The notes under the pieces were generated by a model, which saw only the letters and a program-made list of their open reading frames with translations, did no database searches and was not told the origin of the DNA. 64,000 bases of DNA from a virus. This document shows positions 1 to 64,000 of the stretch, one piece after another; the first letter of the stretch is position 1; each line of letters begins with the position of its first letter. The DNA lies in IMG/VR virus record IMGVR_UViG_3300017770_000003. The stretch is one strand, 5' to 3'. The position numbers and the translations under genes were made by a program.

Positions 1-51
1 TTCAGCCAATAAACTTTGGCTTCTCATTAAATTGTCTAATTGTTCACTCAT
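1..51 (-). CDS. 5' end of a hypothetical protein (MSEQLDNLMRSQSLLAE...), truncated by the window edge
   Basis: ATG at 51-49 overlaps the TAA of the upstream fibre gene (TAATG); 17 open codons to the edge. Confidence 0.7.
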   Translation of the reverse strand, partial: MSEQLDNLMRSQSLLAE

Positions 52-3000
52 TATGCTGTTATTACTATAAAGTCGTTACTTGGGTTAAAATAAATTTGTC
101 CGTCAGAAGCATCTAAACAGTATCCAATAATTCTAACTACATCACCGTTGCCCGCCGGCGCGCCAGAAGTTGCTGCCCCATATACACTACTAACTTGTTG
201 TTCATCTAAATATAGTACATCGCCTACCGCACCAGGATCATGGTCTAGTGTTACCATACCTTTAAGTAAGACACCATTAGTATCAGAGGCAGCACCTAAT
301 GCTACGCCTAATAATCCATCTGATGTTGAGGTAGCATTTGGGTTTGCTATTTCCCAGGTGCCATCCGATTTAAAATGATATATTCTGCCGGTTTGCATGC
401 TAGTAGTTCCACCGAAGAAAACTACATCACCATCATGATCCCCATCCGTAGCCGAGGTTTTGCTTAATTTAATTTTAGGGGCTATAAGACTTCCATTAGT
501 AACTTCTACTCCAGCAGTACTAACTGTTAACTCAGTTGTACTTCCGTTTGCTTGGAGTGCTATTTGGTTGTCAGCGGGTTGATAAATACCTGTATTTATA
601 TCAGTTCCAAATTTTATGGCAGGAGATGATTGGGAACCGTCACTACTAACTGATAAAGTATTACATGAAATAGACCCATCAAATCCTGCATCGCCGTCTT
701 CGTCTATAAAGACCTTTTGAGTACCTCCTACACTTATTTCAAATAATACTTCATTATCAGTAGCAGAAGCCGGGTTTATTTTTAAACTACCTGTGATTTC
801 AGAATCACCAACTAATCTTTCTACATCAGCACTTGCATCATATGCCCAAGAAGCCCCATTAGTAGTGTCACTAATAAATGTTACATCAAAACCAGTATTA
901 GGCCCAGTTCCTACTGTTAATGTACCATCTATATCAGCATTACCATTTACATCTAATGCAGTAAGTGATCCTAACGATGTTATATTGGTTTGAGCTGCTG
1001 TAGTAAGTGTTACATCAGCTATTTGAGCAGAACCCGAAACAACTCCTGAAGGTAAAGTTGCAGAAACATTAGTTAATCCTGAACCATCACCTATAAATTC
1101 AGATGCAGAAACAAACCCACTTGCACTTATATCACTTGATGCAGTTATATTAGCAGTGGTAATAGCTTGCATTGAAATAGCTTCTGATGATCTGATTTGT
1201 GTTACATTTGAAATATTACCAAAAGTTATAGTACCACTATTATTAATAACACTATTAACTCCTCCTAATGATATAAAACCGTCTACATCTAATGTATTAG
1301 ACGTTACCTTACCACTTGAACTAATATTACCTGATGCTGTTATATGTAAAGCACTATGGATACTGTTGCCATTTAAATCTAAATTAGTGGTAGCCGTGTG
1401 GTTACCTAAGTTATCACCTCCGGCAACAGCTGCTGCTAGTGAAGATGATACATTCGCAAAACCAGGGAGTGATAAAGTACCATCTACGTCAACATCATTA
1501 AATGTAACATTTGATGTGGTAGTTAATCCTTGGTTAATTGCTTTAACTGCTGCTAAATTACTTAGTTCAGAATCCATTAAAGCGCCAGCACTAGTTACAT
1601 TAGATGTATTTGCGGTAAGTTTAGCATCGTTGGCAGTAACTCTAGTACTAAAAGAAGCACTTGCGGCTCCATTAGTGGTTACTCTTGTGCTAAACGAGGC
1701 ACTAGCAGCTGTGAATGATCCCGAAATTCCTGCTTTTGTTAAGGCTTTAACTGTTGCAATTTCTGCAAGTTCTGAATCCATTAAAGCACCTGCTGAGGTT
1801 ACATTAGATGTGTTTGCCGTTAGTTTAGCGTCATTTGCTGTTACTCTTGTACTAAATGAAGAACTAGCGGCTGTAAATGAACCTGAAATTCCTGCTGCTG
1901 TTATTCCATCTAATTTAATACCATCAGCTGCTACATCTCTACCATCAACAGTTCCTGTAACCGTTATGTTTCCTGTAACACCTAAAGCTTTACTAGTAGT
2001 AATTTGTTCATTTGCGTCATCAACTGTTAATAAAGTTCCCTGACCTACACCTCCTATATCTCCTGCAAATATTTTAAAACTACTACCTTGTAAATCTCCA
2101 CTACTACTTAAGTATAATCCACTACCACCACCCCCATCAGGGTTAGTAAGTCTTATATGAGTATTTGCACCTATAAAATCACCATGGGTTTTAATATCTT
2201 GACTAGCACTTATACTATTTCCTGTTCCTCCTAAATCTACTTCTAAACCTCCTTGTGGGGAAAAATTAACATAAGTAGTAGTACCACCTGAATTTTGGAT
2301 TCTAAAACTATCAGTAATCTCTGATTTTATATTTAATGATCCTACAACAACATTCTGAGTATCTAAATTGGCTACTGTTTGGGCCGAGCCTGAAACTAAT
2401 GTTTTACCTTCAAGAGTATTAAAACTACTATTTAATGTTGATACATCTACACCATCAACGTTACCAACACTAGTAATAGCATTACCACCCATATTTAAAT
2501 CTTGGGTAGCAGTATGGTTACCTAGGTTATCGCCACCAGCGGATGCTGCGGCAAGTGATGATGATACATTAGCAAATCCTGGAATTGATAAGGTACCATT
2601 TATATCGACACTACCCGTTGTGTTAAAACTACCACTAACCGCAACAAACCCATCACCAACTCTTAAACGTTGGGTATCTTCAACATGGAAATCAATATCA
2701 GTAGCACTAAATTCAATATATTCTTCATCAGTACCATTTCCTATTTTATTATTGCTTATATTGATTATACCATTTGCTGGCCTTAAATTGAATGAACTAT
2801 TAGATACTGTTATAAAATCGGGGGAACCATCAGCATCTGATATTTTAAGTGTGCTTGCATGTATTTTTAAATCTCCAGTTCCCGTATCCTTAATAAAACT
2901 ATCACTACCATCGTGGTAGATTTTTAAATCACCTGCAGCACCAAATGAAGCCGAATCATTGTCTCCAAACCCTATATTTTTTCCGTTTGCATCTAAATCA

Positions 3001-3428
3001 CCCCCTAATTGTGGGGAAGTATCGTCTACTACGGCACTTATCCCACCAGCGGATGCTGCGGCAAGTGATGATGATACATTAGCAAATCCTGGAATTGATA
3101 ATACTCCTCCTATAATTTCTGTACTACCCGTTAATTTTAAGCTGCCTGTAAATAAATGGGTATCATCTATACTATCACCAAAAATAGTAGAACCACTACT
3201 AAATGACTGTGTCATATGGGTGACCGAAGATGAAACTATATAATTTTCTGCGGTTAATGATCCCTTAACTGTTAGGGTTTCTAATACTAAATCTTGTTTT
3301 ACAGCAGATGCACTACCATAAAATAAATTACCATCAGCAATATTAATTGCAAATTCACCTGTTTCTAGTGAAGATGGTGTATTTCCAGCAGTAGCACTGC
3401 TTTTTAATTTTATTGTACTATTTGACAT
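51..3428 (-). CDS. Long tail-fibre-like virion protein (1125 aa) with N-terminal IKLKxS...GEFAINIADG adaptor module and internal repeats
   Basis: Ser/Thr/Gly-rich; N-terminus resembles the Mtd_N/fibre adaptor motif; LSIPGFANVSSSLAAA x3; DNLGNHTAT x2; VVDDTSPQLGGDLD motif typical of phage fibres. Confidence 0.75.
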   Translation of the reverse strand: MSNSTIKLKSSATAGNTPSSLETGEFAINIADGNLFYGSASAVKQDLVLETLTVKGSLTAENYIVSSSVTHMTQSFSSGSTIFGDSIDDTHLFTGSLKLTGSTEIIGGVLSIPGFANVSSSLAAASAGGISAVVDDTSPQLGGDLDANGKNIGFGDNDSASFGAAGDLKIYHDGSDSFIKDTGTGDLKIHASTLKISDADGSPDFITVSNSSFNLRPANGIINISNNKIGNGTDEEYIEFSATDIDFHVEDTQRLRVGDGFVAVSGSFNTTGSVDINGTLSIPGFANVSSSLAAASAGGDNLGNHTATQDLNMGGNAITSVGNVDGVDVSTLNSSFNTLEGKTLVSGSAQTVANLDTQNVVVGSLNIKSEITDSFRIQNSGGTTTYVNFSPQGGLEVDLGGTGNSISASQDIKTHGDFIGANTHIRLTNPDGGGGSGLYLSSSGDLQGSSFKIFAGDIGGVGQGTLLTVDDANEQITTSKALGVTGNITVTGTVDGRDVAADGIKLDGITAAGISGSFTAASSSFSTRVTANDAKLTANTSNVTSAGALMDSELAEIATVKALTKAGISGSFTAASASFSTRVTTNGAASASFSTRVTANDAKLTANTSNVTSAGALMDSELSNLAAVKAINQGLTTTSNVTFNDVDVDGTLSLPGFANVSSSLAAAVAGGDNLGNHTATTNLDLNGNSIHSALHITASGNISSSGKVTSNTLDVDGFISLGGVNSVINNSGTITFGNISNVTQIRSSEAISMQAITTANITASSDISASGFVSASEFIGDGSGLTNVSATLPSGVVSGSAQIADVTLTTAAQTNITSLGSLTALDVNGNADIDGTLTVGTGPNTGFDVTFISDTTNGASWAYDASADVERLVGDSEITGSLKINPASATDNEVLFEISVGGTQKVFIDEDGDAGFDGSISCNTLSVSSDGSQSSPAIKFGTDINTGIYQPADNQIALQANGSTTELTVSTAGVEVTNGSLIAPKIKLSKTSATDGDHDGDVVFFGGTTSMQTGRIYHFKSDGTWEIANPNATSTSDGLLGVALGAASDTNGVLLKGMVTLDHDPGAVGDVLYLDEQQVSSVYGAATSGAPAGNGDVVRIIGYCLDASDGQIYFNPSNDFIVITA
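2533..3101. repeat. Perfect 59-bp direct repeat (2533-2591 and 3043-3101), with a degenerate third copy near 1417-1475
   Basis: ccaccagcggatgctgcggcaagtgatgatgatacattagcaaatcctggaattgataa occurs twice, 510 bp apart. Confidence 0.95.
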
Positions 3429-3448
3429 ATCTTATATATACATATTGA

Positions 3449-3679
3449 TTAAAATGAGCCTCCATTAATGGTTCCTATAAATAAACTTGCGCTAACAGGT
3501 TTATTAAAACTAAATTTATTATTATTAAAGTCAAAACTTAATGATCCACTAGTATTATCAATAAATGAATCAACTTCAAAGTCAGTAGCATCACTAAATT
3601 TACCAAATAGTAAACTATCCTGTGTATATAGTGAGCCTGATGATGCTAAACTACCTAATATGAGTGTATTACTTGGCAT
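3449..3679 (-). CDS. Small fibre-associated protein (76 aa) ending in INGGSF
   Basis: ORF coupled by TAATG to the upstream gene; C-terminal motif shared with other fibre genes. Confidence 0.7.
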   Translation of the reverse strand: MPSNTLILGSLASSGSLYTQDSLLFGKFSDATDFEVDSFIDNTSGSLSFDFNNNKFSFNKPVSASLFIGTINGGSF

Positions 3680-4497
3680 TATATTATTCCTTGTGTAAAC
3701 GCAGTAAATTCATACATAATTTCTACAGGCCCAAAAGCAGGATTTATTTGGGCCGAGACATTACAATATGCAGCTGAAGATGTTAAGTTTAAAATAGTTT
3801 GGCTTGTATTTTTAGCTAAAAGTACTTTAGGCTGATGGTTATATGAATTTCCCGATTGATTATAAGCTATATGAAATTCGCCCGTTTCTACATATCCACC
3901 TTGTGCACCTACAGCATTATAATTCATATGAACTGCTACAAATGAAGTAGCAAAATCGGCTACATCTTGTGTAAAAGCAGATCCTATAGAAGCCGATATT
4001 GTAGCCACACCCACTCCTTTATAAACCCCTAAAGTATTACTTTGGGATAATAGATATTGATCACTGATATAATGTGAAGCTACATCGTCATTTTTATATT
4101 TAATAACACCTCTATTGTTATTTATACTAGACATAGGGTGGTTTATAGTAATAGGAGTAGTGTTACCTTTAGGAACTATAGTTATATTTTGATTAGTCCC
4201 TAAAGTAAGATTACTACTAGTAATTATTAAATTACTATCTGATTCTATGTTACTAGTATGTATAGTGCCACTGGAACTTATATTGCCCGAGGCTGTAATG
4301 TTGCCTACTATCTCTATACTACCAGTTGTTTGGCTATTAGTAGTTATAATATGTTCAATAGAATCAGAACCATTGTTCTTTTCAAAAAATATTCTACCAT
4401 CATGTGTGTTGATAGATAATTCTCCTAACTCTAGGTTAGAAGTTGTAGGGACTTTCCCAACAACTGAACTGCGTTTTAATTTAACTACTTGTGCCAT
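3679..4497 (-). CDS. Tail-fibre-like protein (272 aa) with N-terminal VKLKRSS...GELSINTHDG adaptor module
   Basis: N-terminal motif; ITASGNISSSG segment identical to one in the 1125-aa protein. Confidence 0.7.
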   Translation of the reverse strand: MAQVVKLKRSSVVGKVPTTSNLELGELSINTHDGRIFFEKNNGSDSIEHIITTNSQTTGSIEIVGNITASGNISSSGTIHTSNIESDSNLIITSSNLTLGTNQNITIVPKGNTTPITINHPMSSINNNRGVIKYKNDDVASHYISDQYLLSQSNTLGVYKGVGVATISASIGSAFTQDVADFATSFVAVHMNYNAVGAQGGYVETGEFHIAYNQSGNSYNHQPKVLLAKNTSQTILNLTSSAAYCNVSAQINPAFGPVEIMYEFTAFTQGII

Positions 4498-4545
4498 ATA
4501 TATGGTCTATATTTTAAGGTAGTATATACTACAAGTATACATAGT

Positions 4546-4573
4546 AAGAGCCCCAAGAAACCTTGGAGCTCTT
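4546..4573 (-). terminator. 12-bp stem-loop downstream of the 877-aa gene (terminator or processing hairpin)
   Basis: AAGAGCUCCAAG-GUUU-CUUGGGGCUCUU; U-tract is weak. Confidence 0.55.
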
Positions 4574-4595
4574 TAAAAGAAATATATATGTAGTC

Positions 4596-7229
4596 TTAGT
4601 AGGTACCTCCGTCAATTACAGCGGATACTGCAAACCCATCGGCGGTTTTCTGGAGGAAAGCACCAACAGTTGAACCCGATGCTACTGAAACTATATTATC
4701 TGAGTCATCTAAATGAATAAAACCACTATTTGTAGGGTTAGCAGCATTAAATAAAGCAATTCTTTTTTCTGAATCTTTTTCACCCGCCATCCAGTAGTTA
4801 GAATCGTATTTATATAATAGTGATCCTGTTACACCTGCACTATCTTGATCAAATACATAGATACCGGCATTTGCTGCGGCTGTAGCACTATTTAATATTA
4901 TAATATTATCACCGATCTCGACTTCAGTTGAGTTAACTGTTGTAGTAGTACCATTTACTGTTAAATCACCTCCAACAGTTAAATTTTGGCTAATAGAAGC
5001 AGTTGCTGCTGTTAATAAAGTACCATTAAAGGTTAAATTAGCAGATCCTTCTACTTGTCCAGTAGTTGCAGTAAATACTGCTACGTGATTTTCCGTATAA
5101 TTAGTAAAGGTGGCTGCCGATCCTGTAAATGTATTTAAGGCAGTAACACTAGTGTTTATATTACTAATATCAGAATCTAAGGAACCTGTTTTAGTTTCTA
5201 TACTAGATAATCTGCTATTTTGGGTTGATTGTTCAGTATCTAAAGAACCAGTTTTAGTATTAAGGGCGGTTACACTAGTATTAATTGTGCTAATATCACT
5301 GTCAAGTGAACCTGTCTTAGTGTTAAGGGCAGTTATACTAGTATTTATAGAGCCAGTTTCGGTATTAAGAGCAGTTATAATAGTGTTAATTGTGCTAATA
5401 TCGCTATCTAAAGAGCCCGTCTTAGTGTTTAAAGCAGTAACACTAGTGTTTATATTACTAATACTAGAATCTAAGGAACCTGTTTTGGTGTTAAGGGCGG
5501 CTATACTAGCATTAATAGAACCTGTTTCAGTATTAAGAGCGGTTATAATAGTATTTATGGTACTAATATCTGAGTCTAAAGAACCTGTTTTGGTATTAAG
5601 GGCAGTTACACTAGTGTTTATAGTACTAATATCTGAGTCTAAAGAGCCTGTCTTAGTGTTTAAAGCAGTAATTTTAGTATTAATAGAGCCTGTTTCTGTG
5701 TTTAAAGCAGTAATGCTAGTATTAATAGTACTAATATTAGAATCCAAAGAACCAGTCTTGGCGTTAAGAGAAGTTATGCTGGTGTTAATTGTACTAATAT
5801 CTGAGTCTAAAGAACCTGTTTTGGTATTAAGAGCTGCAATACTTGTATTGGCAGAACCACTGAATGTATTTAAAGCGGCAATACTAGGTAATTGGGCTGA
5901 ACCACTAATAATACCATCTCCAGTTTCTCTTAAGAATTTAGCTTCAGATCCTAATTCGCCTCCTTTCCAATATTTTTCATCATCATCCCATAAGAAACTA
6001 CCTGTATGGGCAGTAGGGTTACCATCCGATGCGCTTACATGAACATTAATACCGGCATTACCTGATCCACCTCCTAAGGCAGCATTTAGTACTATAATTC
6101 TATCTCCAATTTCAACTTCAGTTGAATTAATAGTTGTTGTAGTACCACTAACAGTTAAATCACCTGTAACTGTTAAATTTTTACCAACTGTTAGATTTTG
6201 GGTAATAGAAGCGGTGGCCGCTGTTAATGTATTACCATTAAACGTTAAATTGGATGAACCATCTAATTCACTTGCCCCATTAAAAATAGCAACTTGATTA
6301 TTTGCTCCACTACCTGAAAGTACATTATTTGTAAAAGTAGCAGCATTTGCAGTTCCCCCTAATACACCCCCTAAGGTAACTGTACTAGCATCAACTGTTA
6401 CTCCTGTTAAGTCACTACCATTACCTACAAAACTACCACTAAAAGTAGAACCACTAATAACGGATACATTAGTAAAATCTACTACATCTGTGCTAGTAGC
6501 TCCTGATACAATTAATGAACCTGTAATTACGGCACTACCACTAAAAGGGAATCCTGATCCTCCTAATGTACCATCATCTATTTGAGTTCTTAATGTTCTA
6601 CCAACATATTGATAAGCAGTAGCAAATACAAAATCATTTCCATCATGTGGAGGAGTACCTACCCAGGTAAGAACACCTGTTTTATAATCAAATACAAATT
6701 GGTCATCTGTAGCGGCAGTAACGTTGTTTTCATCATTACCATAAGAAATTGCTACCTTATAACCAGGGGTTAAAGATTCAGCATTTCTAGAAGCGTGTCC
6801 AGGTATTATATACTTGGGGGATACAAAATTAGTTTGTTGGTCCGCTTCTATAATTTGGTCAGAAGTTACATAATCATCATGGGCATCAGGATCATCAGTA
6901 GTAAAATAATAAACTTCCCTTTGCCCGTCAGCAGCTCCCTTGAGTTTTTTTCTATGGTGGAATTTTACAATTGCTAGATCATCAGCACTTCCCTCTGTGT
7001 AAGTAGTAGGATCTACTAAACTAGCTGAAATTATTAACCCATCTTGACTAGAACCACTATAAGGTAGTTGGCTACTTCCCGTAGGGATTAACCCGTCATC
7101 TGTAAATATTTCATTAGCCCCTAAATCAAATACATCTGTAAATGCTTCTTGAGTTAATGTAAGATCATTAGTAGTAAATCTTCTACCTTGTAATAATCTT
7201 TCTGATCTATTGGGTGAGTTATATGCCAT
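4596..7229 (-). CDS. Tail-fibre/virion structural protein (877 aa) with a central coiled-coil repeat, ending in VIDGGTY
   Basis: Heptad-multiple repeats; two copies of an EIGDxIIxLN...GSxLW/Y domain. Confidence 0.75.
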   Translation of the reverse strand: MAYNSPNRSERLLQGRRFTTNDLTLTQEAFTDVFDLGANEIFTDDGLIPTGSSQLPYSGSSQDGLIISASLVDPTTYTEGSADDLAIVKFHHRKKLKGAADGQREVYYFTTDDPDAHDDYVTSDQIIEADQQTNFVSPKYIIPGHASRNAESLTPGYKVAISYGNDENNVTAATDDQFVFDYKTGVLTWVGTPPHDGNDFVFATAYQYVGRTLRTQIDDGTLGGSGFPFSGSAVITGSLIVSGATSTDVVDFTNVSVISGSTFSGSFVGNGSDLTGVTVDASTVTLGGVLGGTANAATFTNNVLSGSGANNQVAIFNGASELDGSSNLTFNGNTLTAATASITQNLTVGKNLTVTGDLTVSGTTTTINSTEVEIGDRIIVLNAALGGGSGNAGINVHVSASDGNPTAHTGSFLWDDDEKYWKGGELGSEAKFLRETGDGIISGSAQLPSIAALNTFSGSANTSIAALNTKTGSLDSDISTINTSITSLNAKTGSLDSNISTINTSITALNTETGSINTKITALNTKTGSLDSDISTINTSVTALNTKTGSLDSDISTINTIITALNTETGSINASIAALNTKTGSLDSSISNINTSVTALNTKTGSLDSDISTINTIITALNTETGSINTSITALNTKTGSLDSDISTINTSVTALNTKTGSLDTEQSTQNSRLSSIETKTGSLDSDISNINTSVTALNTFTGSAATFTNYTENHVAVFTATTGQVEGSANLTFNGTLLTAATASISQNLTVGGDLTVNGTTTTVNSTEVEIGDNIIILNSATAAANAGIYVFDQDSAGVTGSLLYKYDSNYWMAGEKDSEKRIALFNAANPTNSGFIHLDDSDNIVSVASGSTVGAFLQKTADGFAVSAVIDGGTY
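5125..5885 (-). repeat. In-frame tandem repeat array: 21-aa units (ALNTKTGSLDSDISTINTSxT) and 14-aa units (ALNTETGSINTxIT)
   Basis: Visible in the translation and as degenerate 63-bp and 42-bp DNA units. Confidence 0.9.
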
Positions 7230-7246
7230 ATCTTATAGTTTCTGTA

Positions 7247-9823
7247 TTACGATGTGGATACTGTAAATCCAGTTAATGTAGAAGCAGGGGCTCCTTTATA
7301 TCTAATTAATATCCAAATTTTAGGGTTTGAAGCGTTAATAGTTTGTCCTATAGAGTTATTTAATCCTAAAGTTAATGTACCACTTGAATTTGTAAATGAT
7401 GTAAAATCACCTATAACATCTATATTATCGCTAAATGGGTTATTATTTCCTGTTGATTGTGCATTTAAACTACCTCCATAAGTACCATTACCTTTAACAG
7501 CATCAAATATATCAGAGTTTTGTGCTTGGAAAATAACACCGATTGAAATTTTGTTATTAGTGGTAGTATCCCAAGTAACAAAATCACTGCTGCTATCTGG
7601 GTCAAAATTTAATGTTAGAGTACTTTTATTACTACTTGCTCCAGTGTCAACTTCTCTTAAGAACCACTTATAATGGGCCTGGTTAAATCCATCTGTAGGG
7701 TACCAATAACCAGCACCTGCATTACTTACAGCAGTACCGTTATGTTCTGGATTAACAAGGAAACCAGGTTTAACTTGTAAGTCACCACCATCTCCTAATG
7801 TTAATCTTGAACTTGAATTAAATGCTGTTGTTAAAGTAGTTGAATTACTAATTGTTCTTCTATAAACTTCACCTTTAAAGGTTTCGCTAGTATTTGTAGC
7901 CCCACCAGCACCACCATCATCTGAAATGAAGTATGCTAGAGAACCACTAGCTACAGGTTGGCCAAAGGCTCCCGCTGTGTGATAATTTATATTAGTATCA
8001 TCATTTGTAGTACTGTCAGTGAAATTACGAGATGTAATTCTGTATGTAAATGTACTATCACTATAGCTTGATCCTTCTAGGATATTAGTTTCATTAGCAT
8101 CACTAGCACCAAAGCTATAGGTTTCTGCTATTCTACCAGTATCATCTATACCCGGGTTATCATTAATTGCTCTAGCGGTATTACCATCATATACCCTATT
8201 AGCTCCAGCTACATCGCCATCTGACTGAATAGTAATTATTTGTGTTGAGTCGCCCGCAAAAGTTAAAGTAGTACTAGTAATTGAACCATCTAATAATGTA
8301 GTGTTGTTTCTATATAGGGGTTTAAATAAATTACTAGCTGTAACTTCTGCACTATAAGTAGCTCCATTCAAGTATGGGGCACCTGATAAGCTTCTAGAAG
8401 TAAAACTTGAAGAAGTAAATTTTGTAACATTAGAAACTGCAGTATCTGTTATATCACTAATTTGTAGTGGAGATTGAAATATAGATGTATTTACATTGGT
8501 TTGGGATCCAGGGCTTTGTAAGCTACCAAAAATAACTTCAGCTTCTGTTTGGGTACTACCTGTGGCTACACCTGCTAATATACCTTGGTATTTGTAGTAT
8601 CCACTTGAGGAAATGTCTGTAAAATCTTCACTAGAAGCTTTATATCTTAAAGATGTTTGTAAAGGTATATTAGCACCATTAGCCTTTTTAAACTGAGGTG
8701 GAATAACTGTTGGGTTACCCGTCGCTATTGTTTCTAAATCAATAGTATTACTAGGCCCCCCCTGTACTACTACACCAGCGGCCCCCGGGGTTAAGGTAAA
8801 TTCAAATCTAGATTGAGTATTAAATGTATTACTAGCGGGGCTTGGATCATTCTCACTTTGTGTATCACTAAAACTTTGAGTTACTTTAGCGAATACAGTA
8901 AAGTTATCACTATTAGACCCCGCATCAAATTCAGTATCGGCAACGCCACCCCCTAATAAATCTATTCTAACCCCATAATTACCTGTTGTAACTCCTGTGC
9001 GTCTATTTGAAGCAGCTACCTCACTAAACATACTTGTACCTGCGCCTCCATTAAATCCCTTTAGATTTAAGTAAGCAGCATTTTCTTCAGTAAACCCTAC
9101 AGGAAGGTATACACTATCAAAATCGCTACTATCAGTAGGCAGTGATTCAGCTTCGCTATTATACCCCGTGTATTTAGTAGCTAAAGCAGTAGGAGAAGCA
9201 ACTAAAGCACTATTAGAAGAACTAATAAGTCCTGCGAATGTTCTTAAAATTTCTGCTACATCAGTATTAGCATCATAATTATTAAATATAGAACCTGCTA
9301 AATTAGATTGCCAAGCTAAATTATTTGGGTGACCAACATTATGGTTACTAAAGTAAGCAGATTGGCTAACAATTAAAGCATAATTATTATTTGTAGAAGA
9401 AGCTCCTCTAATTTCCGTAGGAGCAGTATCAGGTGACCCCAATAATGTACTACCTGTAATTATTTGTGAATCTTTGAATAGGTTAGTACTACCTGTAAGA
9501 GCAAATCGTGCTTCATTTTGTAAAGTACCTAGGGTAATTTCAGTATTACCACTACTATCTAATCTATATAATTTGTTATCATCAGTATCATAAAATAAAG
9601 TACCATTTAGTTGTTTATTATTTGAATCTAATGTAGGAACTGTTGTTCCTAATTGTACGGGGTTAACTAAGCTAGCCGAAGTTTCACCTATACCAACAAC
9701 TAAAAATGGTCCTGTTAAATTACCACTAGAACCAGTGACAATTAAAACCTCACCTATATTTGCGGTTACTGTAGATGATAGAGAGCCTACGCCACCTCTT
9801 TTTAACTGAATTGTTTGAGCCAT
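7247..9823 (-). CDS. Tail/fibre structural protein (858 aa) with N-terminal IQLKRGG...GE module
   Basis: Ser/Thr/Gly/Asn-rich, beta-rich composition; located in the fibre cluster; late motif upstream. Confidence 0.65.
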   Translation of the reverse strand: MAQTIQLKRGGVGSLSSTVTANIGEVLIVTGSSGNLTGPFLVVGIGETSASLVNPVQLGTTVPTLDSNNKQLNGTLFYDTDDNKLYRLDSSGNTEITLGTLQNEARFALTGSTNLFKDSQIITGSTLLGSPDTAPTEIRGASSTNNNYALIVSQSAYFSNHNVGHPNNLAWQSNLAGSIFNNYDANTDVAEILRTFAGLISSSNSALVASPTALATKYTGYNSEAESLPTDSSDFDSVYLPVGFTEENAAYLNLKGFNGGAGTSMFSEVAASNRRTGVTTGNYGVRIDLLGGGVADTEFDAGSNSDNFTVFAKVTQSFSDTQSENDPSPASNTFNTQSRFEFTLTPGAAGVVVQGGPSNTIDLETIATGNPTVIPPQFKKANGANIPLQTSLRYKASSEDFTDISSSGYYKYQGILAGVATGSTQTEAEVIFGSLQSPGSQTNVNTSIFQSPLQISDITDTAVSNVTKFTSSSFTSRSLSGAPYLNGATYSAEVTASNLFKPLYRNNTTLLDGSITSTTLTFAGDSTQIITIQSDGDVAGANRVYDGNTARAINDNPGIDDTGRIAETYSFGASDANETNILEGSSYSDSTFTYRITSRNFTDSTTNDDTNINYHTAGAFGQPVASGSLAYFISDDGGAGGATNTSETFKGEVYRRTISNSTTLTTAFNSSSRLTLGDGGDLQVKPGFLVNPEHNGTAVSNAGAGYWYPTDGFNQAHYKWFLREVDTGASSNKSTLTLNFDPDSSSDFVTWDTTTNNKISIGVIFQAQNSDIFDAVKGNGTYGGSLNAQSTGNNNPFSDNIDVIGDFTSFTNSSGTLTLGLNNSIGQTINASNPKIWILIRYKGAPASTLTGFTVSTS

Positions 9824-9854
9824 GTTGTCTATTTGATTATTCTAATATACATAT

Positions 9855-10103
9855 TTAAAATCCCCCAAGGTCAAGGTTTCCCCTTAGTATTATGTTATCA
9901 GTAGAAAGGGTTCCTGATACATTTAATGACCCAGTAATATCTGTTGATCCCGTAATAGAAAATTTTCCACTTTCTGTAATGTTAAGAGATATACTTCCAC
10001 TATCATTTACAATAATTTCAGAAATAAATGCCCCCGCAGACCCACTAAATATGATGGATCCGCTTGCGGGTTCTATAATTATATTTCTATTATATAAAGG
10101 CAA
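9855..10103 (-). CDS. Small fibre-associated protein (82 aa, TTG start) ending in LDLGGF
   Basis: Fills the gap between genes; ATATTTATA motif 14 nt upstream. Confidence 0.6.
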   Translation of the reverse strand: MPLYNRNIIIEPASGSIIFSGSAGAFISEIIVNDSGSISLNITESGKFSITGSTDITGSLNVSGTLSTDNIILRGNLDLGGF

Positions 10104-10126
10104 TATAGTATTTGGTTATAAATATT

Positions 10127-10795
10127 TTATTGAGTTGTTTTAAGTTTAGGTACATCTGCTCTAGCACCTTTAACTTCCCAAAAGAAATCATATTCAATAA
10201 TATCATCTGAGTCACAACCAAAATATAACCAATTACTTATAAATTTTTCAAAATAAATAGGTTGAAATTTCCCTACGGAAGATATTTGTACAGTTATTGT
10301 TGAGGGCACAATTAATTTGCTCCATTCGGGCGGTAATTTTACTTTTAATACATTCGCTCTCCCCCTACAGTATACCCCATGCTCAGGACCCTCTAATGCG
10401 CCATACACAAGTCTTTTACCAATTTTAGTGGGGTGTTCTATATCAAAAGACTTAACACGTGCGCGTAATGTTCCACTAGAAGTAATATCATCTGTAATAA
10501 GTTGAGAACCTGTAATAGTAAGAGATCCAATTACTTTTAGACTACCTGAAATCTCGGCACTACCTGTAAAAGGAAATGTATCCCCACTAGATCCAGCAGT
10601 TTCTAAAGTTGTTACTCTATTTGATATAGACGAAGATAACTCATTAGATGAACCAGATATCCCAGCGGCCGTAAAGGATGAACCAAAATTTACTGCAGAA
10701 CCCGTTCCATCAAAGAAACTAGTACCATCTGTTTGGACTATTCTCTGATAAGTGTCTTGTATATTGTTCCCAGTAAAATTAAAGGGTCCAGCCAT
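10127..10795 (-). CDS. Fibre-type protein (222 aa) with C-terminal KSFDIEHP...LEGPExGVYxRG chaperone-like domain
   Basis: C-terminal motif is common at the ends of phage fibre proteins. Confidence 0.6.
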   Translation of the reverse strand: MAGPFNFTGNNIQDTYQRIVQTDGTSFFDGTGSAVNFGSSFTAAGISGSSNELSSSISNRVTTLETAGSSGDTFPFTGSAEISGSLKVIGSLTITGSQLITDDITSSGTLRARVKSFDIEHPTKIGKRLVYGALEGPEHGVYCRGRANVLKVKLPPEWSKLIVPSTITVQISSVGKFQPIYFEKFISNWLYFGCDSDDIIEYDFFWEVKGARADVPKLKTTQ

Positions 10796-10802
10796 TTTTT
10801 AA

Positions 10803-11381
10803 TCACTTTAATTTAGATAGACCAGTAATTACTCCTTCAATAATTTTATCTTTTTGGGATTCTTTTATTGTATTTTCAGATAAGTAGGTAGCAACTATAT
10901 GGTTTAATTTATTCTTTCTAAAGTTTACATTGTCAAGTTTAATATCTTCCTTAACAAGCAATTTCAGTATATTATAAACGTGTTTTTTATCATTAGTAGT
11001 AACTTGTTTTGTTTCTTTAATGTTAGCTACTTTAATCTTAGGTTTATTATCTTCTGTAATAACAGTACCTGATTGGGATTTAACTTCGACTTGTATTTTT
11101 CTTGAGGCATCCACTTCAAATGTAGATTCCCAAGGGGTAAAATAAGTATCTTCAGCTATTACTTCTAATTTAATATTACCAGAACTGTTTTCTTGTAATA
11201 GTCCTTTTAATTTTTTAATGGGAATTATGCATTTTCCTCTAGAGTTAATTTCTCCTTCAAATAGTAATGATAGGTCTTTAGTTGCTACAATTAATCTAGC
11301 AAGAGAATTAGAAAGTGAAGCACCTTCTAATTGTATATCACACTCAAATATTTCTTGTTTATCAGTATAAAGTTTATACAT
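10803..11381 (-). CDS. Hypothetical phage protein (192 aa)
   Basis: ORF with typical codon usage, tightly packed in the operon. Confidence 0.8.
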   Translation of the reverse strand: MYKLYTDKQEIFECDIQLEGASLSNSLARLIVATKDLSLLFEGEINSRGKCIIPIKKLKGLLQENSSGNIKLEVIAEDTYFTPWESTFEVDASRKIQVEVKSQSGTVITEDNKPKIKVANIKETKQVTTNDKKHVYNILKLLVKEDIKLDNVNFRKNKLNHIVATYLSENTIKESQKDKIIEGVITGLSKLK

Positions 11382-11384
11382 ATC

Positions 11385-11711
11385 TTATAAGTTTACGTTT
11401 ACGTTAATACCTAGTACCTCTTTTGCAACTAGTTCAATATCTTTAACAGTAATTTTTCTTTCTTGTACTTCTTTAGTTTCTTCGTACAACTCACCATTAA
11501 CTTTGCAAAGTAGTTTAATAAATTTCTTTTTCTTTTCAGGTTCTTTATCAAAATAAGTTTTAGGATCTTCTAAAGCTCCCCCAGCTATAATTTCTTGTAA
11601 TAAGAAAACATCTTCCCACTTATATGGTTCCCCTAAGGGTGATGTATTATTATCATAAGTAAAATCTGCGTTTTCCCATTTTATAGGTGTTTTTCTAAAT
11701 TGCTGTGTCAT
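11385..11711 (-). CDS. Hypothetical phage protein (108 aa)
   Basis: TAATG-coupled ORF. Confidence 0.8.
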   Translation of the reverse strand: MTQQFRKTPIKWENADFTYDNNTSPLGEPYKWEDVFLLQEIIAGGALEDPKTYFDKEPEKKKKFIKLLCKVNGELYEETKEVQERKITVKDIELVAKEVLGINVNVNL

Positions 11712-12571
11712 TAGAAAGATCCACCATTTATATTACCAATTATATCGCCACTAGCACTTATACTACCTTCTACTGTTAATTTTTCGGGTGCTGTAGTTGT
11801 TCCTATAGCTACATTATTGCCTGTATTTAGAAAATCTGTAGATCCGGCTGCACCATTAAGTCGAACATGTGTATTACCATCATCATTTAGCAAAAGCATA
11901 CCTCTATCAAGTTCTGGGAGATCACTTACACCAGAAAATCCTAGATAGGCTAATGTATTATCATTAGTAGAAGATAATAAGGATAAAGAATTAGCACCTG
12001 CAGTACTTTTTATTGATCCTGAAAAAACAAAACCTACATCATTACTAGATGCTCCTAAACCATAACCTATAGTTAGGGCTTTAATAGGGGTAGTTACATT
12101 ACTACTATCATTAACTTCAAAAATTAAACCACCATATGCTCCATTAATATTACTACCTATGACTTCAGAATATATAGCTGAGGTAGACCCGCTTGCTATA
12201 AAACCAGTACCTAAGAATGAAGCAGATTCTATAGCAAATATAATTCTACCTGTTTCTTCCCCCACCTGGATAACTCCATCTTCATTAGTTCTTAAAATTA
12301 AATTTGCTGGAGAAGATCCAGTTGTAGATCTAATATCAAGGTTAGAAAGGGGGTTTGTAGTACCCATTCCTACTAAAGGATCAGGACTAGATCCTGTAAT
12401 GTATATAGCAACAGAACTGGTAAGGGTTCCTAAAGATTGTGAGTTAATTAAAATTTGGATAGCATCATTAATTTCAGATGCACCAATAGATCCAAGTTCT
12501 ATTGCTGAATTATAATTTATATCTTCATCCGATCCTGTTAGGAAAGAGCCACTATAAAATACTAATCCCAT
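11711..12571 (-). CDS. Fibre-like structural protein (286 aa) ending in INGGSF
   Basis: GxGTTxP fibre motifs; shared C-terminal motif. Confidence 0.65.
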   Translation of the reverse strand: MGLVFYSGSFLTGSDEDINYNSAIELGSIGASEINDAIQILINSQSLGTLTSSVAIYITGSSPDPLVGMGTTNPLSNLDIRSTTGSSPANLILRTNEDGVIQVGEETGRIIFAIESASFLGTGFIASGSTSAIYSEVIGSNINGAYGGLIFEVNDSSNVTTPIKALTIGYGLGASSNDVGFVFSGSIKSTAGANSLSLLSSTNDNTLAYLGFSGVSDLPELDRGMLLLNDDGNTHVRLNGAAGSTDFLNTGNNVAIGTTTAPEKLTVEGSISASGDIIGNINGGSF

Positions 12572-14010
12572 TAGGTTTGTGGTTTTAAGGTTTTAATTTC
12601 TTGTTGAAGATCTTCAATCATTTTTTGTTGGTCTTGAATAGATTTAATTAGATAGGGAACTAAGCTAGTATAATCAACAGTCCAATGTTCATCTTTTTTG
12701 GGAGCATAAGTAGATTTAGGTAAAATTTCATGTAGTTCTTGGGCTATAACCCCTGTGTCTGTTTCACCAGAAGATTTCCATGTAAAATCTTTAATTTTAA
12801 TTTTCATTAAATCATCAACAGAATATTTAGTAGGGACTATATCTTTTTTTAGATTTTTATCTGAACTATATGTTATAGCTATACTATTATTATTACCAGC
12901 AGATCTAATAGCCCCACAAAATTGATTATTACCCCTAAATCCTATAAAATTTCTACTTGTGGAATTTGTCCCGTCAATAGTAATATTTAAACCATCAGCA
13001 CTTGTATTGTTACCCGAATTATCATTTCGAATTCGTGCTACATAGCTTGTGTTGTTACCTAATACATCTAAAGCATAGCTTGGGGCAGCATTATTAATTC
13101 CAATTCTTCCATTATTAGTAGTTGTATTAGGGTATTGAACATGTAGTACTGCGTATGAAGTAGTATCATCATTATCATCTTTCCTACTTACACCAAATAC
13201 TAATCTACCCCCTTTCTCAGTAGTGGAGTGATTTTGAAGAGCATAAGCTGCTATATATGCTGATGCTTCTGTTATACCGCTAGGAACATTACCATCACGC
13301 CCATCAAATCCTATACCTCCTAAAAAATTACCAGAAGAAATGCTTGTATCATTCCTGATGATCATAATCCCCCCATCACCGTCAGCTCCTGTGTGACTAA
13401 CATTAAAAGTATTTGGAGTAAGAACATGTGAATCAGTACCTACACCTACGTGACCGGTACTGCCCTCAAGATACATGTTGGGAGTAGAATTGCCATTAGA
13501 GTAAACTGCAAAATCTATATCACTACCATCAGGGTTAACTGATACCTTTCGTGCAGTGCTTACTTCATCTAATGCTAAATGAGTTACACTACCTACTTTA
13601 AATAAATGGCCTAAATTAGTGCTATCATAATCTTTAGTTATATATTCTATATTTTTATAACTGCCTGCGGATTCTCCACCAATAATAAGTTTATCAGCAC
13701 CACCAATACCAGATCTACTAAGAGAAGCTGTTTCTGCTAAATCTAAAACATTTGTTGAGTCAGATGCAACACCAAAGCCAGGGTTTGGAACTTCATCTAA
13801 TGCTATATTAAATGTAGTTGTACCTGATATACCAGTACCTGCTGAAACACTGCCCCCGATATCACCCCTAGTAGTTATTTGGAAATGCCCAGAACCATCT
13901 ATACTTAATATATTATTAGTGCTACCAGCTTCAGCAGGTAAATTACTTGAAGTAATATCGTATAAAGAGGCTTTAGAGCCTGAAAGTAAGACTTTTTTCC
14001 AGTTCGGCAT
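12571..14010 (-). CDS. Tail fibre/spike (479 aa) with C-terminal Peptidase S74 intramolecular chaperone
   Basis: SDKNLKKDI...TGVIAQEL...VDYTSLVPYLIKSIQDQQ followed by a coiled-coil end; N-terminus MPNWKKVLLSGS. Confidence 0.85.
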   Translation of the reverse strand: MPNWKKVLLSGSKASLYDITSSNLPAEAGSTNNILSIDGSGHFQITTRGDIGGSVSAGTGISGTTTFNIALDEVPNPGFGVASDSTNVLDLAETASLSRSGIGGADKLIIGGESAGSYKNIEYITKDYDSTNLGHLFKVGSVTHLALDEVSTARKVSVNPDGSDIDFAVYSNGNSTPNMYLEGSTGHVGVGTDSHVLTPNTFNVSHTGADGDGGIMIIRNDTSISSGNFLGGIGFDGRDGNVPSGITEASAYIAAYALQNHSTTEKGGRLVFGVSRKDDNDDTTSYAVLHVQYPNTTTNNGRIGINNAAPSYALDVLGNNTSYVARIRNDNSGNNTSADGLNITIDGTNSTSRNFIGFRGNNQFCGAIRSAGNNNSIAITYSSDKNLKKDIVPTKYSVDDLMKIKIKDFTWKSSGETDTGVIAQELHEILPKSTYAPKKDEHWTVDYTSLVPYLIKSIQDQQKMIEDLQQEIKTLKPQT

Positions 14011-14020
14011 GTGTTTTGTC

Positions 14021-14069
14021 TATTACGGTTGGTTACGACTTAATGCCGCCCACTTCCCGGAGGCCAATA
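14021..14069 (-). ncRNA. Candidate structured 5' leader RNA (three-way junction with a cUCCGg tetraloop)
   Basis: GC-rich island in an AT-rich spacer; manual fold gives P1 UAUUAUUGG/CCAA..UAAUA, P2 CC-UCCG-GG, P3 GCGGC-AUUAA-GUCGU. Confidence 0.4.
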
Positions 14070-14090
14070 ATATCCTTAACAATAAATATA

Positions 14091-14267
14091 TTAGGATTGT
14101 TTTCTCTTAGCGGCTACTTCAGGGGGAATAGAAGCTTTTTCAAGCTCTTTTTCTAAAGTTGTAATAATATTAGCTACTATGACAGCATCTTTACCTTGAA
14201 TAGTAGCGTTTTTAGAAGCGGCCACTAAAAAGGCCATTTGATTAGGTTCTAATTTTATATTTGCCAT
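14091..14267 (-). CDS. Small helical protein (58 aa, MANIKLEPNQ...AAKRKQS), not in the ORF track; possible fibre chaperone
   Basis: ATG at 14267, TAA at 14091, A-rich leader, fills the intergenic gap. Confidence 0.75.
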   Translation of the reverse strand: MANIKLEPNQMAFLVAASKNATIQGKDAVIVANIITTLEKELEKASIPPEVAAKRKQS

Positions 14268-14311
14268 AACTTTTTATTTTTAGTGTAATAAGGAAAAATT
14301 AAATTCCCAAA

Positions 14312-15922
14312 TTAAGCTGTGTAAAACCACACATTACTTTCTCCACCTGCAGGATCTGCATCGGTATCTACATACCAACTACCTAATCTTTCTTGGCCCG
14401 CGCTATCCCAAAATACATTATGTTCGGTTAACGAGGCATTAGGGTCATCAACAGTAGAGATAGCAACTGTAGCTATGATAGCCTCAGTATTACCTGATAA
14501 GCTAGTACCAGATAAATCACCATTAGTTGTACCTGGGTGAATGTCATTCCATCCTACTTGATCGGATGTAGTAACCCCCCATACATTATGTGTACTCCCT
14601 GATTGGTAAAATAGGGCACTACCATGAGCTCCTCCTGCGGGGTTAGAAGTTTGAACAATAACACCCCCATTACTATATTGGAAAGCTTCACTAGTACCAG
14701 TAGATCCACTATTTAAAAGAATAAAGGGATCATTTGTTTTAAAATCACTAACTTGTACATTAACAATGTTACTTGATGAAATAACTGTTAGTGCACCTTT
14801 AATAGTAACATTACCTGTGATTGAAAAATCAGCATTACTAGGAGCATCAGCATTACCCCAGGTTGTAGATAAATCAAAAAATACTGTTGGATCAGAAATA
14901 AATGTTTGAGTACCAGTACCAGTAGAGAATTCAGCATTGGCAAAAGAAGAATCTGTACTAGCACCTATAACACCATAAGTTTGGTTTGCTATCCCTTGTC
15001 CTTGTGTTATAGTATTTGCAAACACACCCCCATCAAAAGCTGCCTTAGGTTCAAAATCTATTGTTTCGTCTGTTACAACAACAGAAGTATCTATATTGAT
15101 TACACTTCTATCGTTTACACCAGTAAAAACTAAACCAGTACCTGCTAAACTGCTTACTAATGATAATTCACCAGTACCCATAACACCATCACTAGTAGTT
15201 AAACCACTGTTACTGGCTAAATCTATTTTTAATACACCACTAGTAAGGTCTATACCATCACCATCTAAGTTTGAGGATAATGTTAAACCACTAGAACCCG
15301 TAGCTAAACCTGAAGTACCATTACTAGTACCATCTAAATCTATTCGGAGTTTATTTCCTATACCTCCATTAAGGTAAGCAGGATCCCATTCTAAGCCATT
15401 GCCTGGTAAACCCGGGTCTAATATTAATTTATTTTGGGCACTATGAGTTGCAAATAAAATACCACCATTAACACCAGCATTTTTAGAGTTAACAGTTGTT
15501 TGGGTGTTAATTTCAGTTCCATAAACAGTAGGAAAATTACTAGCTCCTTTTAAGGCAATGGTAAATACACCTGCATTATTAGCTGTAAATTCGGTATTTA
15601 TGTTACTTGATCCATTTATAATACCAACACCTGCTCCATGTTTTATACCAGCTTCGGCGTTTGCACTATCTATTCCTGTGATTCCCGAGCCATCTCCTTC
15701 AAAAGAAGTTTCTTGCCCACTATTAGTACCATAAGAAGCGCTTAACTTTCCATCAGCTAATACAAATTTACTTTCAGCTTTAAATGAACCACTATCCACA
15801 GCAGAAGCACTACCTGCAAATAATATAGTGTCACCATCTTGGGCGGTTCCTATGTTTGATATTTTGAGTTCTTTAACAGTGAAATGGGAACCCGAAATTA
15901 ATACTCTTTTCCAATTAGCCAT
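14312..15922 (-). CDS. Fibre-like structural protein (536 aa), N-terminus MANWKRVLISGS
   Basis: Paralogous to 15938..17260 (shared DGDG.L.SGVL..DLA.NSGL repeats and C-terminal D.FILxNSGS domain). Confidence 0.7.
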   Translation of the reverse strand: MANWKRVLISGSHFTVKELKISNIGTAQDGDTILFAGSASAVDSGSFKAESKFVLADGKLSASYGTNSGQETSFEGDGSGITGIDSANAEAGIKHGAGVGIINGSSNINTEFTANNAGVFTIALKGASNFPTVYGTEINTQTTVNSKNAGVNGGILFATHSAQNKLILDPGLPGNGLEWDPAYLNGGIGNKLRIDLDGTSNGTSGLATGSSGLTLSSNLDGDGIDLTSGVLKIDLASNSGLTTSDGVMGTGELSLVSSLAGTGLVFTGVNDRSVINIDTSVVVTDETIDFEPKAAFDGGVFANTITQGQGIANQTYGVIGASTDSSFANAEFSTGTGTQTFISDPTVFFDLSTTWGNADAPSNADFSITGNVTIKGALTVISSSNIVNVQVSDFKTNDPFILLNSGSTGTSEAFQYSNGGVIVQTSNPAGGAHGSALFYQSGSTHNVWGVTTSDQVGWNDIHPGTTNGDLSGTSLSGNTEAIIATVAISTVDDPNASLTEHNVFWDSAGQERLGSWYVDTDADPAGGESNVWFYTA

Positions 15923-15937
15923 TATAGATATATTATT

Positions 15938-17260
15938 TTATGCGTATATAAAAGCACTACTTTCATTAGTAGATTGGTTAACTTTTATAACCATTTGTCC
16001 TACTCTAGAATTATTAGCAGCAGTTCCAAATAGTGGGTCAGATGCAAGGATAGTAGATTCGGCATCTGTAGTAGGTTGTACCGTTACAACAGCGGCATGA
16101 CCTGCTTCCTGAACTTCATGGCCTGTATCTGTCATGGTTTGGCTATCGTTTGAAACTCCCCATCTATTATGGGATCCATCATAGAATAAGAACGCGCCTG
16201 TAGTACCACTTCCATTTTGGACTATTAAACCACCATCTCCTGAGGTTGAACCACTATTAACAAGAATAAATTGATCAGCAATGTTTAAGTTTTGAACTTC
16301 AAGGTTAACTTCACTACCACCTCCTTCAACTAATAAATCACCTGAAATAGTTACATCATCATTAAAAGTAAAGTTACCTGTTAATGTGTCACTAAGGTTC
16401 ATAGATAACACTGGGTTATCTATAAGGAGTGCACTTTTACCAGCAGTAACATCTGAAACACTACCATCAGAAGTTACAGTTATTACAACATTAGTAGAAC
16501 CTGTAGCAAATGTAATGGTATTAGCATTATCAACAACTACACTACTATCAATATTTAATATAGTATTTCCTGTAGCAAAGTTTAAACCGGTACCATCTAA
16601 GGTATTAGCAAGTTTTAATTTATTACTACTAATTGCAAGACCACTATTTGTAGCTAAATCTACTGATAATACACCTGAGCTAAGACCTAAACCATCACCA
16701 TCTATGTTATCTGATATAGCTAATCCACTGGAACCTAGTTTAAGTCCAGAAGTACTATTACTATTACCATTAAGGTTGATTTGTATTTCACTATAGTCAT
16801 TAGCAGTAGGAAATTCTAAACCATTACCCGCTAATGAACTAGTTAAACCTAACTTAAAATCATCTTTTCCTGCTCCTGTAGATGTACCTGAATCTGTGTT
16901 ACCATCAAAAAATGTTAAACCACCTGAGGGGTGTAAATCTAAGGATGCTGTTCTTGCGGTTCCACCATTATAAGTAAAATCAACAATACCAGCACCGTCA
17001 GCTAAACTATTACCTAATGTAGCAGTTACACCAGTTAATCCACTACCATCGCCACTAAAACTACCACTGAAAGTACCACCAGTAAATTCAATTGTGGTTT
17101 GGGAAGCATTATACGTTAAATTATTAAGGGTTCTTACTGCACCACTACTATCAGCAAATAGTATTGTGTTATTATCAGTAGCTTGAGGAATATTGGATGC
17201 TGTTACTTCAGAGACGTGAACATTAGATCCAGATAATAATATTTTTCTAAACTGTGCCAT
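15938..17260 (-). CDS. Fibre-like structural protein (440 aa), N-terminus MAQFRKILLSGS
   Basis: Paralogous to 14312..15922. Confidence 0.7.
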   Translation of the reverse strand: MAQFRKILLSGSNVHVSEVTASNIPQATDNNTILFADSSGAVRTLNNLTYNASQTTIEFTGGTFSGSFSGDGSGLTGVTATLGNSLADGAGIVDFTYNGGTARTASLDLHPSGGLTFFDGNTDSGTSTGAGKDDFKLGLTSSLAGNGLEFPTANDYSEIQINLNGNSNSTSGLKLGSSGLAISDNIDGDGLGLSSGVLSVDLATNSGLAISSNKLKLANTLDGTGLNFATGNTILNIDSSVVVDNANTITFATGSTNVVITVTSDGSVSDVTAGKSALLIDNPVLSMNLSDTLTGNFTFNDDVTISGDLLVEGGGSEVNLEVQNLNIADQFILVNSGSTSGDGGLIVQNGSGTTGAFLFYDGSHNRWGVSNDSQTMTDTGHEVQEAGHAAVVTVQPTTDAESTILASDPLFGTAANNSRVGQMVIKVNQSTNESSAFIYA

Positions 17261-17266
17261 GTGTTA

Positions 17267-17446
17267 TTAATCTTTTTGGACAAATTCCGTAATCCTATAT
17301 ACTAAATCGTATATAGGTTGTATATTTTTGATTTTAATTTCACCTTCACCTATTAAAGAAAGTATCATTTTTGCTTCCTCTTTAGTAAATTGTAATTTAG
17401 GTGTAGTCAATTCTTCTCTTTTACTAGAACCAAATCTTATTGCCAT
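17267..17446 (-). CDS. Small helical protein (59 aa, MAIRFGSSKR...EFVQKD), not in the ORF track
   Basis: ATG at 17446, TAA at 17267, late motif upstream; loosely resembles 14091..14267. Confidence 0.75.
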   Translation of the reverse strand: MAIRFGSSKREELTTPKLQFTKEEAKMILSLIGEGEIKIKNIQPIYDLVYRITEFVQKD

Positions 17447-17479
17447 ATTATATTGTATTTATCTAGTATAAATATATAG

Positions 17480-17953
17480 TTATTCAATTCCAGCATAAAA
17501 ATTAGAAGAAGAATATACTATAATACCGGATTCAGCACTAGGAAGTGATCTATCAGTAAGTTTTATAAAACTAGAACTTATAATTCCGGAAGATGTAATA
17601 TCTCCTTCTACAAAAATATTTAATGAAGATGTTAATCTTGAATTAGAGATATCAATATACCAATCATTATCCTGAGATGTTAAAGTACTTAAATCAACAG
17701 CATCTGTGGTGCCATCCCCCTGATTAAATGTAATTATATTGTTATTAAAAGAAGAACTTATATAAAAGCTACCTGTATTTACATTTGTAGGGGTAGATTC
17801 AGATGATGATGCTCCTTTTATTTCAAAAACTACATTCTGTTTATCTTTAGAAAATACTTTTTGATCATTTACGTTAATGACTAATTCACCTAATGCAAAA
17901 TCACTTGCCTTAGGTATATTACCTACGCCAAATATTATTTTGTTCTTTGCCAT
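17480..17953 (-). CDS. Short fibre/adaptor protein (157 aa) with P..DF..GELVINVND N-terminal module
   Basis: Same N-terminal motif class as 51..3428 and 3679..4497. Confidence 0.65.
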   Translation of the reverse strand: MAKNKIIFGVGNIPKASDFALGELVINVNDQKVFSKDKQNVVFEIKGASSSESTPTNVNTGSFYISSSFNNNIITFNQGDGTTDAVDLSTLTSQDNDWYIDISNSRLTSSLNIFVEGDITSSGIISSSFIKLTDRSLPSAESGIIVYSSSNFYAGIE

Positions 17954-18834
17954 TAACTATTAAGATCATTTAAATTAATTACAGTTTCAGATCCTATTTT
18001 GATTTCCGCACGAGTAAATTCTTTTTTAATAGATTGGGTTTCATTTTTAAATGTATCAGGGAGTAAATATCCTGCTAATTTAAAACTAAAGTTAGCTTTT
18101 ACTAATCTATCTTCACCTACTTGTAATTCATTAATATTTTGAATTTGATCTACATTAACTTGAAATAGGTTTTTTTCTTTATTACCCCAGTAAGCATCTG
18201 AAACATATTCTATAGCTTCAACTAATTTATTATTTTGAGTCATAAAATCAGTCCATAATATAGCTTCATAATTAGCAAAAATATAATCGGGAATAGGTAC
18301 CTGATATATTTCCCTTTGGGGTTGTCGTATATCATTTAAAAGATTAAAACTATCATATACATTTTTTTTACTATATCTATTTTGTTCAGTAATATAAAGA
18401 TTAGGTTTATTACCATCTAATTTATTACCTATGTCTCTTCTTTTTTCAACAGAAGTACGTTTAAACATTAATAGGGGCACCTGTATTTTGCCGTTTTTAT
18501 CGCGATAATAGCCATCTGCTTGCACTGTCTTCCACCTTTCACCGGCTCCGTACACTATGGGAACTTTAATGGATTCACCGTTATTTTCTACAGATAAATT
18601 TAATTCCTGATCAAGGTAATAATAAACAGCTTCATCTATATCTTCTAAAGTTATAGAAGTTGTTTGAATATTATCTTGGTCTCTTCTAATTTCTAAATGG
18701 CGGTTTTTACCTTTTACATCACGTTCAGTATCTAAAGGTAATTCTTCAAATTCAGGAGGGGCTCCCGCTTCTAAGTTTCTTCTTAAAAGAGTATTATTAC
18801 TTAATATATCAGGTTTTATTCTATTATCAGACAT
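17953..18834 (-). CDS. Tail completion/terminator protein (T4 gp15-like), 293 aa
   Basis: VPIVYGAGERW...P.LMFKRTS...IP.Y...YE motif pattern; follows the neck genes. Confidence 0.6.
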   Translation of the reverse strand: MSDNRIKPDILSNNTLLRRNLEAGAPPEFEELPLDTERDVKGKNRHLEIRRDQDNIQTTSITLEDIDEAVYYYLDQELNLSVENNGESIKVPIVYGAGERWKTVQADGYYRDKNGKIQVPLLMFKRTSVEKRRDIGNKLDGNKPNLYITEQNRYSKKNVYDSFNLLNDIRQPQREIYQVPIPDYIFANYEAILWTDFMTQNNKLVEAIEYVSDAYWGNKEKNLFQVNVDQIQNINELQVGEDRLVKANFSFKLAGYLLPDTFKNETQSIKKEFTRAEIKIGSETVINLNDLNS

Positions 18835-18835
18835 C

Positions 18836-19378
18836 TTATATAGGATTAGCGGTAGAACCAGAGGCTATTTGAGTAGTTGGGTATATTCCTCCCCTTAGGG
18901 GAACTAAATTTAATTTTTCTACTCTTGATAAATGGGTAGATAAAATTATAGATAATGAAACACCAAAGTTTTGGGTATCTTCGGATATAGCATATTCGGG
19001 TTTTTTACCTGTAAAAAATTGGTTTTCAATATAGCTATCTACTTCCCAAAAATCATTATTAAATAATATATAATCTCCTACTTCTGGGATTAAATTAATG
19101 TCATTTAAATCAGCTTTAAGAAATCTATATTTAAATATTTGTTTTACGTCAGGGCCAAAATCATCACTATTCCATTCCTGATCATTTTTTTCGATTAAAC
19201 AGGATAATCTTATAGGTTCATAGTAAAACTTTTTAGTAGATTCATTATATATATTTGAGTCTGTTTGGTCTAAAGCAAATTTATAATAGGCAACTTCGGT
19301 CTGAATAATATCATTAATCAGTTCTCGATTCATTGTTCTAAACAATGATATGTCTCTGGCACCTCCAAATAATGGCAT
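18836..19378 (-). CDS. Head completion/neck protein (T4 gp14-like), 180 aa
   Basis: Y.F.......NIYNE...K.Y..P, FG and P.VGD.I...N.FWEV motifs; synteny. Confidence 0.6.
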   Translation of the reverse strand: MPLFGGARDISLFRTMNRELINDIIQTEVAYYKFALDQTDSNIYNESTKKFYYEPIRLSCLIEKNDQEWNSDDFGPDVKQIFKYRFLKADLNDINLIPEVGDYILFNNDFWEVDSYIENQFFTGKKPEYAISEDTQNFGVSLSIILSTHLSRVEKLNLVPLRGGIYPTTQIASGSTANPI

Positions 19379-19734
19379 TATATTCTAGTTAATGTATCTG
19401 GTTTAAAAATTATATGGCGTAATCCATCTATTCGTCTATTAGCATCTCCTTTTTTACTTTGGAGCATTGTAGTTTTAAAAAATTCTAAATCCTGTTTAGG
19501 ATCTAATCCTGAAATAAATTTTAAAGTAACTGTATGTACTTCTTTACCATCTGTTCTAGCACGATTTTTAGATTCTAATTCATCAGAAGTTGTAGTATTT
19601 ACAGTAGTTATTTTTCTTACTCCTCTTATACCATCAATAGTATCTGTGTAGTTTATATCTTTATCAGTTACTAAAACTGCATCTACAGAACGTAAAACTA
19701 CCTCTTCGTTTAATATGTCTTTTAATTTAATCAT
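19378..19734 (-). CDS. Hypothetical protein (118 aa) with MIKLKDILNE N-terminus; candidate internal head protein
   Basis: TAATG-coupled on both sides; propeptide-like N-terminus. Confidence 0.7.
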   Translation of the reverse strand: MIKLKDILNEEVVLRSVDAVLVTDKDINYTDTIDGIRGVRKITTVNTTTSDELESKNRARTDGKEVHTVTLKFISGLDPKQDLEFFKTTMLQSKKGDANRRIDGLRHIIFKPDTLTRI

Positions 19735-20882
19735 TAGTAGATATATATAGGGTATGGGACCTTAGTTAAGGTATCTTGAGCAAATTGAGCTTCTTGTGAT
19801 TGTCTTTCAAGATATTTAGTTCTTGAAGATTCTTCTAATATTAATTTAAGTTCTTCTATTAATGATTGTTTTTCATTAGCAGCCTCACTTCTTAATTCAG
19901 AGGCATTTGTTTGAACTTCAGAACCCGGAATTGGGATTTGTGAATATTTACCTCGTACATTTGCTAACATTTCTTTAGATAAAGCTAGTGTATATCTAAA
20001 TACCCACTGTTTGCCAGGAGTATTAATAGTTGAATAAGATATATTAGTATATGGGACATTAGAAACATTAGTAATCAGATTAGTAGCTGTATTTCTTATT
20101 GGATTGTTTCTTTCTTCTTTAACTACATATTCAAAATATAAGTTTTCATTTCTAGCGGGACGAGGGAATAATTTTAGTCTATTATTATCTATGAGTTCAA
20201 AACTGTAAGCTGATTTACGAATTTGATCGTTAAATTCAATAGCTTGGATCTTTAAAGCATCATAGTAAATGGGCATTAACATAAAGTTTACACCAGGAGA
20301 ATAATTACCAAATCCAAAGGTTTCCATTAATGATTGGATTCCCGTACCTGTACCCGCATAGGGATCAAAATACCTTGTAATAGCGGGGGGCGCATAATGG
20401 TAAATTCTTTTTACTTCTATGTTATTACCTGATTCGTTAACATTTGTCCATAAGTCATCCAAACTATATACTTGTTGTGATGCACTAACAGCAATACTTC
20501 CTGTTTTATATCTAATATTACCACCAGTACCCGCTTCAGTACCATATTGTTCTGTTATTGCTATAGTGTTACCTAGATTTGGTTGTATATATTGATTATT
20601 TAAATTACTTCCTGTAGAAGCTCCTTCTAAATTTCCAATATTTTCTTTAATTTTATATTGGTACACATACTGGGCATATGTGGTTATAGCTTCTTCAAAA
20701 GCTGTAAAGAAATTGATGCCTTGTAATTCTATATCTACTATAGGGTATCCTAAACGTTGGGCACACCATTTAGATACTTGGGGTGCTTCTGAAACAAATT
20801 CAGAATCATCATCATAAAATCCAAAAGGTGTATCACCAGCAGTAAAAGAAGCAGATCCAGGCCAAATAGAAATTGTTGCCAT
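19734..20882 (-). CDS. Neck protein (T4 gp13-like), 382 aa
   Basis: RLGYPIVDIEL N-terminal motif; WVFRYTLALSKEMLANVRGKY...IP C-terminal motif. Confidence 0.7.
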   Translation of the reverse strand: MATISIWPGSASFTAGDTPFGFYDDDSEFVSEAPQVSKWCAQRLGYPIVDIELQGINFFTAFEEAITTYAQYVYQYKIKENIGNLEGASTGSNLNNQYIQPNLGNTIAITEQYGTEAGTGGNIRYKTGSIAVSASQQVYSLDDLWTNVNESGNNIEVKRIYHYAPPAITRYFDPYAGTGTGIQSLMETFGFGNYSPGVNFMLMPIYYDALKIQAIEFNDQIRKSAYSFELIDNNRLKLFPRPARNENLYFEYVVKEERNNPIRNTATNLITNVSNVPYTNISYSTINTPGKQWVFRYTLALSKEMLANVRGKYSQIPIPGSEVQTNASELRSEAANEKQSLIEELKLILEESSRTKYLERQSQEAQFAQDTLTKVPYPIYIY

Positions 20883-20921
20883 ACTAGTGTTTTTTAATAA
20901 ATATTAAAAAATTTAGCAGGG

Positions 20922-21587
20922 TTAACTATAATCTTTTAATAGTTCAAATATTTCATCAAGTGCTTCATGTCTATGGTTTTCTTTAAGTACTATTTTATTT
21001 ACAAATCGCGATCCTTGTACTTTAGCTACTTCATGAATTGCAGAATCATTTTTAAATTTTAAATCTACTTGTTGACTATCTCCTGTAAATATCATTGTAG
21101 AGTTTTTACCTAACCTAGATAAACACATGGTTAATTGTTGTTTATCTAAATTTTGAAATTCATCTATGATGCATACAGCATTTTCAAAAGTTCTACCACG
21201 AAAATGAGTAAGCGAAACTAATTCTATACTTTCATCCGTTTCCATTTTAGATAAAATATCAGGTTTATTATACACTTTTCTCATATTAGAACGAATAGGT
21301 ACTAACCATGGTTCTAATTTTTCTTCTAATGAACCCGGTAAAAAACCATTGTCTTCATTTGACACAGTAGGACGAGTAATAACTATTTTATTAGTCATAC
21401 GTTTAAAAAACATATCTAAAGCAATTTGAACTGCTAATAATGTTTTACCACTTCCTGCTTTACCAATAATAAAATTAAAAGGTGTTTGAAGGATTTTTTC
21501 CTTTGCTTGCTTTTGCTCTTCTGAAAGGGAGACAGAAAAGCGAACTGTCCCTTTAGGTGGGGTTTTTTCAATATTTTGTTTAGCCAT
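20922..21587 (-). CDS. phoH: PhoH family ATPase (221 aa; probable start MAKQNIEK)
   Basis: GKAGSGKT Walker A, ITRP, GFLPG.LEEK..PW, RGRTF, IIDEFQN, GDSQQVD, NHRH. Confidence 0.95.
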   Translation of the reverse strand: MAKQNIEKTPPKGTVRFSVSLSEEQKQAKEKILQTPFNFIIGKAGSGKTLLAVQIALDMFFKRMTNKIVITRPTVSNEDNGFLPGSLEEKLEPWLVPIRSNMRKVYNKPDILSKMETDESIELVSLTHFRGRTFENAVCIIDEFQNLDKQQLTMCLSRLGKNSTMIFTGDSQQVDLKFKNDSAIHEVAKVQGSRFVNKIVLKENHRHEALDEIFELLKDYS

Positions 21588-21624
21588 AATAAATGGTTTT
21601 AAAACGTTTTTCAATTATACATAT

Positions 21625-21652
21625 AAAAAAGGGCCGCAAATTGCGGCCCTTT
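21625..21652 (-). terminator. Rho-independent terminator after the major capsid gene
   Basis: AAAGGGCCGCAA-U-UUGCGGCCC stem-loop followed by UUUUUU. Confidence 0.9.
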
Positions 21653-21675
21653 CTCAATTTATAAAGATAACTTTA

Positions 21676-23367
21676 TTACACTAGGTTAAGATCTGAACAG
21701 ATTACTTTACCATAGAAGTCTGGGCGAACCATCTTCTTAGCGTAACGAGTCATAATTCCCTTACGTGGAGTGAAGGAAATCGGATCATATACAAGTGGAG
21801 TCATGATTAATGGAATATATGGAGCAAATACAGCACCTGTTTCGAGGAACTGGTTACCCTTATAACCCATAAGGATCACATTCTCAGTCATGTATGGGTT
21901 CTTGTAGACAGTGTATCTAGAGTTAATAGCACCAATCTTTTGAACACCCATTGCGTACTTGTTAGAATCACCAGGTGAGTCAGCAGCGAATCCAGGAATT
22001 GATTCAAGGATTGTGCTTACTTTTGGAGAAACTACCATGAAGTTAGCGCCACCGCGAAGAGTCTTCTGGTGGATAGTGTTACTAACATCCTGAAGCTTGA
22101 TACCTAAAGTTTGGAACCAAGACATCTTAGTGTAGTACTCATTATTAGCAGCAGTTGTAAATGCAGCTGCAGCAGTTGTACCTGTATCAGCTACTTCACG
22201 GCCAACTTTAGCACTCCATCTCTTAGTAGTATCAGCGTTTCTGATAAGCATGTCAAGGATTTCAAGATCGATTTCCATTGAGATGTATTCAGAAAGGATA
22301 GACGTTAATTCTGCCTCAGCATCAATACTGTGATAAGCATTGAGGTCTTGAGCGAATTCTGGTGTCCATTGAGCCTTTAACTTACGAGTTTTCGCTGTAA
22401 CAGTATCACTGTTGAGCTTAACATCGATTGAAGGAATCTGAAGATCACCAATACCAGCATCTGGTCCTTTAGTATCTTCAAAGTCGCCTCTATCGTTGAG
22501 GTTATCAGGACCCTTTTGGTAAGTAACAGTTACATTACCTAATGTAGTATTTGCAGCAGTTTGTTCTACTACAAATTCAATTTGACCACCATTTATTCTA
22601 GTGAATTGAGGGAATACATTGGCAGCAGGTAAGTTAGCGCTTGCAGCTACTCTGTATGCTCTTACACCTTCAGGATCAAAATCAACTAACGAAGCAGTTG
22701 GGAAAGATAACGTTACTACTTTTTTACCACCAAGAGCACCAAAGTTACCTGCTTTAGAAGCGGAGAATTGGGTATCAAAGTTTAAAATACCACCATATTC
22801 AGCAGATGCTGTAGTAGCAGCAGTTGTGCTTACAGCACCACCAGCTTGGGCTAATAATGAAGAAGTTTCGTTAATAGAGTAACCGAAACGACCAGCACCA
22901 TAAAGACCACCAGTTCCACCAGCGCTTGGGATGTCTGTAGCTTCATCAGCTCCTGCATTATATAATGAATCTCCAGCGGTGAATCCAGGTTGGTTTGAGC
23001 CATATTGGAAATCTAAGTAGAAGATCAGGCCAGAAGGTAAGTTCATAGGCTGAACAGACACGAGGTCCTTAGCTACGATTTCACCAAATACTCTTCTAAC
23101 AAGTGGAAGAGCGACACCAGCCCATGCTTCTGAACCTCCAGCAGTGATAGATGTACCAGCACCAGAAGCTCCTAAGCTATTAGCCTCTTGGACTAACTGT
23201 TTAGCTTGGTTCTCAAGGAGAACAGCCATATTTGTTTTTTCAGTCTCATTAGAGAGGTCAATACCCTCTAAAAGACCAGATCTTTCCCACTTATTAGCAA
23301 GCTTACCAGCTTCATCGCTGTATTGCTTATATGGGTTAGATCCTTCTAATAATGTATTTACATTCAT
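21676..23367 (-). CDS. gp23: Major capsid protein (T4 gp23-like), 563 aa
   Basis: LVSVQPMNLPSGLIFYL, AKTRKLKAQWTPEFAQDLNAYHSIDAEAELTSILSEYI, FAPYIPL...D..SFTPRKGIMTRYA. Confidence 0.97.
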   Translation of the reverse strand: MNVNTLLEGSNPYKQYSDEAGKLANKWERSGLLEGIDLSNETEKTNMAVLLENQAKQLVQEANSLGASGAGTSITAGGSEAWAGVALPLVRRVFGEIVAKDLVSVQPMNLPSGLIFYLDFQYGSNQPGFTAGDSLYNAGADEATDIPSAGGTGGLYGAGRFGYSINETSSLLAQAGGAVSTTAATTASAEYGGILNFDTQFSASKAGNFGALGGKKVVTLSFPTASLVDFDPEGVRAYRVAASANLPAANVFPQFTRINGGQIEFVVEQTAANTTLGNVTVTYQKGPDNLNDRGDFEDTKGPDAGIGDLQIPSIDVKLNSDTVTAKTRKLKAQWTPEFAQDLNAYHSIDAEAELTSILSEYISMEIDLEILDMLIRNADTTKRWSAKVGREVADTGTTAAAAFTTAANNEYYTKMSWFQTLGIKLQDVSNTIHQKTLRGGANFMVVSPKVSTILESIPGFAADSPGDSNKYAMGVQKIGAINSRYTVYKNPYMTENVILMGYKGNQFLETGAVFAPYIPLIMTPLVYDPISFTPRKGIMTRYAKKMVRPDFYGKVICSDLNLV

Positions 23368-23379
23368 AGGTTCTTAAGT

Positions 23380-24480
23380 TTAAAGTTTAATGTTTGCGAG
23401 TTTTTGGAATCGTGACACTGTCTCGTCAGCGGATTCCATTATAACCTTTTTAGGAGCGGTTCCAGCGGCTTTAGAAGCACGACCTAAACCTTCCTTAATT
23501 GCTCTCTTTTCTACACCTGTAAAGTTAAATGATTCTTGAAGGGTTTCAAATACCAATTTAGCTTCGCCAGTTGTAGTAGATTTGTCTAAGGCGTCAACCA
23601 CCTTAACTTTTTGTGCTTCTGTCAATGCATTAGCTCTGAAGAGTTTGTTGCAGTAGAGGAGTTTGCTGTTGAGGAGGTTCATTTCAGAGATAGTAGATTT
23701 TAAAGAATTAACGGTTGAAAGCGCTTCAGCGAGCTCTTCTTTCATTTTTTCCTTTTCTTCTTTGTCTTTCTTTTTACCTTCTTTCATGTCGTCATCATCA
23801 TCTTTTTTCTTTTTGCCTTCTTCAATTTCTTCTTCAATTTCGGAAATTAAAGCATCGATGTCGATATTCTCATTGGTTTCATCTTCGCTTTTACCTTCGC
23901 TTCTACGGGCAGCGCCAGCACCGGCAGCCATACCTTCTAAAGCTTTGTAAACGGCTTCCATTTTACCAGAAAGTTTACCAGCACGACCTTTTTGTAAGAT
24001 AGCTTCAATACCACCAGCAGCAGCAATTATGCTACCAACAGCGGCTAAACCTACCATTTCGTCAAGTTGGGCACCTTCTTTCATGTCGTCGTCGTCTTTT
24101 TTACCTTCCTTCATGTCATCATCGTCTTTCTTACCCTCTTTCATATCATCGTCTTCATCGTATGACATTTCTTCGAGTTCAGCCATGAGTTCATCAAGGT
24201 TGATTTCTTCGTCAACTTCATCCATTGAATCGTCTTCATCATAAGACATTTCATCTACTTTATCGTCCTCGTCGTAAGACATACCTTCAGACTTTTCGTC
24301 TTCATCATACATCTCTTCGAGTTCGACATCTTCTTCAATCTCTTCAGCTAATTTAGCAGAGAGCATGTTTTTAATTTTAGAGTCGAACGCTTCTTCTAAC
24401 GCCATTTTAGCGTTTTGCAAAGCGACTTCTCTAACGGCTTTTGCGTCGGCAATAGCCTCTTTTAATAGTTCTTTAGCCAT
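23380..24480 (-). CDS. Prohead core/scaffolding protein (366 aa), acidic and low-complexity
   Basis: Lies between protease and capsid genes; coiled coils; DMKEGKKDDD repeats; C-terminal RFQKLANI. Confidence 0.8.
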   Translation of the reverse strand: MAKELLKEAIADAKAVREVALQNAKMALEEAFDSKIKNMLSAKLAEEIEEDVELEEMYDEDEKSEGMSYDEDDKVDEMSYDEDDSMDEVDEEINLDELMAELEEMSYDEDDDMKEGKKDDDDMKEGKKDDDDMKEGAQLDEMVGLAAVGSIIAAAGGIEAILQKGRAGKLSGKMEAVYKALEGMAAGAGAARRSEGKSEDETNENIDIDALISEIEEEIEEGKKKKDDDDDMKEGKKKDKEEKEKMKEELAEALSTVNSLKSTISEMNLLNSKLLYCNKLFRANALTEAQKVKVVDALDKSTTTGEAKLVFETLQESFNFTGVEKRAIKEGLGRASKAAGTAPKKVIMESADETVSRFQKLANIKL

Positions 24481-24519
24481 GTTATTTAAGTTTTAATTGG
24501 CTTCCAGTAAATTATGTAC

Positions 24520-24602
24520 GGGAAATAGAGATTTTAATATCTCTAATAGGGATTTATTTTTTAAAATCCAGGGACACTATTTTAAGATAGTGTATGCTTC
24601 CC
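24520..24602 (-). ncRNA. Candidate structured 5' leader of the scaffold/capsid transcript (four-way junction, three hairpins)
   Basis: GGGAA/UUCCC closing stem with hairpins ACACUAU-CUUAAA-AUAGUGU, GGAUUU-UAAAAAAU-AAAUCC and UAGAGAU-AUUAAA-AUCUCUA. Confidence 0.55.
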
Positions 24603-24620
24603 AAATAAATATAAAAATAA

Positions 24621-24652
24621 TTTGGAAACCAAAAAATTTTTTCATATCTTTA
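24621..24652 (+). promoter_or_regulatory. Bacteroidota-type sigma70 promoter (TTTG-N20-TATCTTTA)
   Basis: Matches the -33 TTTG / -7 TAnnTTTG consensus except the last base; 15 nt before the ATG. Confidence 0.65.
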
Positions 24653-24667
24653 AGGAAAACTATTTAT

Positions 24668-24904
24668 ATGATGAATCCACTAGAAATATTAGCACAAGCA
24701 TTTATCCATGACATTACCGATCCCCAAACCGTATGCATGTACTTTTTAATTGGGGTTATTATAGGAGCTTTTCTTGAAGGTACTATTACTAGAGCAGGAT
24801 ATCCTATGGAATGGTCAGATAGATTCTGGGTAGTATTAGGATGGCCCTTAGCATCAGCCATTTTTATTTACCATTTTATTAAAGGATTTTTCGGTGATGA
24901 TTAA
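24668..24904 (+). CDS. Small membrane protein (78 aa, two predicted TM helices); the only convincing plus-strand gene
   Basis: MMNPLEILAQ...; hydrophobic CMYFLIGVIIGAFL and FWVVLGWPLASAIFIYHF; own promoter; stop overlaps the protease stop (TTAA). Confidence 0.75.
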   Translation: MMNPLEILAQAFIHDITDPQTVCMYFLIGVIIGAFLEGTITRAGYPMEWSDRFWVVLGWPLASAIFIYHFIKGFFGDD

Positions 24905-25512
24905 CACTTACACACTCCCGTATTATCACAAATAATATCACGAATAATATTGTGTATTTTAGTGTAATTAGCTGTAGGGTGTTCTATACCTTCCTTTAAT
25001 TGTTGGGGAGTTAATGTAGCCCCAGGGGTTGATGGTGTAGATACTAAGTCAAAGCATAATAGATCAAAATCTTCTTGAACCATTAAAACACCATCTGAGT
25101 TTTCTTGTACCGAACCCATCCCCCTAGAAGAAATGCCAACAGGGATTCCTGATTGGAATAATGCTTTTGCTATATTACCTGAGGGAGTAGGAAGGATTTC
25201 TATTTGACCATGTATATCATTTCCATTCCACCAACATTTGTTAATTTTATGGGATACATTATTTAAGTTAATAACAGAAGAATCCGGGTGATCTAATTCA
25301 CCTAACGCATTATTTTCTTTAATGGGTCCATCAGTATATTTACCCATTTCTCTTTCAAGAATTTGTCTTTCATAAATACGACCATTATGGTTTTTAACAC
25401 CTGCTCTCTGGATAATTCCTTCCACAATTAATGGACCTCCAGCTTTGATTGATGATTCTACTAATAATCTATCAACTTTTAATGGGATAATATCTACGAT
25501 TAAATTGCTCAT
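24901..25512 (-). CDS. gp21: Prohead core protease (T4 gp21-like), 203 aa
   Basis: NHNGRIY, ALGELDHP, VSH (catalytic His), GISSRGMGS (catalytic Ser), DLVSTPSTPGA. Confidence 0.95.
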   Translation of the reverse strand: MSNLIVDIIPLKVDRLLVESSIKAGGPLIVEGIIQRAGVKNHNGRIYERQILEREMGKYTDGPIKENNALGELDHPDSSVINLNNVSHKINKCWWNGNDIHGQIEILPTPSGNIAKALFQSGIPVGISSRGMGSVQENSDGVLMVQEDFDLLCFDLVSTPSTPGATLTPQQLKEGIEHPTANYTKIHNIIRDIICDNTGVCKC

Positions 25513-25649
25513 CTTCCTTGTCCTCTATAGGTTTTTTTATAATGTTTTGACTGTTTGTGATTACTATGCTTAGTTTTAGCATGTACTCCTGGACGTGAAA
25601 CACTTACGTCACTTTTATTAAAATCAAATGCACTAATTTTTCTTGCCAT
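25509..25649 (-). CDS. Small basic protein (46 aa, ends KKTYRGQGR), not in the ORF track
   Basis: ATG at 25649; TGA overlaps the protease start (ATGA). Confidence 0.75.
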   Translation of the reverse strand: MARKISAFDFNKSDVSVSRPGVHAKTKHSNHKQSKHYKKTYRGQGR

Positions 25650-25652
25650 AAC

Positions 25653-25862
25653 TTATTTTTTTACGGGTATATATCCGAGACGCTTTGCTTGTTCAAGGCC
25701 TCTATTTTTTGCTTTTTTTCCTTTTCCTCTAAAAGCTCGGGGCGTAGCATAAGCTTCGCTCCCACCAGTGCTAATAGTAGTACCAGTACCGGTAGTATTT
25801 GCTTCATCGATTTCAGTCTTGATGAGTTCACGGATAAGGGCTTTAAGTTCATCTATTTTCAT
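25653..25862 (-). CDS. Small head-associated protein (69 aa) with amphipathic N-terminus ending EIDE
   Basis: TAATG-coupled; E-A-N..TG..Y.TP.AF motif. Confidence 0.75.
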   Translation of the reverse strand: MKIDELKALIRELIKTEIDEANTTGTGTTISTGGSEAYATPRAFRGKGKKAKNRGLEQAKRLGYIPVKK

Positions 25863-26704
25863 TAATCTAAGGATTTTAATTCATTAATTAATTCATAATA
25901 ATTTAAGAGATTAATAACATTATCATCATGAACAGAAGATTTTTTGCATAAAGGTTTAATTAAATTTTTTACCTCTGTAAGTTTTATTTTAGTAACTTGA
26001 TCAGTATTTTCAGATAAAGTCTCTAATTCAGCCCTAACAGTATTAATTTCTTTATTAATGAATTTTTTTAGTTTGGGGCTGTTAGATACATTATAAACAT
26101 ATTCTTTTAAAAGGATACGTTGGTTATCTTTTAATTTTGAGTATTTATCATTAAACTTTTCCATTAACATTTTATATGTTAATGCTCTAGTTTCTTTATC
26201 AAATTTTTCATATTCCTCCATAACAATTTCCTTTTTAGGTTTGTTAAGGAGATTTTTATTAGTAATATGTTCTAATATAGCCACCTTAGAATCCACAATG
26301 GACATAGGGTTAGCGTTTTTATTTTCTAATAAATTAAAAACACTAGCATATATTTTATAGTTAGGGATTTTAGCTTTAAAAAAATCTTCTATATTATATG
26401 TATCTTTTATTTCTCTAACCAAATTATATCTTTCCCTTCTTAAGGCAGATTTATTTAATTTATTGTGGGCATTTATCAAGGTTTCGATTAATACAGTAGC
26501 ATTAGCTTCTTTATCGTATCTTTTATTTAATAAAGCATGATAAATTTGATACTCTTTTAAAAGAGTACTATTTTGGTTAAAAAACTTTTTTAAGATACCT
26601 ACAGCCTTTGGAGAATTATTTGATATAGTTTCAGACGTAATTTGTCTAGTTAACAATTCAAATAGTATTCCAGTATTTTTGTACTTGGAGTGCTTAGGTT
26701 TCAT
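25862..26704 (-). CDS. Conserved hypothetical head-module protein (280 aa)
   Basis: Directly downstream of the portal gene; two late motifs upstream. Confidence 0.8.
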   Translation of the reverse strand: MKPKHSKYKNTGILFELLTRQITSETISNNSPKAVGILKKFFNQNSTLLKEYQIYHALLNKRYDKEANATVLIETLINAHNKLNKSALRRERYNLVREIKDTYNIEDFFKAKIPNYKIYASVFNLLENKNANPMSIVDSKVAILEHITNKNLLNKPKKEIVMEEYEKFDKETRALTYKMLMEKFNDKYSKLKDNQRILLKEYVYNVSNSPKLKKFINKEINTVRAELETLSENTDQVTKIKLTEVKNLIKPLCKKSSVHDDNVINLLNYYELINELKSLD

Positions 26705-26753
26705 GCAATAAATATATTTATTCTTATATAAATATGTAAAAAATATTAAAGAG

Positions 26754-28607
26754 TTATTCTTTTATAATATTTTCTTCACTTAACATAGAAGGTGAATCTT
26801 CTTCGGATAATAGTTCTTTTCCTTTCATTCTAGATAAAGATAATCTTTTTAAAATTCTATTATTCTCTTCAAGAGCTAGTGGGGAAATATTATTGGTTTT
26901 ATTAGGACTATCGTCCCCTACGGCTGCTAAACCAGATTTGCCTAGTGGATCTCTACTAAAATTACTTTGGTCAGTACCAAAATCACTTAATTTAGTTTTT
27001 GGTCTACCAGGTTCATTTTCATCATACCCATCGGGAACATCTTTAACTGCTTTATCTCTTTTCGTTGAATATAAGTTTGCTAAGTCATGTGGTGTACCAT
27101 ATGATTCCCCAGTTTCTACTGGATCGTTACCTTCGTTTTCTATTTGATTTAAACGGAATATACGAGCAGCATCATCTAAAGATCTATTTTTTTCGTGTTC
27201 CATTTCCATGTCTGAAAGGTTAAAAATATTTTTATATACAAAATCCGAAGATAATACTTTTTTATCAGCGATTGAGTTAGCTAATTCTACTTTAGATTTA
27301 TATAATTCGGTTTTTTCTTGTTCAAATACAATTGAAGGGCCTGTAAGAGATAATTCAAAATCTACTAAATCAGCATCTGTAAAGCCTTGAGTATATAAAT
27401 GAACTAAAGCTATTTTTTGGAGCTCAGATACAATAGTTCTTTGTAAACGCTCAATAGTACGGGCAAAACGAATATCCATAGCAGCTAATGTTGATTTGCC
27501 TTCAAGGTTTTCATCATACCCTAAAAATGCTTTCGGAATCTTAAGGGCGGCCAACATTCGATTTTTTAAGTACTCAATATCAGTTGTACCATCGTAATCA
27601 AGTCCTTTTGTAGTTTCAATTTTAGTAGATGCATCATTACCTCTAACTGGGATATAAAAATCCTCAGTCATGTTTTGAATATTAAATTTCAAATTGTAGT
27701 CGCCAGTGTTTTGATCCACATATGGGGTCTTTTTCATTTTAGCAACTGTACGCTCCATAAATTGGTCGATTTCATTTGGTGGAATACCTCCCACATTCAT
27801 ATAGAATATTCTTTTTTCTGGTGCTCGCATAATTCTATGAATAAGCATCGCGTCCTCCATTAATATTAGCTGTTTAAATACCTTACGAGCGGGCTCAAGA
27901 TATGAACGTCCATAAGGAAGATAGTTAGCGTCTGCTAGTAATCTAAAGTGGGCAACTTCATAATTTTCAAGTTTCATTTGGTCACTTCTTCTAGCACTAT
28001 AGGTTTGGCTTTGAGATAAACCGTTAGGATCTAATACAAACTGAACATAAGAAGGGTTTTCGGGATCCATACCTTCTTCTCTTACTACTTGATATACAGA
28101 AAGTGGCAATACATTATATACACCAAATTTTTCTGAAATCTGTAAGTGTAAATAGAAATCACCATATTTACACATCTGACGAACCCATGATGGTAAATTA
28201 AATTCTATGTTTAATACATCATAAAATAAGTTATGCAGTACTCTTTTAACGTTTTCATTAGATGATTTAATTGTTAAAACGTCACCATATTCATTTTTAA
28301 GGGTTGCCTCTTCTGAGATAATATCAAGTGCGGGAGCAATTAATGAATCATAATCCATAGCTTCATAATCACTATACAACTGAAGTCGCATAGAGGAATA
28401 ATTAAGTGTTGGATTATATTGTAAAGATGACCCTACAGGTCTATGTAACCTAGTAAACCTATCATAAAGTGAATTAGATTCTAAATTCCCATATTTTTGA
28501 ATACGATCAGTATCCATAATTTTAAGGGAATCTCCTCCAACGTTTCTTATAATAACGTCATTAGAAAATAATCTCCTTAATCGTGTAAATAAGCTAGTAT
28601 CTGCCAT
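26754..28607 (-). CDS. gp20: Portal protein (T4 gp20-like), 617 aa
   Basis: YEAMDYD..I..ALDII, YGRSYLE, EDAMLIHRIMRAPEKRIFY, EDFYIPVRG, LKIPKAFL, DIRFARTI. Confidence 0.95.
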   Translation of the reverse strand: MADTSLFTRLRRLFSNDVIIRNVGGDSLKIMDTDRIQKYGNLESNSLYDRFTRLHRPVGSSLQYNPTLNYSSMRLQLYSDYEAMDYDSLIAPALDIISEEATLKNEYGDVLTIKSSNENVKRVLHNLFYDVLNIEFNLPSWVRQMCKYGDFYLHLQISEKFGVYNVLPLSVYQVVREEGMDPENPSYVQFVLDPNGLSQSQTYSARRSDQMKLENYEVAHFRLLADANYLPYGRSYLEPARKVFKQLILMEDAMLIHRIMRAPEKRIFYMNVGGIPPNEIDQFMERTVAKMKKTPYVDQNTGDYNLKFNIQNMTEDFYIPVRGNDASTKIETTKGLDYDGTTDIEYLKNRMLAALKIPKAFLGYDENLEGKSTLAAMDIRFARTIERLQRTIVSELQKIALVHLYTQGFTDADLVDFELSLTGPSIVFEQEKTELYKSKVELANSIADKKVLSSDFVYKNIFNLSDMEMEHEKNRSLDDAARIFRLNQIENEGNDPVETGESYGTPHDLANLYSTKRDKAVKDVPDGYDENEPGRPKTKLSDFGTDQSNFSRDPLGKSGLAAVGDDSPNKTNNISPLALEENNRILKRLSLSRMKGKELLSEEDSPSMLSEENIIKE

Positions 28608-28637
28608 ATTCTTAATTTATTATATGTGTATAAATAT

Positions 28638-30230
28638 CTAATCTAAAAGCCAAGATAAATCTTCATCTTTTCCCCCTATTTTCATTCTATACGCATTTTT
28701 AGGGTCATTTATCTTATTAGTACTAAAAAATGGGTTGTAATTTGCTTTGCTTGTATTTGCAAGCATTGCTCTAGTTAAGTCAACCCCGTGCTGAGCGAAT
28801 TTAAGCGCAGTATCTCGCACGTAACATGCGGTAGCTATAGACATAATTAGGTCATCATTATACCCTGTTTGGGCTTCTGGTCTACCATTTTTCCATACAA
28901 ATGTTCTTAATTCATCCAATGTACGTCTTGATTGGATTTGTATGCTTTGTTCTTTAACATATGCATCTAATTTAGCAATTGTTAAAGGTCTTGTTCTAAG
29001 TGACATAGTAAAACCAGGTACCATTTTAGATTTATCTATTAAATCATATCCTTTAGCAATATATGCTTCAGCATCACGAGTGAATTTTTCGTCTTTAGGA
29101 CTGTAATATAGGTTTTCATAACCCATATCAATCACTTCTTGAATTGCAGCCCAACCAATGTTTGCATTTTCTATAACAAGTAGAGCTTTGTTATATTCTG
29201 TTGCTATATTGTATAATATTCGACCAAAGTCTTTAGTTGGTACTTGTTCTTTAAATTCAGCTACCTGAGTACAGTTTTCTATATCAATAATATGAAATGC
29301 CGAATAGTCTTTAGAGTCACCTCTTGCTACGTCAGCTACAACCATATATTGTCTTGAGTAATCGGGATATTCCCAAACCCATAAACTTTGATTTATACCA
29401 CGTTTTTCAAGGGGGTCTTTTAACATTGTAGCTTCAATATGGTTTAGTACTTCGGGGGGAAATACAGTATCACCAGAGGTTGTAAAGTCACAGTCACATT
29501 CTTGGGCCGCCATTCTATCCCCTAATTCATCATCTTGCTTATCTCTCCACTCTTGGTTTCGTTCTGGGTGTACAGTCCACGGTAATCTAATAGGTGTAAA
29601 ACCACTAGTACCATCTTGTGCTTTAGTCCATTGTCTGTGAAACCAGTTACCAGTACCATTAGGTGTAGATAATATAATTGCTCTACCACCAGTTGCAAGT
29701 GTTTGTTGTGCTGAACCCCAAATTTCCTCAATCCTATTCTCTTCAATAAATGCCGCCTCATCAATTACTAGAAGGGAAATGGCTTCTGATCTACCAGCAT
29801 CACCTGCTGCAGATACTGCTTTAATTTGAGACCCATTTTTAAGTCGTAATGATAGCCGGTTATTTTCCATTGTAGGTAATTTTAACCAACTAGGTAACTG
29901 ATCGTACATAAATCGTACTTTAGTTACTAGGTTTTTAGCTGTTTCTTGTTTTGTTGCTATTACAAGGATATTTTTATCCTTTTGAAATAACATCATGTGT
30001 AAAGCTATACCTGCTGAAAGTGTTGAAATACCAAGCTGTCTTGATTTTAAGATTACTGACTTATCGTGTTTACTTAATAGACCTAATACCTTTTCTTGAA
30101 ATGGGTATAGGTTAAACTGAGTGCGACCTCTTGTTGGGTGTTGTATCCAACAATACTTTTTCATAAAGTAAACAGGATCGCTTGCTGATTTAACAAATTC
30201 CTGCTTTATGATTGATTTTATATCTGCCAT
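28638..30230 (-). CDS. terL: Terminase large subunit (T4 gp17-like), 530 aa
   Basis: KSRQLGIST Walker A, LLVIDEAAF Walker B, STPNG, ADVARG and DDLIMS nuclease motifs. Confidence 0.97.
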   Translation of the reverse strand: MADIKSIIKQEFVKSASDPVYFMKKYCWIQHPTRGRTQFNLYPFQEKVLGLLSKHDKSVILKSRQLGISTLSAGIALHMMLFQKDKNILVIATKQETAKNLVTKVRFMYDQLPSWLKLPTMENNRLSLRLKNGSQIKAVSAAGDAGRSEAISLLVIDEAAFIEENRIEEIWGSAQQTLATGGRAIILSTPNGTGNWFHRQWTKAQDGTSGFTPIRLPWTVHPERNQEWRDKQDDELGDRMAAQECDCDFTTSGDTVFPPEVLNHIEATMLKDPLEKRGINQSLWVWEYPDYSRQYMVVADVARGDSKDYSAFHIIDIENCTQVAEFKEQVPTKDFGRILYNIATEYNKALLVIENANIGWAAIQEVIDMGYENLYYSPKDEKFTRDAEAYIAKGYDLIDKSKMVPGFTMSLRTRPLTIAKLDAYVKEQSIQIQSRRTLDELRTFVWKNGRPEAQTGYNDDLIMSIATACYVRDTALKFAQHGVDLTRAMLANTSKANYNPFFSTNKINDPKNAYRMKIGGKDEDLSWLLD

Positions 30231-30247
30231 CGTATATACATACTAAC

Positions 30248-30271
30248 AAAAAGGGGACCTATTGGTCCCCT
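30248..30271 (-). terminator. Rho-independent terminator upstream of the terminase gene
   Basis: AGGGGACC-AAUA-GGUCCCCU followed by UUUU. Confidence 0.85.
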
Positions 30272-30292
30272 AATTTTAGTATATAATTTTAA

Positions 30293-32137
30293 TTATCCTT
30301 TAAGTTTAATATTTTTTCCACTTAGTGTAAATGCATATTTTACATCACCTGGAGATGTATATTCATATTTTTTATTCTTTTTAAGGTAATTTTGTAACTC
30401 TTTAAAATGTTCTACAGTACCTTTAGAATATTCCCCCGGCTCAAGATATTCTTTTTCACTAAATGTTGATTGTTGTACACCTTCGTTGTCATTTCCATCC
30501 ACATGAAAATCTACAAATTGTTTAGCGGCACTTTTAATACCTTCATTTAGTTTTTTCTTTTGGATATCACTTTCAGTGATTAAACCAGCTAACTTTTGGA
30601 AGCGAAGTGTAGATTCGTTAAGTTCAAATGATACTTCTTCCATACTATCTTCAGCTTCTTGATCGAGTGCATCCTGCTTATCAGCTAATGCATCTAAATT
30701 ATCGGCTTTATCTCTAGCACCATCAGCATCTAGTTCGTCAACTACTTTTGTTTTTTTTCTACCTCCGGATACTTTATCGTATTCTTTCTGAAGTTTAGCT
30801 TGTGCTCTTTCAAGTTCCTTAAGTTGTTTACGAACTTCTTTAACTGCACCTTTATCCATCATATCTCTAAATTCGTTATCTTCGTCAATGCGAGTTAAAC
30901 GACCTTCAGTTTCTTCAATCATTTCAGCAACTGCGGCTAATTTGGTTTCAAGTGCTGCTGTGCGGCCTTGAATTTCAACTTCTTTCATCTTAGCGGCTAA
31001 TGGGTTTTTAGCTTCTTTGATTTGCTGTTTGATGTATTTTTCTAAATTTGTTGCTTCTCTTAAGCCTTTTACATTAAACGCACCAGTTCCTGTTATTATT
31101 TTACTCTTAGGGTTTACAACTTTAATTATTTGTTGTAGGTTTCTAACTGCTCTTCTATCTATAGGTAGGCCTTTTATAGGGTTTATAGCACCCCCTTTTT
31201 TAGTAAAGAGAACACGGTCATTATTTACTATATATTGAACTCTGGTTCTATCTAGACTAAAATCTAATACTAAACCTCTAGTCTCTCTCTGAGGACCTCC
31301 TTTTAATTGTACCTTTTCAAGTTTTCCTAAACCTTCTCCAAAATCTTTTCCTACAAAGTCTCTAAAAAAGGTTTGTGCCAACTGGTCAGCGCGTTTATGT
31401 TCTCCTCTATCAATAGCTGCATTAACGGCGGCAGCTACTTTATCTACAGATATTTCGTTTATTGTTTTATTCATAATGTTGTTATTTTCTGCTAATGGAT
31501 CACTTAGATCAATGTCGCCTCCTAAGCCTAAGGCATCTAAGTCAGCCATTGGATCGTCTGACATATCAAATTCTGCATCTCTTCTTTTTCTACCTCTGGT
31601 TTCAGGGGCATCTGGGTCACGAGTAGGTTCCATTGATTTTTTAAGCTGTGAAGTTAAGGTAATTAAACCTTTCATCTCAAGTGCTTTTAAAAACTTATTT
31701 GCTTGAGCAGGGCTGTTATATGAAGTATTAGCAATAATATCTTTGGAAGTAAATCCTTCAGGGTTAAGCATTGCTGTTGCTAACGCTTTCATTTCTTCAG
31801 GAGTAAAGCGTTTTTTAGGGCGCTTTTGTCCTGGTGACTTATATGTTTTTAGAACATCGTTTACACGCTGCATAAATTGAAGTACATCTTGTAAGCTAGC
31901 TTCTTGGCCAAGTTTAAAGACATTAGATGTACGAGCCATTTCTTCTAAACCAGCTCTATCTAATTCGCCAGCTGCGAGATCTTCTAATTCATCTTCATCG
32001 CCTGTTTCCATAGCCCGAGCAATACGGTCATCGTCTTCAGGACGTGAATCTGCGGCTAATTCTTCGGGAGAAGCCATTTCATTTATAGCGGCCTTAATTT
32101 CCTCTAATATAATTTGCTTAATTTCGTTTTTATTCAT
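30293..32137 (-). CDS. Mosaic charged protein (614 aa; probable start MNKNEIK); candidate internal head polyprotein
   Basis: Modules bounded by INE/LEE/LAE/LRE/IKE/LNE; internal RFQKLAGLI matches the scaffold C-terminus. Confidence 0.65.
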   Translation of the reverse strand: MNKNEIKQIILEEIKAAINEMASPEELAADSRPEDDDRIARAMETGDEDELEDLAAGELDRAGLEEMARTSNVFKLGQEASLQDVLQFMQRVNDVLKTYKSPGQKRPKKRFTPEEMKALATAMLNPEGFTSKDIIANTSYNSPAQANKFLKALEMKGLITLTSQLKKSMEPTRDPDAPETRGRKRRDAEFDMSDDPMADLDALGLGGDIDLSDPLAENNNIMNKTINEISVDKVAAAVNAAIDRGEHKRADQLAQTFFRDFVGKDFGEGLGKLEKVQLKGGPQRETRGLVLDFSLDRTRVQYIVNNDRVLFTKKGGAINPIKGLPIDRRAVRNLQQIIKVVNPKSKIITGTGAFNVKGLREATNLEKYIKQQIKEAKNPLAAKMKEVEIQGRTAALETKLAAVAEMIEETEGRLTRIDEDNEFRDMMDKGAVKEVRKQLKELERAQAKLQKEYDKVSGGRKKTKVVDELDADGARDKADNLDALADKQDALDQEAEDSMEEVSFELNESTLRFQKLAGLITESDIQKKKLNEGIKSAAKQFVDFHVDGNDNEGVQQSTFSEKEYLEPGEYSKGTVEHFKELQNYLKKNKKYEYTSPGDVKYAFTLSGKNIKLKG

Positions 32138-32179
32138 TGTGCACAATGTTTGGTGTTAACAACAATAAATATATAAAAA

Positions 32180-32560
32180 TTACTGAGGAAGTGTATAGTC
32201 TATAGTATGTATTAAAACTATAGTGCCTACAAAACCACCTACGACACCTACCCATGGCTTTTTATACCATCTATCTACTTGATTTAAACGATCTGTATAG
32301 ACAATAATTTGATTGTTTAATAATTCTATTTCTTCATATCTGTAATTGAGAAGGAGATCATTATGATCGTTTAATTCCTTATGAAACCCAATTTGTTTTT
32401 CGAGTTGTTTGATTAAAACTGTTTTAATTGAGTCTTGTGTCTCAAGTGTGTCTAAAGCCAAGAAAAACTCCTCAAGTTCCAATGCTGGAATTTGAAGAGT
32501 ATCTTGTGAAAAACTTAAACTAGACACACATAACATTAATATAGTTAATATGTGTTTCAT
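32180..32560 (-). CDS. Signal peptide + coiled coil + C-terminal TM protein (126 aa); spanin-like candidate
   Basis: Hydrophobic N-terminus, coiled-coil centre, PWVGVVGGFVGTIVLIH tail. Confidence 0.5.
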   Translation of the reverse strand: MKHILTILMLCVSSLSFSQDTLQIPALELEEFFLALDTLETQDSIKTVLIKQLEKQIGFHKELNDHNDLLLNYRYEEIELLNNQIIVYTDRLNQVDRWYKKPWVGVVGGFVGTIVLIHTIDYTLPQ

Positions 32561-32865
32561 GCTTTCTTTTTTGGTCTACCTGGTTTACGATATTTTTCTT
32601 TAAAATCACTAGTAGTTTTTTTAGCATTAGTAGTAGGTTTAACCTTTGCTTTAGTTTTATTAACTACTTTTTTCTGCTGAGTAATTTTGTCTTTGGTTAC
32701 TTTTTTATCAGCTTGAACTTTTTTAGTTTTTACTTGAACTTTTTTAATTTTGTCTTGGGCTTCTTTAACCTTTTTATCGTGCTCTTTTTTCTTTTGAGTA
32801 GAAGCTACTGCAGCGGCACCTCCGAATACTGCTAGTAATCCTATTATCCATTTAAATAATTTCAT
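32557..32865 (-). CDS. N-terminal TM + Lys-rich coiled-coil protein (102 aa); i-spanin-like candidate
   Basis: MKLFKWIIGLLAVFGGAAAVA followed by a basic coiled coil; ATGA overlap with the next gene. Confidence 0.5.
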   Translation of the reverse strand: MKLFKWIIGLLAVFGGAAAVASTQKKKEHDKKVKEAQDKIKKVQVKTKKVQADKKVTKDKITQQKKVVNKTKAKVKPTTNAKKTTSDFKEKYRKPGRPKKKA

Positions 32866-32867
32866 AA

Positions 32868-33389
32868 TTAAAATGTTATGGTTTTTAATATTTGTTCGAT
32901 TCGTTCTTCTGTAGAACCTTTAATAGTATAGTAAACTGGTCTATGTTTTTTCAGTAGGTCTTGAATACATATGTCAATTTCATTTCTATATTTTAAATTA
33001 GTTTCCCTTACACCATTATCTTCCATAGCTATACCTTCAGGAGAAATATAAAACATATAATTATATTGGTAAATAAACCGTTTAGCATATTCTTCAAAGG
33101 CTTCTCCATTTATAATACTAGTTTTTTTAGCACATTTAGTAAATGCCATAACATCTATAATAGTTCTATCAGTAACTATAGAAGGTTGCATAAGTTCGCT
33201 TACACGTTCTGCCAAAAATATGGTTTGTCCCTCTATAGTTGTTTCATGATTTAAGGGAATACCTAACGAATTTAAATAGGCACTACGTTCAGTAGCAAAT
33301 TTATAGTCTTTAAATTCAGGTAATTCCTGTAATGATTTTACTAGTGTAGTTTTTCCTACACTCATTGTTCCACAAAAACCTATTTTCAT
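32868..33389 (-). CDS. P-loop nucleoside/nucleotide kinase-like protein (AAA_28/NadR-kinase-like), 173 aa
   Basis: GTMSVGKTT Walker A, V.DRT.ID, Y.SPEG...EDNGVR. Confidence 0.75.
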   Translation of the reverse strand: MKIGFCGTMSVGKTTLVKSLQELPEFKDYKFATERSAYLNSLGIPLNHETTIEGQTIFLAERVSELMQPSIVTDRTIIDVMAFTKCAKKTSIINGEAFEEYAKRFIYQYNYMFYISPEGIAMEDNGVRETNLKYRNEIDICIQDLLKKHRPVYYTIKGSTEERIEQILKTITF

Positions 33390-33703
33390 TATCCTGCACT
33401 TCTAGCTTTAAATCTTGGATCTTTATACCAGGGTAGACCCTTACCACTACGTTTGGCTTCTTTCCACTCTTCTTCAGTGTGTTTAAACCCGTAAATATAA
33501 TATTCTCTTTTACGATTATCACCCTCTGGTATAAGAGCAGGTCCTTCCCAATTATGAAGTTTACCATCCCAATAATATGCTATAGTACCTTCAGGTGTCC
33601 TTAAACGCTTTGATTTAGGAAAATCTTTTTTTCCTGTCATTCTATTTTGTTCCTCAATTAATCGGCTTTCTTTGAGGCGTTTATTTTCTTCTTTTTTATC
33701 CAT
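33389..33703 (-). CDS. Hypothetical protein (104 aa) with a GKLHNWEGPA motif
   Basis: Motif of the phage GKLHRxDGPA repeat class; TAATG-coupled. Confidence 0.75.
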   Translation of the reverse strand: MDKKEENKRLKESRLIEEQNRMTGKKDFPKSKRLRTPEGTIAYYWDGKLHNWEGPALIPEGDNRKREYYIYGFKHTEEEWKEAKRSGKGLPWYKDPRFKARSAG

Positions 33704-33704
33704 A

Positions 33705-34991
33705 TTAATTTAAGATTGATTCTGCAACATATGTACCTTGTGCTCCACTTACTGTAATACCCCTTGCTGAGAGAGCATCGCCTACAAAATGGACATTTGG
33801 TACTGTTTTAAGTGATAAGTTATCGTAATCTACAAGTGGTTCTGGTGATAAATATTTTACTTCGGGCATGTAAACACCCCAATCATTTCCTAATGTGGGG
33901 AATACTTTAGTCATATCTTCAATAAAATCTTCAATATAAACAGCATTATCACCAATAGCATCGTATAATGGATCTAAGTTATTTACAATTTCGGTTTTAA
34001 CATATTCGCCTTCACTAGTTTTAGATGGTACTCTATGGCTAGGAGAATAATAAGTACCAGTACCATTAATTTGAAGTTTTTTAACTGCTTCACGTGACCA
34101 ATCAAATGGTTTGTCAATACCTCTGATTTCCATTAAAATACCAAAATTAGTCATATCATTACGATATGCTTCATCTTTCTTAGCATGGCCATTGTAACTG
34201 TGATCGCCATATGTTTCCTCTACAGCTACATAAGCAGCATTATTATTAGTACAGAATGATCTTAATGATACACCTTTATCTTCAAACTTACGATATAGCT
34301 TAAAATCATAACTGATGTCAATTAATTTTTGAAAGTGTTTTTGGGGTGCTTCAAAACGTACACCAATTTGTACTGGTTTTGCTTCTGTATCATGGTTTCC
34401 AGTTTCAATAAGGTGTTTACCAAAATCAATACCTGACTTACCTACTGCAAATATTAAACGATCGTAAAAATATTTTTTATCTGCTACAACATATTCGCCT
34501 TCAAAATCAATTTCTGTTACTTTAGAATTCCAAGTAAATTTAACACCTTTAGATACTAAATATTCATACCATGCTTTACCAATTTCGTGCAAATAATCAG
34601 TACCAATGTGCCATACTGGGAATAATCTTAAACCAAAATATGGTTTAATAAAATCTGGTTCTTCTACAGGATGTGAACATTGAATAACTTCTGGTTTTGG
34701 GTGAAAACGTCTAAAGTTATTAATCACTTGATCCATTAATTGCATAGCTTTTTCATCGCCACAGTATTTAGACATATGGCCACCAATTGAAGTATGGTAA
34801 GTAAGTTTACCATCGCTCCAACCACCAGCACCCATAAAACCTGTCATTACTTCTTCAGGTTTACGGTTATAAGGATCATTACCCATATCAATAATAGTAA
34901 TACGACTTCCGTCATACCCATTATCAACTAATTTTGTTGCAGCATTTACGCCTGCTACTCCAGCGCCTACAATTACTATTTTTTCTTGCAT
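33705..34991 (-). CDS. FAD/NAD(P)-dependent oxidoreductase (uncharacterised FAD-dependent dehydrogenase family), 428 aa
   Basis: IVGAGVAG Rossmann motif, GAGGWSDGKL, AVGKSG, C-terminal FVGDALSARGI. Confidence 0.85.
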   Translation of the reverse strand: MQEKIVIVGAGVAGVNAATKLVDNGYDGSRITIIDMGNDPYNRKPEEVMTGFMGAGGWSDGKLTYHTSIGGHMSKYCGDEKAMQLMDQVINNFRRFHPKPEVIQCSHPVEEPDFIKPYFGLRLFPVWHIGTDYLHEIGKAWYEYLVSKGVKFTWNSKVTEIDFEGEYVVADKKYFYDRLIFAVGKSGIDFGKHLIETGNHDTEAKPVQIGVRFEAPQKHFQKLIDISYDFKLYRKFEDKGVSLRSFCTNNNAAYVAVEETYGDHSYNGHAKKDEAYRNDMTNFGILMEIRGIDKPFDWSREAVKKLQINGTGTYYSPSHRVPSKTSEGEYVKTEIVNNLDPLYDAIGDNAVYIEDFIEDMTKVFPTLGNDWGVYMPEVKYLSPEPLVDYDNLSLKTVPNVHFVGDALSARGITVSGAQGTYVAESILN

Positions 34992-35011
34992 TTATGCATA
35001 ATTTTAACGGT

Positions 35012-35043
35012 TAAATATACGATAAAAAGAGCTATAACCCACA
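35012..35043 (-). promoter_or_regulatory. Possible Bacteroidota-type promoter (TGTG-N20-TATATTTA) for the oxidoreductase operon
   Basis: Good -7 match; the -33 element has one mismatch and lies in the terminator loop. Confidence 0.45.
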
Positions 35044-35058
35044 TGAGGTTACAGCTCT
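35024..35058 (-). terminator. Rho-independent terminator after the internal-protein cluster
   Basis: AGAGCUGUAACC-UCAUGUG-GGUUAUAGCUCU followed by UUUU. Confidence 0.85.
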
Positions 35059-35106
35059 CTAAATATTCTTTTTAAGTCGACTAGGCTATAAATCTAGTCT
35101 ATATGT

Positions 35107-35499
35107 TTACTGTTGGTATTTAAAATTGTCTTCAAAATCTCTCATTAATAAATTACCTTGTAAGTATGCTTCTTTTTCCATTTTACGAAGGTGTTCATCG
35201 TTTTGGGCATATTGTGGATCACTTGAATCTCCTAAATGCAAATCACCACGTTCGTTTTGAACATGATGAATTAGTTCATGAGCAAACGACCTAAGTATAT
35301 CTTTAGGATGACGATTTGATGTATAAAGAACAATTGTTAATTCATTTGGATCATAATAAGCAGTGCGACCTAAGGTTAAACCTCCATTTTCAACATCTTT
35401 ACGAAGTACTACTTTAGGGGTGTTACGAATATTAAATTTTTTACATCCATCTCTATAGATACCTGTTAAGGCTTGTTTAAATTCTGGGTTATTATTCAT
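35107..35499 (-). CDS. Zinc metallopeptidase-like protein (130 aa, HExxH)
   Basis: LRSFAHELIHHVQ plus downstream MEKEAY third-ligand motif. Confidence 0.7.
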   Translation of the reverse strand: MNNNPEFKQALTGIYRDGCKKFNIRNTPKVVLRKDVENGGLTLGRTAYYDPNELTIVLYTSNRHPKDILRSFAHELIHHVQNERGDLHLGDSSDPQYAQNDEHLRKMEKEAYLQGNLLMRDFEDNFKYQQ

Positions 35500-35936
35500 T
35501 ATACTTCAGGCTCTGTTGTTGGTTCCTCAGAAGGTGGTTCAGATGTGGGTTCATTGTCTCCAAAGTCATCCGAAGGGATTTCTTCATCATCCGATTTAAC
35601 GCTACCTCTTTGCATTAATTTTTCAAGCTCATATTTAGCACCCTTTAAATCATTATCTCTATCTAAATCAAATAAAATACGATTAATATCAGCCTGCATA
35701 TATTCACCATTATCAATTAAATTAAATGTTTGTCCATTATCAAGGAAACATTTAAAAATTGGTTTAGGTGCTTTAATAATCTTAACATCAACTACAGCTG
35801 AGGGGGGGATTCCTAACATATCAGGACCTAAAGCACTATGTGCTCCCGGGGATAGTTGACGTAGTTGATATTCACGTTCTTCCCTTATTACTTGACGTAT
35901 TTTACGTCTTAACCGTTGTTCAGTTAATTTATTCAT
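35499..35936 (-). CDS. Hypothetical protein (145 aa) with propeptide-like N-terminus and acidic Pro-rich tail
   Basis: TAATG-coupled on both sides. Confidence 0.75.
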   Translation of the reverse strand: MNKLTEQRLRRKIRQVIREEREYQLRQLSPGAHSALGPDMLGIPPSAVVDVKIIKAPKPIFKCFLDNGQTFNLIDNGEYMQADINRILFDLDRDNDLKGAKYELEKLMQRGSVKSDDEEIPSDDFGDNEPTSEPPSEEPTTEPEV

Positions 35937-37186
35937 TATGATAAGGGTACTTCTACTACTTCTTCATCTGGTAGTGGGGTATATTCATCTTCAGATGGTG
36001 TATAATAACCATATGATTCAAATGCTCTACCATCTTCTGTAGTTCCATAAAGTGGACCTTCTTGGTAGTCTACTCTATTTACATCAGGTTCATCCATTAT
36101 CCATTCAATGTCTAATTTTTGCCATACACCATCAGGGATTACATCTCCTATAGCTTCATTTACATTTTTAGTACGTTGGTAATCTAAATAATGATAAACT
36201 GAAGACATGTAGTCAGATGCTTTAGTTAATTTAGCCTGAACCCATGATTCTAATTGTGTTTCATCATCAATCATATCACATAATGCTTTAGCATAATTTT
36301 TCATTTTAAGCATTTGTGATTTTGCCATTCCTCCTTCATAATCCATATTATCGGGACCTAAAAAATTTGCGGTTTGTTCAGGTGGTTCTGGAAGTGCTAA
36401 TTGGGTATCTTGAGGAATATCTGCTTCAGCAAATTCTGTGTACCCCATATAACCACTTTTTTTCTTTTTACCTTCTTTAAATACAATTTTAGTACCATCA
36501 ACCGTAACTTCGCCTTTATTATGAAGTTTAGCCATTAATGCTTTAGTAAATTTAATTGTATCTTCTTTAGATTTACCTTCATCCATATGTTTCTTCATAA
36601 GATGCTTAAGATCTAAAGTAAATGTAGTATCAGCAGGTAATTCGACTGTTTTAGCTTCATCCATTGGTCTACCAGCGTCCCATGCTAATTTTCTTTTTTT
36701 AATTTCTTTTTCAAATTTAGCCATATTTTCTTTATTACCGGATTCTTTAGCTTTTTCATAATTCTCAATAGCGGCTTTAATTTTAGGATCACTATTATAG
36801 ATCCTTTCACTAGTAGCTTTATTAAGACCTAATAAGGCAGCCATTATAGCAACATAACCGGCAGCCTTACTAAGTTTACCTTCGTCAATAGGACCCCCAG
36901 CATTTAAATAATATTTTGTTAAAAAGTCTTTTATATCAAAATTACCTTTATGTTGAGGATAATCTTGGTATACATCATCTAAAAATTCTTCTAATGAAGA
37001 AGATTCCATAGCTTTTATTTCAAGATCTTTAGCTACACCTTCTTTAAGAAATTCTTTTATATTTTTAGAAATTTTTTCTCTGCGATTTTTAAGGTATTTA
37101 TCTGTTTTATCTACCTTACCATCGTTGTTGATATCATCGTCTTCTTTACCAACAGGGTCTAACTTTTTTTCATCTAAGAAGCTCAT
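35936..37186 (-). CDS. Mosaic protein (416 aa); candidate internal head polyprotein
   Basis: DINNDGKVDKTD Ca-binding-like loop; EGGMAKSQM...WVQAKLTKASDY module; xxE-bounded segments. Confidence 0.65.
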   Translation of the reverse strand: MSFLDEKKLDPVGKEDDDINNDGKVDKTDKYLKNRREKISKNIKEFLKEGVAKDLEIKAMESSSLEEFLDDVYQDYPQHKGNFDIKDFLTKYYLNAGGPIDEGKLSKAAGYVAIMAALLGLNKATSERIYNSDPKIKAAIENYEKAKESGNKENMAKFEKEIKKRKLAWDAGRPMDEAKTVELPADTTFTLDLKHLMKKHMDEGKSKEDTIKFTKALMAKLHNKGEVTVDGTKIVFKEGKKKKSGYMGYTEFAEADIPQDTQLALPEPPEQTANFLGPDNMDYEGGMAKSQMLKMKNYAKALCDMIDDETQLESWVQAKLTKASDYMSSVYHYLDYQRTKNVNEAIGDVIPDGVWQKLDIEWIMDEPDVNRVDYQEGPLYGTTEDGRAFESYGYYTPSEDEYTPLPDEEVVEVPLS

Positions 37187-37191
37187 ATTAT

Positions 37192-37956
37192 TTATTTCTT
37201 TTTAAAGCTAACTTTAGCTTTTTTAGTGTTTTTAACAAATTGTTTACCTTTTTTACTACCCCTAACTTTTTTTCTAGAAGTAGAAGCACGTTGTGCTTTA
37301 GTAAGTGAATTTGCTTTTGCTCTAGGTAAGCAACGTTGGGTTGCTTTGCCTTTAGGCATAGTACCACACTTACCTGCTATATTTCCCTGGGTATCAATGC
37401 GAACCCAATCTTCTTTACCAAACCAATTTTTTAAACTTTCGTCTATATTACCCTCTATGACATTATATTCTGCTATTATAGCAAAATGGGGATCATTAAA
37501 TAATTCCTCTAAATGTCTTAATACTTGAGGTTTAAGTTGGTTGTATAAAGATTCGTTTTTCTTTTTATAAGATTTTTTTCTTTTACCACCTGCACCTTTC
37601 ATTTGTCCCTTGCAAACCTTTACAGCACGTCCAGAGAGATAAGCAGATGATTTTTCTCCTGCCCTTTTACGAGCAGCTATATAAGCTTTACCTCGTTTAC
37701 ATAGTTCTTCATATACTAAATCTTCAATTAATTCATTAATTATAGCATTAGTTTTAAGACTTTTACAATTATTACCATTTCCACACCCACAATCATCTTC
37801 AGCTACTTTTTTAGCACGTTTAGTTGCAGTAGCATACATAACAGCTTTGGCATCATCACCATAGCGTTTTTTAAAGTCAGCCTTAGCTCCCTTTAAATCT
37901 TTGACTATACGCTCTTTAGCTTTAGCTTCAGGTTTTGTTAGTTTGCGTTCTTGCAT
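37192..37956 (-). CDS. Basic mosaic protein (254 aa); candidate internal head polyprotein
   Basis: FKKRYG..AKAVMYATA, SSAYLSG.AVK.CKG and LKNWF.KE.WV...CG..RCLP modules separated by xxE sites. Confidence 0.65.
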   Translation of the reverse strand: MQERKLTKPEAKAKERIVKDLKGAKADFKKRYGDDAKAVMYATATKRAKKVAEDDCGCGNGNNCKSLKTNAIINELIEDLVYEELCKRGKAYIAARKRAGEKSSAYLSGRAVKVCKGQMKGAGGKRKKSYKKKNESLYNQLKPQVLRHLEELFNDPHFAIIAEYNVIEGNIDESLKNWFGKEDWVRIDTQGNIAGKCGTMPKGKATQRCLPRAKANSLTKAQRASTSRKKVRGSKKGKQFVKNTKKAKVSFKKK

Positions 37957-38236
37957 GTTTATAAATACTAATCATTAATGAACCATCTCCTTTTATAAGG
38001 CGATGCCATTGGTGTCTCTTAATAAATATAGGCCCATTTAAAGGAACAGGTAATTGGTCCTCAAATTGGAATTGCCAATTAGTTTTATTAAGAGCTGTAA
38101 TAGTTCTGTCTTCATCATCCATATGCCATTTTAGGACTTTTGGTTTAGTTGAAGTAGGAAACAGACGACTTATGGTGCCGTCTGCTTCTATTATATCAGT
38201 ATAAGGTTTACCAGTAAGTTGAGGCAGGTGTTCCAA
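37928..38236 (-). CDS. Cupin-like protein (~102 aa); start codon uncertain
   Basis: KWHMDDEDR and FIKRHQWHRLIKG motifs; no ATG near the upstream stop (TTG 38236 or ATG 38317 are the in-frame options). Confidence 0.6.
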   Translation of the reverse strand: MEHLPQLTGKPYTDIIEADGTISRLFPTSTKPKVLKWHMDDEDRTITALNKTNWQFQFEDQLPVPLNGPIFIKRHQWHRLIKGDGSLMISIYKHARTQTNKT

Positions 38237-39092
38237 GACCCAACTGTTTATGGTATCTAGGAAGATTACAACTCCAGTAACTAGCTTTAGTCCTATCTTT
38301 TTTATTCTTACAATCATGTCTTTTAGCAAATGCTTGGGAGGCTTTTTTATTTCCGATTTTTGCTTTTAATCCACCTGACCCAAATGTAACTTTTTTAATT
38401 TTTTTAGTTTTAGGGTTTCTTACATAAACATAGTATGCTTTAGGACCACCACGTTTAGGTTTATTTAAAGGTGGGTTTTTCTTTTTCTTTTTAGCAGCTT
38501 CACTTATAATAGTTACTAACTCAGATACAGATGGGTTTTTAGGGCTAGCTAGTTTACCAAAAATCCCCTGATCAACAGATATACTAAGGGGATCTTTATC
38601 CGTAAGGGCAGATGAGAGGTAATCGATACTAGTATCTAATGCTTCAATATCCTCTTCTCTATCTTCACCATCGTTTCTAGAAGTTTGAAGTACTTTTAAT
38701 ATTCTTTGAAGAATTTCAGACTGTTTAGCTAATTGGATTTCAAGTTTTTTAGCTTCTATTTCATTTTCACTTAAAATGTAGGGTAAGTCAAGGGGTACTA
38801 TCTTACCTTCATACACTCCCTGACGACCCGCATCTGTGTGCATAAAATATTCGTCTGCTTCAGATAATTGTATTTTATCTAATTCCCATAATTTTCTAGT
38901 TTCAGCAAATAGTTTTACATGGGCATTAGAGCTGATTCTAAAAATAGATTCACCTAAAGGGATTTTATTATCTAAGTGGTATTGTAAATTTTCAGATACT
39001 TTAACCCCTTCATTAAGTTTAGTACCATCACAATCACCACAACCACAACCGCAGTCGGGTTTTCCAAATAGAAGTTCTTTAAGATTAATCAT
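38208..39092 (-). CDS. Mosaic protein (294 aa) with Cys-rich propeptide and basic C-terminal domain; candidate internal head protein
   Basis: MINLKELL..DCGCGCGDCDG.KLNE; LNKPKRGG.K.YYVYV.NPKT..IKKVTFG...RH.C..KKD.TKASYWSC. Confidence 0.7.
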   Translation of the reverse strand: MINLKELLFGKPDCGCGCGDCDGTKLNEGVKVSENLQYHLDNKIPLGESIFRISSNAHVKLFAETRKLWELDKIQLSEADEYFMHTDAGRQGVYEGKIVPLDLPYILSENEIEAKKLEIQLAKQSEILQRILKVLQTSRNDGEDREEDIEALDTSIDYLSSALTDKDPLSISVDQGIFGKLASPKNPSVSELVTIISEAAKKKKKNPPLNKPKRGGPKAYYVYVRNPKTKKIKKVTFGSGGLKAKIGNKKASQAFAKRHDCKNKKDRTKASYWSCNLPRYHKQLGLGTPASTYW

Positions 39093-39672
39093 TTGTTTTG
39101 TTGTTTTTATAGTCTTTAATATTTTGCCTATGCTTAATGAAATTAGTTCTCATTTCTGAAAGGAACATTTTACTATCTATTCCCCCTTTCCATCTTTCAA
39201 CTTCTCCCCTTTCAGAAACAAATTGTGTGTTAGACTCATTAATAGCTTCTAATAAATATTGCTCAAGATCATCTAAATATGATTCAGCGTTATTTGCTAC
39301 TATAGCACGTTCATACTCTTCATACTTACCATCAATTCTTAATTGATGTTCCATATCAATAACGCAATCAAAGCACATTTTATGTATTTTATACATTTTA
39401 GAATCGTTGCGTTTTTTCATTAAATTGCCACAACAGGGACAAAATAATGGTAAAATAGCTTCTTTTTTAACTTTATCAAGTTTAGTATAAGTTTGTTTTA
39501 TACCATTTTTAATAATCCACTTTTTACCTCCCTCTTCCCAAATATCACCTTCTTTATGGGTTTCCTGTTTAGAAGTATATCCTACTTGTAACTCTGCAGA
39601 TTCGCCTGTTTTACCTTTAATAAGGTTACGCATACGTTCTACATCTTTTCTTTTAAATTCTTTATTTAACAT
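39085..39672 (-). CDS. Conserved hypothetical protein (195 aa) with CPCC...CFDC putative Zn motif
   Basis: HKEGDIWEEGGKKW.IKNGIKQ; CPCC...MCFDC. Confidence 0.75.
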   Translation of the reverse strand: MLNKEFKRKDVERMRNLIKGKTGESAELQVGYTSKQETHKEGDIWEEGGKKWIIKNGIKQTYTKLDKVKKEAILPLFCPCCGNLMKKRNDSKMYKIHKMCFDCVIDMEHQLRIDGKYEEYERAIVANNAESYLDDLEQYLLEAINESNTQFVSERGEVERWKGGIDSKMFLSEMRTNFIKHRQNIKDYKNNKTND

Positions 39673-39688
39673 CGTTGTTTATATATAC

Positions 39689-39723
39689 AAAAAGACCCCT
39701 TCCTATTGTAGGAAAGGGTCTTT
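39689..39723 (-). terminator. Rho-independent terminator after the 86-aa gene
   Basis: AAAGACCCUUUCCU-ACAAU-AGGAAGGGGUCUUU followed by UU. Confidence 0.85.
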
Positions 39724-39749
39724 AATAAGCAAAATAAGATTTAATTAGA

Positions 39750-40010
39750 TTACTGAGCTCCAGTTCCTAAAGAATCTAATAAACCACCTACTGCACTTGT
39801 AGCACCTACTGTATCGACAATGGGTCCTGAAGCATTTCCCTTATAAGGGAGAGGTGCAGTAATAAGGAAGTGGGCTTCTTGAGCAGCTCCAACTACATTA
39901 TATGCAGTAAAAGGAACTTCAAGATCTTTGTTACCCGGGAGTTTTCTAGAGTGACGTGATCCGTCTAATCCAAACTCACCACTTTGAAATAATGTTAATA
40001 ATCCGGCCAT
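39750..40010 (-). CDS. Small Gly/Ala-rich protein (86 aa) in its own transcription unit
   Basis: Late motif upstream, A-rich leader, terminator downstream. Confidence 0.8.
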   Translation of the reverse strand: MAGLLTLFQSGEFGLDGSRHSRKLPGNKDLEVPFTAYNVVGAAQEAHFLITAPLPYKGNASGPIVDTVGATSAVGGLLDSLGTGAQ

Positions 40011-40057
40011 GATTGTTTTGTTTTTAAGTTGTTAAATTGCAATTGCAGTGATACATA

Positions 40058-40423
40058 TTAGGGGTTTGTAGGAGGAACATCCTCTACGTTAAAATGAAAT
40101 TTAATTGAAGGGTAAAAACGTCTTTCTCCTGGATCGTGCTCATAATAATTTGATTTTGATATAACTTCAAATTCTTTCTCTTCGGCCCAATTAATAACTT
40201 TTTCAAAGCTTCCATCAAATACTTCACTATTTCCTATAAAAGATATTTTACCATACCCTTTTCCTTTTAAGGGATCAGTATCGGGTCTATCGTTTCTAGG
40301 ATCATACATTCCCATTGTAATAGAAATGTTATGGCTAGATTTTAATTGTTCTAATTCAGATTTAAATTTTTGTTCTAAATCTTTATACTCAAATAGTTCG
40401 TTTAATATAGTTTTTAGTTTCAT
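40058..40423 (-). CDS. Hypothetical protein (121 aa) with MKLKTILNE N-terminus; candidate internal head protein
   Basis: ATGA-coupled to the 1045-aa gene. Confidence 0.75.
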   Translation of the reverse strand: MKLKTILNELFEYKDLEQKFKSELEQLKSSHNISITMGMYDPRNDRPDTDPLKGKGYGKISFIGNSEVFDGSFEKVINWAEEKEFEVISKSNYYEHDPGERRFYPSIKFHFNVEDVPPTNP

Positions 40424-43400
40424 TTTTTCTGGAAATCTGAGGATACACCTCCTGTTATAAATTTACCTGTCACTTTAAAGGGGCGATTTGATATTTTAGG
40501 ATCACGTATAACTACGCCTTCATGATCATTAACAGAACCCATAGGTGAGTCTAATACATCTAAAATTTCATCACCCAACTTCTCAGTTGCAAGATATGTT
40601 GTAGCTCCTTGGATAGCTTTTTGAATATCTTGCTCGTTATCAAATAAGTCGTCTATTGTTTCTCCGCCAAATACTGCGAAATACACTTGCTTACTTAGTG
40701 CTCCGACGTCCTTGGTGCCTCCCGTCTCTAAATTCATTTTAATGCGAGCATCTGCGGGAATATCGGTAACATCATTCAACCATTGGGCGAGTGATTTGGT
40801 TTTGGCGCCTTCTGCGAATTCAATTTTATATTGTTGTCCTAAAGCCTTTTTAAAATCTGGATCCTTAGTAAAAGTAGTAGGGACTGAACCATATATTTCA
40901 AACCCTTTCTTTTTAGCAAATGGTTCGAGTTTTTTAAGTAATTCATCCATATCACTTTGGGCAAAATTCTTTTCAGAAGTAATACGTTTTGTAAGTATTT
41001 TACGGGCTCCTTGTACTTCTTTAGTTTCTACACTTAATAAACCATGAATAGCTAAGAAATTTTTACCATAATCTTGAACGTTTGATTTACCTGAAACGTA
41101 TTCCATGTTGAACATAATATTAGGATCATCCCATAGACCTAATGCTGTAAGTTCTTCTTCTATAGTAGGTAGGGCATTATTAAAAATATCTATAACATCT
41201 CCGCCTGCTTTAATCATACCATGACCAGCACCAAATCTGTCTTCTAAGTCAGCTTTAGTAACGCCCTTTAAATCAAGTGCCTTTTTTGAGCCACGGTCCA
41301 TGGCGAACTCACGTTTACCTGCGTTATTTATTAATCTAATTGACGCATTTACGCCATCTATCTTGACACTACCTGGTGTTTTTTTCAAGCTATCAGCAGC
41401 TTGTTCAAATGATTTAATTAAATCTTTACCGGTTTTAACATTGGGTAAATCAAATGGGTGGGCCATATGTCCTGCGGCCCCTCCTTCGTTTAATATCTCT
41501 TCAGTGATTACATCTAACCACCATTTTTGTGAGAATAATCCTTCTTTTCTCATTCTTTGCGTTTTTCTTTTTGATGCTTCCTTGCGTTTAGTAATATAAT
41601 CTAATGCAGTTTTTAAGCGTTTTTTAACAGCGGGGTCTTTAGCTCTACCATATGCTGCTCTTACACGTTGGTGAATTAGGTTAATAATTTGTGATTGGCG
41701 CGCGTGTGATTTAGTTTTAAATGACTTTTTAGATAAAGTATCTACTATATCTTGTCTTGTACTAAATTTAATACTTACAGTATCTTTAGGATTTTCATCA
41801 GTATATAAACGCCTTCCACTACCTTTTGGTTTTTTACCTGTACCTGTTTTAGGGTCTTTTTCTTGTAAGTACCCCATTTTTTTAGCTTTTTTACGATCGT
41901 TAGTAAATGTATCGCTTGCTTTATATCTAACTTGGGATACTTGGTTTGCCTTATATGGTGGGAAATTTTCATCTACGGGTTCATAAGCGGAACCATAGGG
42001 GGCAGCTTTACCTTTATGTTTCTTTTGAGCTTTAGGGTCTATGTTTTCTTTATGAGTTGTAGTTTTCAGCGTCTTAGCTAATGTAAGTGCTTTATAATAT
42101 TTTTGATTTTTAGCACTCCTTTTATCCATTTTTTTAAGACGTGATAACTCTTTATTGATTAATGATAAAGGTATCTTTTCGCCTTTAGGGATATTTAAAC
42201 GTTTTCTAACTGTACCCTGTTTTAAATTGCCCGCTTTTTTACCTTTAGCAGCCATTTTTTCGTAGGTATCACCTTCTTTTAAATTAACCCCCGGTAGATT
42301 TTCTTGAGCGTAATTAGTCCAAGTTTGTCTTACAGTGTTAATTTCATCTTCACTCTTAAATTGATCTACAAAATCATCAAAAAATTCTTCAAATGCAGCA
42401 CTTAAACTAATTTTTTTAAATTTAGCTCTTTTATTTAAGCCTCTAACAAATGCTGGGGTTTCATGGTTTAAAATGAGATATTTATAAAATGGTATTTTAC
42501 CTTTATATTTTTCAAATGATTCTTTATTAGGAAAATTATATTGAGCTAAGTGTTCTAATTCGTGTCTTACTGTTTCTTTAATTTCTGCATTAAGGTCATT
42601 AAATGATTCAGGGAATGATTCGGGATTATAGGTAATTTTGATTTGTATATCATCCTCACCGGCATCACCTTCTATGGAATATGGGATTAACATTTTTTTA
42701 GGTATAAATTCTACACCTATATCAAAAAATATCACATATTCTGGTCCCTCTAACCAATATTCAGACCATTCTTTGTTTTTAAAAGACTTACCTAATTGGT
42801 CTTTAAATTCAGTAAATATAAGGCGTTGTATCTTTACAGTACCTTCATCATATTTGCTACCTTCATATAATTTTCTGCGTAATCCTTTGGTTAACTTATC
42901 AGGAATTTGATACATTTGGTCTCCTTGTTTAGAAAAGAATTTACGTAACTTTTTCATATTAGCCATATGTTTGGCCATTTCCTCTCTATTCATAGTACCC
43001 ATCATCATTTCATCTACCTTAGTAGGCATAGTACTATCTACTAGTTTAGTCCAAAGTTCTTCTTTAATTTCTTCGGGTAAAAATTCTGGAATATATTTAA
43101 AAAATTCTTTTTTATTATTAGATTTAATAATTTCTCTCATACGAGTACCTGAAATACCCCCGGCTTGTGGTGGAACTAATTCAATTTCTGCATTAATATT
43201 GCGAGGTTCAGCAAATTTAGGGATATTATTATAACGCCCATCTTTAGCATCTTTTTCACCCATACCTAAAATAACTGTAGATCCTTCAGGGGCTATTGTT
43301 TCTACAAAATCATACACATCTTTTACAGGAGAAGGTGATTGTGCTACACTTATAATTAATTTTTTAGCACGTGAGTCAGGATCAAACTCTTTATAAAAAT

Positions 43401-43557
43401 TCCATACTTCTAAAGCTAATTTAGACCCTATACCCTCTCTTTCTTTTTGCCCAATACGAACTATAACTTTATCGGCAAAATCCGCTAAATATTTTGCCAT
43501 ATTATAATGACCTAAATGAGGTGGTTTAAATCCACCCGGCAATAAAGCTATTTTCAT
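40420..43557 (-). CDS. Multidomain protein (1045 aa): HIGH-family nucleotidyltransferase, HExxH peptidase-like module, basic modules, C-terminal RNA-ligase-like nucleotidyltransferase
   Basis: PGGFKPPHLGH and ISGT.MR; RHELEH..HE.PA; VKIDG (motif I), HEGVV (IV), FKVT (V). Confidence 0.75.
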   Translation of the reverse strand: MKIALLPGGFKPPHLGHYNMAKYLADFADKVIVRIGQKEREGIGSKLALEVWNFYKEFDPDSRAKKLIISVAQSPSPVKDVYDFVETIAPEGSTVILGMGEKDAKDGRYNNIPKFAEPRNINAEIELVPPQAGGISGTRMREIIKSNNKKEFFKYIPEFLPEEIKEELWTKLVDSTMPTKVDEMMMGTMNREEMAKHMANMKKLRKFFSKQGDQMYQIPDKLTKGLRRKLYEGSKYDEGTVKIQRLIFTEFKDQLGKSFKNKEWSEYWLEGPEYVIFFDIGVEFIPKKMLIPYSIEGDAGEDDIQIKITYNPESFPESFNDLNAEIKETVRHELEHLAQYNFPNKESFEKYKGKIPFYKYLILNHETPAFVRGLNKRAKFKKISLSAAFEEFFDDFVDQFKSEDEINTVRQTWTNYAQENLPGVNLKEGDTYEKMAAKGKKAGNLKQGTVRKRLNIPKGEKIPLSLINKELSRLKKMDKRSAKNQKYYKALTLAKTLKTTTHKENIDPKAQKKHKGKAAPYGSAYEPVDENFPPYKANQVSQVRYKASDTFTNDRKKAKKMGYLQEKDPKTGTGKKPKGSGRRLYTDENPKDTVSIKFSTRQDIVDTLSKKSFKTKSHARQSQIINLIHQRVRAAYGRAKDPAVKKRLKTALDYITKRKEASKRKTQRMRKEGLFSQKWWLDVITEEILNEGGAAGHMAHPFDLPNVKTGKDLIKSFEQAADSLKKTPGSVKIDGVNASIRLINNAGKREFAMDRGSKKALDLKGVTKADLEDRFGAGHGMIKAGGDVIDIFNNALPTIEEELTALGLWDDPNIMFNMEYVSGKSNVQDYGKNFLAIHGLLSVETKEVQGARKILTKRITSEKNFAQSDMDELLKKLEPFAKKKGFEIYGSVPTTFTKDPDFKKALGQQYKIEFAEGAKTKSLAQWLNDVTDIPADARIKMNLETGGTKDVGALSKQVYFAVFGGETIDDLFDNEQDIQKAIQGATTYLATEKLGDEILDVLDSPMGSVNDHEGVVIRDPKISNRPFKVTGKFITGGVSSDFQKK

Positions 43558-43585
43558 TAAACTATAGTTTATTAATACATATTAA

Positions 43586-44506
43586 TTATTGATACAAGAT
43601 TTTCTTTTCTACTAAGCCTTGGAAAGTTAGTGGTTTTGCATTTTGTAGGATGTGTGTCATTTCAGTAAATCCTATTTCACCTGGATCTTTATCTTGGAGC
43701 TCTAATAAAAATATTTCTTTACCATATGCCATAAGTTCCTTAGCATATTTAAGGGAATCATTAATAGCATCCTGGTCTAGAGCAAGATATATTTGTTTTA
43801 CTTTACTTCTAACAAGTTCTTTATATAAAGTTTTACTAATACGTTTACCAAATAAAGGTATAGCGTTACGTTTAAGTGCTATAGCATCAAATGCACCTTC
43901 ACATAAAATTAAAGGTAAATTAAAATTAACTAACATATCAAACCCAATAATATCTTTTGATGTAGGGGGCAATTTATGTTTATGGTATGCATCTGGGTCA
44001 AATGAACGTCCAACCCAATAATTTAGAAAACCGTTTCTATCATAACTAGGGATAATAATAAAATTATTTAAAGGGCCATTTTCAATATACCCTATATTAT
44101 ATTTAACCACATCTTGGGCAGTAACCCCCCTAGATAACAAATAATGGTATGCCTTATCTCTAGTTAAGCCTTTACCTTTAATTAATGTAGTAAACCCTTC
44201 AGGTAATTGAAGTTGGTCTTTAGGTTTTTCTACCCGTTTGGTTTTAAAACTATACTGGGTATCAATACTCTGTAGTTCTTGAAACGCTGTATATGGGGCC
44301 TTAATAAATTTAAGGAGTTGTAACGCTCTAGCTCCCTTAAACCCACAAACCCAACATTGGTATTTTTGGGTTAATTTATTTAGGGTTAATTTTTTCTTAT
44401 GGTGATTACAGTTGGGACATGTAAAAACTGCTTCGTCTCCTCCTCGGGCTGTTTTGCTTCTTCCTAGGAGACTTTCGAGCAAATATACCAATTGATCTTC
44501 CTTCAT
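43586..44506 (-). CDS. DNA primase (Zn finger + TOPRIM), 306 aa; probable start MKEDQL
   Basis: CPNC...CWVC Zn finger; LCEGAFDA and LALDQDA TOPRIM motifs. Confidence 0.9.
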   Translation of the reverse strand: MKEDQLVYLLESLLGRSKTARGGDEAVFTCPNCNHHKKKLTLNKLTQKYQCWVCGFKGARALQLLKFIKAPYTAFQELQSIDTQYSFKTKRVEKPKDQLQLPEGFTTLIKGKGLTRDKAYHYLLSRGVTAQDVVKYNIGYIENGPLNNFIIIPSYDRNGFLNYWVGRSFDPDAYHKHKLPPTSKDIIGFDMLVNFNLPLILCEGAFDAIALKRNAIPLFGKRISKTLYKELVRSKVKQIYLALDQDAINDSLKYAKELMAYGKEIFLLELQDKDPGEIGFTEMTHILQNAKPLTFQGLVEKKILYQ

Positions 44507-44512
44507 GTTCCC

Positions 44513-44543
44513 AAGGTACAAAGGGGAGCTCAAATATCAAAAT
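44513..44543 (-). promoter_or_regulatory. Possible Bacteroidota-type promoter (TTTG-N19-TACCTTGG) for the primase gene
   Basis: Near-consensus -33/-7 elements a few nt upstream of the probable ATG. Confidence 0.4.
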
Positions 44544-44955
44544 CCTTCTTAAAATATCGTCCTTCAATGTTGTCGTTTAAATATTCATTACTTTCTAAAA
44601 CCTCTAAACTAAATAGATATTTATTTTCTAAATAAGTTAGTTCCTTTTTTGAGAAAGCTGGTTGGAGTATTTCACGTTTAAAATCAGCTTGATTACCTTT
44701 TTTAACTTCTTCCTTAATAAATTGGTGTGAACCATAATAGGTTTTCCAATCGCTTTCTTTTTGAACCATTTTAAATTTAGGTGGTCGACCTTTACCCTCG
44801 TGGAGTGCTAGTTCTTTTTTACCTAATTTTTTCTTTAAATTATATATTAGCGATTTTTTACCAATATATTTTTTACCAGTGGGGATGTGGGTTGTTTGAT
44901 AAACATACCCATATGTACCTTCTGGAAATTCTTCATAACTATTTGGTACTATCAT
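44530..44955 (-). CDS. GIY-YIG-like nuclease family protein (141 aa)
   Basis: YGYVYQTTHIPTGKKYIGKK...DWKTYYGS...ELTYLE...Y.N.NI. Confidence 0.7.
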   Translation of the reverse strand: MIVPNSYEEFPEGTYGYVYQTTHIPTGKKYIGKKSLIYNLKKKLGKKELALHEGKGRPPKFKMVQKESDWKTYYGSHQFIKEEVKKGNQADFKREILQPAFSKKELTYLENKYLFSLEVLESNEYLNDNIEGRYFKKDFDI

Positions 44956-47900
44956 GTATCGAATCTTACAATAAATGTGGTATCGGTTTCATCCGACATT
45001 TTAATTGGTTGACCTAATTTACCTATTACTAATAACTCTCCTTCTTCGTTATATAAACCAATAGTAGTTACATATGGTTTAAAATTTGAACCAGTTGCAA
45101 AATTAGCTAATTCTCCATCTTCTGTAGTATTTTTCTGTATTCTAGCTGAAGGATTTAGTGTAAAATTATACTCATCTTCTCCAACAGTACATTGATATTC
45201 ATGCTCAAATATTAAATGACTATTTTTAAACTGAAGGTTAAAATTATCTATATTACTATCTGTTACATAATTAACATTGGCAGTGGTATTTTCTAATAAT
45301 AATACTTCATTATCAACAGACATTGTATTAGAAGTGGCGGTATTTATATTAAATGCATTAGAATAGGCTCCTAAATTATTTAGAATACCACCTTCCATAG
45401 CATTATTAAAGCCACTTATTACATTTAATGAAGATGTATACTTGTAGTAATTATATTCATTATCTCTAGATCCTGTGATTTCACCACCATCTATTACTAA
45501 TATGGGAGAATTTAATTGAATAAGTGATGGATTTTGGACTGTAAATTCATCAGTAGAGGGTGGATTTTCCTCTATAGAGGTTGAAGTATAAGTTTGGGGG
45601 TTTGTACTACCCACATTAAATGGTGGTGTGTTATCTGATATTTTTAATTTAATTTTTACTAAACTAGATGAATCAAATAATTGACCCCCTGTGCGAACTA
45701 TACTATTTGAAGGTTTATATTCTTCTAAGGAGGCACTAGCTAACTTTAAAAAGTCTCCTACAGAGGCATTATCAGTATAATTAGGGACAAGATTATATAA
45801 CAAGAATTGGGATTTATATTCACCACCAGTGGTAGTATCTATAGTAGCTGATGCTGTTACCCATTGATTTTCACTACTGAAAATATTATTACTATCCGAT
45901 ATAAAATCGTAATTGTGGTCAAGTATATTACTTAAGGTTCCTTCGTCTTCTGTTCTGGCAATTCTCCAAATTAATTTATTACCATTAGTAAAATTATAGT
46001 TTAAAGACTGAGAAATTATATATCTTGAATTAGCACTAAAATCATATGTTTTTTCAACTACAAAAGGAACATTTATAAATGTGTTTGATTGAGTTGAAGG
46101 GGCCGAAGCTGTAATAAATAAATGTTGATCTATAGTAGCATATACAACATTAGTACTAGTACTTACTATACTAGCTGTAAGATTCCCTGTGGTGAAGGGA
46201 AAACTAGTATGGGGGCTTTGTATTTGGAGTTTATTATATGCTGGTAAAAAATTAGGTAATGTAGCTTCTTGATCAAGCACTTGGGTACTTGATGTAATAT
46301 AATATACACCTAATTGTGCAAAACTAGCAGATTCAGTTGAGGGAGTGGGTTTTAATGTATTACCATCCGACTCTACAGCATCTAATTCTATTTTCATAGA
46401 ATCGCCTGCTTTAAAATACCCTACTTCAACTGAATTATTTGTGGGTAATGTATTTGTATCATTACCAATAGGACTAGATGCCAATAATATTCCAGTGTGG
46501 GTAGATCCAGCGCCAAGAAGATTTATATCCCCAAATGAAGCAGTTACTAATGTACTTCCTGAGTATATTCTAATTCGAGGAAATGCTGAAGAAAAATTAT
46601 TACTGATATTTAACCCACTAAAGACATATATTCCATCTGCACTAGCTGTGGTTTCATAACTAGCACTAAGTTGAGAAGGTGTTGAAGGTACTGAACCAGT
46701 AGCCCCTATTTCTACTAAAGAACCTGTAGCATCTATAGTTAACAAAGGAAATTGTGAAACTATTTGTGTGGGACTAGTAACACTGGTTATATTAAAAGTA
46801 GAATTAGTATATTCACTTACTGGACCTAATGTATTCATGTAAGGAACAGGTTCATTTGTAATAAATGAAGTAGATGAACCTAAATTTGCTGTTGTTTGTG
46901 CTATTATAGATCCACTGATTTCTTTAACTCGGAAATTTTTAATGTAAAAACCTTCACCTGGACTAAAAGCTTGTAATGTATTTTCTGAGGAAGTATCAAT
47001 TAACTCTATTTTAGTACGTAAATAACTTAAATGAGTATTTATAGTACCATTACCATCTATATTATCAAGATCTATAAATTTAAAGAAAGAACCTGACACT
47101 GTTGCGGGACCATATAATGAACTTGTAATATTAGTAGCTACTCCTTGAAATACTCTCTCTAAAGTTATTTTTAAAGTTCCCTCAGTTATACTATTAAAAT
47201 TAGGACCTGTAGCTTGGTTAGAAGCACTAGTATGAATTTCATCTATTTGAACTGTATATTTTTTAGTTCGATCATTATCTCTATCATCTAATACTATAGA
47301 ATTATTTATTAAAGCTACTTTATTAAGTTTTCCTTCTTCAGGTAATTGGCTTATTACCTCAAGAGTAGCTTCAGTCATTTCTAATGAAGGATCACCCCCC
47401 ATATCTATAGTCATATCATATTCATCACTAGCAGATATAAAACGTGTCACTGTTAATGGAGTTACGCTAAGGGGGGTTGTAGCGAATGGTATAGTAGCAG
47501 AGTCACTTGCTATAACAACAGATCCCGAACGTATTTTATAAGTAACTTGTTTAAATGTCCCTGAATCACTATTAGTAAATTTAGGAGTCATTTTAAATGA
47601 AAGAGACGCATTAGATCCTTCGGGCACATCAACAATCTGAATATCAGCATTAGCATTAAGTAATGTATATCCTCCGTCTCTAAAATTTATAAATCCATTT
47701 CCCCCACCGGAGGTTCCACCAATAGGAATACCTATTCTAGTATCCCCATTAGCATTTATACCTGATACACCTACTGTGTTTTTTATAAACCCAAGATAAT
47801 TAGGCATATTGTTTAAACTTCCTGTTAGAACTAATCCATCAATAGCATAATTGTTTATATATAAGGCCCCTGAGTTTGCTGTGTTTTGATCGTAAGAAAA

Positions 47901-49751
47901 TTCAGTATCTGATATAGAAGAATCTGATGTAGGGAAGGATTCATCAATTAAAAATTGAGATGCACTTGCTTTTATATTAGTATTGACTAGGGTTGATGAT
48001 TCGGATGCACTTACAGCCCACACTGTTGTTTTAGCTTCTATATTTGTAGAGTCTGTAGGATTAAAACCACCCGTAGAAGAGGAGGGGTGAAGAAATTGAC
48101 TAGTTGATAATATATCTACGGTTTGTGGGGTATTATAAATACCCCCATTATGTTGGGGGAAAGTTTTAAAAGCCGTTATAGAAAATGTCTCACTTCTTTC
48201 TTGGGAAGGTTGGGGTTCAAATAATGAAAAATTCCCTACAACAGAGTCCCCTGTTTGGTTTGAGGAAGATATAAATGATCCTAAAGACCCCGTATTTTGA
48301 AAATCAATAGTATTATAAAGTGTGTCACTAAATACATTATCCTCTTCTAAAGAAAACTCATAAGCCCTAAATGAAGAAGAAAATATAATACCACCTTCAC
48401 TCTTAAGTACTCTTAAATCAAAATCACTTGGAACTCCATAGGTGGGTCCTATAGTTACTTGACCATAAGCACTTTCGTTTATATTACCTAAAGTATTAGT
48501 AAATTTAGGTGAAGTAATAGTTATTAATCCGTTTTCATAAAAAACATTTCCTATATAAGGCAACCCAGTTATAGAAGAAGAAACATTAGATATTTGTGTA
48601 TTATTAAGACCTTTATTAAAAATCATTAACTGTGAAATATTACCCCCCGCTGAATTATATTCACTACGAGTTCCTCCTCTATTACCTATATATAGATTAG
48701 CTTTATTTTTAGTAATATTAGTATTATCACTATCACTTCCCGTTAAATTACCATTTAAGTATATGTGTAAATTACTACCGGTTTTAACACAGGCTATATG
48801 ATATAAAGTATCATCACTTAAAACTGCCGAACTAGTAGCTAAAGAAGTTATATCCTGATCGGCTCTAGCAAAATTAATTTGATTATCTGTAAGGTAAACT
48901 TCAAAAGGATATGAGGTTCCAGCATCTATTTCTGTTGGTTGTAAACTACCTGTTATCCTAGTATTACCATTTTCAGGACTATTAATAACGGTTTTGCTAT
49001 AAGATTTAGCTATTAAATATTTGGTTCCTGAAAGTGTAGGGGTTTTATAATAAAAACTAATTGTAAAATCTTGGTTAGATCCAAAATTTATATTATTTGA
49101 ATGGGGTGATTTTACATATCCGCTTTCTAAATTTATACCAGTACAATTTAAATCAGATAAATGAGTTATAGAACTACTAATATATTCTACAGTGTTTAAA
49201 TAAAGAGAATCATCATAAATGACTTTATCTAAAGTAGATGGGGCATTCACTATGGAATATCCTGTGTTGTAATCTTTATTAAGATTACTTAATTTAAATC
49301 CTTTAACAGGGGCAATATATAGAACTCTTTCTTTATCTGTAGGGTAGTTTGTAAGGGCAATAGAAGAATCATAAAGGTTTCCTTTAGAGTCATCTATATA
49401 AGTTTCAAATAAGTTTAAGGTACTTTTTTGGATTCCACTCCCAAATAATCCCTGGGGTATAGAAATTATATTTAATTCTTTATATAAACGAGTTTCCTGA
49501 TCTTCATACTCTAATCCCCCTATATTATTACCAAAATCTTTATTATAATAAAATTTATCTAATTGAAAATATTTTTTGGTTTCATTGGGGTCATTTAAAG
49601 AAAATAAATCTTTACTTTCTGAACTAAAACGTGCACTAAAAAAATCTATACCTAACGAGCTAGTATTATTAGCCGTTATGTTGTATTGTTTATGAGCCTC
49701 AAATGGAGTTCGGCTCACATCTGAAGCTTTTAGCTTCTTGTATACAAACAT
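44952..49751 (-). CDS. Large virion/baseplate protein (1599 aa) with LamG-like domain and tail-collar-like C-terminus
   Basis: DFTISFY...YHIACVKTG...IYLNG...LYIG...ISQLMIFNKGL; C-terminal YVTTIGLYNEEGELLVIGKL. Confidence 0.7.
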   Translation of the reverse strand: MFVYKKLKASDVSRTPFEAHKQYNITANNTSSLGIDFFSARFSSESKDLFSLNDPNETKKYFQLDKFYYNKDFGNNIGGLEYEDQETRLYKELNIISIPQGLFGSGIQKSTLNLFETYIDDSKGNLYDSSIALTNYPTDKERVLYIAPVKGFKLSNLNKDYNTGYSIVNAPSTLDKVIYDDSLYLNTVEYISSSITHLSDLNCTGINLESGYVKSPHSNNINFGSNQDFTISFYYKTPTLSGTKYLIAKSYSKTVINSPENGNTRITGSLQPTEIDAGTSYPFEVYLTDNQINFARADQDITSLATSSAVLSDDTLYHIACVKTGSNLHIYLNGNLTGSDSDNTNITKNKANLYIGNRGGTRSEYNSAGGNISQLMIFNKGLNNTQISNVSSSITGLPYIGNVFYENGLITITSPKFTNTLGNINESAYGQVTIGPTYGVPSDFDLRVLKSEGGIIFSSSFRAYEFSLEEDNVFSDTLYNTIDFQNTGSLGSFISSSNQTGDSVVGNFSLFEPQPSQERSETFSITAFKTFPQHNGGIYNTPQTVDILSTSQFLHPSSSTGGFNPTDSTNIEAKTTVWAVSASESSTLVNTNIKASASQFLIDESFPTSDSSISDTEFSYDQNTANSGALYINNYAIDGLVLTGSLNNMPNYLGFIKNTVGVSGINANGDTRIGIPIGGTSGGGNGFINFRDGGYTLLNANADIQIVDVPEGSNASLSFKMTPKFTNSDSGTFKQVTYKIRSGSVVIASDSATIPFATTPLSVTPLTVTRFISASDEYDMTIDMGGDPSLEMTEATLEVISQLPEEGKLNKVALINNSIVLDDRDNDRTKKYTVQIDEIHTSASNQATGPNFNSITEGTLKITLERVFQGVATNITSSLYGPATVSGSFFKFIDLDNIDGNGTINTHLSYLRTKIELIDTSSENTLQAFSPGEGFYIKNFRVKEISGSIIAQTTANLGSSTSFITNEPVPYMNTLGPVSEYTNSTFNITSVTSPTQIVSQFPLLTIDATGSLVEIGATGSVPSTPSQLSASYETTASADGIYVFSGLNISNNFSSAFPRIRIYSGSTLVTASFGDINLLGAGSTHTGILLASSPIGNDTNTLPTNNSVEVGYFKAGDSMKIELDAVESDGNTLKPTPSTESASFAQLGVYYITSSTQVLDQEATLPNFLPAYNKLQIQSPHTSFPFTTGNLTASIVSTSTNVVYATIDQHLFITASAPSTQSNTFINVPFVVEKTYDFSANSRYIISQSLNYNFTNGNKLIWRIARTEDEGTLSNILDHNYDFISDSNNIFSSENQWVTASATIDTTTGGEYKSQFLLYNLVPNYTDNASVGDFLKLASASLEEYKPSNSIVRTGGQLFDSSSLVKIKLKISDNTPPFNVGSTNPQTYTSTSIEENPPSTDEFTVQNPSLIQLNSPILVIDGGEITGSRDNEYNYYKYTSSLNVISGFNNAMEGGILNNLGAYSNAFNINTATSNTMSVDNEVLLLENTTANVNYVTDSNIDNFNLQFKNSHLIFEHEYQCTVGEDEYNFTLNPSARIQKNTTEDGELANFATGSNFKPYVTTIGLYNEEGELLVIGKLGQPIKMSDETDTTFIVRFDT

Positions 49752-50791
49752 TAATAATCAAGTTTAACTTTAATTAGTGCTTCTTTAGTAAAGTCCTTAG
49801 TTATAGGTTGACTTAATTTTGCTACTGCAAGCAATTCATTAGCATCATTATATAACCCTATTGTAGTAATATATGACTTAGGAGCATCAATCATAGAATC
49901 AAAGTTTAAATTACCATTATTATCTATGAAAGTAGGATTTGTAGAATAGTTAAATTCTTTATTACGTGCCCTTATAAAATAGAATTGAGATGAGATAGTT
50001 TCTTCTGAATCTACTATAAAATAACCCGATGAAGAAACAGCATTAAACAGTTTTTCATTATTCTTATCTGAAGTATTAGCATTAGTAGCTGTACCTAAAT
50101 TTAAACCCTTATCAGCAGTAGCGGCATCTAAGGCATCTGGATTTAAGATAATTACACCAGCATCTGGGTAAAATAATCCATAGCTACCTGAATCTGTTAC
50201 TCTTGTTAGATTTGTTCCTAACATGGTTCCATTAGATCCAGAAACTATATTATATTGTCTCCCTAAATTCGTTAATACTGCGCTACCTGTAGTAGTAACT
50301 GAATCGTCGGTTAAAAATAATTCAGCAGATCCTTTTTTAAGTTTAAAATTTAAAGAACCCGGTTTTAGGGATTGTTTATATCTAGCTCGTTCTACATTTA
50401 AAACATAAATATCATCTGGTGTGTGGTTATCAAAACTAAAATTACGAGTTTCAGTACCAAATACTAATGATCTATATTGCCCATATATATCTCTTGTAGC
50501 ACTTAAACCAAAAGATCCTGTTTCATTAGTAAAATCTAATGAACCACTTCCATTTTTATGGCCATATGATATTGAATATTGAACTTCGGGGGTAATAGAA
50601 GTAGAATCAGTAGCAACATTAAATACGTCAATATAAAATTGGCCGCTAGAAGTAGCACTAGTAAATACTGCTTGGGTACTTGAAGTATGAGCAGTGGTTA
50701 AATTATTAACATTATTACTCCAAGTTGAAGTAGAGACCTTTTCAGTGTTAATTACTATATCGTCGGATGTTAAACGTACAAATGTTGACAT
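49751..50791 (-). CDS. Baseplate/tail-collar-type structural protein (346 aa)
   Basis: C-terminal YITTIGLYNDANELLAVAKLSQP paralogous to the 1599-aa C-terminus. Confidence 0.65.
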   Translation of the reverse strand: MSTFVRLTSDDIVINTEKVSTSTWSNNVNNLTTAHTSSTQAVFTSATSSGQFYIDVFNVATDSTSITPEVQYSISYGHKNGSGSLDFTNETGSFGLSATRDIYGQYRSLVFGTETRNFSFDNHTPDDIYVLNVERARYKQSLKPGSLNFKLKKGSAELFLTDDSVTTTGSAVLTNLGRQYNIVSGSNGTMLGTNLTRVTDSGSYGLFYPDAGVIILNPDALDAATADKGLNLGTATNANTSDKNNEKLFNAVSSSGYFIVDSEETISSQFYFIRARNKEFNYSTNPTFIDNNGNLNFDSMIDAPKSYITTIGLYNDANELLAVAKLSQPITKDFTKEALIKVKLDY

Positions 50792-50801
50792 GATTAATTT
50801 T

Positions 50802-51494
50802 TTATTTTACAGTTCCTGATACATTTTGATCAGCAGTTATTGCTATAACTTCTTTACTAATTTCTACAGGGATCGTAACTCTAGCTCCGCTATCCCTACC
50901 TTCTATAATAATAGAGGTTAATAGTTTATTAGAAGTACCAAATAGTGTTTGGGAATTAATAGCAGTAAGAGTAAAAGACTGACCTACTACTGATTCTGCT
51001 ATAGGGGTATTTGAATAAGGACGTCTTCTAGACACGCGTGCTCCTTTTGCAGCGGTTCCTGTGAATGTTTGGAGTAAACGGCGATCTCCTATAGTAGCTA
51101 TATATCCTCCTGGTTCTTTTAAATTACTAGTACCATTAAAATTAAGGGTAGTAGGATTAACATTTGTAGTAGATCCTAAAGAAAGAGTAATTTTAGATGT
51201 ATTAGCGGTTACTACGGGCATCTTGGAGGTTCCTCTAGGAAGAGTAACTAATTTAGATTTCATAATATAACGATCATCAGGGATAGCTTCTAATATACTC
51301 ATATTTTCAATAGCTTCCCCCGAGTATTGTGATCCGTTAGGGTGATTTTCATTAAATAATGTGTAATCTATTTCATCATCCCCTAAAGCAAATTGGGTTA
51401 TATTGAAAGATCCATCCTGTTTTGATAAGGCTTCTCTTCCTTTTTTAGTTAAAATAGCATCTACTATTATTGTATTATTATTTAAATATCCCAT
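50802..51494 (-). CDS. Baseplate/tail-collar-type structural protein (230 aa)
   Basis: AILTKKGREAL...ITQFALGDDEIDY N-terminal motif. Confidence 0.65.
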   Translation of the reverse strand: MGYLNNNTIIVDAILTKKGREALSKQDGSFNITQFALGDDEIDYTLFNENHPNGSQYSGEAIENMSILEAIPDDRYIMKSKLVTLPRGTSKMPVVTANTSKITLSLGSTTNVNPTTLNFNGTSNLKEPGGYIATIGDRRLLQTFTGTAAKGARVSRRRPYSNTPIAESVVGQSFTLTAINSQTLFGTSNKLLTSIIIEGRDSGARVTIPVEISKEVIAITADQNVSGTVK

Positions 51495-51537
51495 AGTTAT
51501 TTTATTTGTTTATAAATATATATCTTTTATACTTATT

Positions 51538-52875
51538 TTAACTTCCTCTAAACCCAAAAAATCTTCCATCAAATGGATTAAAATCATCATTTCTATTAAA
51601 ACCCCCTTCAACATCAAAACCTAATTTATCTTTTAAAATTTTATTAATTTGGGGTCTTAGTCTGGGGTCAAAATTTTCAGGTATAATTATAAACCCTTCA
51701 TCTCCAATACCATTTGGTAAATCTTCTTCTTTTATCATATCAACTAATAATGATGGTATTGGATTTAGTTTATAAATATTTACATTACCCGGTGTTGCAT
51801 TTGGGTCATTAAATGAATAAAAATGAAAACTACCTATAGCATTTGGATTAGTAAATTGGGGGATATTTTTAAATCTCCCCGAAAATTCAGCATTAGTAGA
51901 TCCTGTAATAGTTGAGTTAAAATCAATTTCAAAGGTGTTTACTTGCTTTAATCCTTCTGAAAAAGTATTAAATTTATATGGGTTAGAAGAAATAAATTCC
52001 ATATAAAATTTATTTGAAGAAGGAGACTTAAGATGCTCACTTTTAGCAGTATCAAAAAATGTATTAAATTTTTCAATAACTGTTGGTCCTAAAATTACAT
52101 TTGTTCCACTACCATTAACATCAGAATAATATTTACTTTGATTATTATCAAAAACTGTAATAGTAGTGTTAGGTAGTGAAGTATTAGAAATTTGGATAGA
52201 AAAAACTACAGCGGGAAGAATAGTGCCATCATTATTAATAGTAGAAGTATCTGAGCCAAAGGTAAATATATCACTAACTGCTGATCCGCTTATTTGGATT
52301 ACTCTAGAAAGTAAACCTTCATTAAAGTCTACGTTATATGTGTTTTTTAATTTATGTTCTACACCTTTATCTAAAACCATAATAGATGCTTGGGATCCCA
52401 TAAAAAAATCTTCTCTAAATGATCTTTCAAATCCTTTTCTAGAATTAACATCATTAAAATTTACTCCAACTCTACTTACAGTATCATCTGAATTTATAGT
52501 ATAATAACCTTCAACATTAATAAAAGATTTTTTACTAAAACCTGGGTTAGGATTATCAAATGTAGGATTAGTATCATGTCCTATAATTCTATTCCCAACA
52601 TAAAGATTTCTACTATATTTTTCAATTACAGGAGTTTTACCATAGGTAACATCACCCGCAGTAAAAGTATTTATTTTAGTGGCTTCCAATTGGTGACCAT
52701 CATATCTACTTCCTTTCCAAGCTTTAGTTTCAAAAACAGCATCATTTAGTTCTACAGAAAATTCTTTATTTCCTAATAATTTAGCACCAAATGAAGGGGG
52801 CTTTTGTACAGGAGCAGCAGGGGTCCCTTGTGGGATCATTGAACTTAAAGTACCTTGTGTATTATCTTGTGGCAT
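51538..52875 (-). CDS. Hypothetical baseplate-region protein (445 aa)
   Basis: Long ORF in the baseplate operon. Confidence 0.75.
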   Translation of the reverse strand: MPQDNTQGTLSSMIPQGTPAAPVQKPPSFGAKLLGNKEFSVELNDAVFETKAWKGSRYDGHQLEATKINTFTAGDVTYGKTPVIEKYSRNLYVGNRIIGHDTNPTFDNPNPGFSKKSFINVEGYYTINSDDTVSRVGVNFNDVNSRKGFERSFREDFFMGSQASIMVLDKGVEHKLKNTYNVDFNEGLLSRVIQISGSAVSDIFTFGSDTSTINNDGTILPAVVFSIQISNTSLPNTTITVFDNNQSKYYSDVNGSGTNVILGPTVIEKFNTFFDTAKSEHLKSPSSNKFYMEFISSNPYKFNTFSEGLKQVNTFEIDFNSTITGSTNAEFSGRFKNIPQFTNPNAIGSFHFYSFNDPNATPGNVNIYKLNPIPSLLVDMIKEEDLPNGIGDEGFIIIPENFDPRLRPQINKILKDKLGFDVEGGFNRNDDFNPFDGRFFGFRGS

Positions 52876-52889
52876 TATGTATTTATTTT

Positions 52890-55800
52890 TTAATCACCTG
52901 CGGGTGCACTATCCGAATCCGCAGATGTGGTAGGACCTTGATAAAAATTATTAGATATTGCTCCTGAAGACCTATTAGAATCTATATTAAAATCCGCTCC
53001 CGCAAATGTTGAATTCTGGGTTGTATCATTTATAGCATTATCTTCTGTTGGGTGGTTATATTTAGAAGTTATTTTATAATATTTGTTGCTATACCCGCCA
53101 TATATGAAATTATTTTCAATATTCCCCGCAGATCCATCAAAAGTATTAATAACATTAATATCTGTTTCATTTAAAATATAATCAGCAGAAATTGATCCAG
53201 TTCCACAATAGTTGGCATTATTAATTTCTACATTAGAAAAATCTGTATTAGCATATGGAAATTTATCCCTCTGTAAATAGTGGGGTTCTATTACTAAACC
53301 AGTTTTTAGATTAGCTTTAGCGGGAGTAAATTCTTCAATAATCTTAAATATAGTATGATCAAAATATTGAATAGTTTTAATATAATCAAAGAAATTATAT
53401 CTACGATCTACCTTATTAGCATATATATCTCTTAATGATTTTAAATCAGGATAACTACCACTAGATAAATGTCTAGGATTACCTATATAATCGTCCATTC
53501 TGAATCCTCCTAGGGTATATATTATGTCTTCATTAATTTCAAATGTAGGTGAAAAAAATACTCCTAAAGTAGAATAATCGGGTGGTTGGCGGTCTAAAGA
53601 AGATTCTTCACTTTTAATAAAAGGTGATAATATATTATCATTAATAGTACCATTATCATATCTAACTTTTTCAGATGCCATGCTTACCCCTACAGTATCA
53701 GGTGTATTTAAGTGGTGGGTATACTGAATATTACCATAACTAGTTCTAACTAAGTCACCATTTAAAGTAAGTCTTCCTGAATTATTATTTTTAGGAGAAT
53801 AATCTTCAAAATGATATCCATCAGATAAGGATTCTGTTTTAAGGTTAGCCCCTAGGGGTGAATAGTATAATAGATCATTAAAATATGATGAAGTATTATT
53901 ACCAGCTACTATGTTAGGATCTTTAGTATGTATATCTTTTACAGATTGAAATAGTGAACTTGTATATGTTTTAAAATTATGAATATAAAAGTTATTTTTA
54001 ACACCATAAGTTCCTATATTAAAATTATCTCCACTATATGAGGATGTAAATGATATGTTATGGATATTATTATCTAAATAAGTAGAGGCTGTTATGGATA
54101 ATTCAGTAGATGAGTTTATATCTACATAAAATGTAAGGGGCCTTCCACTATAGACGGGAAAATTCGAACTAGTTCCAAAAGATCCTGAAAAATACCCACC
54201 TTTAGAATTATTTGAACTTGATATAATAGAAGTTATAGCTGTAGAAGAACTTAATATAGGATTAATTCTGTTTATTTTATTAGGTATAATAGTAAATTCA
54301 AAATGTTTTTTTCCGTTTCCTGATGTAGGGGAAGTAATAACATTTAAACTAGTTGCCGTTGCATTATTAAAATAAAGGGCCTTAGTAGTTTTTTCATAAC
54401 TAAATGTTCTAAATGTAGATTTATCGGCTACGGGTCCCCCATATTCTTTAACGTGAAGGATGGTTTCGGGTATACCATAACAAGCAAGTAAAGCTTTAAT
54501 ACCACGTTCAGTACCTTTTGTTTTTAAAAGATAAGGAGTATTATGATATAATCTTTTCCATACTTCTTTAGTAATATCTTCTTTGGGGATTGAACCATCA
54601 TTAGAGGCACTTACCATACTTTGTGATGTGGGTGCTTGATATTGAAAATTACCATTAATATCCCCCCCTATAAGATATTCAAATAAACTTGAATTTTCGA
54701 ATTGGTCAAAAGCAGGGATACCACGTTCTTTTAAAGCATTAAATACTAATTCTTTAGAAATACCCCTATTAAGGGAATTATCAGCTATGTTTTTATCAGT
54801 AATATTTTCAATATATAACCATATATTATCAAAATGTTGACCTACCATATCAACAAAAGTAATAAATTCACTGTTTTGATCGTTATCAAGGATATATTGT
54901 GGGATAGTATTTCTTAGTATATAAAGATTTTGGTCATCAAATTGGGAAGCACTTAATATTTGACCTCCATAATTGGAATCTGTGGGGATTTTACTACCAA
55001 ACCAAGTTAGTGCTTCTGAAGAAGTAGTTGGTCTATTATTATAAGGTTTACTAGAGTCGGATTTAGGCCACGCATAGGTTCCACTTTCAAAGTATAAAAA
55101 TTTTTCATAACCATTAAAGTTTTGTATAATTTTATTAGCTAAATTTAAATTATTTTGTCTTTCTATGGTTAATGTAGGATTAGAGTTATAATTACTAATA
55201 GTTTCAATATAACTACTTTGAGAATTATAGGTTTCTATTAATTCTAATTTATAATTGAAATTTTTTATTTTTTCTTCTGCAGATCCAAAATGGGTAAAAC
55301 TTTCAAATGTAAATCCGGAGTCAGTGTTGGAGTTATCATATTCCACCGATATAGGAATACTTTCAGATATTGAATTTATAACATTATTTAGGGATGATGT
55401 AATATTAGATCTAAGTATTTCATTATAGGATTTATATTTAGAAGGAATACTAGAATTAAGACGAGTATCTATTCGTAAATTAGGACCTCTAAGTTCTGTA
55501 GTTTCTATTTCGATTTCAGGTATACCTAAGTCAACTATGTATTCTATAGGATTAGTTAATTCTTCTATTATTCTAAATTTTGATTTTAAATCAATAGAAT
55601 TAGGAATGGGTTCATATAATTTAATTAAAAAACTAAAGTTAGGATTAGGTTCTGTTTCTAAATTAACTCCCGTTAGGATTATGTTTTCTCCAAAGTTAAG
55701 GGCAAAATCTTTAAAATAGGGGGTGTCAGCCCCCTGTGATTCTACTATTAATTCCTCTATACCTTTTATTAAAGGTGCAGAATTTATATTAGGGTTAAGT

Positions 55801-56171
55801 TTGGCTCTTATTTCTGTTCTACTGGGTGATATTTCATCTATAAAAAATATTCTATCGAAATTATTTTGAATTTTTTTTCTGTGAAAATTAACCTTAATTT
55901 TATATTGCCCACTATTTAATCCTAATTTTCTTAGAATATTATCAGGATTAAAAGTAATTTCATTAAAATACCCCTTATTGTCATCTATGACATCAGGAAT
56001 TTCATATTCAGTAAAATCCTTTAATGTAATCAAATGTTGATCATCCATGCTATATACATGAATTTCAATATTGTCTTCTTCCCTACCGAATTTTCTTTTT
56101 AAAGGTTTACCTTCTAAAAGTGCCAGATCTTCAGGTCTAATTTGTTCTAATATAGTTTTTTTGATATCCAT
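52890..56171 (-). CDS. Baseplate wedge-type protein (1093 aa)
   Basis: F..MVGQHFD.IW.Y, LLKTKGT.RG..AL..CYGIP..IL..KEYG, F..I..F.PAKA.L..G..IEPH.L.R wedge motifs. Confidence 0.65.
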   Translation of the reverse strand: MDIKKTILEQIRPEDLALLEGKPLKRKFGREEDNIEIHVYSMDDQHLITLKDFTEYEIPDVIDDNKGYFNEITFNPDNILRKLGLNSGQYKIKVNFHRKKIQNNFDRIFFIDEISPSRTEIRAKLNPNINSAPLIKGIEELIVESQGADTPYFKDFALNFGENIILTGVNLETEPNPNFSFLIKLYEPIPNSIDLKSKFRIIEELTNPIEYIVDLGIPEIEIETTELRGPNLRIDTRLNSSIPSKYKSYNEILRSNITSSLNNVINSISESIPISVEYDNSNTDSGFTFESFTHFGSAEEKIKNFNYKLELIETYNSQSSYIETISNYNSNPTLTIERQNNLNLANKIIQNFNGYEKFLYFESGTYAWPKSDSSKPYNNRPTTSSEALTWFGSKIPTDSNYGGQILSASQFDDQNLYILRNTIPQYILDNDQNSEFITFVDMVGQHFDNIWLYIENITDKNIADNSLNRGISKELVFNALKERGIPAFDQFENSSLFEYLIGGDINGNFQYQAPTSQSMVSASNDGSIPKEDITKEVWKRLYHNTPYLLKTKGTERGIKALLACYGIPETILHVKEYGGPVADKSTFRTFSYEKTTKALYFNNATATSLNVITSPTSGNGKKHFEFTIIPNKINRINPILSSSTAITSIISSSNNSKGGYFSGSFGTSSNFPVYSGRPLTFYVDINSSTELSITASTYLDNNIHNISFTSSYSGDNFNIGTYGVKNNFYIHNFKTYTSSLFQSVKDIHTKDPNIVAGNNTSSYFNDLLYYSPLGANLKTESLSDGYHFEDYSPKNNNSGRLTLNGDLVRTSYGNIQYTHHLNTPDTVGVSMASEKVRYDNGTINDNILSPFIKSEESSLDRQPPDYSTLGVFFSPTFEINEDIIYTLGGFRMDDYIGNPRHLSSGSYPDLKSLRDIYANKVDRRYNFFDYIKTIQYFDHTIFKIIEEFTPAKANLKTGLVIEPHYLQRDKFPYANTDFSNVEINNANYCGTGSISADYILNETDINVINTFDGSAGNIENNFIYGGYSNKYYKITSKYNHPTEDNAINDTTQNSTFAGADFNIDSNRSSGAISNNFYQGPTTSADSDSAPAGD

Positions 56172-57634
56172 TAAATGTCAATATCTGTAAATAAAGGTTC
56201 AGTACCATCAAAACCTGTAACTTGGGCTTTTCTAACAGTGCCATCTATTATAAAAATAATATCTTCAGCCTTTTTATTTGATACTCCCATAGATTCTAAT
56301 GCCGCTGTTATCCCAGCACCACCAGCACCCGCAATTGTCGCAGCAGCCCCCGCTGTATAAGCGGCTCCTGCAGCTGCTGAGGCTCCTGCAGTAACTGCTG
56401 CAGCACTTCCCGCTAAAGCGGCGCCACCCGTTAATATAGTAGCGGCACCTACTGCAGTTATTGCTCCTATTACTGCTAAGGGTGATAATCCTCCTATTTC
56501 TTCAATAGTATCTGCTATCCATTCTTCTGCGGTTCTTAATGTAGATCCACCTCTATGCCTATTAGCTATATCTTGTAGGGCCTCATCTAGTCTCTTCCAG
56601 TTTTTACGGGTAACATCATTTTCGGCCATAAATTTAGCATTAGCTCTTAGTGTACTATATTTTATAAGAGGGTTATTATAAGGATCAAGAGTACTAACTC
56701 CGCTACTTTCAGCTACTAACCATAAATTTCTATCCGTAGATAGGCTAGTATATGCTAATTGTACTTCATTTCTTCTTAAAGAAGTATTTTCAAGACTACC
56801 ATCTAAATCATCAACTTCTTGTCTTAATTCTTTAATTCTATCTTCATTATTAGGATTTTTTTCAGAACGAAGAATTCGTATATTTTCGAGACGTTTTTCT
56901 ATTTGTTCATCTATAAATTCAATTACACTATCTTTAGCATCTAAATCTCTAGCTAAAGATGATAGGTATTCATCTATATCTCCATAAGTTGTCCTGGCAA
57001 AATCTATATTTAAGATGGGGTCTGACCAATCTCTATTCCATATCTGGCGTTGTATTTCGGGATCTATAGTAGAGTTGGCTAAATTGAAATTACTATCATT
57101 TATAGGTACTCCATCTTCAATCCCATTTATTATAGAAGGAGGTAATTGAATACAAACTTCATTAAAAGGAGTACTAACATTACCACCATTTAATTGGATT
57201 AATACTTTTTCAGTATCTCCATCAAATATTTGGCGTTTTTTACCCCTTTCCATTATGTATTTTTCATCTGTAGAAGAATTTTTTATTAGTTTTCCATTTT
57301 CAAATAATGGGTGGCTTTCTTCTTCACTAACATCTTTAATTTTATTAAGTTCTTCTTGTAAAGAAGAAATTTGGTTTAATAAATCTTCTATTTCTTGGTC
57401 TTTAGGATCGATCCCCTGGTTTAAAATTTCATTAATCCTAGTAAAAATACTATTAAGACTTTGTTTCCCTTCAATAGGGATATCTAAAAATATTCTATCA
57501 AAGTCATTAAAAAATTTATCTAAAGATAAGGGTTCTTTACTATTTTTTAATTCAGAAAAAGAAGTATCTATTACTTGCTTATATTGCAAGTTATTATAAA
57601 GATCTTTAGATATTTCAATAGTTTGTTTATCCAT
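56171..57634 (-). CDS. Baseplate-region coiled-coil protein (487 aa) with a long hydrophobic Ala/Gly segment near the C-terminus
   Basis: TAATG-coupled on both sides; ~60 uncharged residues. Confidence 0.75.
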   Translation of the reverse strand: MDKQTIEISKDLYNNLQYKQVIDTSFSELKNSKEPLSLDKFFNDFDRIFLDIPIEGKQSLNSIFTRINEILNQGIDPKDQEIEDLLNQISSLQEELNKIKDVSEEESHPLFENGKLIKNSSTDEKYIMERGKKRQIFDGDTEKVLIQLNGGNVSTPFNEVCIQLPPSIINGIEDGVPINDSNFNLANSTIDPEIQRQIWNRDWSDPILNIDFARTTYGDIDEYLSSLARDLDAKDSVIEFIDEQIEKRLENIRILRSEKNPNNEDRIKELRQEVDDLDGSLENTSLRRNEVQLAYTSLSTDRNLWLVAESSGVSTLDPYNNPLIKYSTLRANAKFMAENDVTRKNWKRLDEALQDIANRHRGGSTLRTAEEWIADTIEEIGGLSPLAVIGAITAVGAATILTGGAALAGSAAAVTAGASAAAGAAYTAGAAATIAGAGGAGITAALESMGVSNKKAEDIIFIIDGTVRKAQVTGFDGTEPLFTDIDI

Positions 57635-58782
57635 TACCTAGTTACTTTAAAATAGTAATTATCATCATATATGGCAATACCATCATTGTTATCATGCCTT
57701 ATAAGGATTTTATAATATCTTTCGGGTTGTAATCCGTTCATATATATTTTAAAATACATACCTTCAGAATCTGCGCTTAATTTTGTATAGTTAGTATCAA
57801 AGGGTATAATTACTTCCTTAGAAGAGTAATCTTCTATACTATAATAAGAAGATGTAGTTAGGTAATTAATATCTAAGTAATTTGAAGATGTAGTAAAAGT
57901 TCTTGTAGGATATTGTTTTCTAGAACTAATTCTAAATGTTTTTTCTTCACTTTGTTTGTATTCTTTCCTATTATTATTAATGTTTATTTGTAATTTACCA
58001 CTATTTAATATTGTAGCCCCACTACTTGTTACATAACTTGAATCATCCCATTTAATAGCTAAAGCAGGTGAAAAAATAGTATTAGTATCTAATGAAAAGT
58101 ATTTTAAAGTACCTTGATCTGTAGAATTATTAAATATGTCGTTTTCTTTTTTTATAATATACCCGTTATTAGGAATTCCATTAGGGTAATTTGACGATAG
58201 GTGAGATGATGAATAATGTTTTAGTACAGTATCTGTTATATTAACATTTATATCAAAATCATTTACTAAATTAAATGTTTGATTATATTCAAATCCACTT
58301 CCTGTATACCATACACCTCCTCCTTTATCACTACCACTAAAACTACCTGTAGTTCCAGTATTAAAAGATGAAGTAGTCCAAGAGGTTTTATCTGTACCAT
58401 TGTCACTATATAACCAAGAACACCCATTGCTAGTTATATTATTAAAGTTAGGATTTTCATTATATCTGTTAGTGCCATTAGTCCATGATTGGGAAATAGC
58501 ATATATTTCTAATGTTTGGGTTTGGGGTATATTTTTGCTAAATTCAGTAGAAAATATTTTTAAATCTGCTGAAATTGATCCGTTAGTTTTATTATTAATA
58601 ATATCATTTATTTCAGAATCTTTAAATTGGACTAAAAATCTTGAAGGATAATATAGATTATTAGTAATCCCCTTTTCAGAAGTTAATTCTAAATTTTCTA
58701 CAATACCTGTATTAAGGTCTTGTCTATTAGGATGTGAATATATTGTTGTATCCTTTTCAGGAAATAAAAAATAATATGCCAT
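57634..58782 (-). CDS. Virion structural protein (382 aa), DNRLRE/CBM96-like beta-sandwich plus Ig-like C-terminus
   Basis: KDTTIYS...N.G..E.LE...SRFLVQF...W..G..R...GCSW pattern. Confidence 0.55.
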   Translation of the reverse strand: MAYYFLFPEKDTTIYSHPNRQDLNTGIVENLELTSEKGITNNLYYPSRFLVQFKDSEINDIINNKTNGSISADLKIFSTEFSKNIPQTQTLEIYAISQSWTNGTNRYNENPNFNNITSNGCSWLYSDNGTDKTSWTTSSFNTGTTGSFSGSDKGGGVWYTGSGFEYNQTFNLVNDFDINVNITDTVLKHYSSSHLSSNYPNGIPNNGYIIKKENDIFNNSTDQGTLKYFSLDTNTIFSPALAIKWDDSSYVTSSGATILNSGKLQININNNRKEYKQSEEKTFRISSRKQYPTRTFTTSSNYLDINYLTTSSYYSIEDYSSKEVIIPFDTNYTKLSADSEGMYFKIYMNGLQPERYYKILIRHDNNDGIAIYDDNYYFKVTR

Positions 58783-58784
58783 AA

Positions 58785-60674
58785 TTAATAATTAGTTACT
58801 CTACCTTTTATATCAGAGTTAGGATATTTTAATTCAAAAATACTAGTATCAAGAGAGGGATATATAACATTATTTATAGTTGCTGAATCAAAGTCATATG
58901 AATACGGTGAATATCCTAAGGATATTCCTGCTTTATTATTAATACTAACATATTCTACGTTTTGAACACCAGGTACTTTACCTATAACGTTATATACCTC
59001 ATTAATAATAATAGGCTGATTAATTTGCCAGTTATCTATGTCAAAATAATTTTTAAGTGATTGTATACACTCTAAAATTACTTTATTATTATTAAAATCT
59101 TTAAAAGCAGTTATTTCAAAATCAACATTAAAATTAATTATAGCTGCATCCTTAATATTAATAGAATCTGTTAACATTCTATATTGTTCCAGATATGTTA
59201 TTAAATTTTGTCTAGTAGCGGCATTAATAGTAGTAAGTTGTTTATTTTTATTTAATCCTAGCACAAATAAATTTAAACCATTAGGATTTTCTATACGGGC
59301 AGATGAATCAGCAGTAATTTGATCATCTTTAATAACATACGCCTTAGATATACTACCTAATCTTTGGGGCATACTTAAAGTTCTTATAATATAATCTTCT
59401 TTAGATACGGTTCTTAATTGGGCTGCCATATTAGCAGCAGCATTTAGTCTTATATCTTCTAAAGAATCACCAGGCCCACCCCCAGTAGCAGGGATAGGGT
59501 TATTAACTGCTATTGAACTTACTACATCATCTAATGTAGATTGGGTTAAATTTCCTTGATTAGAACTAGTATTAACTACACCTTTTCGAGTTATAATACC
59601 AGTGTCTATGTTAGATGAAATTCCACCACCTATTAAATAGGTTATGGTTAAGGTTGTGTTAGAAGGAGGCTCACCATAGGCTTTAGTATAAAGAAAATTA
59701 GAAGGATCATATGCAAAATCTATTAAAGATCTTCCATCTCTAACTCCTAAACCAATATTATCTGGGTTAGGAACTATTTCTTCATCAGCGTTTCCACTGA
59801 TACCAGCACCAAATTGAATTTGTAATATATTGTTAGAAGTATATCTAGTTACAAATCTTTTAGGTACTTTTTTTAACCTTAATAGATAAGGAGTATCATT
59901 ACCATATTGTTTTAAGTTAGGATTATTAGCTTCAATATTAGGTACCTGTTCGAATATGGTTTCTTGTGCTAAATAAGGAACCTCAGTCCAATTATTACCA
60001 TCACTATCAACTATGGATTCTATACCTATAATATTAGTGTCATTTAATTCTAAGGTTAGGAATCTTTGTGCATTACCTATTTCAAAAGATTTGGTTTTTA
60101 ATTCAGCCGAAATAGCTTTTACGGTTTTTTTAAGAAGATAATATTCTGGATTACTACCATTTAACTGGTGAATTGTAACTGAGGTGGGTGATAAAGAAGA
60201 ACTAGTTTGAAAATTTACATCACCTTCTATTAAAAATGATGTACCATTCCCCCCTGCAGTAGTTAAAAAAGATGAATTTTTATTAATAGTTATAGCATAG
60301 TCATAATCTGGGGCATAAGGGGAATTACCCTTAGCAGGAATTTCTATAAATAAATCTAATTCAGTAGTAGAAGGGGATGATATATTAGGTTTATATCCTA
60401 AAGTATATGCTAATGCTAAAAGGTTAGTTTTTTCCTGAGCAGTTTCTATAAAGGTTTCCTGAATTTGAGTATCAGTATAAAAGGATAATACATCGCCCAC
60501 GTAAGCTGCTAATTCTAAGAATATCATACCCGGGTTACTTTCCGAAAAATCATTAAATTGATCAGGAAAATAATTTTTACTAAACTCAATTAAATTTTGT
60601 TTTAATTGGTTATAATTTTTATTAAGATATTTTATATCTTTTTGTGGGGTATTATTTATTTTAGAATAAGCCAT
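58785..60674 (-). CDS. gp6: Baseplate wedge protein (T4 gp6/baseplate J-like), 629 aa
   Basis: DFSESNPGMIFLELAAYVGDVLSFYTD, A..LGYKP, QFGAG, GG....SLEDIR......QLR.V.KEDY. Confidence 0.9.
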   Translation of the reverse strand: MAYSKINNTPQKDIKYLNKNYNQLKQNLIEFSKNYFPDQFNDFSESNPGMIFLELAAYVGDVLSFYTDTQIQETFIETAQEKTNLLALAYTLGYKPNISSPSTTELDLFIEIPAKGNSPYAPDYDYAITINKNSSFLTTAGGNGTSFLIEGDVNFQTSSSLSPTSVTIHQLNGSNPEYYLLKKTVKAISAELKTKSFEIGNAQRFLTLELNDTNIIGIESIVDSDGNNWTEVPYLAQETIFEQVPNIEANNPNLKQYGNDTPYLLRLKKVPKRFVTRYTSNNILQIQFGAGISGNADEEIVPNPDNIGLGVRDGRSLIDFAYDPSNFLYTKAYGEPPSNTTLTITYLIGGGISSNIDTGIITRKGVVNTSSNQGNLTQSTLDDVVSSIAVNNPIPATGGGPGDSLEDIRLNAAANMAAQLRTVSKEDYIIRTLSMPQRLGSISKAYVIKDDQITADSSARIENPNGLNLFVLGLNKNKQLTTINAATRQNLITYLEQYRMLTDSINIKDAAIINFNVDFEITAFKDFNNNKVILECIQSLKNYFDIDNWQINQPIIINEVYNVIGKVPGVQNVEYVSINNKAGISLGYSPYSYDFDSATINNVIYPSLDTSIFELKYPNSDIKGRVTNY

Positions 60675-61096
60675 TATAATTGTAGGGATATTTGATTAGT
60701 ATCATTATCTAATAATATGGTATAACTTAAGTTAATTAATAAATTATTATTATCTTTAATAGGTGATACTTTTAGATTATTTAATCTTATTTGGGGTATA
60801 TGTACCCCAATTTTTTGGTTAATATATTGTTTAAGCCTAGAAATTTTACTATTAAAATCATCAGTACTTTGTTCAAATAAATAATCTCTTAATCCTACAC
60901 CATAAGTAGGTTCATGAAAACGTTCCCCGGGAGATGTTAAAAGTAAGTTAATTAAATTAGATTTAATTTGATCTTTAGTAGTATAATTAAAATCAAAAAT
61001 ATTTTTTTTATTAAATGGAACTTTTACCCCTAAAGCCTTACGTGTATTAAGGTCTAGGGGATCTATTCTATATCCTGTTTTTTTAATAATAGCCAT
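60674..61096 (-). CDS. gp25: Baseplate wedge subunit (gp25-like), 140 aa
   Basis: QIKSNLINLLLT.PGERF..P.YG..L..YLFE. Confidence 0.9.
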   Translation of the reverse strand: MAIIKKTGYRIDPLDLNTRKALGVKVPFNKKNIFDFNYTTKDQIKSNLINLLLTSPGERFHEPTYGVGLRDYLFEQSTDDFNSKISRLKQYINQKIGVHIPQIRLNNLKVSPIKDNNNLLINLSYTILLDNDTNQISLQL

Positions 61097-61449
61097 TAGG
61101 GTCTATAGTCTTTTTTCTTTTCTATCGCGTCCATAACGGGTCTGTAATCTTTATTTATAAATTGAGTTACAGGATCATTAGCAGCCATTTTATCTTCCCA
61201 AGAAGGGGTAGTTGCAGTTTCTTGGAGTAAAGAGTCTAAAGTATTATCTCCTGTGTTAAAATTAGGAGGAGGAGCTACCTGTTCTCTTAATTTGTTTCTA
61301 AATTCTTCTACATTTCCCCTATTATTAATAGGTTTAGTAGGGGAAGATAAAAGTTCTTCTTTTAAAAAGGAAATTTCTCTACGTAAAGCAGAATCTATCT
61401 CTTCACGCACAACTGTTCTAATAAATTTTTCAAATTGTTTAGCTTTCAT
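61096..61449 (-). CDS. Conserved hypothetical protein (117 aa)
   Basis: Late motif upstream; TAATG-coupled to the gp25-like gene. Confidence 0.75.
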   Translation of the reverse strand: MKAKQFEKFIRTVVREEIDSALRREISFLKEELLSSPTKPINNRGNVEEFRNKLREQVAPPPNFNTGDNTLDSLLQETATTPSWEDKMAANDPVTQFINKDYRPVMDAIEKKKDYRP

Positions 61450-61473
61450 AATTATTAGTTTTTAATAAATATA

Positions 61474-62319
61474 TTAATTTTTAGTTATTTGATATCCAGT
61501 GTTACCATTTTCACGAAGATATTCAATAAATTTAGGTTTTGAAGATATTTCTAAATTATCTATTACTCTTTCTATATCAAAATTAGAAATAATATTAAAA
61601 GTAGGTGTACCATCAGAAGTAACAACAAGATTAGGATCATTATTTACATTAGATTGAGCTAATACTTGAAGAAGTAAAAGATCAATATCTCTACACCTTG
61701 CGGCCAAAATTACACCTAATTCTGATAATTTATTAGATACTGGTATTAAAATTTCATCTACTTCTTCAGCTACTACTATCAAAGGACCAGCAACACTATT
61801 AAATACTTTTTGTAGTGCTAATATTTCTTCTAATTTGGCTAATACCCTATCAATAATTTCTTTTTGTTTTATTATAAGAGCACCTGAAACATTACCCCCG
61901 GCAACCGGAACTGATACTTGTAAAGCTATAATTCCTCTAGCTAACCTTACGATATTTCTAATAAAAGGGACTGTTTGGGATAATGTATTTATAAGTGAGT
62001 ATAGGTTATTTAATCTAGTTCTAATTAGGTTAGTTGTATTTAATATATTTTGAACATCCCCTTGGTATTTAAATAGTTGTGATTCTAACTTATGACAGTC
62101 CCTTTTAATTTTTATAAATTTATTTTGGAGACTTAAAAGTTCAGCTTCGGTTTCAATGGTTGAAGATAATATAGCACCAACAACCCCCATTCTAGGGATA
62201 TTTGTAGTAATTTGTCCATCAACAAAAGGTACTATTTCTGAAAAATAATAAGTTTTATTTCTAATCTCATTAGTTTTTCTAACCATAGACGATATAGTAG
62301 TTTTAAATGATTCAGTCAT
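61474..62319 (-). CDS. Helical/coiled-coil baseplate-region protein (281 aa)
   Basis: ATGA-coupled; amphipathic helices with hydrophobic stretches. Confidence 0.75.
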   Translation of the reverse strand: MTESFKTTISSMVRKTNEIRNKTYYFSEIVPFVDGQITTNIPRMGVVGAILSSTIETEAELLSLQNKFIKIKRDCHKLESQLFKYQGDVQNILNTTNLIRTRLNNLYSLINTLSQTVPFIRNIVRLARGIIALQVSVPVAGGNVSGALIIKQKEIIDRVLAKLEEILALQKVFNSVAGPLIVVAEEVDEILIPVSNKLSELGVILAARCRDIDLLLLQVLAQSNVNNDPNLVVTSDGTPTFNIISNFDIERVIDNLEISSKPKFIEYLRENGNTGYQITKN

Positions 62320-62777
62320 TTTATGTAAACATTATTACTTTTAATTGTCTTAATCCGTGCCTTTAAAGTATTTAATTCACTTATAAGAGGTGATATTAAT
62401 GCCGGGTTTGAAGGGCTGGGAACTGTTGGTGCCCCAGGTACAGTAGTTAACCCATTTAACAATGGTAAAACTGCTGTGTATAGAGTATTAAGGTGGTTTA
62501 ATAACCCTTCTAGTAAATCTTCTAATTCTTTGCCCTTTACTGCAGGGTTATTAGCTAATCCAGGATTACTGTCTTTTATAATACCTAAATGAATTTTAGC
62601 ACTGTTTACTGCAAATTTACCATTATTAAGATCATCAGTATTAAAATGAAAATCCTTATTAGTACTAAAAACTACATGACCATTAGAAGTAAGCAAGGAA
62701 TCCTCCCTACTATTAAATAATAACCTATCTGAAGTAATTATTACTTGTTTTCCTTGATATTGATTAGGAGATACCAT
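62316..62777 (-). CDS. Baseplate spike C-terminal part (153 aa; probable start MVSPNQY)
   Basis: QVIITSDRLLFNS...IHLG...NPAVKG.EL..LL spike-like beta repeats; TAATG overlap at 62777. Confidence 0.6.
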   Translation of the reverse strand: MVSPNQYQGKQVIITSDRLLFNSREDSLLTSNGHVVFSTNKDFHFNTDDLNNGKFAVNSAKIHLGIIKDSNPGLANNPAVKGKELEDLLEGLLNHLNTLYTAVLPLLNGLTTVPGAPTVPSPSNPALISPLISELNTLKARIKTIKSNNVYIK

Positions 62778-64000
62778 TATACTATATTCCAATTAGGTTC
62801 ATTAGGTCCAAATACATCGTTCCAATTATTCTTATCACTACCATAAGTATATGGTAATACAGCTGTTGGACCATTTTTAGCCTGACTTGGGGAATACTTA
62901 AAATGCCAAGATTCAGATGCTACAACTCTTATAAATCCATATTTCCATCCATTAAAACATAACCAATCAAATTTAGAATTATTCCCACCACCTGTTTGAA
63001 AATCTATTGCGGTAGAAGCTCCATGACCTGAGGTATACGAGGGTGCTGTTAAAGGAGAGAAGTGTGTTTTTTGAGGACTTAACGTATAAGTATCCCCTAT
63101 ATTATATGATATGTCATTAAGAGTAAAGGGAGATGTGACTGTTGTTCTATATAACCATGGTTCAGCTAATTTTCCTTTAAATTTATTTTTTAAATTTTGT
63201 ACTCTCAAATCTTTTTGGCTTGTACCTACAATTTTCCCATCTTTATCTATTATATTATTAATAGGAGGTCTAAATCCACTATTAACTGTAAGAGTAACCC
63301 CCTCTGTTTCAGCGGCTAATAACATTTCCATAAGGGGATTAATAAGTAAATCAGTAACAAATCTAAGACCATTTCTTTGGGTAAATCTTTGAGGTATAGC
63401 ATATACTTCTCTTAATCCCCTAGAATTATCTTCATATAATCCCGGGTATTTAGTTAATTCTTCTGGACCTGTATATTCTTCAGGAGAACCAATATCGTCT
63501 CTATCATTGGATTGGTCATCGGGTCCTGTTTCGTTTTCAATAGAAGTTTCATTATACCCAATACTGTTAGTATTAGGGATTTCGCTTAACCCATATGATT
63601 TAATAGTATTATTTGCGCTTTCTAATTCATTAAAATTAGCATTTAGACTTTTAAAATTATTGGTAGATAAAGAAATATTAGATATATTTTGATTTGAGGT
63701 TAGATATATTGAACTTGCATCATTATTTATATCTTCTACAATTATATCGCCATTATTAGTTTGACCATTAGATATAATAGTAATGGGTTCTCCTTCGCTA
63801 TCATTTTCAGACCAAGCATTTTTTCCACGAGGATTAGATGACCCAAATCTAATACTATTACCAAATCGGCCTTCTAAAATCATATCTCCCTCAAAAGGAA
63901 CCATATTTTTTGTATTAGATACTTTATCTTCGTTTATATATTGTCCTAAATCAATTTGTGTTTCTTCCTGCTGGATATTAATATTATTAATACTATTAAT
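62777..64000 (-). CDS. Baseplate hub/spike N-terminal part fused to a Peptidase M15 (VanY-like) domain; 5' end lies beyond the window
   Basis: Frame is open to the edge; PFEGD..LEGRFGNSIRFGS; NSGFRP, SGHGASTAIDF and ESWHF Zn motifs. Confidence 0.8.
   Translation of the reverse strand: MNSINNINIQQEETQIDLGQYINEDKVSNTKNMVPFEGDMILEGRFGNSIRFGSSNPRGKNAWSENDSEGEPITIISNGQTNNGDIIVEDINNDASSIYLTSNQNISNISLSTNNFKSLNANFNELESANNTIKSYGLSEIPNTNSIGYNETSIENETGPDDQSNDRDDIGSPEEYTGPEELTKYPGLYEDNSRGLREVYAIPQRFTQRNGLRFVTDLLINPLMEMLLAAETEGVTLTVNSGFRPPINNIIDKDGKIVGTSQKDLRVQNLKNKFKGKLAEPWLYRTTVTSPFTLNDISYNIGDTYTLSPQKTHFSPLTAPSYTSGHGASTAIDFQTGGGNNSKFDWLCFNGWKYGFIRVVASESWHFKYSPSQAKNGPTAVLPYTYGSDKNNWNDVFGPNEPNWNIV

What the first reader, a model, noticed from the sequence alone, without database searches (positions are those of the whole stretch)
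51..12571. Possible plug-and-socket code: genes ending in xxGG[S/T/x][F/Y] are followed by genes starting with an IxLK..GE adaptor domain
Seen: four proteins end in this motif (877 aa VIDGGTY; 76 aa TINGGSF; 82 aa LDLGGF; 286 aa NINGGSF). For three of them the next transcribed gene begins with the adaptor module: 877 aa then MAQVVKLKRSS..GELSIN; 76 aa then MSNSTIKLKSS..GEFAIN; 82 aa then MAQTIQLKRGG..GEVLI. The fourth plug (286 aa) and a fourth socket (17480..17953) are not adjacent. Inference: the C-terminal peptide completes the partner's N-terminal beta-domain, chaining fibre segments or branches. The 76- and 82-aa proteins would be dedicated linkers.
Basis: partly seen in the sequence, partly recalled or inferred. 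Interest (0 to 1): 0.7.

Follow-up and report, generated by a model that had tools for sequence, protein, structure and literature searches.

The report
T4-type plug-and-socket tail-fibre joints
A marine T4-like phage builds its tail fibres from separately encoded pieces that most likely clip end to end through the joint phage T4 uses once (gp36 to gp37), used here three or four times, so fibre wiring can largely be read from gene order.

Summary
Only four of 196 ORFs in the window end in the motif, against 0.02 expected. Three of them are followed directly by a gene that starts with the N-terminal module.

The module is the N-terminal domain of T4 gp37. An HMM built only from marine sequences hits T4 gp37 residues 7-46 at E=3e-9. 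The motif matches the C-terminus of T4-type gp36, which ends in DFGYY, DFGSY or DFGTF. In T4, gp36 is known to bind the N-terminal region of gp37.

The coupling holds well beyond this window:
- 28 of 31 non-redundant motif-ending ORFs in viral contigs are followed by a module gene.
- 15 of 15 loci in a second set have the motif upstream of the module.
- The same pairing occurs in myo-, podo- and siphophages.

A 3+3 complex prediction puts the last eight residues of the 877-aa protein against residues 1-10 of the 272-aa protein (ipSAE 0.87, best control 0.00).

Caveats:
- A specificity 'code' is only partly supported. The DLG/DCG plug type tracks one socket subclass; D versus N in the motif does not discriminate.
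- Sockets also follow fibres that end in a self-cleaving S74 chaperone.
- One plug and one socket in the window have no adjacent partner.

This scan has reached the same reading before on other phage DNA. It is a new variant of a known kind.

The parts
4596..7229 (-). 877-aa fibre segment with a central coiled coil. Its C-terminus VIDGGTY is a plug (last 8 codons at 4599-4622).
   Evidence: Translation. Coiled-coil hits. Its last 8 residues form the predicted interface.
3679..4497 (-). 272-aa protein. Residues 1-50 (4348-4497) are a gp37-type N-terminal socket.
   Evidence: The N-terminus hits PHROG tail fibre and long tail fibre distal subunit families. Socket HMM hit. Residues 1-10, 15, 17-18, 21-22 and 28 contact the plug. 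A monomer model gives pLDDT above 90 for residues 10-50, with four strands.
3449..3679 (-). 76-aa small plug protein ending TINGGSF. Its start overlaps the stop of the 272-aa gene (ATGA).
   Evidence: Conserved as a 76-aa protein in three clusters. Its C-terminal 50 residues resemble the C-terminus of a 170-aa socket-plus-plug protein in L002.
51..3428 (-). 1125-aa distal fibre. Residues 1-50 (3279-3428) are a socket of the '...FYGS' subclass.
   Evidence: In 15 of 15 related loci the upstream gene ends in a plug.
9855..10103 (-). 82-aa small plug protein ending LDLGGF (DLG type).
   Evidence: Homologous 82-96-aa genes precede the same socket subclass in L001, L003, L060, L061 and L070.
7247..9823 (-). 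858-aa fibre. Its N-terminal socket is of the 'KRGG...GE...TGS' subclass (9674-9823).
   Evidence: DLG/DCG plugs pair with this subclass in 9 of 9 cases.
11711..12571 (-). 286-aa protein ending NINGGSF: a plug with no adjacent socket. It follows the S74 fibre gene with an ATGA overlap.
   Evidence: A relative has the same arrangement.
17480..17953 (-). 157-aa protein with a divergent socket and no adjacent plug. It follows a 293-aa gene in the putative baseplate block.
   Evidence: Socket HMM hit. PHROG long tail fibre distal subunit N-terminus. A relative has the same arrangement.
12571..14010 (-). 479-aa fibre with a C-terminal self-cleaving chaperone domain (Peptidase_S74, residues 383-432). 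It is context for the second kind of upstream terminus seen in relatives.
   Evidence: Pfam hit at 43.2 bits against a cutoff of 22. PHROG tail fibre hits. The pre-cleavage sequence reads ...ITYS|SD.

Best explanation
The two motifs are the two halves of a head-to-tail joint between trimeric tail-fibre proteins. It is the same joint that links gp36 to gp37 in the T4 long tail fibre.

How it most likely works:
- The last 7-8 residues of the upstream-encoded trimer (hydrophobic-[D/N]-[G/L/F]-G-x-[F/Y]-COOH) form a beta-strand.
- This strand lies parallel to the first beta-strand of the about 45-residue N-terminal domain of the downstream-encoded trimer ('I-x-L-K-R', then ...G-E-hydrophobic).
- Three plug strands and three socket strands therefore interdigitate.

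In this phage the joint is used at least three times: 82 aa to 858 aa, 877 aa to 272 aa, and 76 aa to 1125 aa. Long fibres are thus assembled from separately encoded, exchangeable segments. The joint partners are kept next to each other in the genome.

Shown here: the motifs, their homology to T4 (the socket as a whole domain, the plug only as a terminal motif), and the coupling across genomes.
Inferred: physical binding (in silico only), the order of segments in the virion, and what anchors the 76- and 82-aa proteins.
For: (1) The motifs are real and far above chance.

(2) The socket is the T4 gp37 N-terminal domain:
- PHROG long tail fibre distal subunit hits fall on the N-termini.
- tblastn finds the module at the start of gp37 in the T4-like phages JSE, EcS1 and KP27, and in cyanomyophages.
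- An HMM built from marine contigs only hits T4 gp37 residues 7-46 at E=3e-9, and KP27 and JSE gp37 at about 1e-10. It does not hit gp34, gp35 or gp36.

(3) The plug is the gp36 C-terminus. T4 gp36 ends VQDFGYY, KP27 IIDFGSY and JSE VIDFGTF, each directly upstream of gp37. In T4, trimeric gp36 binds the N-terminal region of gp37 (PMC3004832, read).

(4) Coupling:
- 25 of 31 non-redundant plug-ending ORFs in 72 viral loci are followed by a socket ORF. The count is 28 of 31 once sockets cut by locus ends are included. Sockets make up only 4.5% of ORFs.
- In a second set, found through the socket of the 1125-aa protein, 15 of 15 loci have a plug upstream, on proteins of 50 to 811 aa.
- The same chains occur in Vibrio podophage 172P1, cyanomyophage P-HM2, siphophage S-CBS2 and Methylophilales phage Melnitz.

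(5) The socket is strictly N-terminal: 113 of 113 ORFs and all of the best 150 among 17,047 cluster representatives.

(6) Double-ended proteins (socket plus plug) sit between a plug gene and a socket gene in L003, L060, L061, L065, L069, L070, 172P1, P-HM2 and Melnitz.

(7) Complex prediction, 3 copies of the last 130 residues of the 877-aa protein with 3 copies of the first 100 residues of the 272-aa protein:
- ipSAE 0.87, best of 3 controls 0.00.
- That mark was reached by 58 of 80 solved complexes and 2 of 110 mismatched pairs. The counts hold only roughly here, because my own alignments and 6 chains were used.
- The runs agree in at least 93% of contacts, and the partner pLDDT is at least 93.
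- The interface is plug residues 123-130 plus 106-109 against socket residues 1-10, 15, 17-18, 21-22 and 28.
- The register 125 with 5/6, 127 with 7/8 and 129 with 9/10 indicates a parallel strand. Each socket strand touches two plug chains.

(8) No solved structure holds the socket by sequence, so a pass from memory is unlikely.
Against: - Binding is only predicted.
- Only one of the three pairs was folded.
- The plug-bearing proteins show no detectable homology to T4 gp36 beyond the terminal motif (hhalign probability 0.2%).
- About half of the sockets in related loci follow genes that end not in the plug but in a Peptidase_S74 chaperone, so the plug is not the only upstream terminus.
- The 286-aa plug and the 157-aa socket have no adjacent partner, and this arrangement is conserved in relatives.
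- Ralstonia phage RsoM2USA and P-SSM2 have sockets with no upstream plug.
- Many counted loci are related to each other, so the statistics overstate the number of independent events.
Confidence: 0.8

Rival explanations
1. The adjacency is conserved synteny only. Fibre genes cluster together, and the two short conserved ends are independent fold-capping or trimerisation elements that do not touch each other.
For: - Sockets also follow S74-ended fibres and a few unrelated termini.
- One plug and one socket in the window are not adjacent to a partner.
- Many loci are homologous to each other.
Against: - The pairing persists while both partners change completely in size and body. Plug proteins range from 50 to 1313 aa and socket proteins from 67 to more than 2400 aa, in myo-, podo- and siphophages.
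- The DLG/DCG plug type covaries with one socket subclass in 9 of 9 cases.
- The confident predicted interface involves exactly the two motifs, and the controls score 0.00.
- In T4 the two proteins that carry these ends are known to bind each other (PMC3004832).
Confidence: 0.1
2. Each plug gene and socket gene are read as a single polypeptide, by stop-codon readthrough or frameshifting, or they are recently split genes. On this reading the junction is intramolecular, not a docking site.
For: One database protein (P0004) has a second, internal copy of the module, preceded by a plug-like '..TIDG..' stretch. A covalent version of the junction therefore exists.
Against: - All four plug genes end in TAA.
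- The spacers are 20, 31 and 98 nt, none a multiple of three, so readthrough cannot fuse the frames.
- The spacers vary from -1 to 218 nt between loci.
- The module is N-terminal in 113 of 113 and 150 of 150 proteins.
- T4 gp36 and gp37 are separate virion proteins (PMC3004832).
Confidence: 0.04
3. The conserved junction is a DNA-level recombination cassette. Shared sequence at gene borders would promote module swapping, and protein docking would not be the selected function.
For: Fibre genes are mosaic. The junction travels as a unit between otherwise unrelated bodies.
Against: - The plug codons differ synonymously between the four copies in one genome.
- The spacers differ in length and sequence.
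- Conservation is seen at the amino-acid level down to 25-40% identity.
- A recombination role could exist alongside docking.
Confidence: 0.05

Closest known systems
Phage T4 long tail fibre, distal half: the gp36-gp37 joint (genes 36 and 37)
   Same: - The socket is homologous to gp37 residues 1-46.
- gp36 of T4, KP27 and JSE ends in the same type of C-terminal motif, [IVQ]-D-F-G-x-[FY].
- The plug gene lies directly upstream of the socket gene.
- Trimeric gp36 binds the N-terminal region of gp37 (PMC3004832).
   Different: - T4 uses the joint once. This phage uses it three, perhaps four, times.
- The plug carriers are not gp36 homologues. They range from 76-82-aa mini-proteins to an 877-aa coiled-coil fibre.
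- Position -3 of the motif is G or L here and F in T-even phages.
- No gp35-like knee protein was identified.
T2/S16-type distal fibre: gp37 is processed at its C-terminus and then capped by the product of the next gene, gp38. This rests on my own knowledge of Drexler, Riede and Henning 1986 and Dunne et al. 2018, which were not read here.
   Same: A fibre whose C-terminal chaperone part is removed is followed in the genome by the protein that sits on its new end. This matches the 'S74 fibre, then socket gene' arrangement in about half of the related loci.
   Different: The downstream protein there is the gp38 adhesin, not a protein with a gp37-type N-terminal module. Docking of a socket on an S74-matured end is untested.
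Three-polypeptide side fibres of the marine podophages ICP2 and SIO1 (Hardies et al. 2016, PMC4819975)
   Same: [quoted passage not shown] Vibrio podophage 172P1 shows exactly the plug-and-socket chain.
   Different: The passages I read do not define the terminal motifs or their pairing rule.
N-terminal adaptor domains of branched tailspike systems (CBA120 and G7C type). This rests on my own knowledge.
   Same: Conserved N-terminal modules attach interchangeable receptor-binding proteins to a partner protein.
   Different: Those are larger, unrelated adaptor domains that make side-by-side branches. They do not make an end-to-end joint between a C-terminal strand and an N-terminal domain.

Membership tests
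T4 gp37 N-terminal (gp36-binding) domain | Sequence homology to the first ~46 residues of T4 gp37 | tested here: met
   An HMM built from marine loci and the window only hits T4 gp37 residues 7-46 at E=3e-9, and KP27 and JSE gp37 at about 1e-10 (Z=1000). The N-termini hit PHROG 1699 and 35830, long tail fibre distal subunit. Alignment A2.
T4 gp37 N-terminal (gp36-binding) domain | Located at the extreme N-terminus of a fibre protein | tested here: met
   113 of 113 ORFs. All of the best 150 among 17,047 representatives start at residue 1-14.
T4 gp37 N-terminal (gp36-binding) domain | Encoded directly downstream of the gene for its binding partner | tested here: met
   True for three of the four sockets in the window. 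28 of 31 and 15 of 15 in viral contigs.
T4 gp37 N-terminal (gp36-binding) domain | Physically binds the trimeric upstream protein | not testable with these tools
   In-silico support only: ipSAE 0.87 against a best control of 0.00.
T4 gp36 (distal hinge connector) | Overall sequence homology to gp36 | tested here: not met
   hhalign of the last 130 residues of the plug proteins (A3) against T4 gp36 gives probability 0.2%. The 76-, 82-, 286- and 877-aa proteins have no Pfam or PHROG gp36 hit.
T4 gp36 (distal hinge connector) | C-terminus of the form hydrophobic-D/N-x-G-x-F/Y-COOH directly upstream of gene 37 | tested here: met
   T4 VQDFGYY, KP27 IIDFGSY and JSE VIDFGTF, compared with the window's VIDGGTY, TINGGSF, LDLGGF and NINGGSF.
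T4 gp36 (distal hinge connector) | N-terminus binds gp35/gp34 (the knee) | not tested
   No gp35 or gp34 homologue was sought or found in the window. What the N-termini of the 76- and 82-aa proteins bind is unknown.
Peptidase_S74 intramolecular-chaperone fibres (479-aa protein) | Pfam PF13884 domain above the gathering score, near the C-terminus, with the S-D-x-[RK]-x-K site | tested here: met
   43.2 bits against a cutoff of 22, residues 383-432. The site reads ...ITYS|SDKNLK.
Mtd_N / BPP-1 Mtd-type N-terminal domain (considered from memory) | Pfam or structural match to Mtd | tested here: not met
   No Pfam hit at E<=0.1 for any socket protein. In Foldseek, 1yu1 ranks only 49th with E=4.

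The most novel reading that the evidence does not exclude
Fibre wiring may be fully readable from sequence. On this reading, a gp37-type socket always docks on the C-terminal end of the fibre encoded just upstream, whether that end is genetically encoded (the plug) or is unmasked by autoproteolysis of an S74 chaperone.

In related loci, 36 of 37 non-redundant S74 fibres with the pre-cleavage sequence ...[IV][IV]A[YF]xS|SD are followed by a socket gene. The 37th is cut by a locus end. None of the 4 S74 fibres with other pre-cleavage sequences is followed by one.

In addition, position -3 of the plug (G, L/C or F) may define orthogonal joint types that stop the several fibres of one virion from being mis-assembled.
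Probability: 0.3. Interest if true: 0.7.

Novelty: new variant of a known kind. Interest (0 to 1): 0.55.

Why it matters
Multi-protein tail fibres decide host range, yet in uncultured phages it is rarely clear which fibre genes form one fibre and in what order.

A short, sequence-readable joint would help in three ways:
- It would let annotators wire fibre segments together from gene order. The joint is the plug at the C-terminus and the gp37-type module at the N-terminus, and it is present in about 17,000 protein clusters.
- It explains the many tiny 'hypothetical' genes between fibre genes as connectors.
- It marks natural break points for exchanging receptor-binding segments between phages in laboratory host-range studies.

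It would also give an atomic-level hypothesis for the T4 gp36-gp37 junction. I found no solved structure for that junction by sequence search.

Tried and rejected
- The search for related loci with the four-socket alignment A1 failed because the alignment had no conserved stretch. A single socket was used as the query instead.
- A PDB sequence search with the socket profile gave only spurious hits to designed 'Cake' propellers.
- Foldseek of a monomer socket model against the PDB gave nothing at E<=0.001. The weak top rows were the cyanophage A-1(L) tail fibre 8kec (E=0.6), the phage hyaluronidase 6x3m, and Mtd 1yu1 at rank 49. These are not evidence. The A-1(L) paper describes a different anchoring.
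- hhalign of the plug-region profile against T4 gp36 found no homology.
- I first split the plugs into DGG and [N/T/S]GG classes that paired with different socket subclasses. The second locus set shows DGG, NGG and EGG plugs all upstream of the '...FYGS' sockets. I therefore dropped that distinction. Only the DLG/DCG class, and the T-even DFG class, still track a socket subclass.
- The 76-aa protein has only three close relatives of similar length. The pair 877/272, which has deeper alignments, was therefore the one folded.
- A literature search for the motif strings found no phage paper.
- TATGTATA, seen in the three plug-socket spacers, is not enriched in the window overall: 8 matches against 9.3 expected.
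It was redone from locus references.
Full report
**Observation**

The region 51-20882 is one minus-strand block of structural genes from a low-GC, T4-like marine myophage. The capsid gene has a distant DNA match to Flavobacterium phage immuto. No whole genome is held for this window.

- Four proteins end in the motif: 877 aa VIDGGTY, 76 aa TINGGSF, 82 aa LDLGGF and 286 aa NINGGSF.
- Four proteins begin with the 'I-x-L-K ... G-E' module: 272, 1125, 858 and 157 aa.
- Three plug genes are followed directly by a socket gene, with spacers of 98, 20 and 31 nt.

No other ORF of at least 40 aa on either strand ends in the motif. The motif's internal frequency predicts 0.02 C-terminal occurrences in the window, and four are seen (P about 7e-9). 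Aligned from the C-terminus, LDLGGF fits a common pattern: hydrophobic, D/N, G/L/F/C, G, x, F/Y, COOH. The plug codons differ synonymously between copies. The spacers are not multiples of three, so readthrough cannot fuse the reading frames.

**What the two motifs are**

Pfam has no model for the N-terminal module. PHROGs matches it to the N-termini of 'long tail fiber protein distal subunit' families. tblastn finds it at the start of gp37 in T4-like enterobacterial phages (JSE, EcS1, KP27) and in many cyanomyophages.

An HMM built only from the window and marine viral contigs hits T4 gp37 residues 7-46 at E=3e-9, and KP27 and JSE gp37 at about 1e-10. It does not hit gp34, gp35 or gp36.

I read the T-even loci directly. 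T4 gp36 ends VQDFGYY, KP27 gp36 ends IIDFGSY and the JSE gp36-like protein ends VIDFGTF. Each lies immediately upstream of gp37. In T4, trimeric gp36 binds the N-terminal region of gp37 as the first step of distal half-fibre assembly (PMC3004832).

The plug-bearing proteins here are not gp36 homologues beyond the terminal motif (hhalign probability 0.2%).

**Coupling in other genomes**

Set 1 came from a scan of viral contigs with the 272-aa socket, which gave 72 loci.
- The socket HMM hits 113 ORFs in these loci, always at the N-terminus.
- Of 31 non-redundant ORFs ending in the plug, 25 are followed within 350 nt by a socket ORF. Three more are followed by a socket that is cut by the locus end. 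That makes 28 of 31, although sockets are only 4.5% of ORFs.

Set 2 came from a scan with the 1125-aa socket. All 15 loci have a plug on the upstream gene, and those genes range from 50 to 811 aa.

Cultured phages show the same chains.
- Vibrio podophage 172P1: two plug proteins of 146 and 173 aa, then a 159-aa socket-plus-plug protein, then a 598-aa socket protein. These are the only plugs and sockets in its whole genome.
- Cyanomyophage P-HM2: 73 aa, then 561 aa (socket plus plug), then a giant socket protein.
- Siphophage S-CBS2: 462, then 374, then 372 aa.
- Methylophilales phage Melnitz: 90, then 648, then 517 aa.

Exceptions are Ralstonia phage RsoM2USA and P-SSM2. In P-SSM2 an HNH endonuclease gene lies upstream of the socket.

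The double-ended proteins argue for serial chaining. L002 and two database proteins combine the N-terminus of the 272-aa protein with a C-terminus like that of the 76-aa protein. This hints that the window's 272- and 76-aa products act together between the 877- and 1125-aa segments.

The module is very common. 17,047 cluster representatives match at E<=1e-3, and the best 150 are all N-terminal.

**Predicted interface**

I folded three copies of the last 130 residues of the 877-aa protein (15-row alignment A3) with three copies of the first 100 residues of the 272-aa protein (30-row alignment A4). Results:
- ipSAE was 0.87, and the best of 3 controls was 0.00.
- That mark was reached by 58 of 80 solved complexes and 2 of 110 mismatched pairs. 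These counts hold only roughly here, because my own alignments and six chains were used.
- The runs agree in at least 93% of their contacts, and the partner pLDDT is at least 93.
- The interface is plug residues 123-130 (the last eight) plus 106-109, against socket residues 1-10, 15, 17-18, 21-22 and 28.
- The lowest-error pairs run 125 with 5/6, 127 with 7/8 and 129 with 9/10. This is a parallel strand addition.
- Each socket strand also touches a second plug chain, so plug and socket strands alternate around the trimer axis.

No solved structure contains the socket by sequence, so a pass from memory is unlikely. This is model confidence, not a measurement. Only one of the three pairs was folded.

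**Limits of the 'code'**

Plug type and socket subclass covary for one class. DLG or DCG plugs precede the 'KRG...GE...TGS' sockets in 9 of 9 non-redundant cases. The T-even DFG plugs precede the 'IQF[KL]R' sockets in 3 of 3 cases.

The D-versus-N difference between the window's 877- and 76-aa plugs is not discriminating. DGG, NGG and EGG plugs all precede the '...FYGS' sockets. Shared ancestry of gene pairs also inflates these associations.

Sockets are not preceded only by plugs. Among 80 non-redundant sockets, the upstream gene:
- ends in a plug in 25 cases, plus 4 variant plugs;
- ends in a Peptidase_S74 chaperone in 36 cases, plus about 5 more that are truncated;
- is something else in about 5 cases.

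All the S74 fibres followed by sockets share the pre-cleavage sequence [IV][IV]A[YF]xS|SD. The four S74 fibres with other pre-cleavage sequences are not followed by sockets, and the same holds for KP27 and JSE gp37. This suggests, but does not show, that chaperone release exposes a plug-like end.

The window's own S74 fibre (479 aa) is followed by the 286-aa orphan plug protein. That arrangement, and the pairing of the 293-aa gene with the 157-aa socket gene, are conserved in relatives.

**Prior knowledge and verdict**

The T4 gp36-gp37 interaction is textbook knowledge. Hardies et al. noted T4-gp36-like, three-polypeptide fibres in marine podophages (PMC4819975). I found no paper that states the terminal motifs or their pairing rule.

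This scan has reached the same reading several times on other phage DNA. My tests were run independently of those notes.

- Observation: confirmed.
- Mechanism: a multiplied, modular version of a known joint.
- Specificity code and the S74-unmasking idea: still open.

Noticed in passing
L005, L009, L012, L016 and about 30 other related loci; window 12571-14010 for comparison: In related loci, S74 chaperone fibres followed by a socket gene all have the pre-cleavage sequence [IV][IV]A[YF]xS|SD (36 of 37 non-redundant cases; the 37th is cut by a locus end). S74 fibres with other pre-cleavage sequences (4 cases, plus KP27 and JSE gp37) are not followed by sockets. The matured C-terminus may act as a second kind of plug.
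   Followed up: partly
window 12571-17446: Three fibre paralogues (479, 536 and 440 aa) share a different N-terminus, of the 'W-K-K-V-L-L-S-G-S' type. Two conserved genes of about 58 aa lie just upstream of two of them. This may be a second anchoring module.
   Followed up: no
window 3437-3444, 4536-4543, 9846-9853, 11375-11382, 21616-21623, 30235-30242 (minus strand): TATGTATA lies just upstream of the start codons of all three socket genes and of three other genes. It may be part of the late promoter. The word is not enriched in the window overall (8 matches against 9.3 expected).
   Followed up: partly
window 4498-4595: The 98-nt spacer between the 877- and 272-aa genes holds a GC-rich hairpin followed by T residues. 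It looks like a terminator, so the plug and socket genes may be transcribed separately.
   Followed up: no
L056 2101-2500, L067 4031-5200, window 11711-12571: Several genes that follow a plug or an S74 fibre, but lack the gp37-type socket, begin with M-G-[LVI]-x-F. Examples are the 113-aa and 384-aa proteins in L056 and L067, and the window's 286-aa protein. This may be another N-terminal docking type.
   Followed up: no
P0004 (database protein, 223 aa): It carries a second, internal copy of the socket module, directly preceded by a plug-like '..K-T-I-D-G..' stretch. This looks like a covalently fused version of the joint.
   Followed up: partly
L079 (Prochlorococcus phage P-HM2) 3501-7138: The giant protein annotated 'gp7 baseplate wedge subunit' starts with a gp37-type socket and follows a plug-ending 561-aa protein. 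It is probably a fibre segment, not a gp7 homologue.
   Followed up: no
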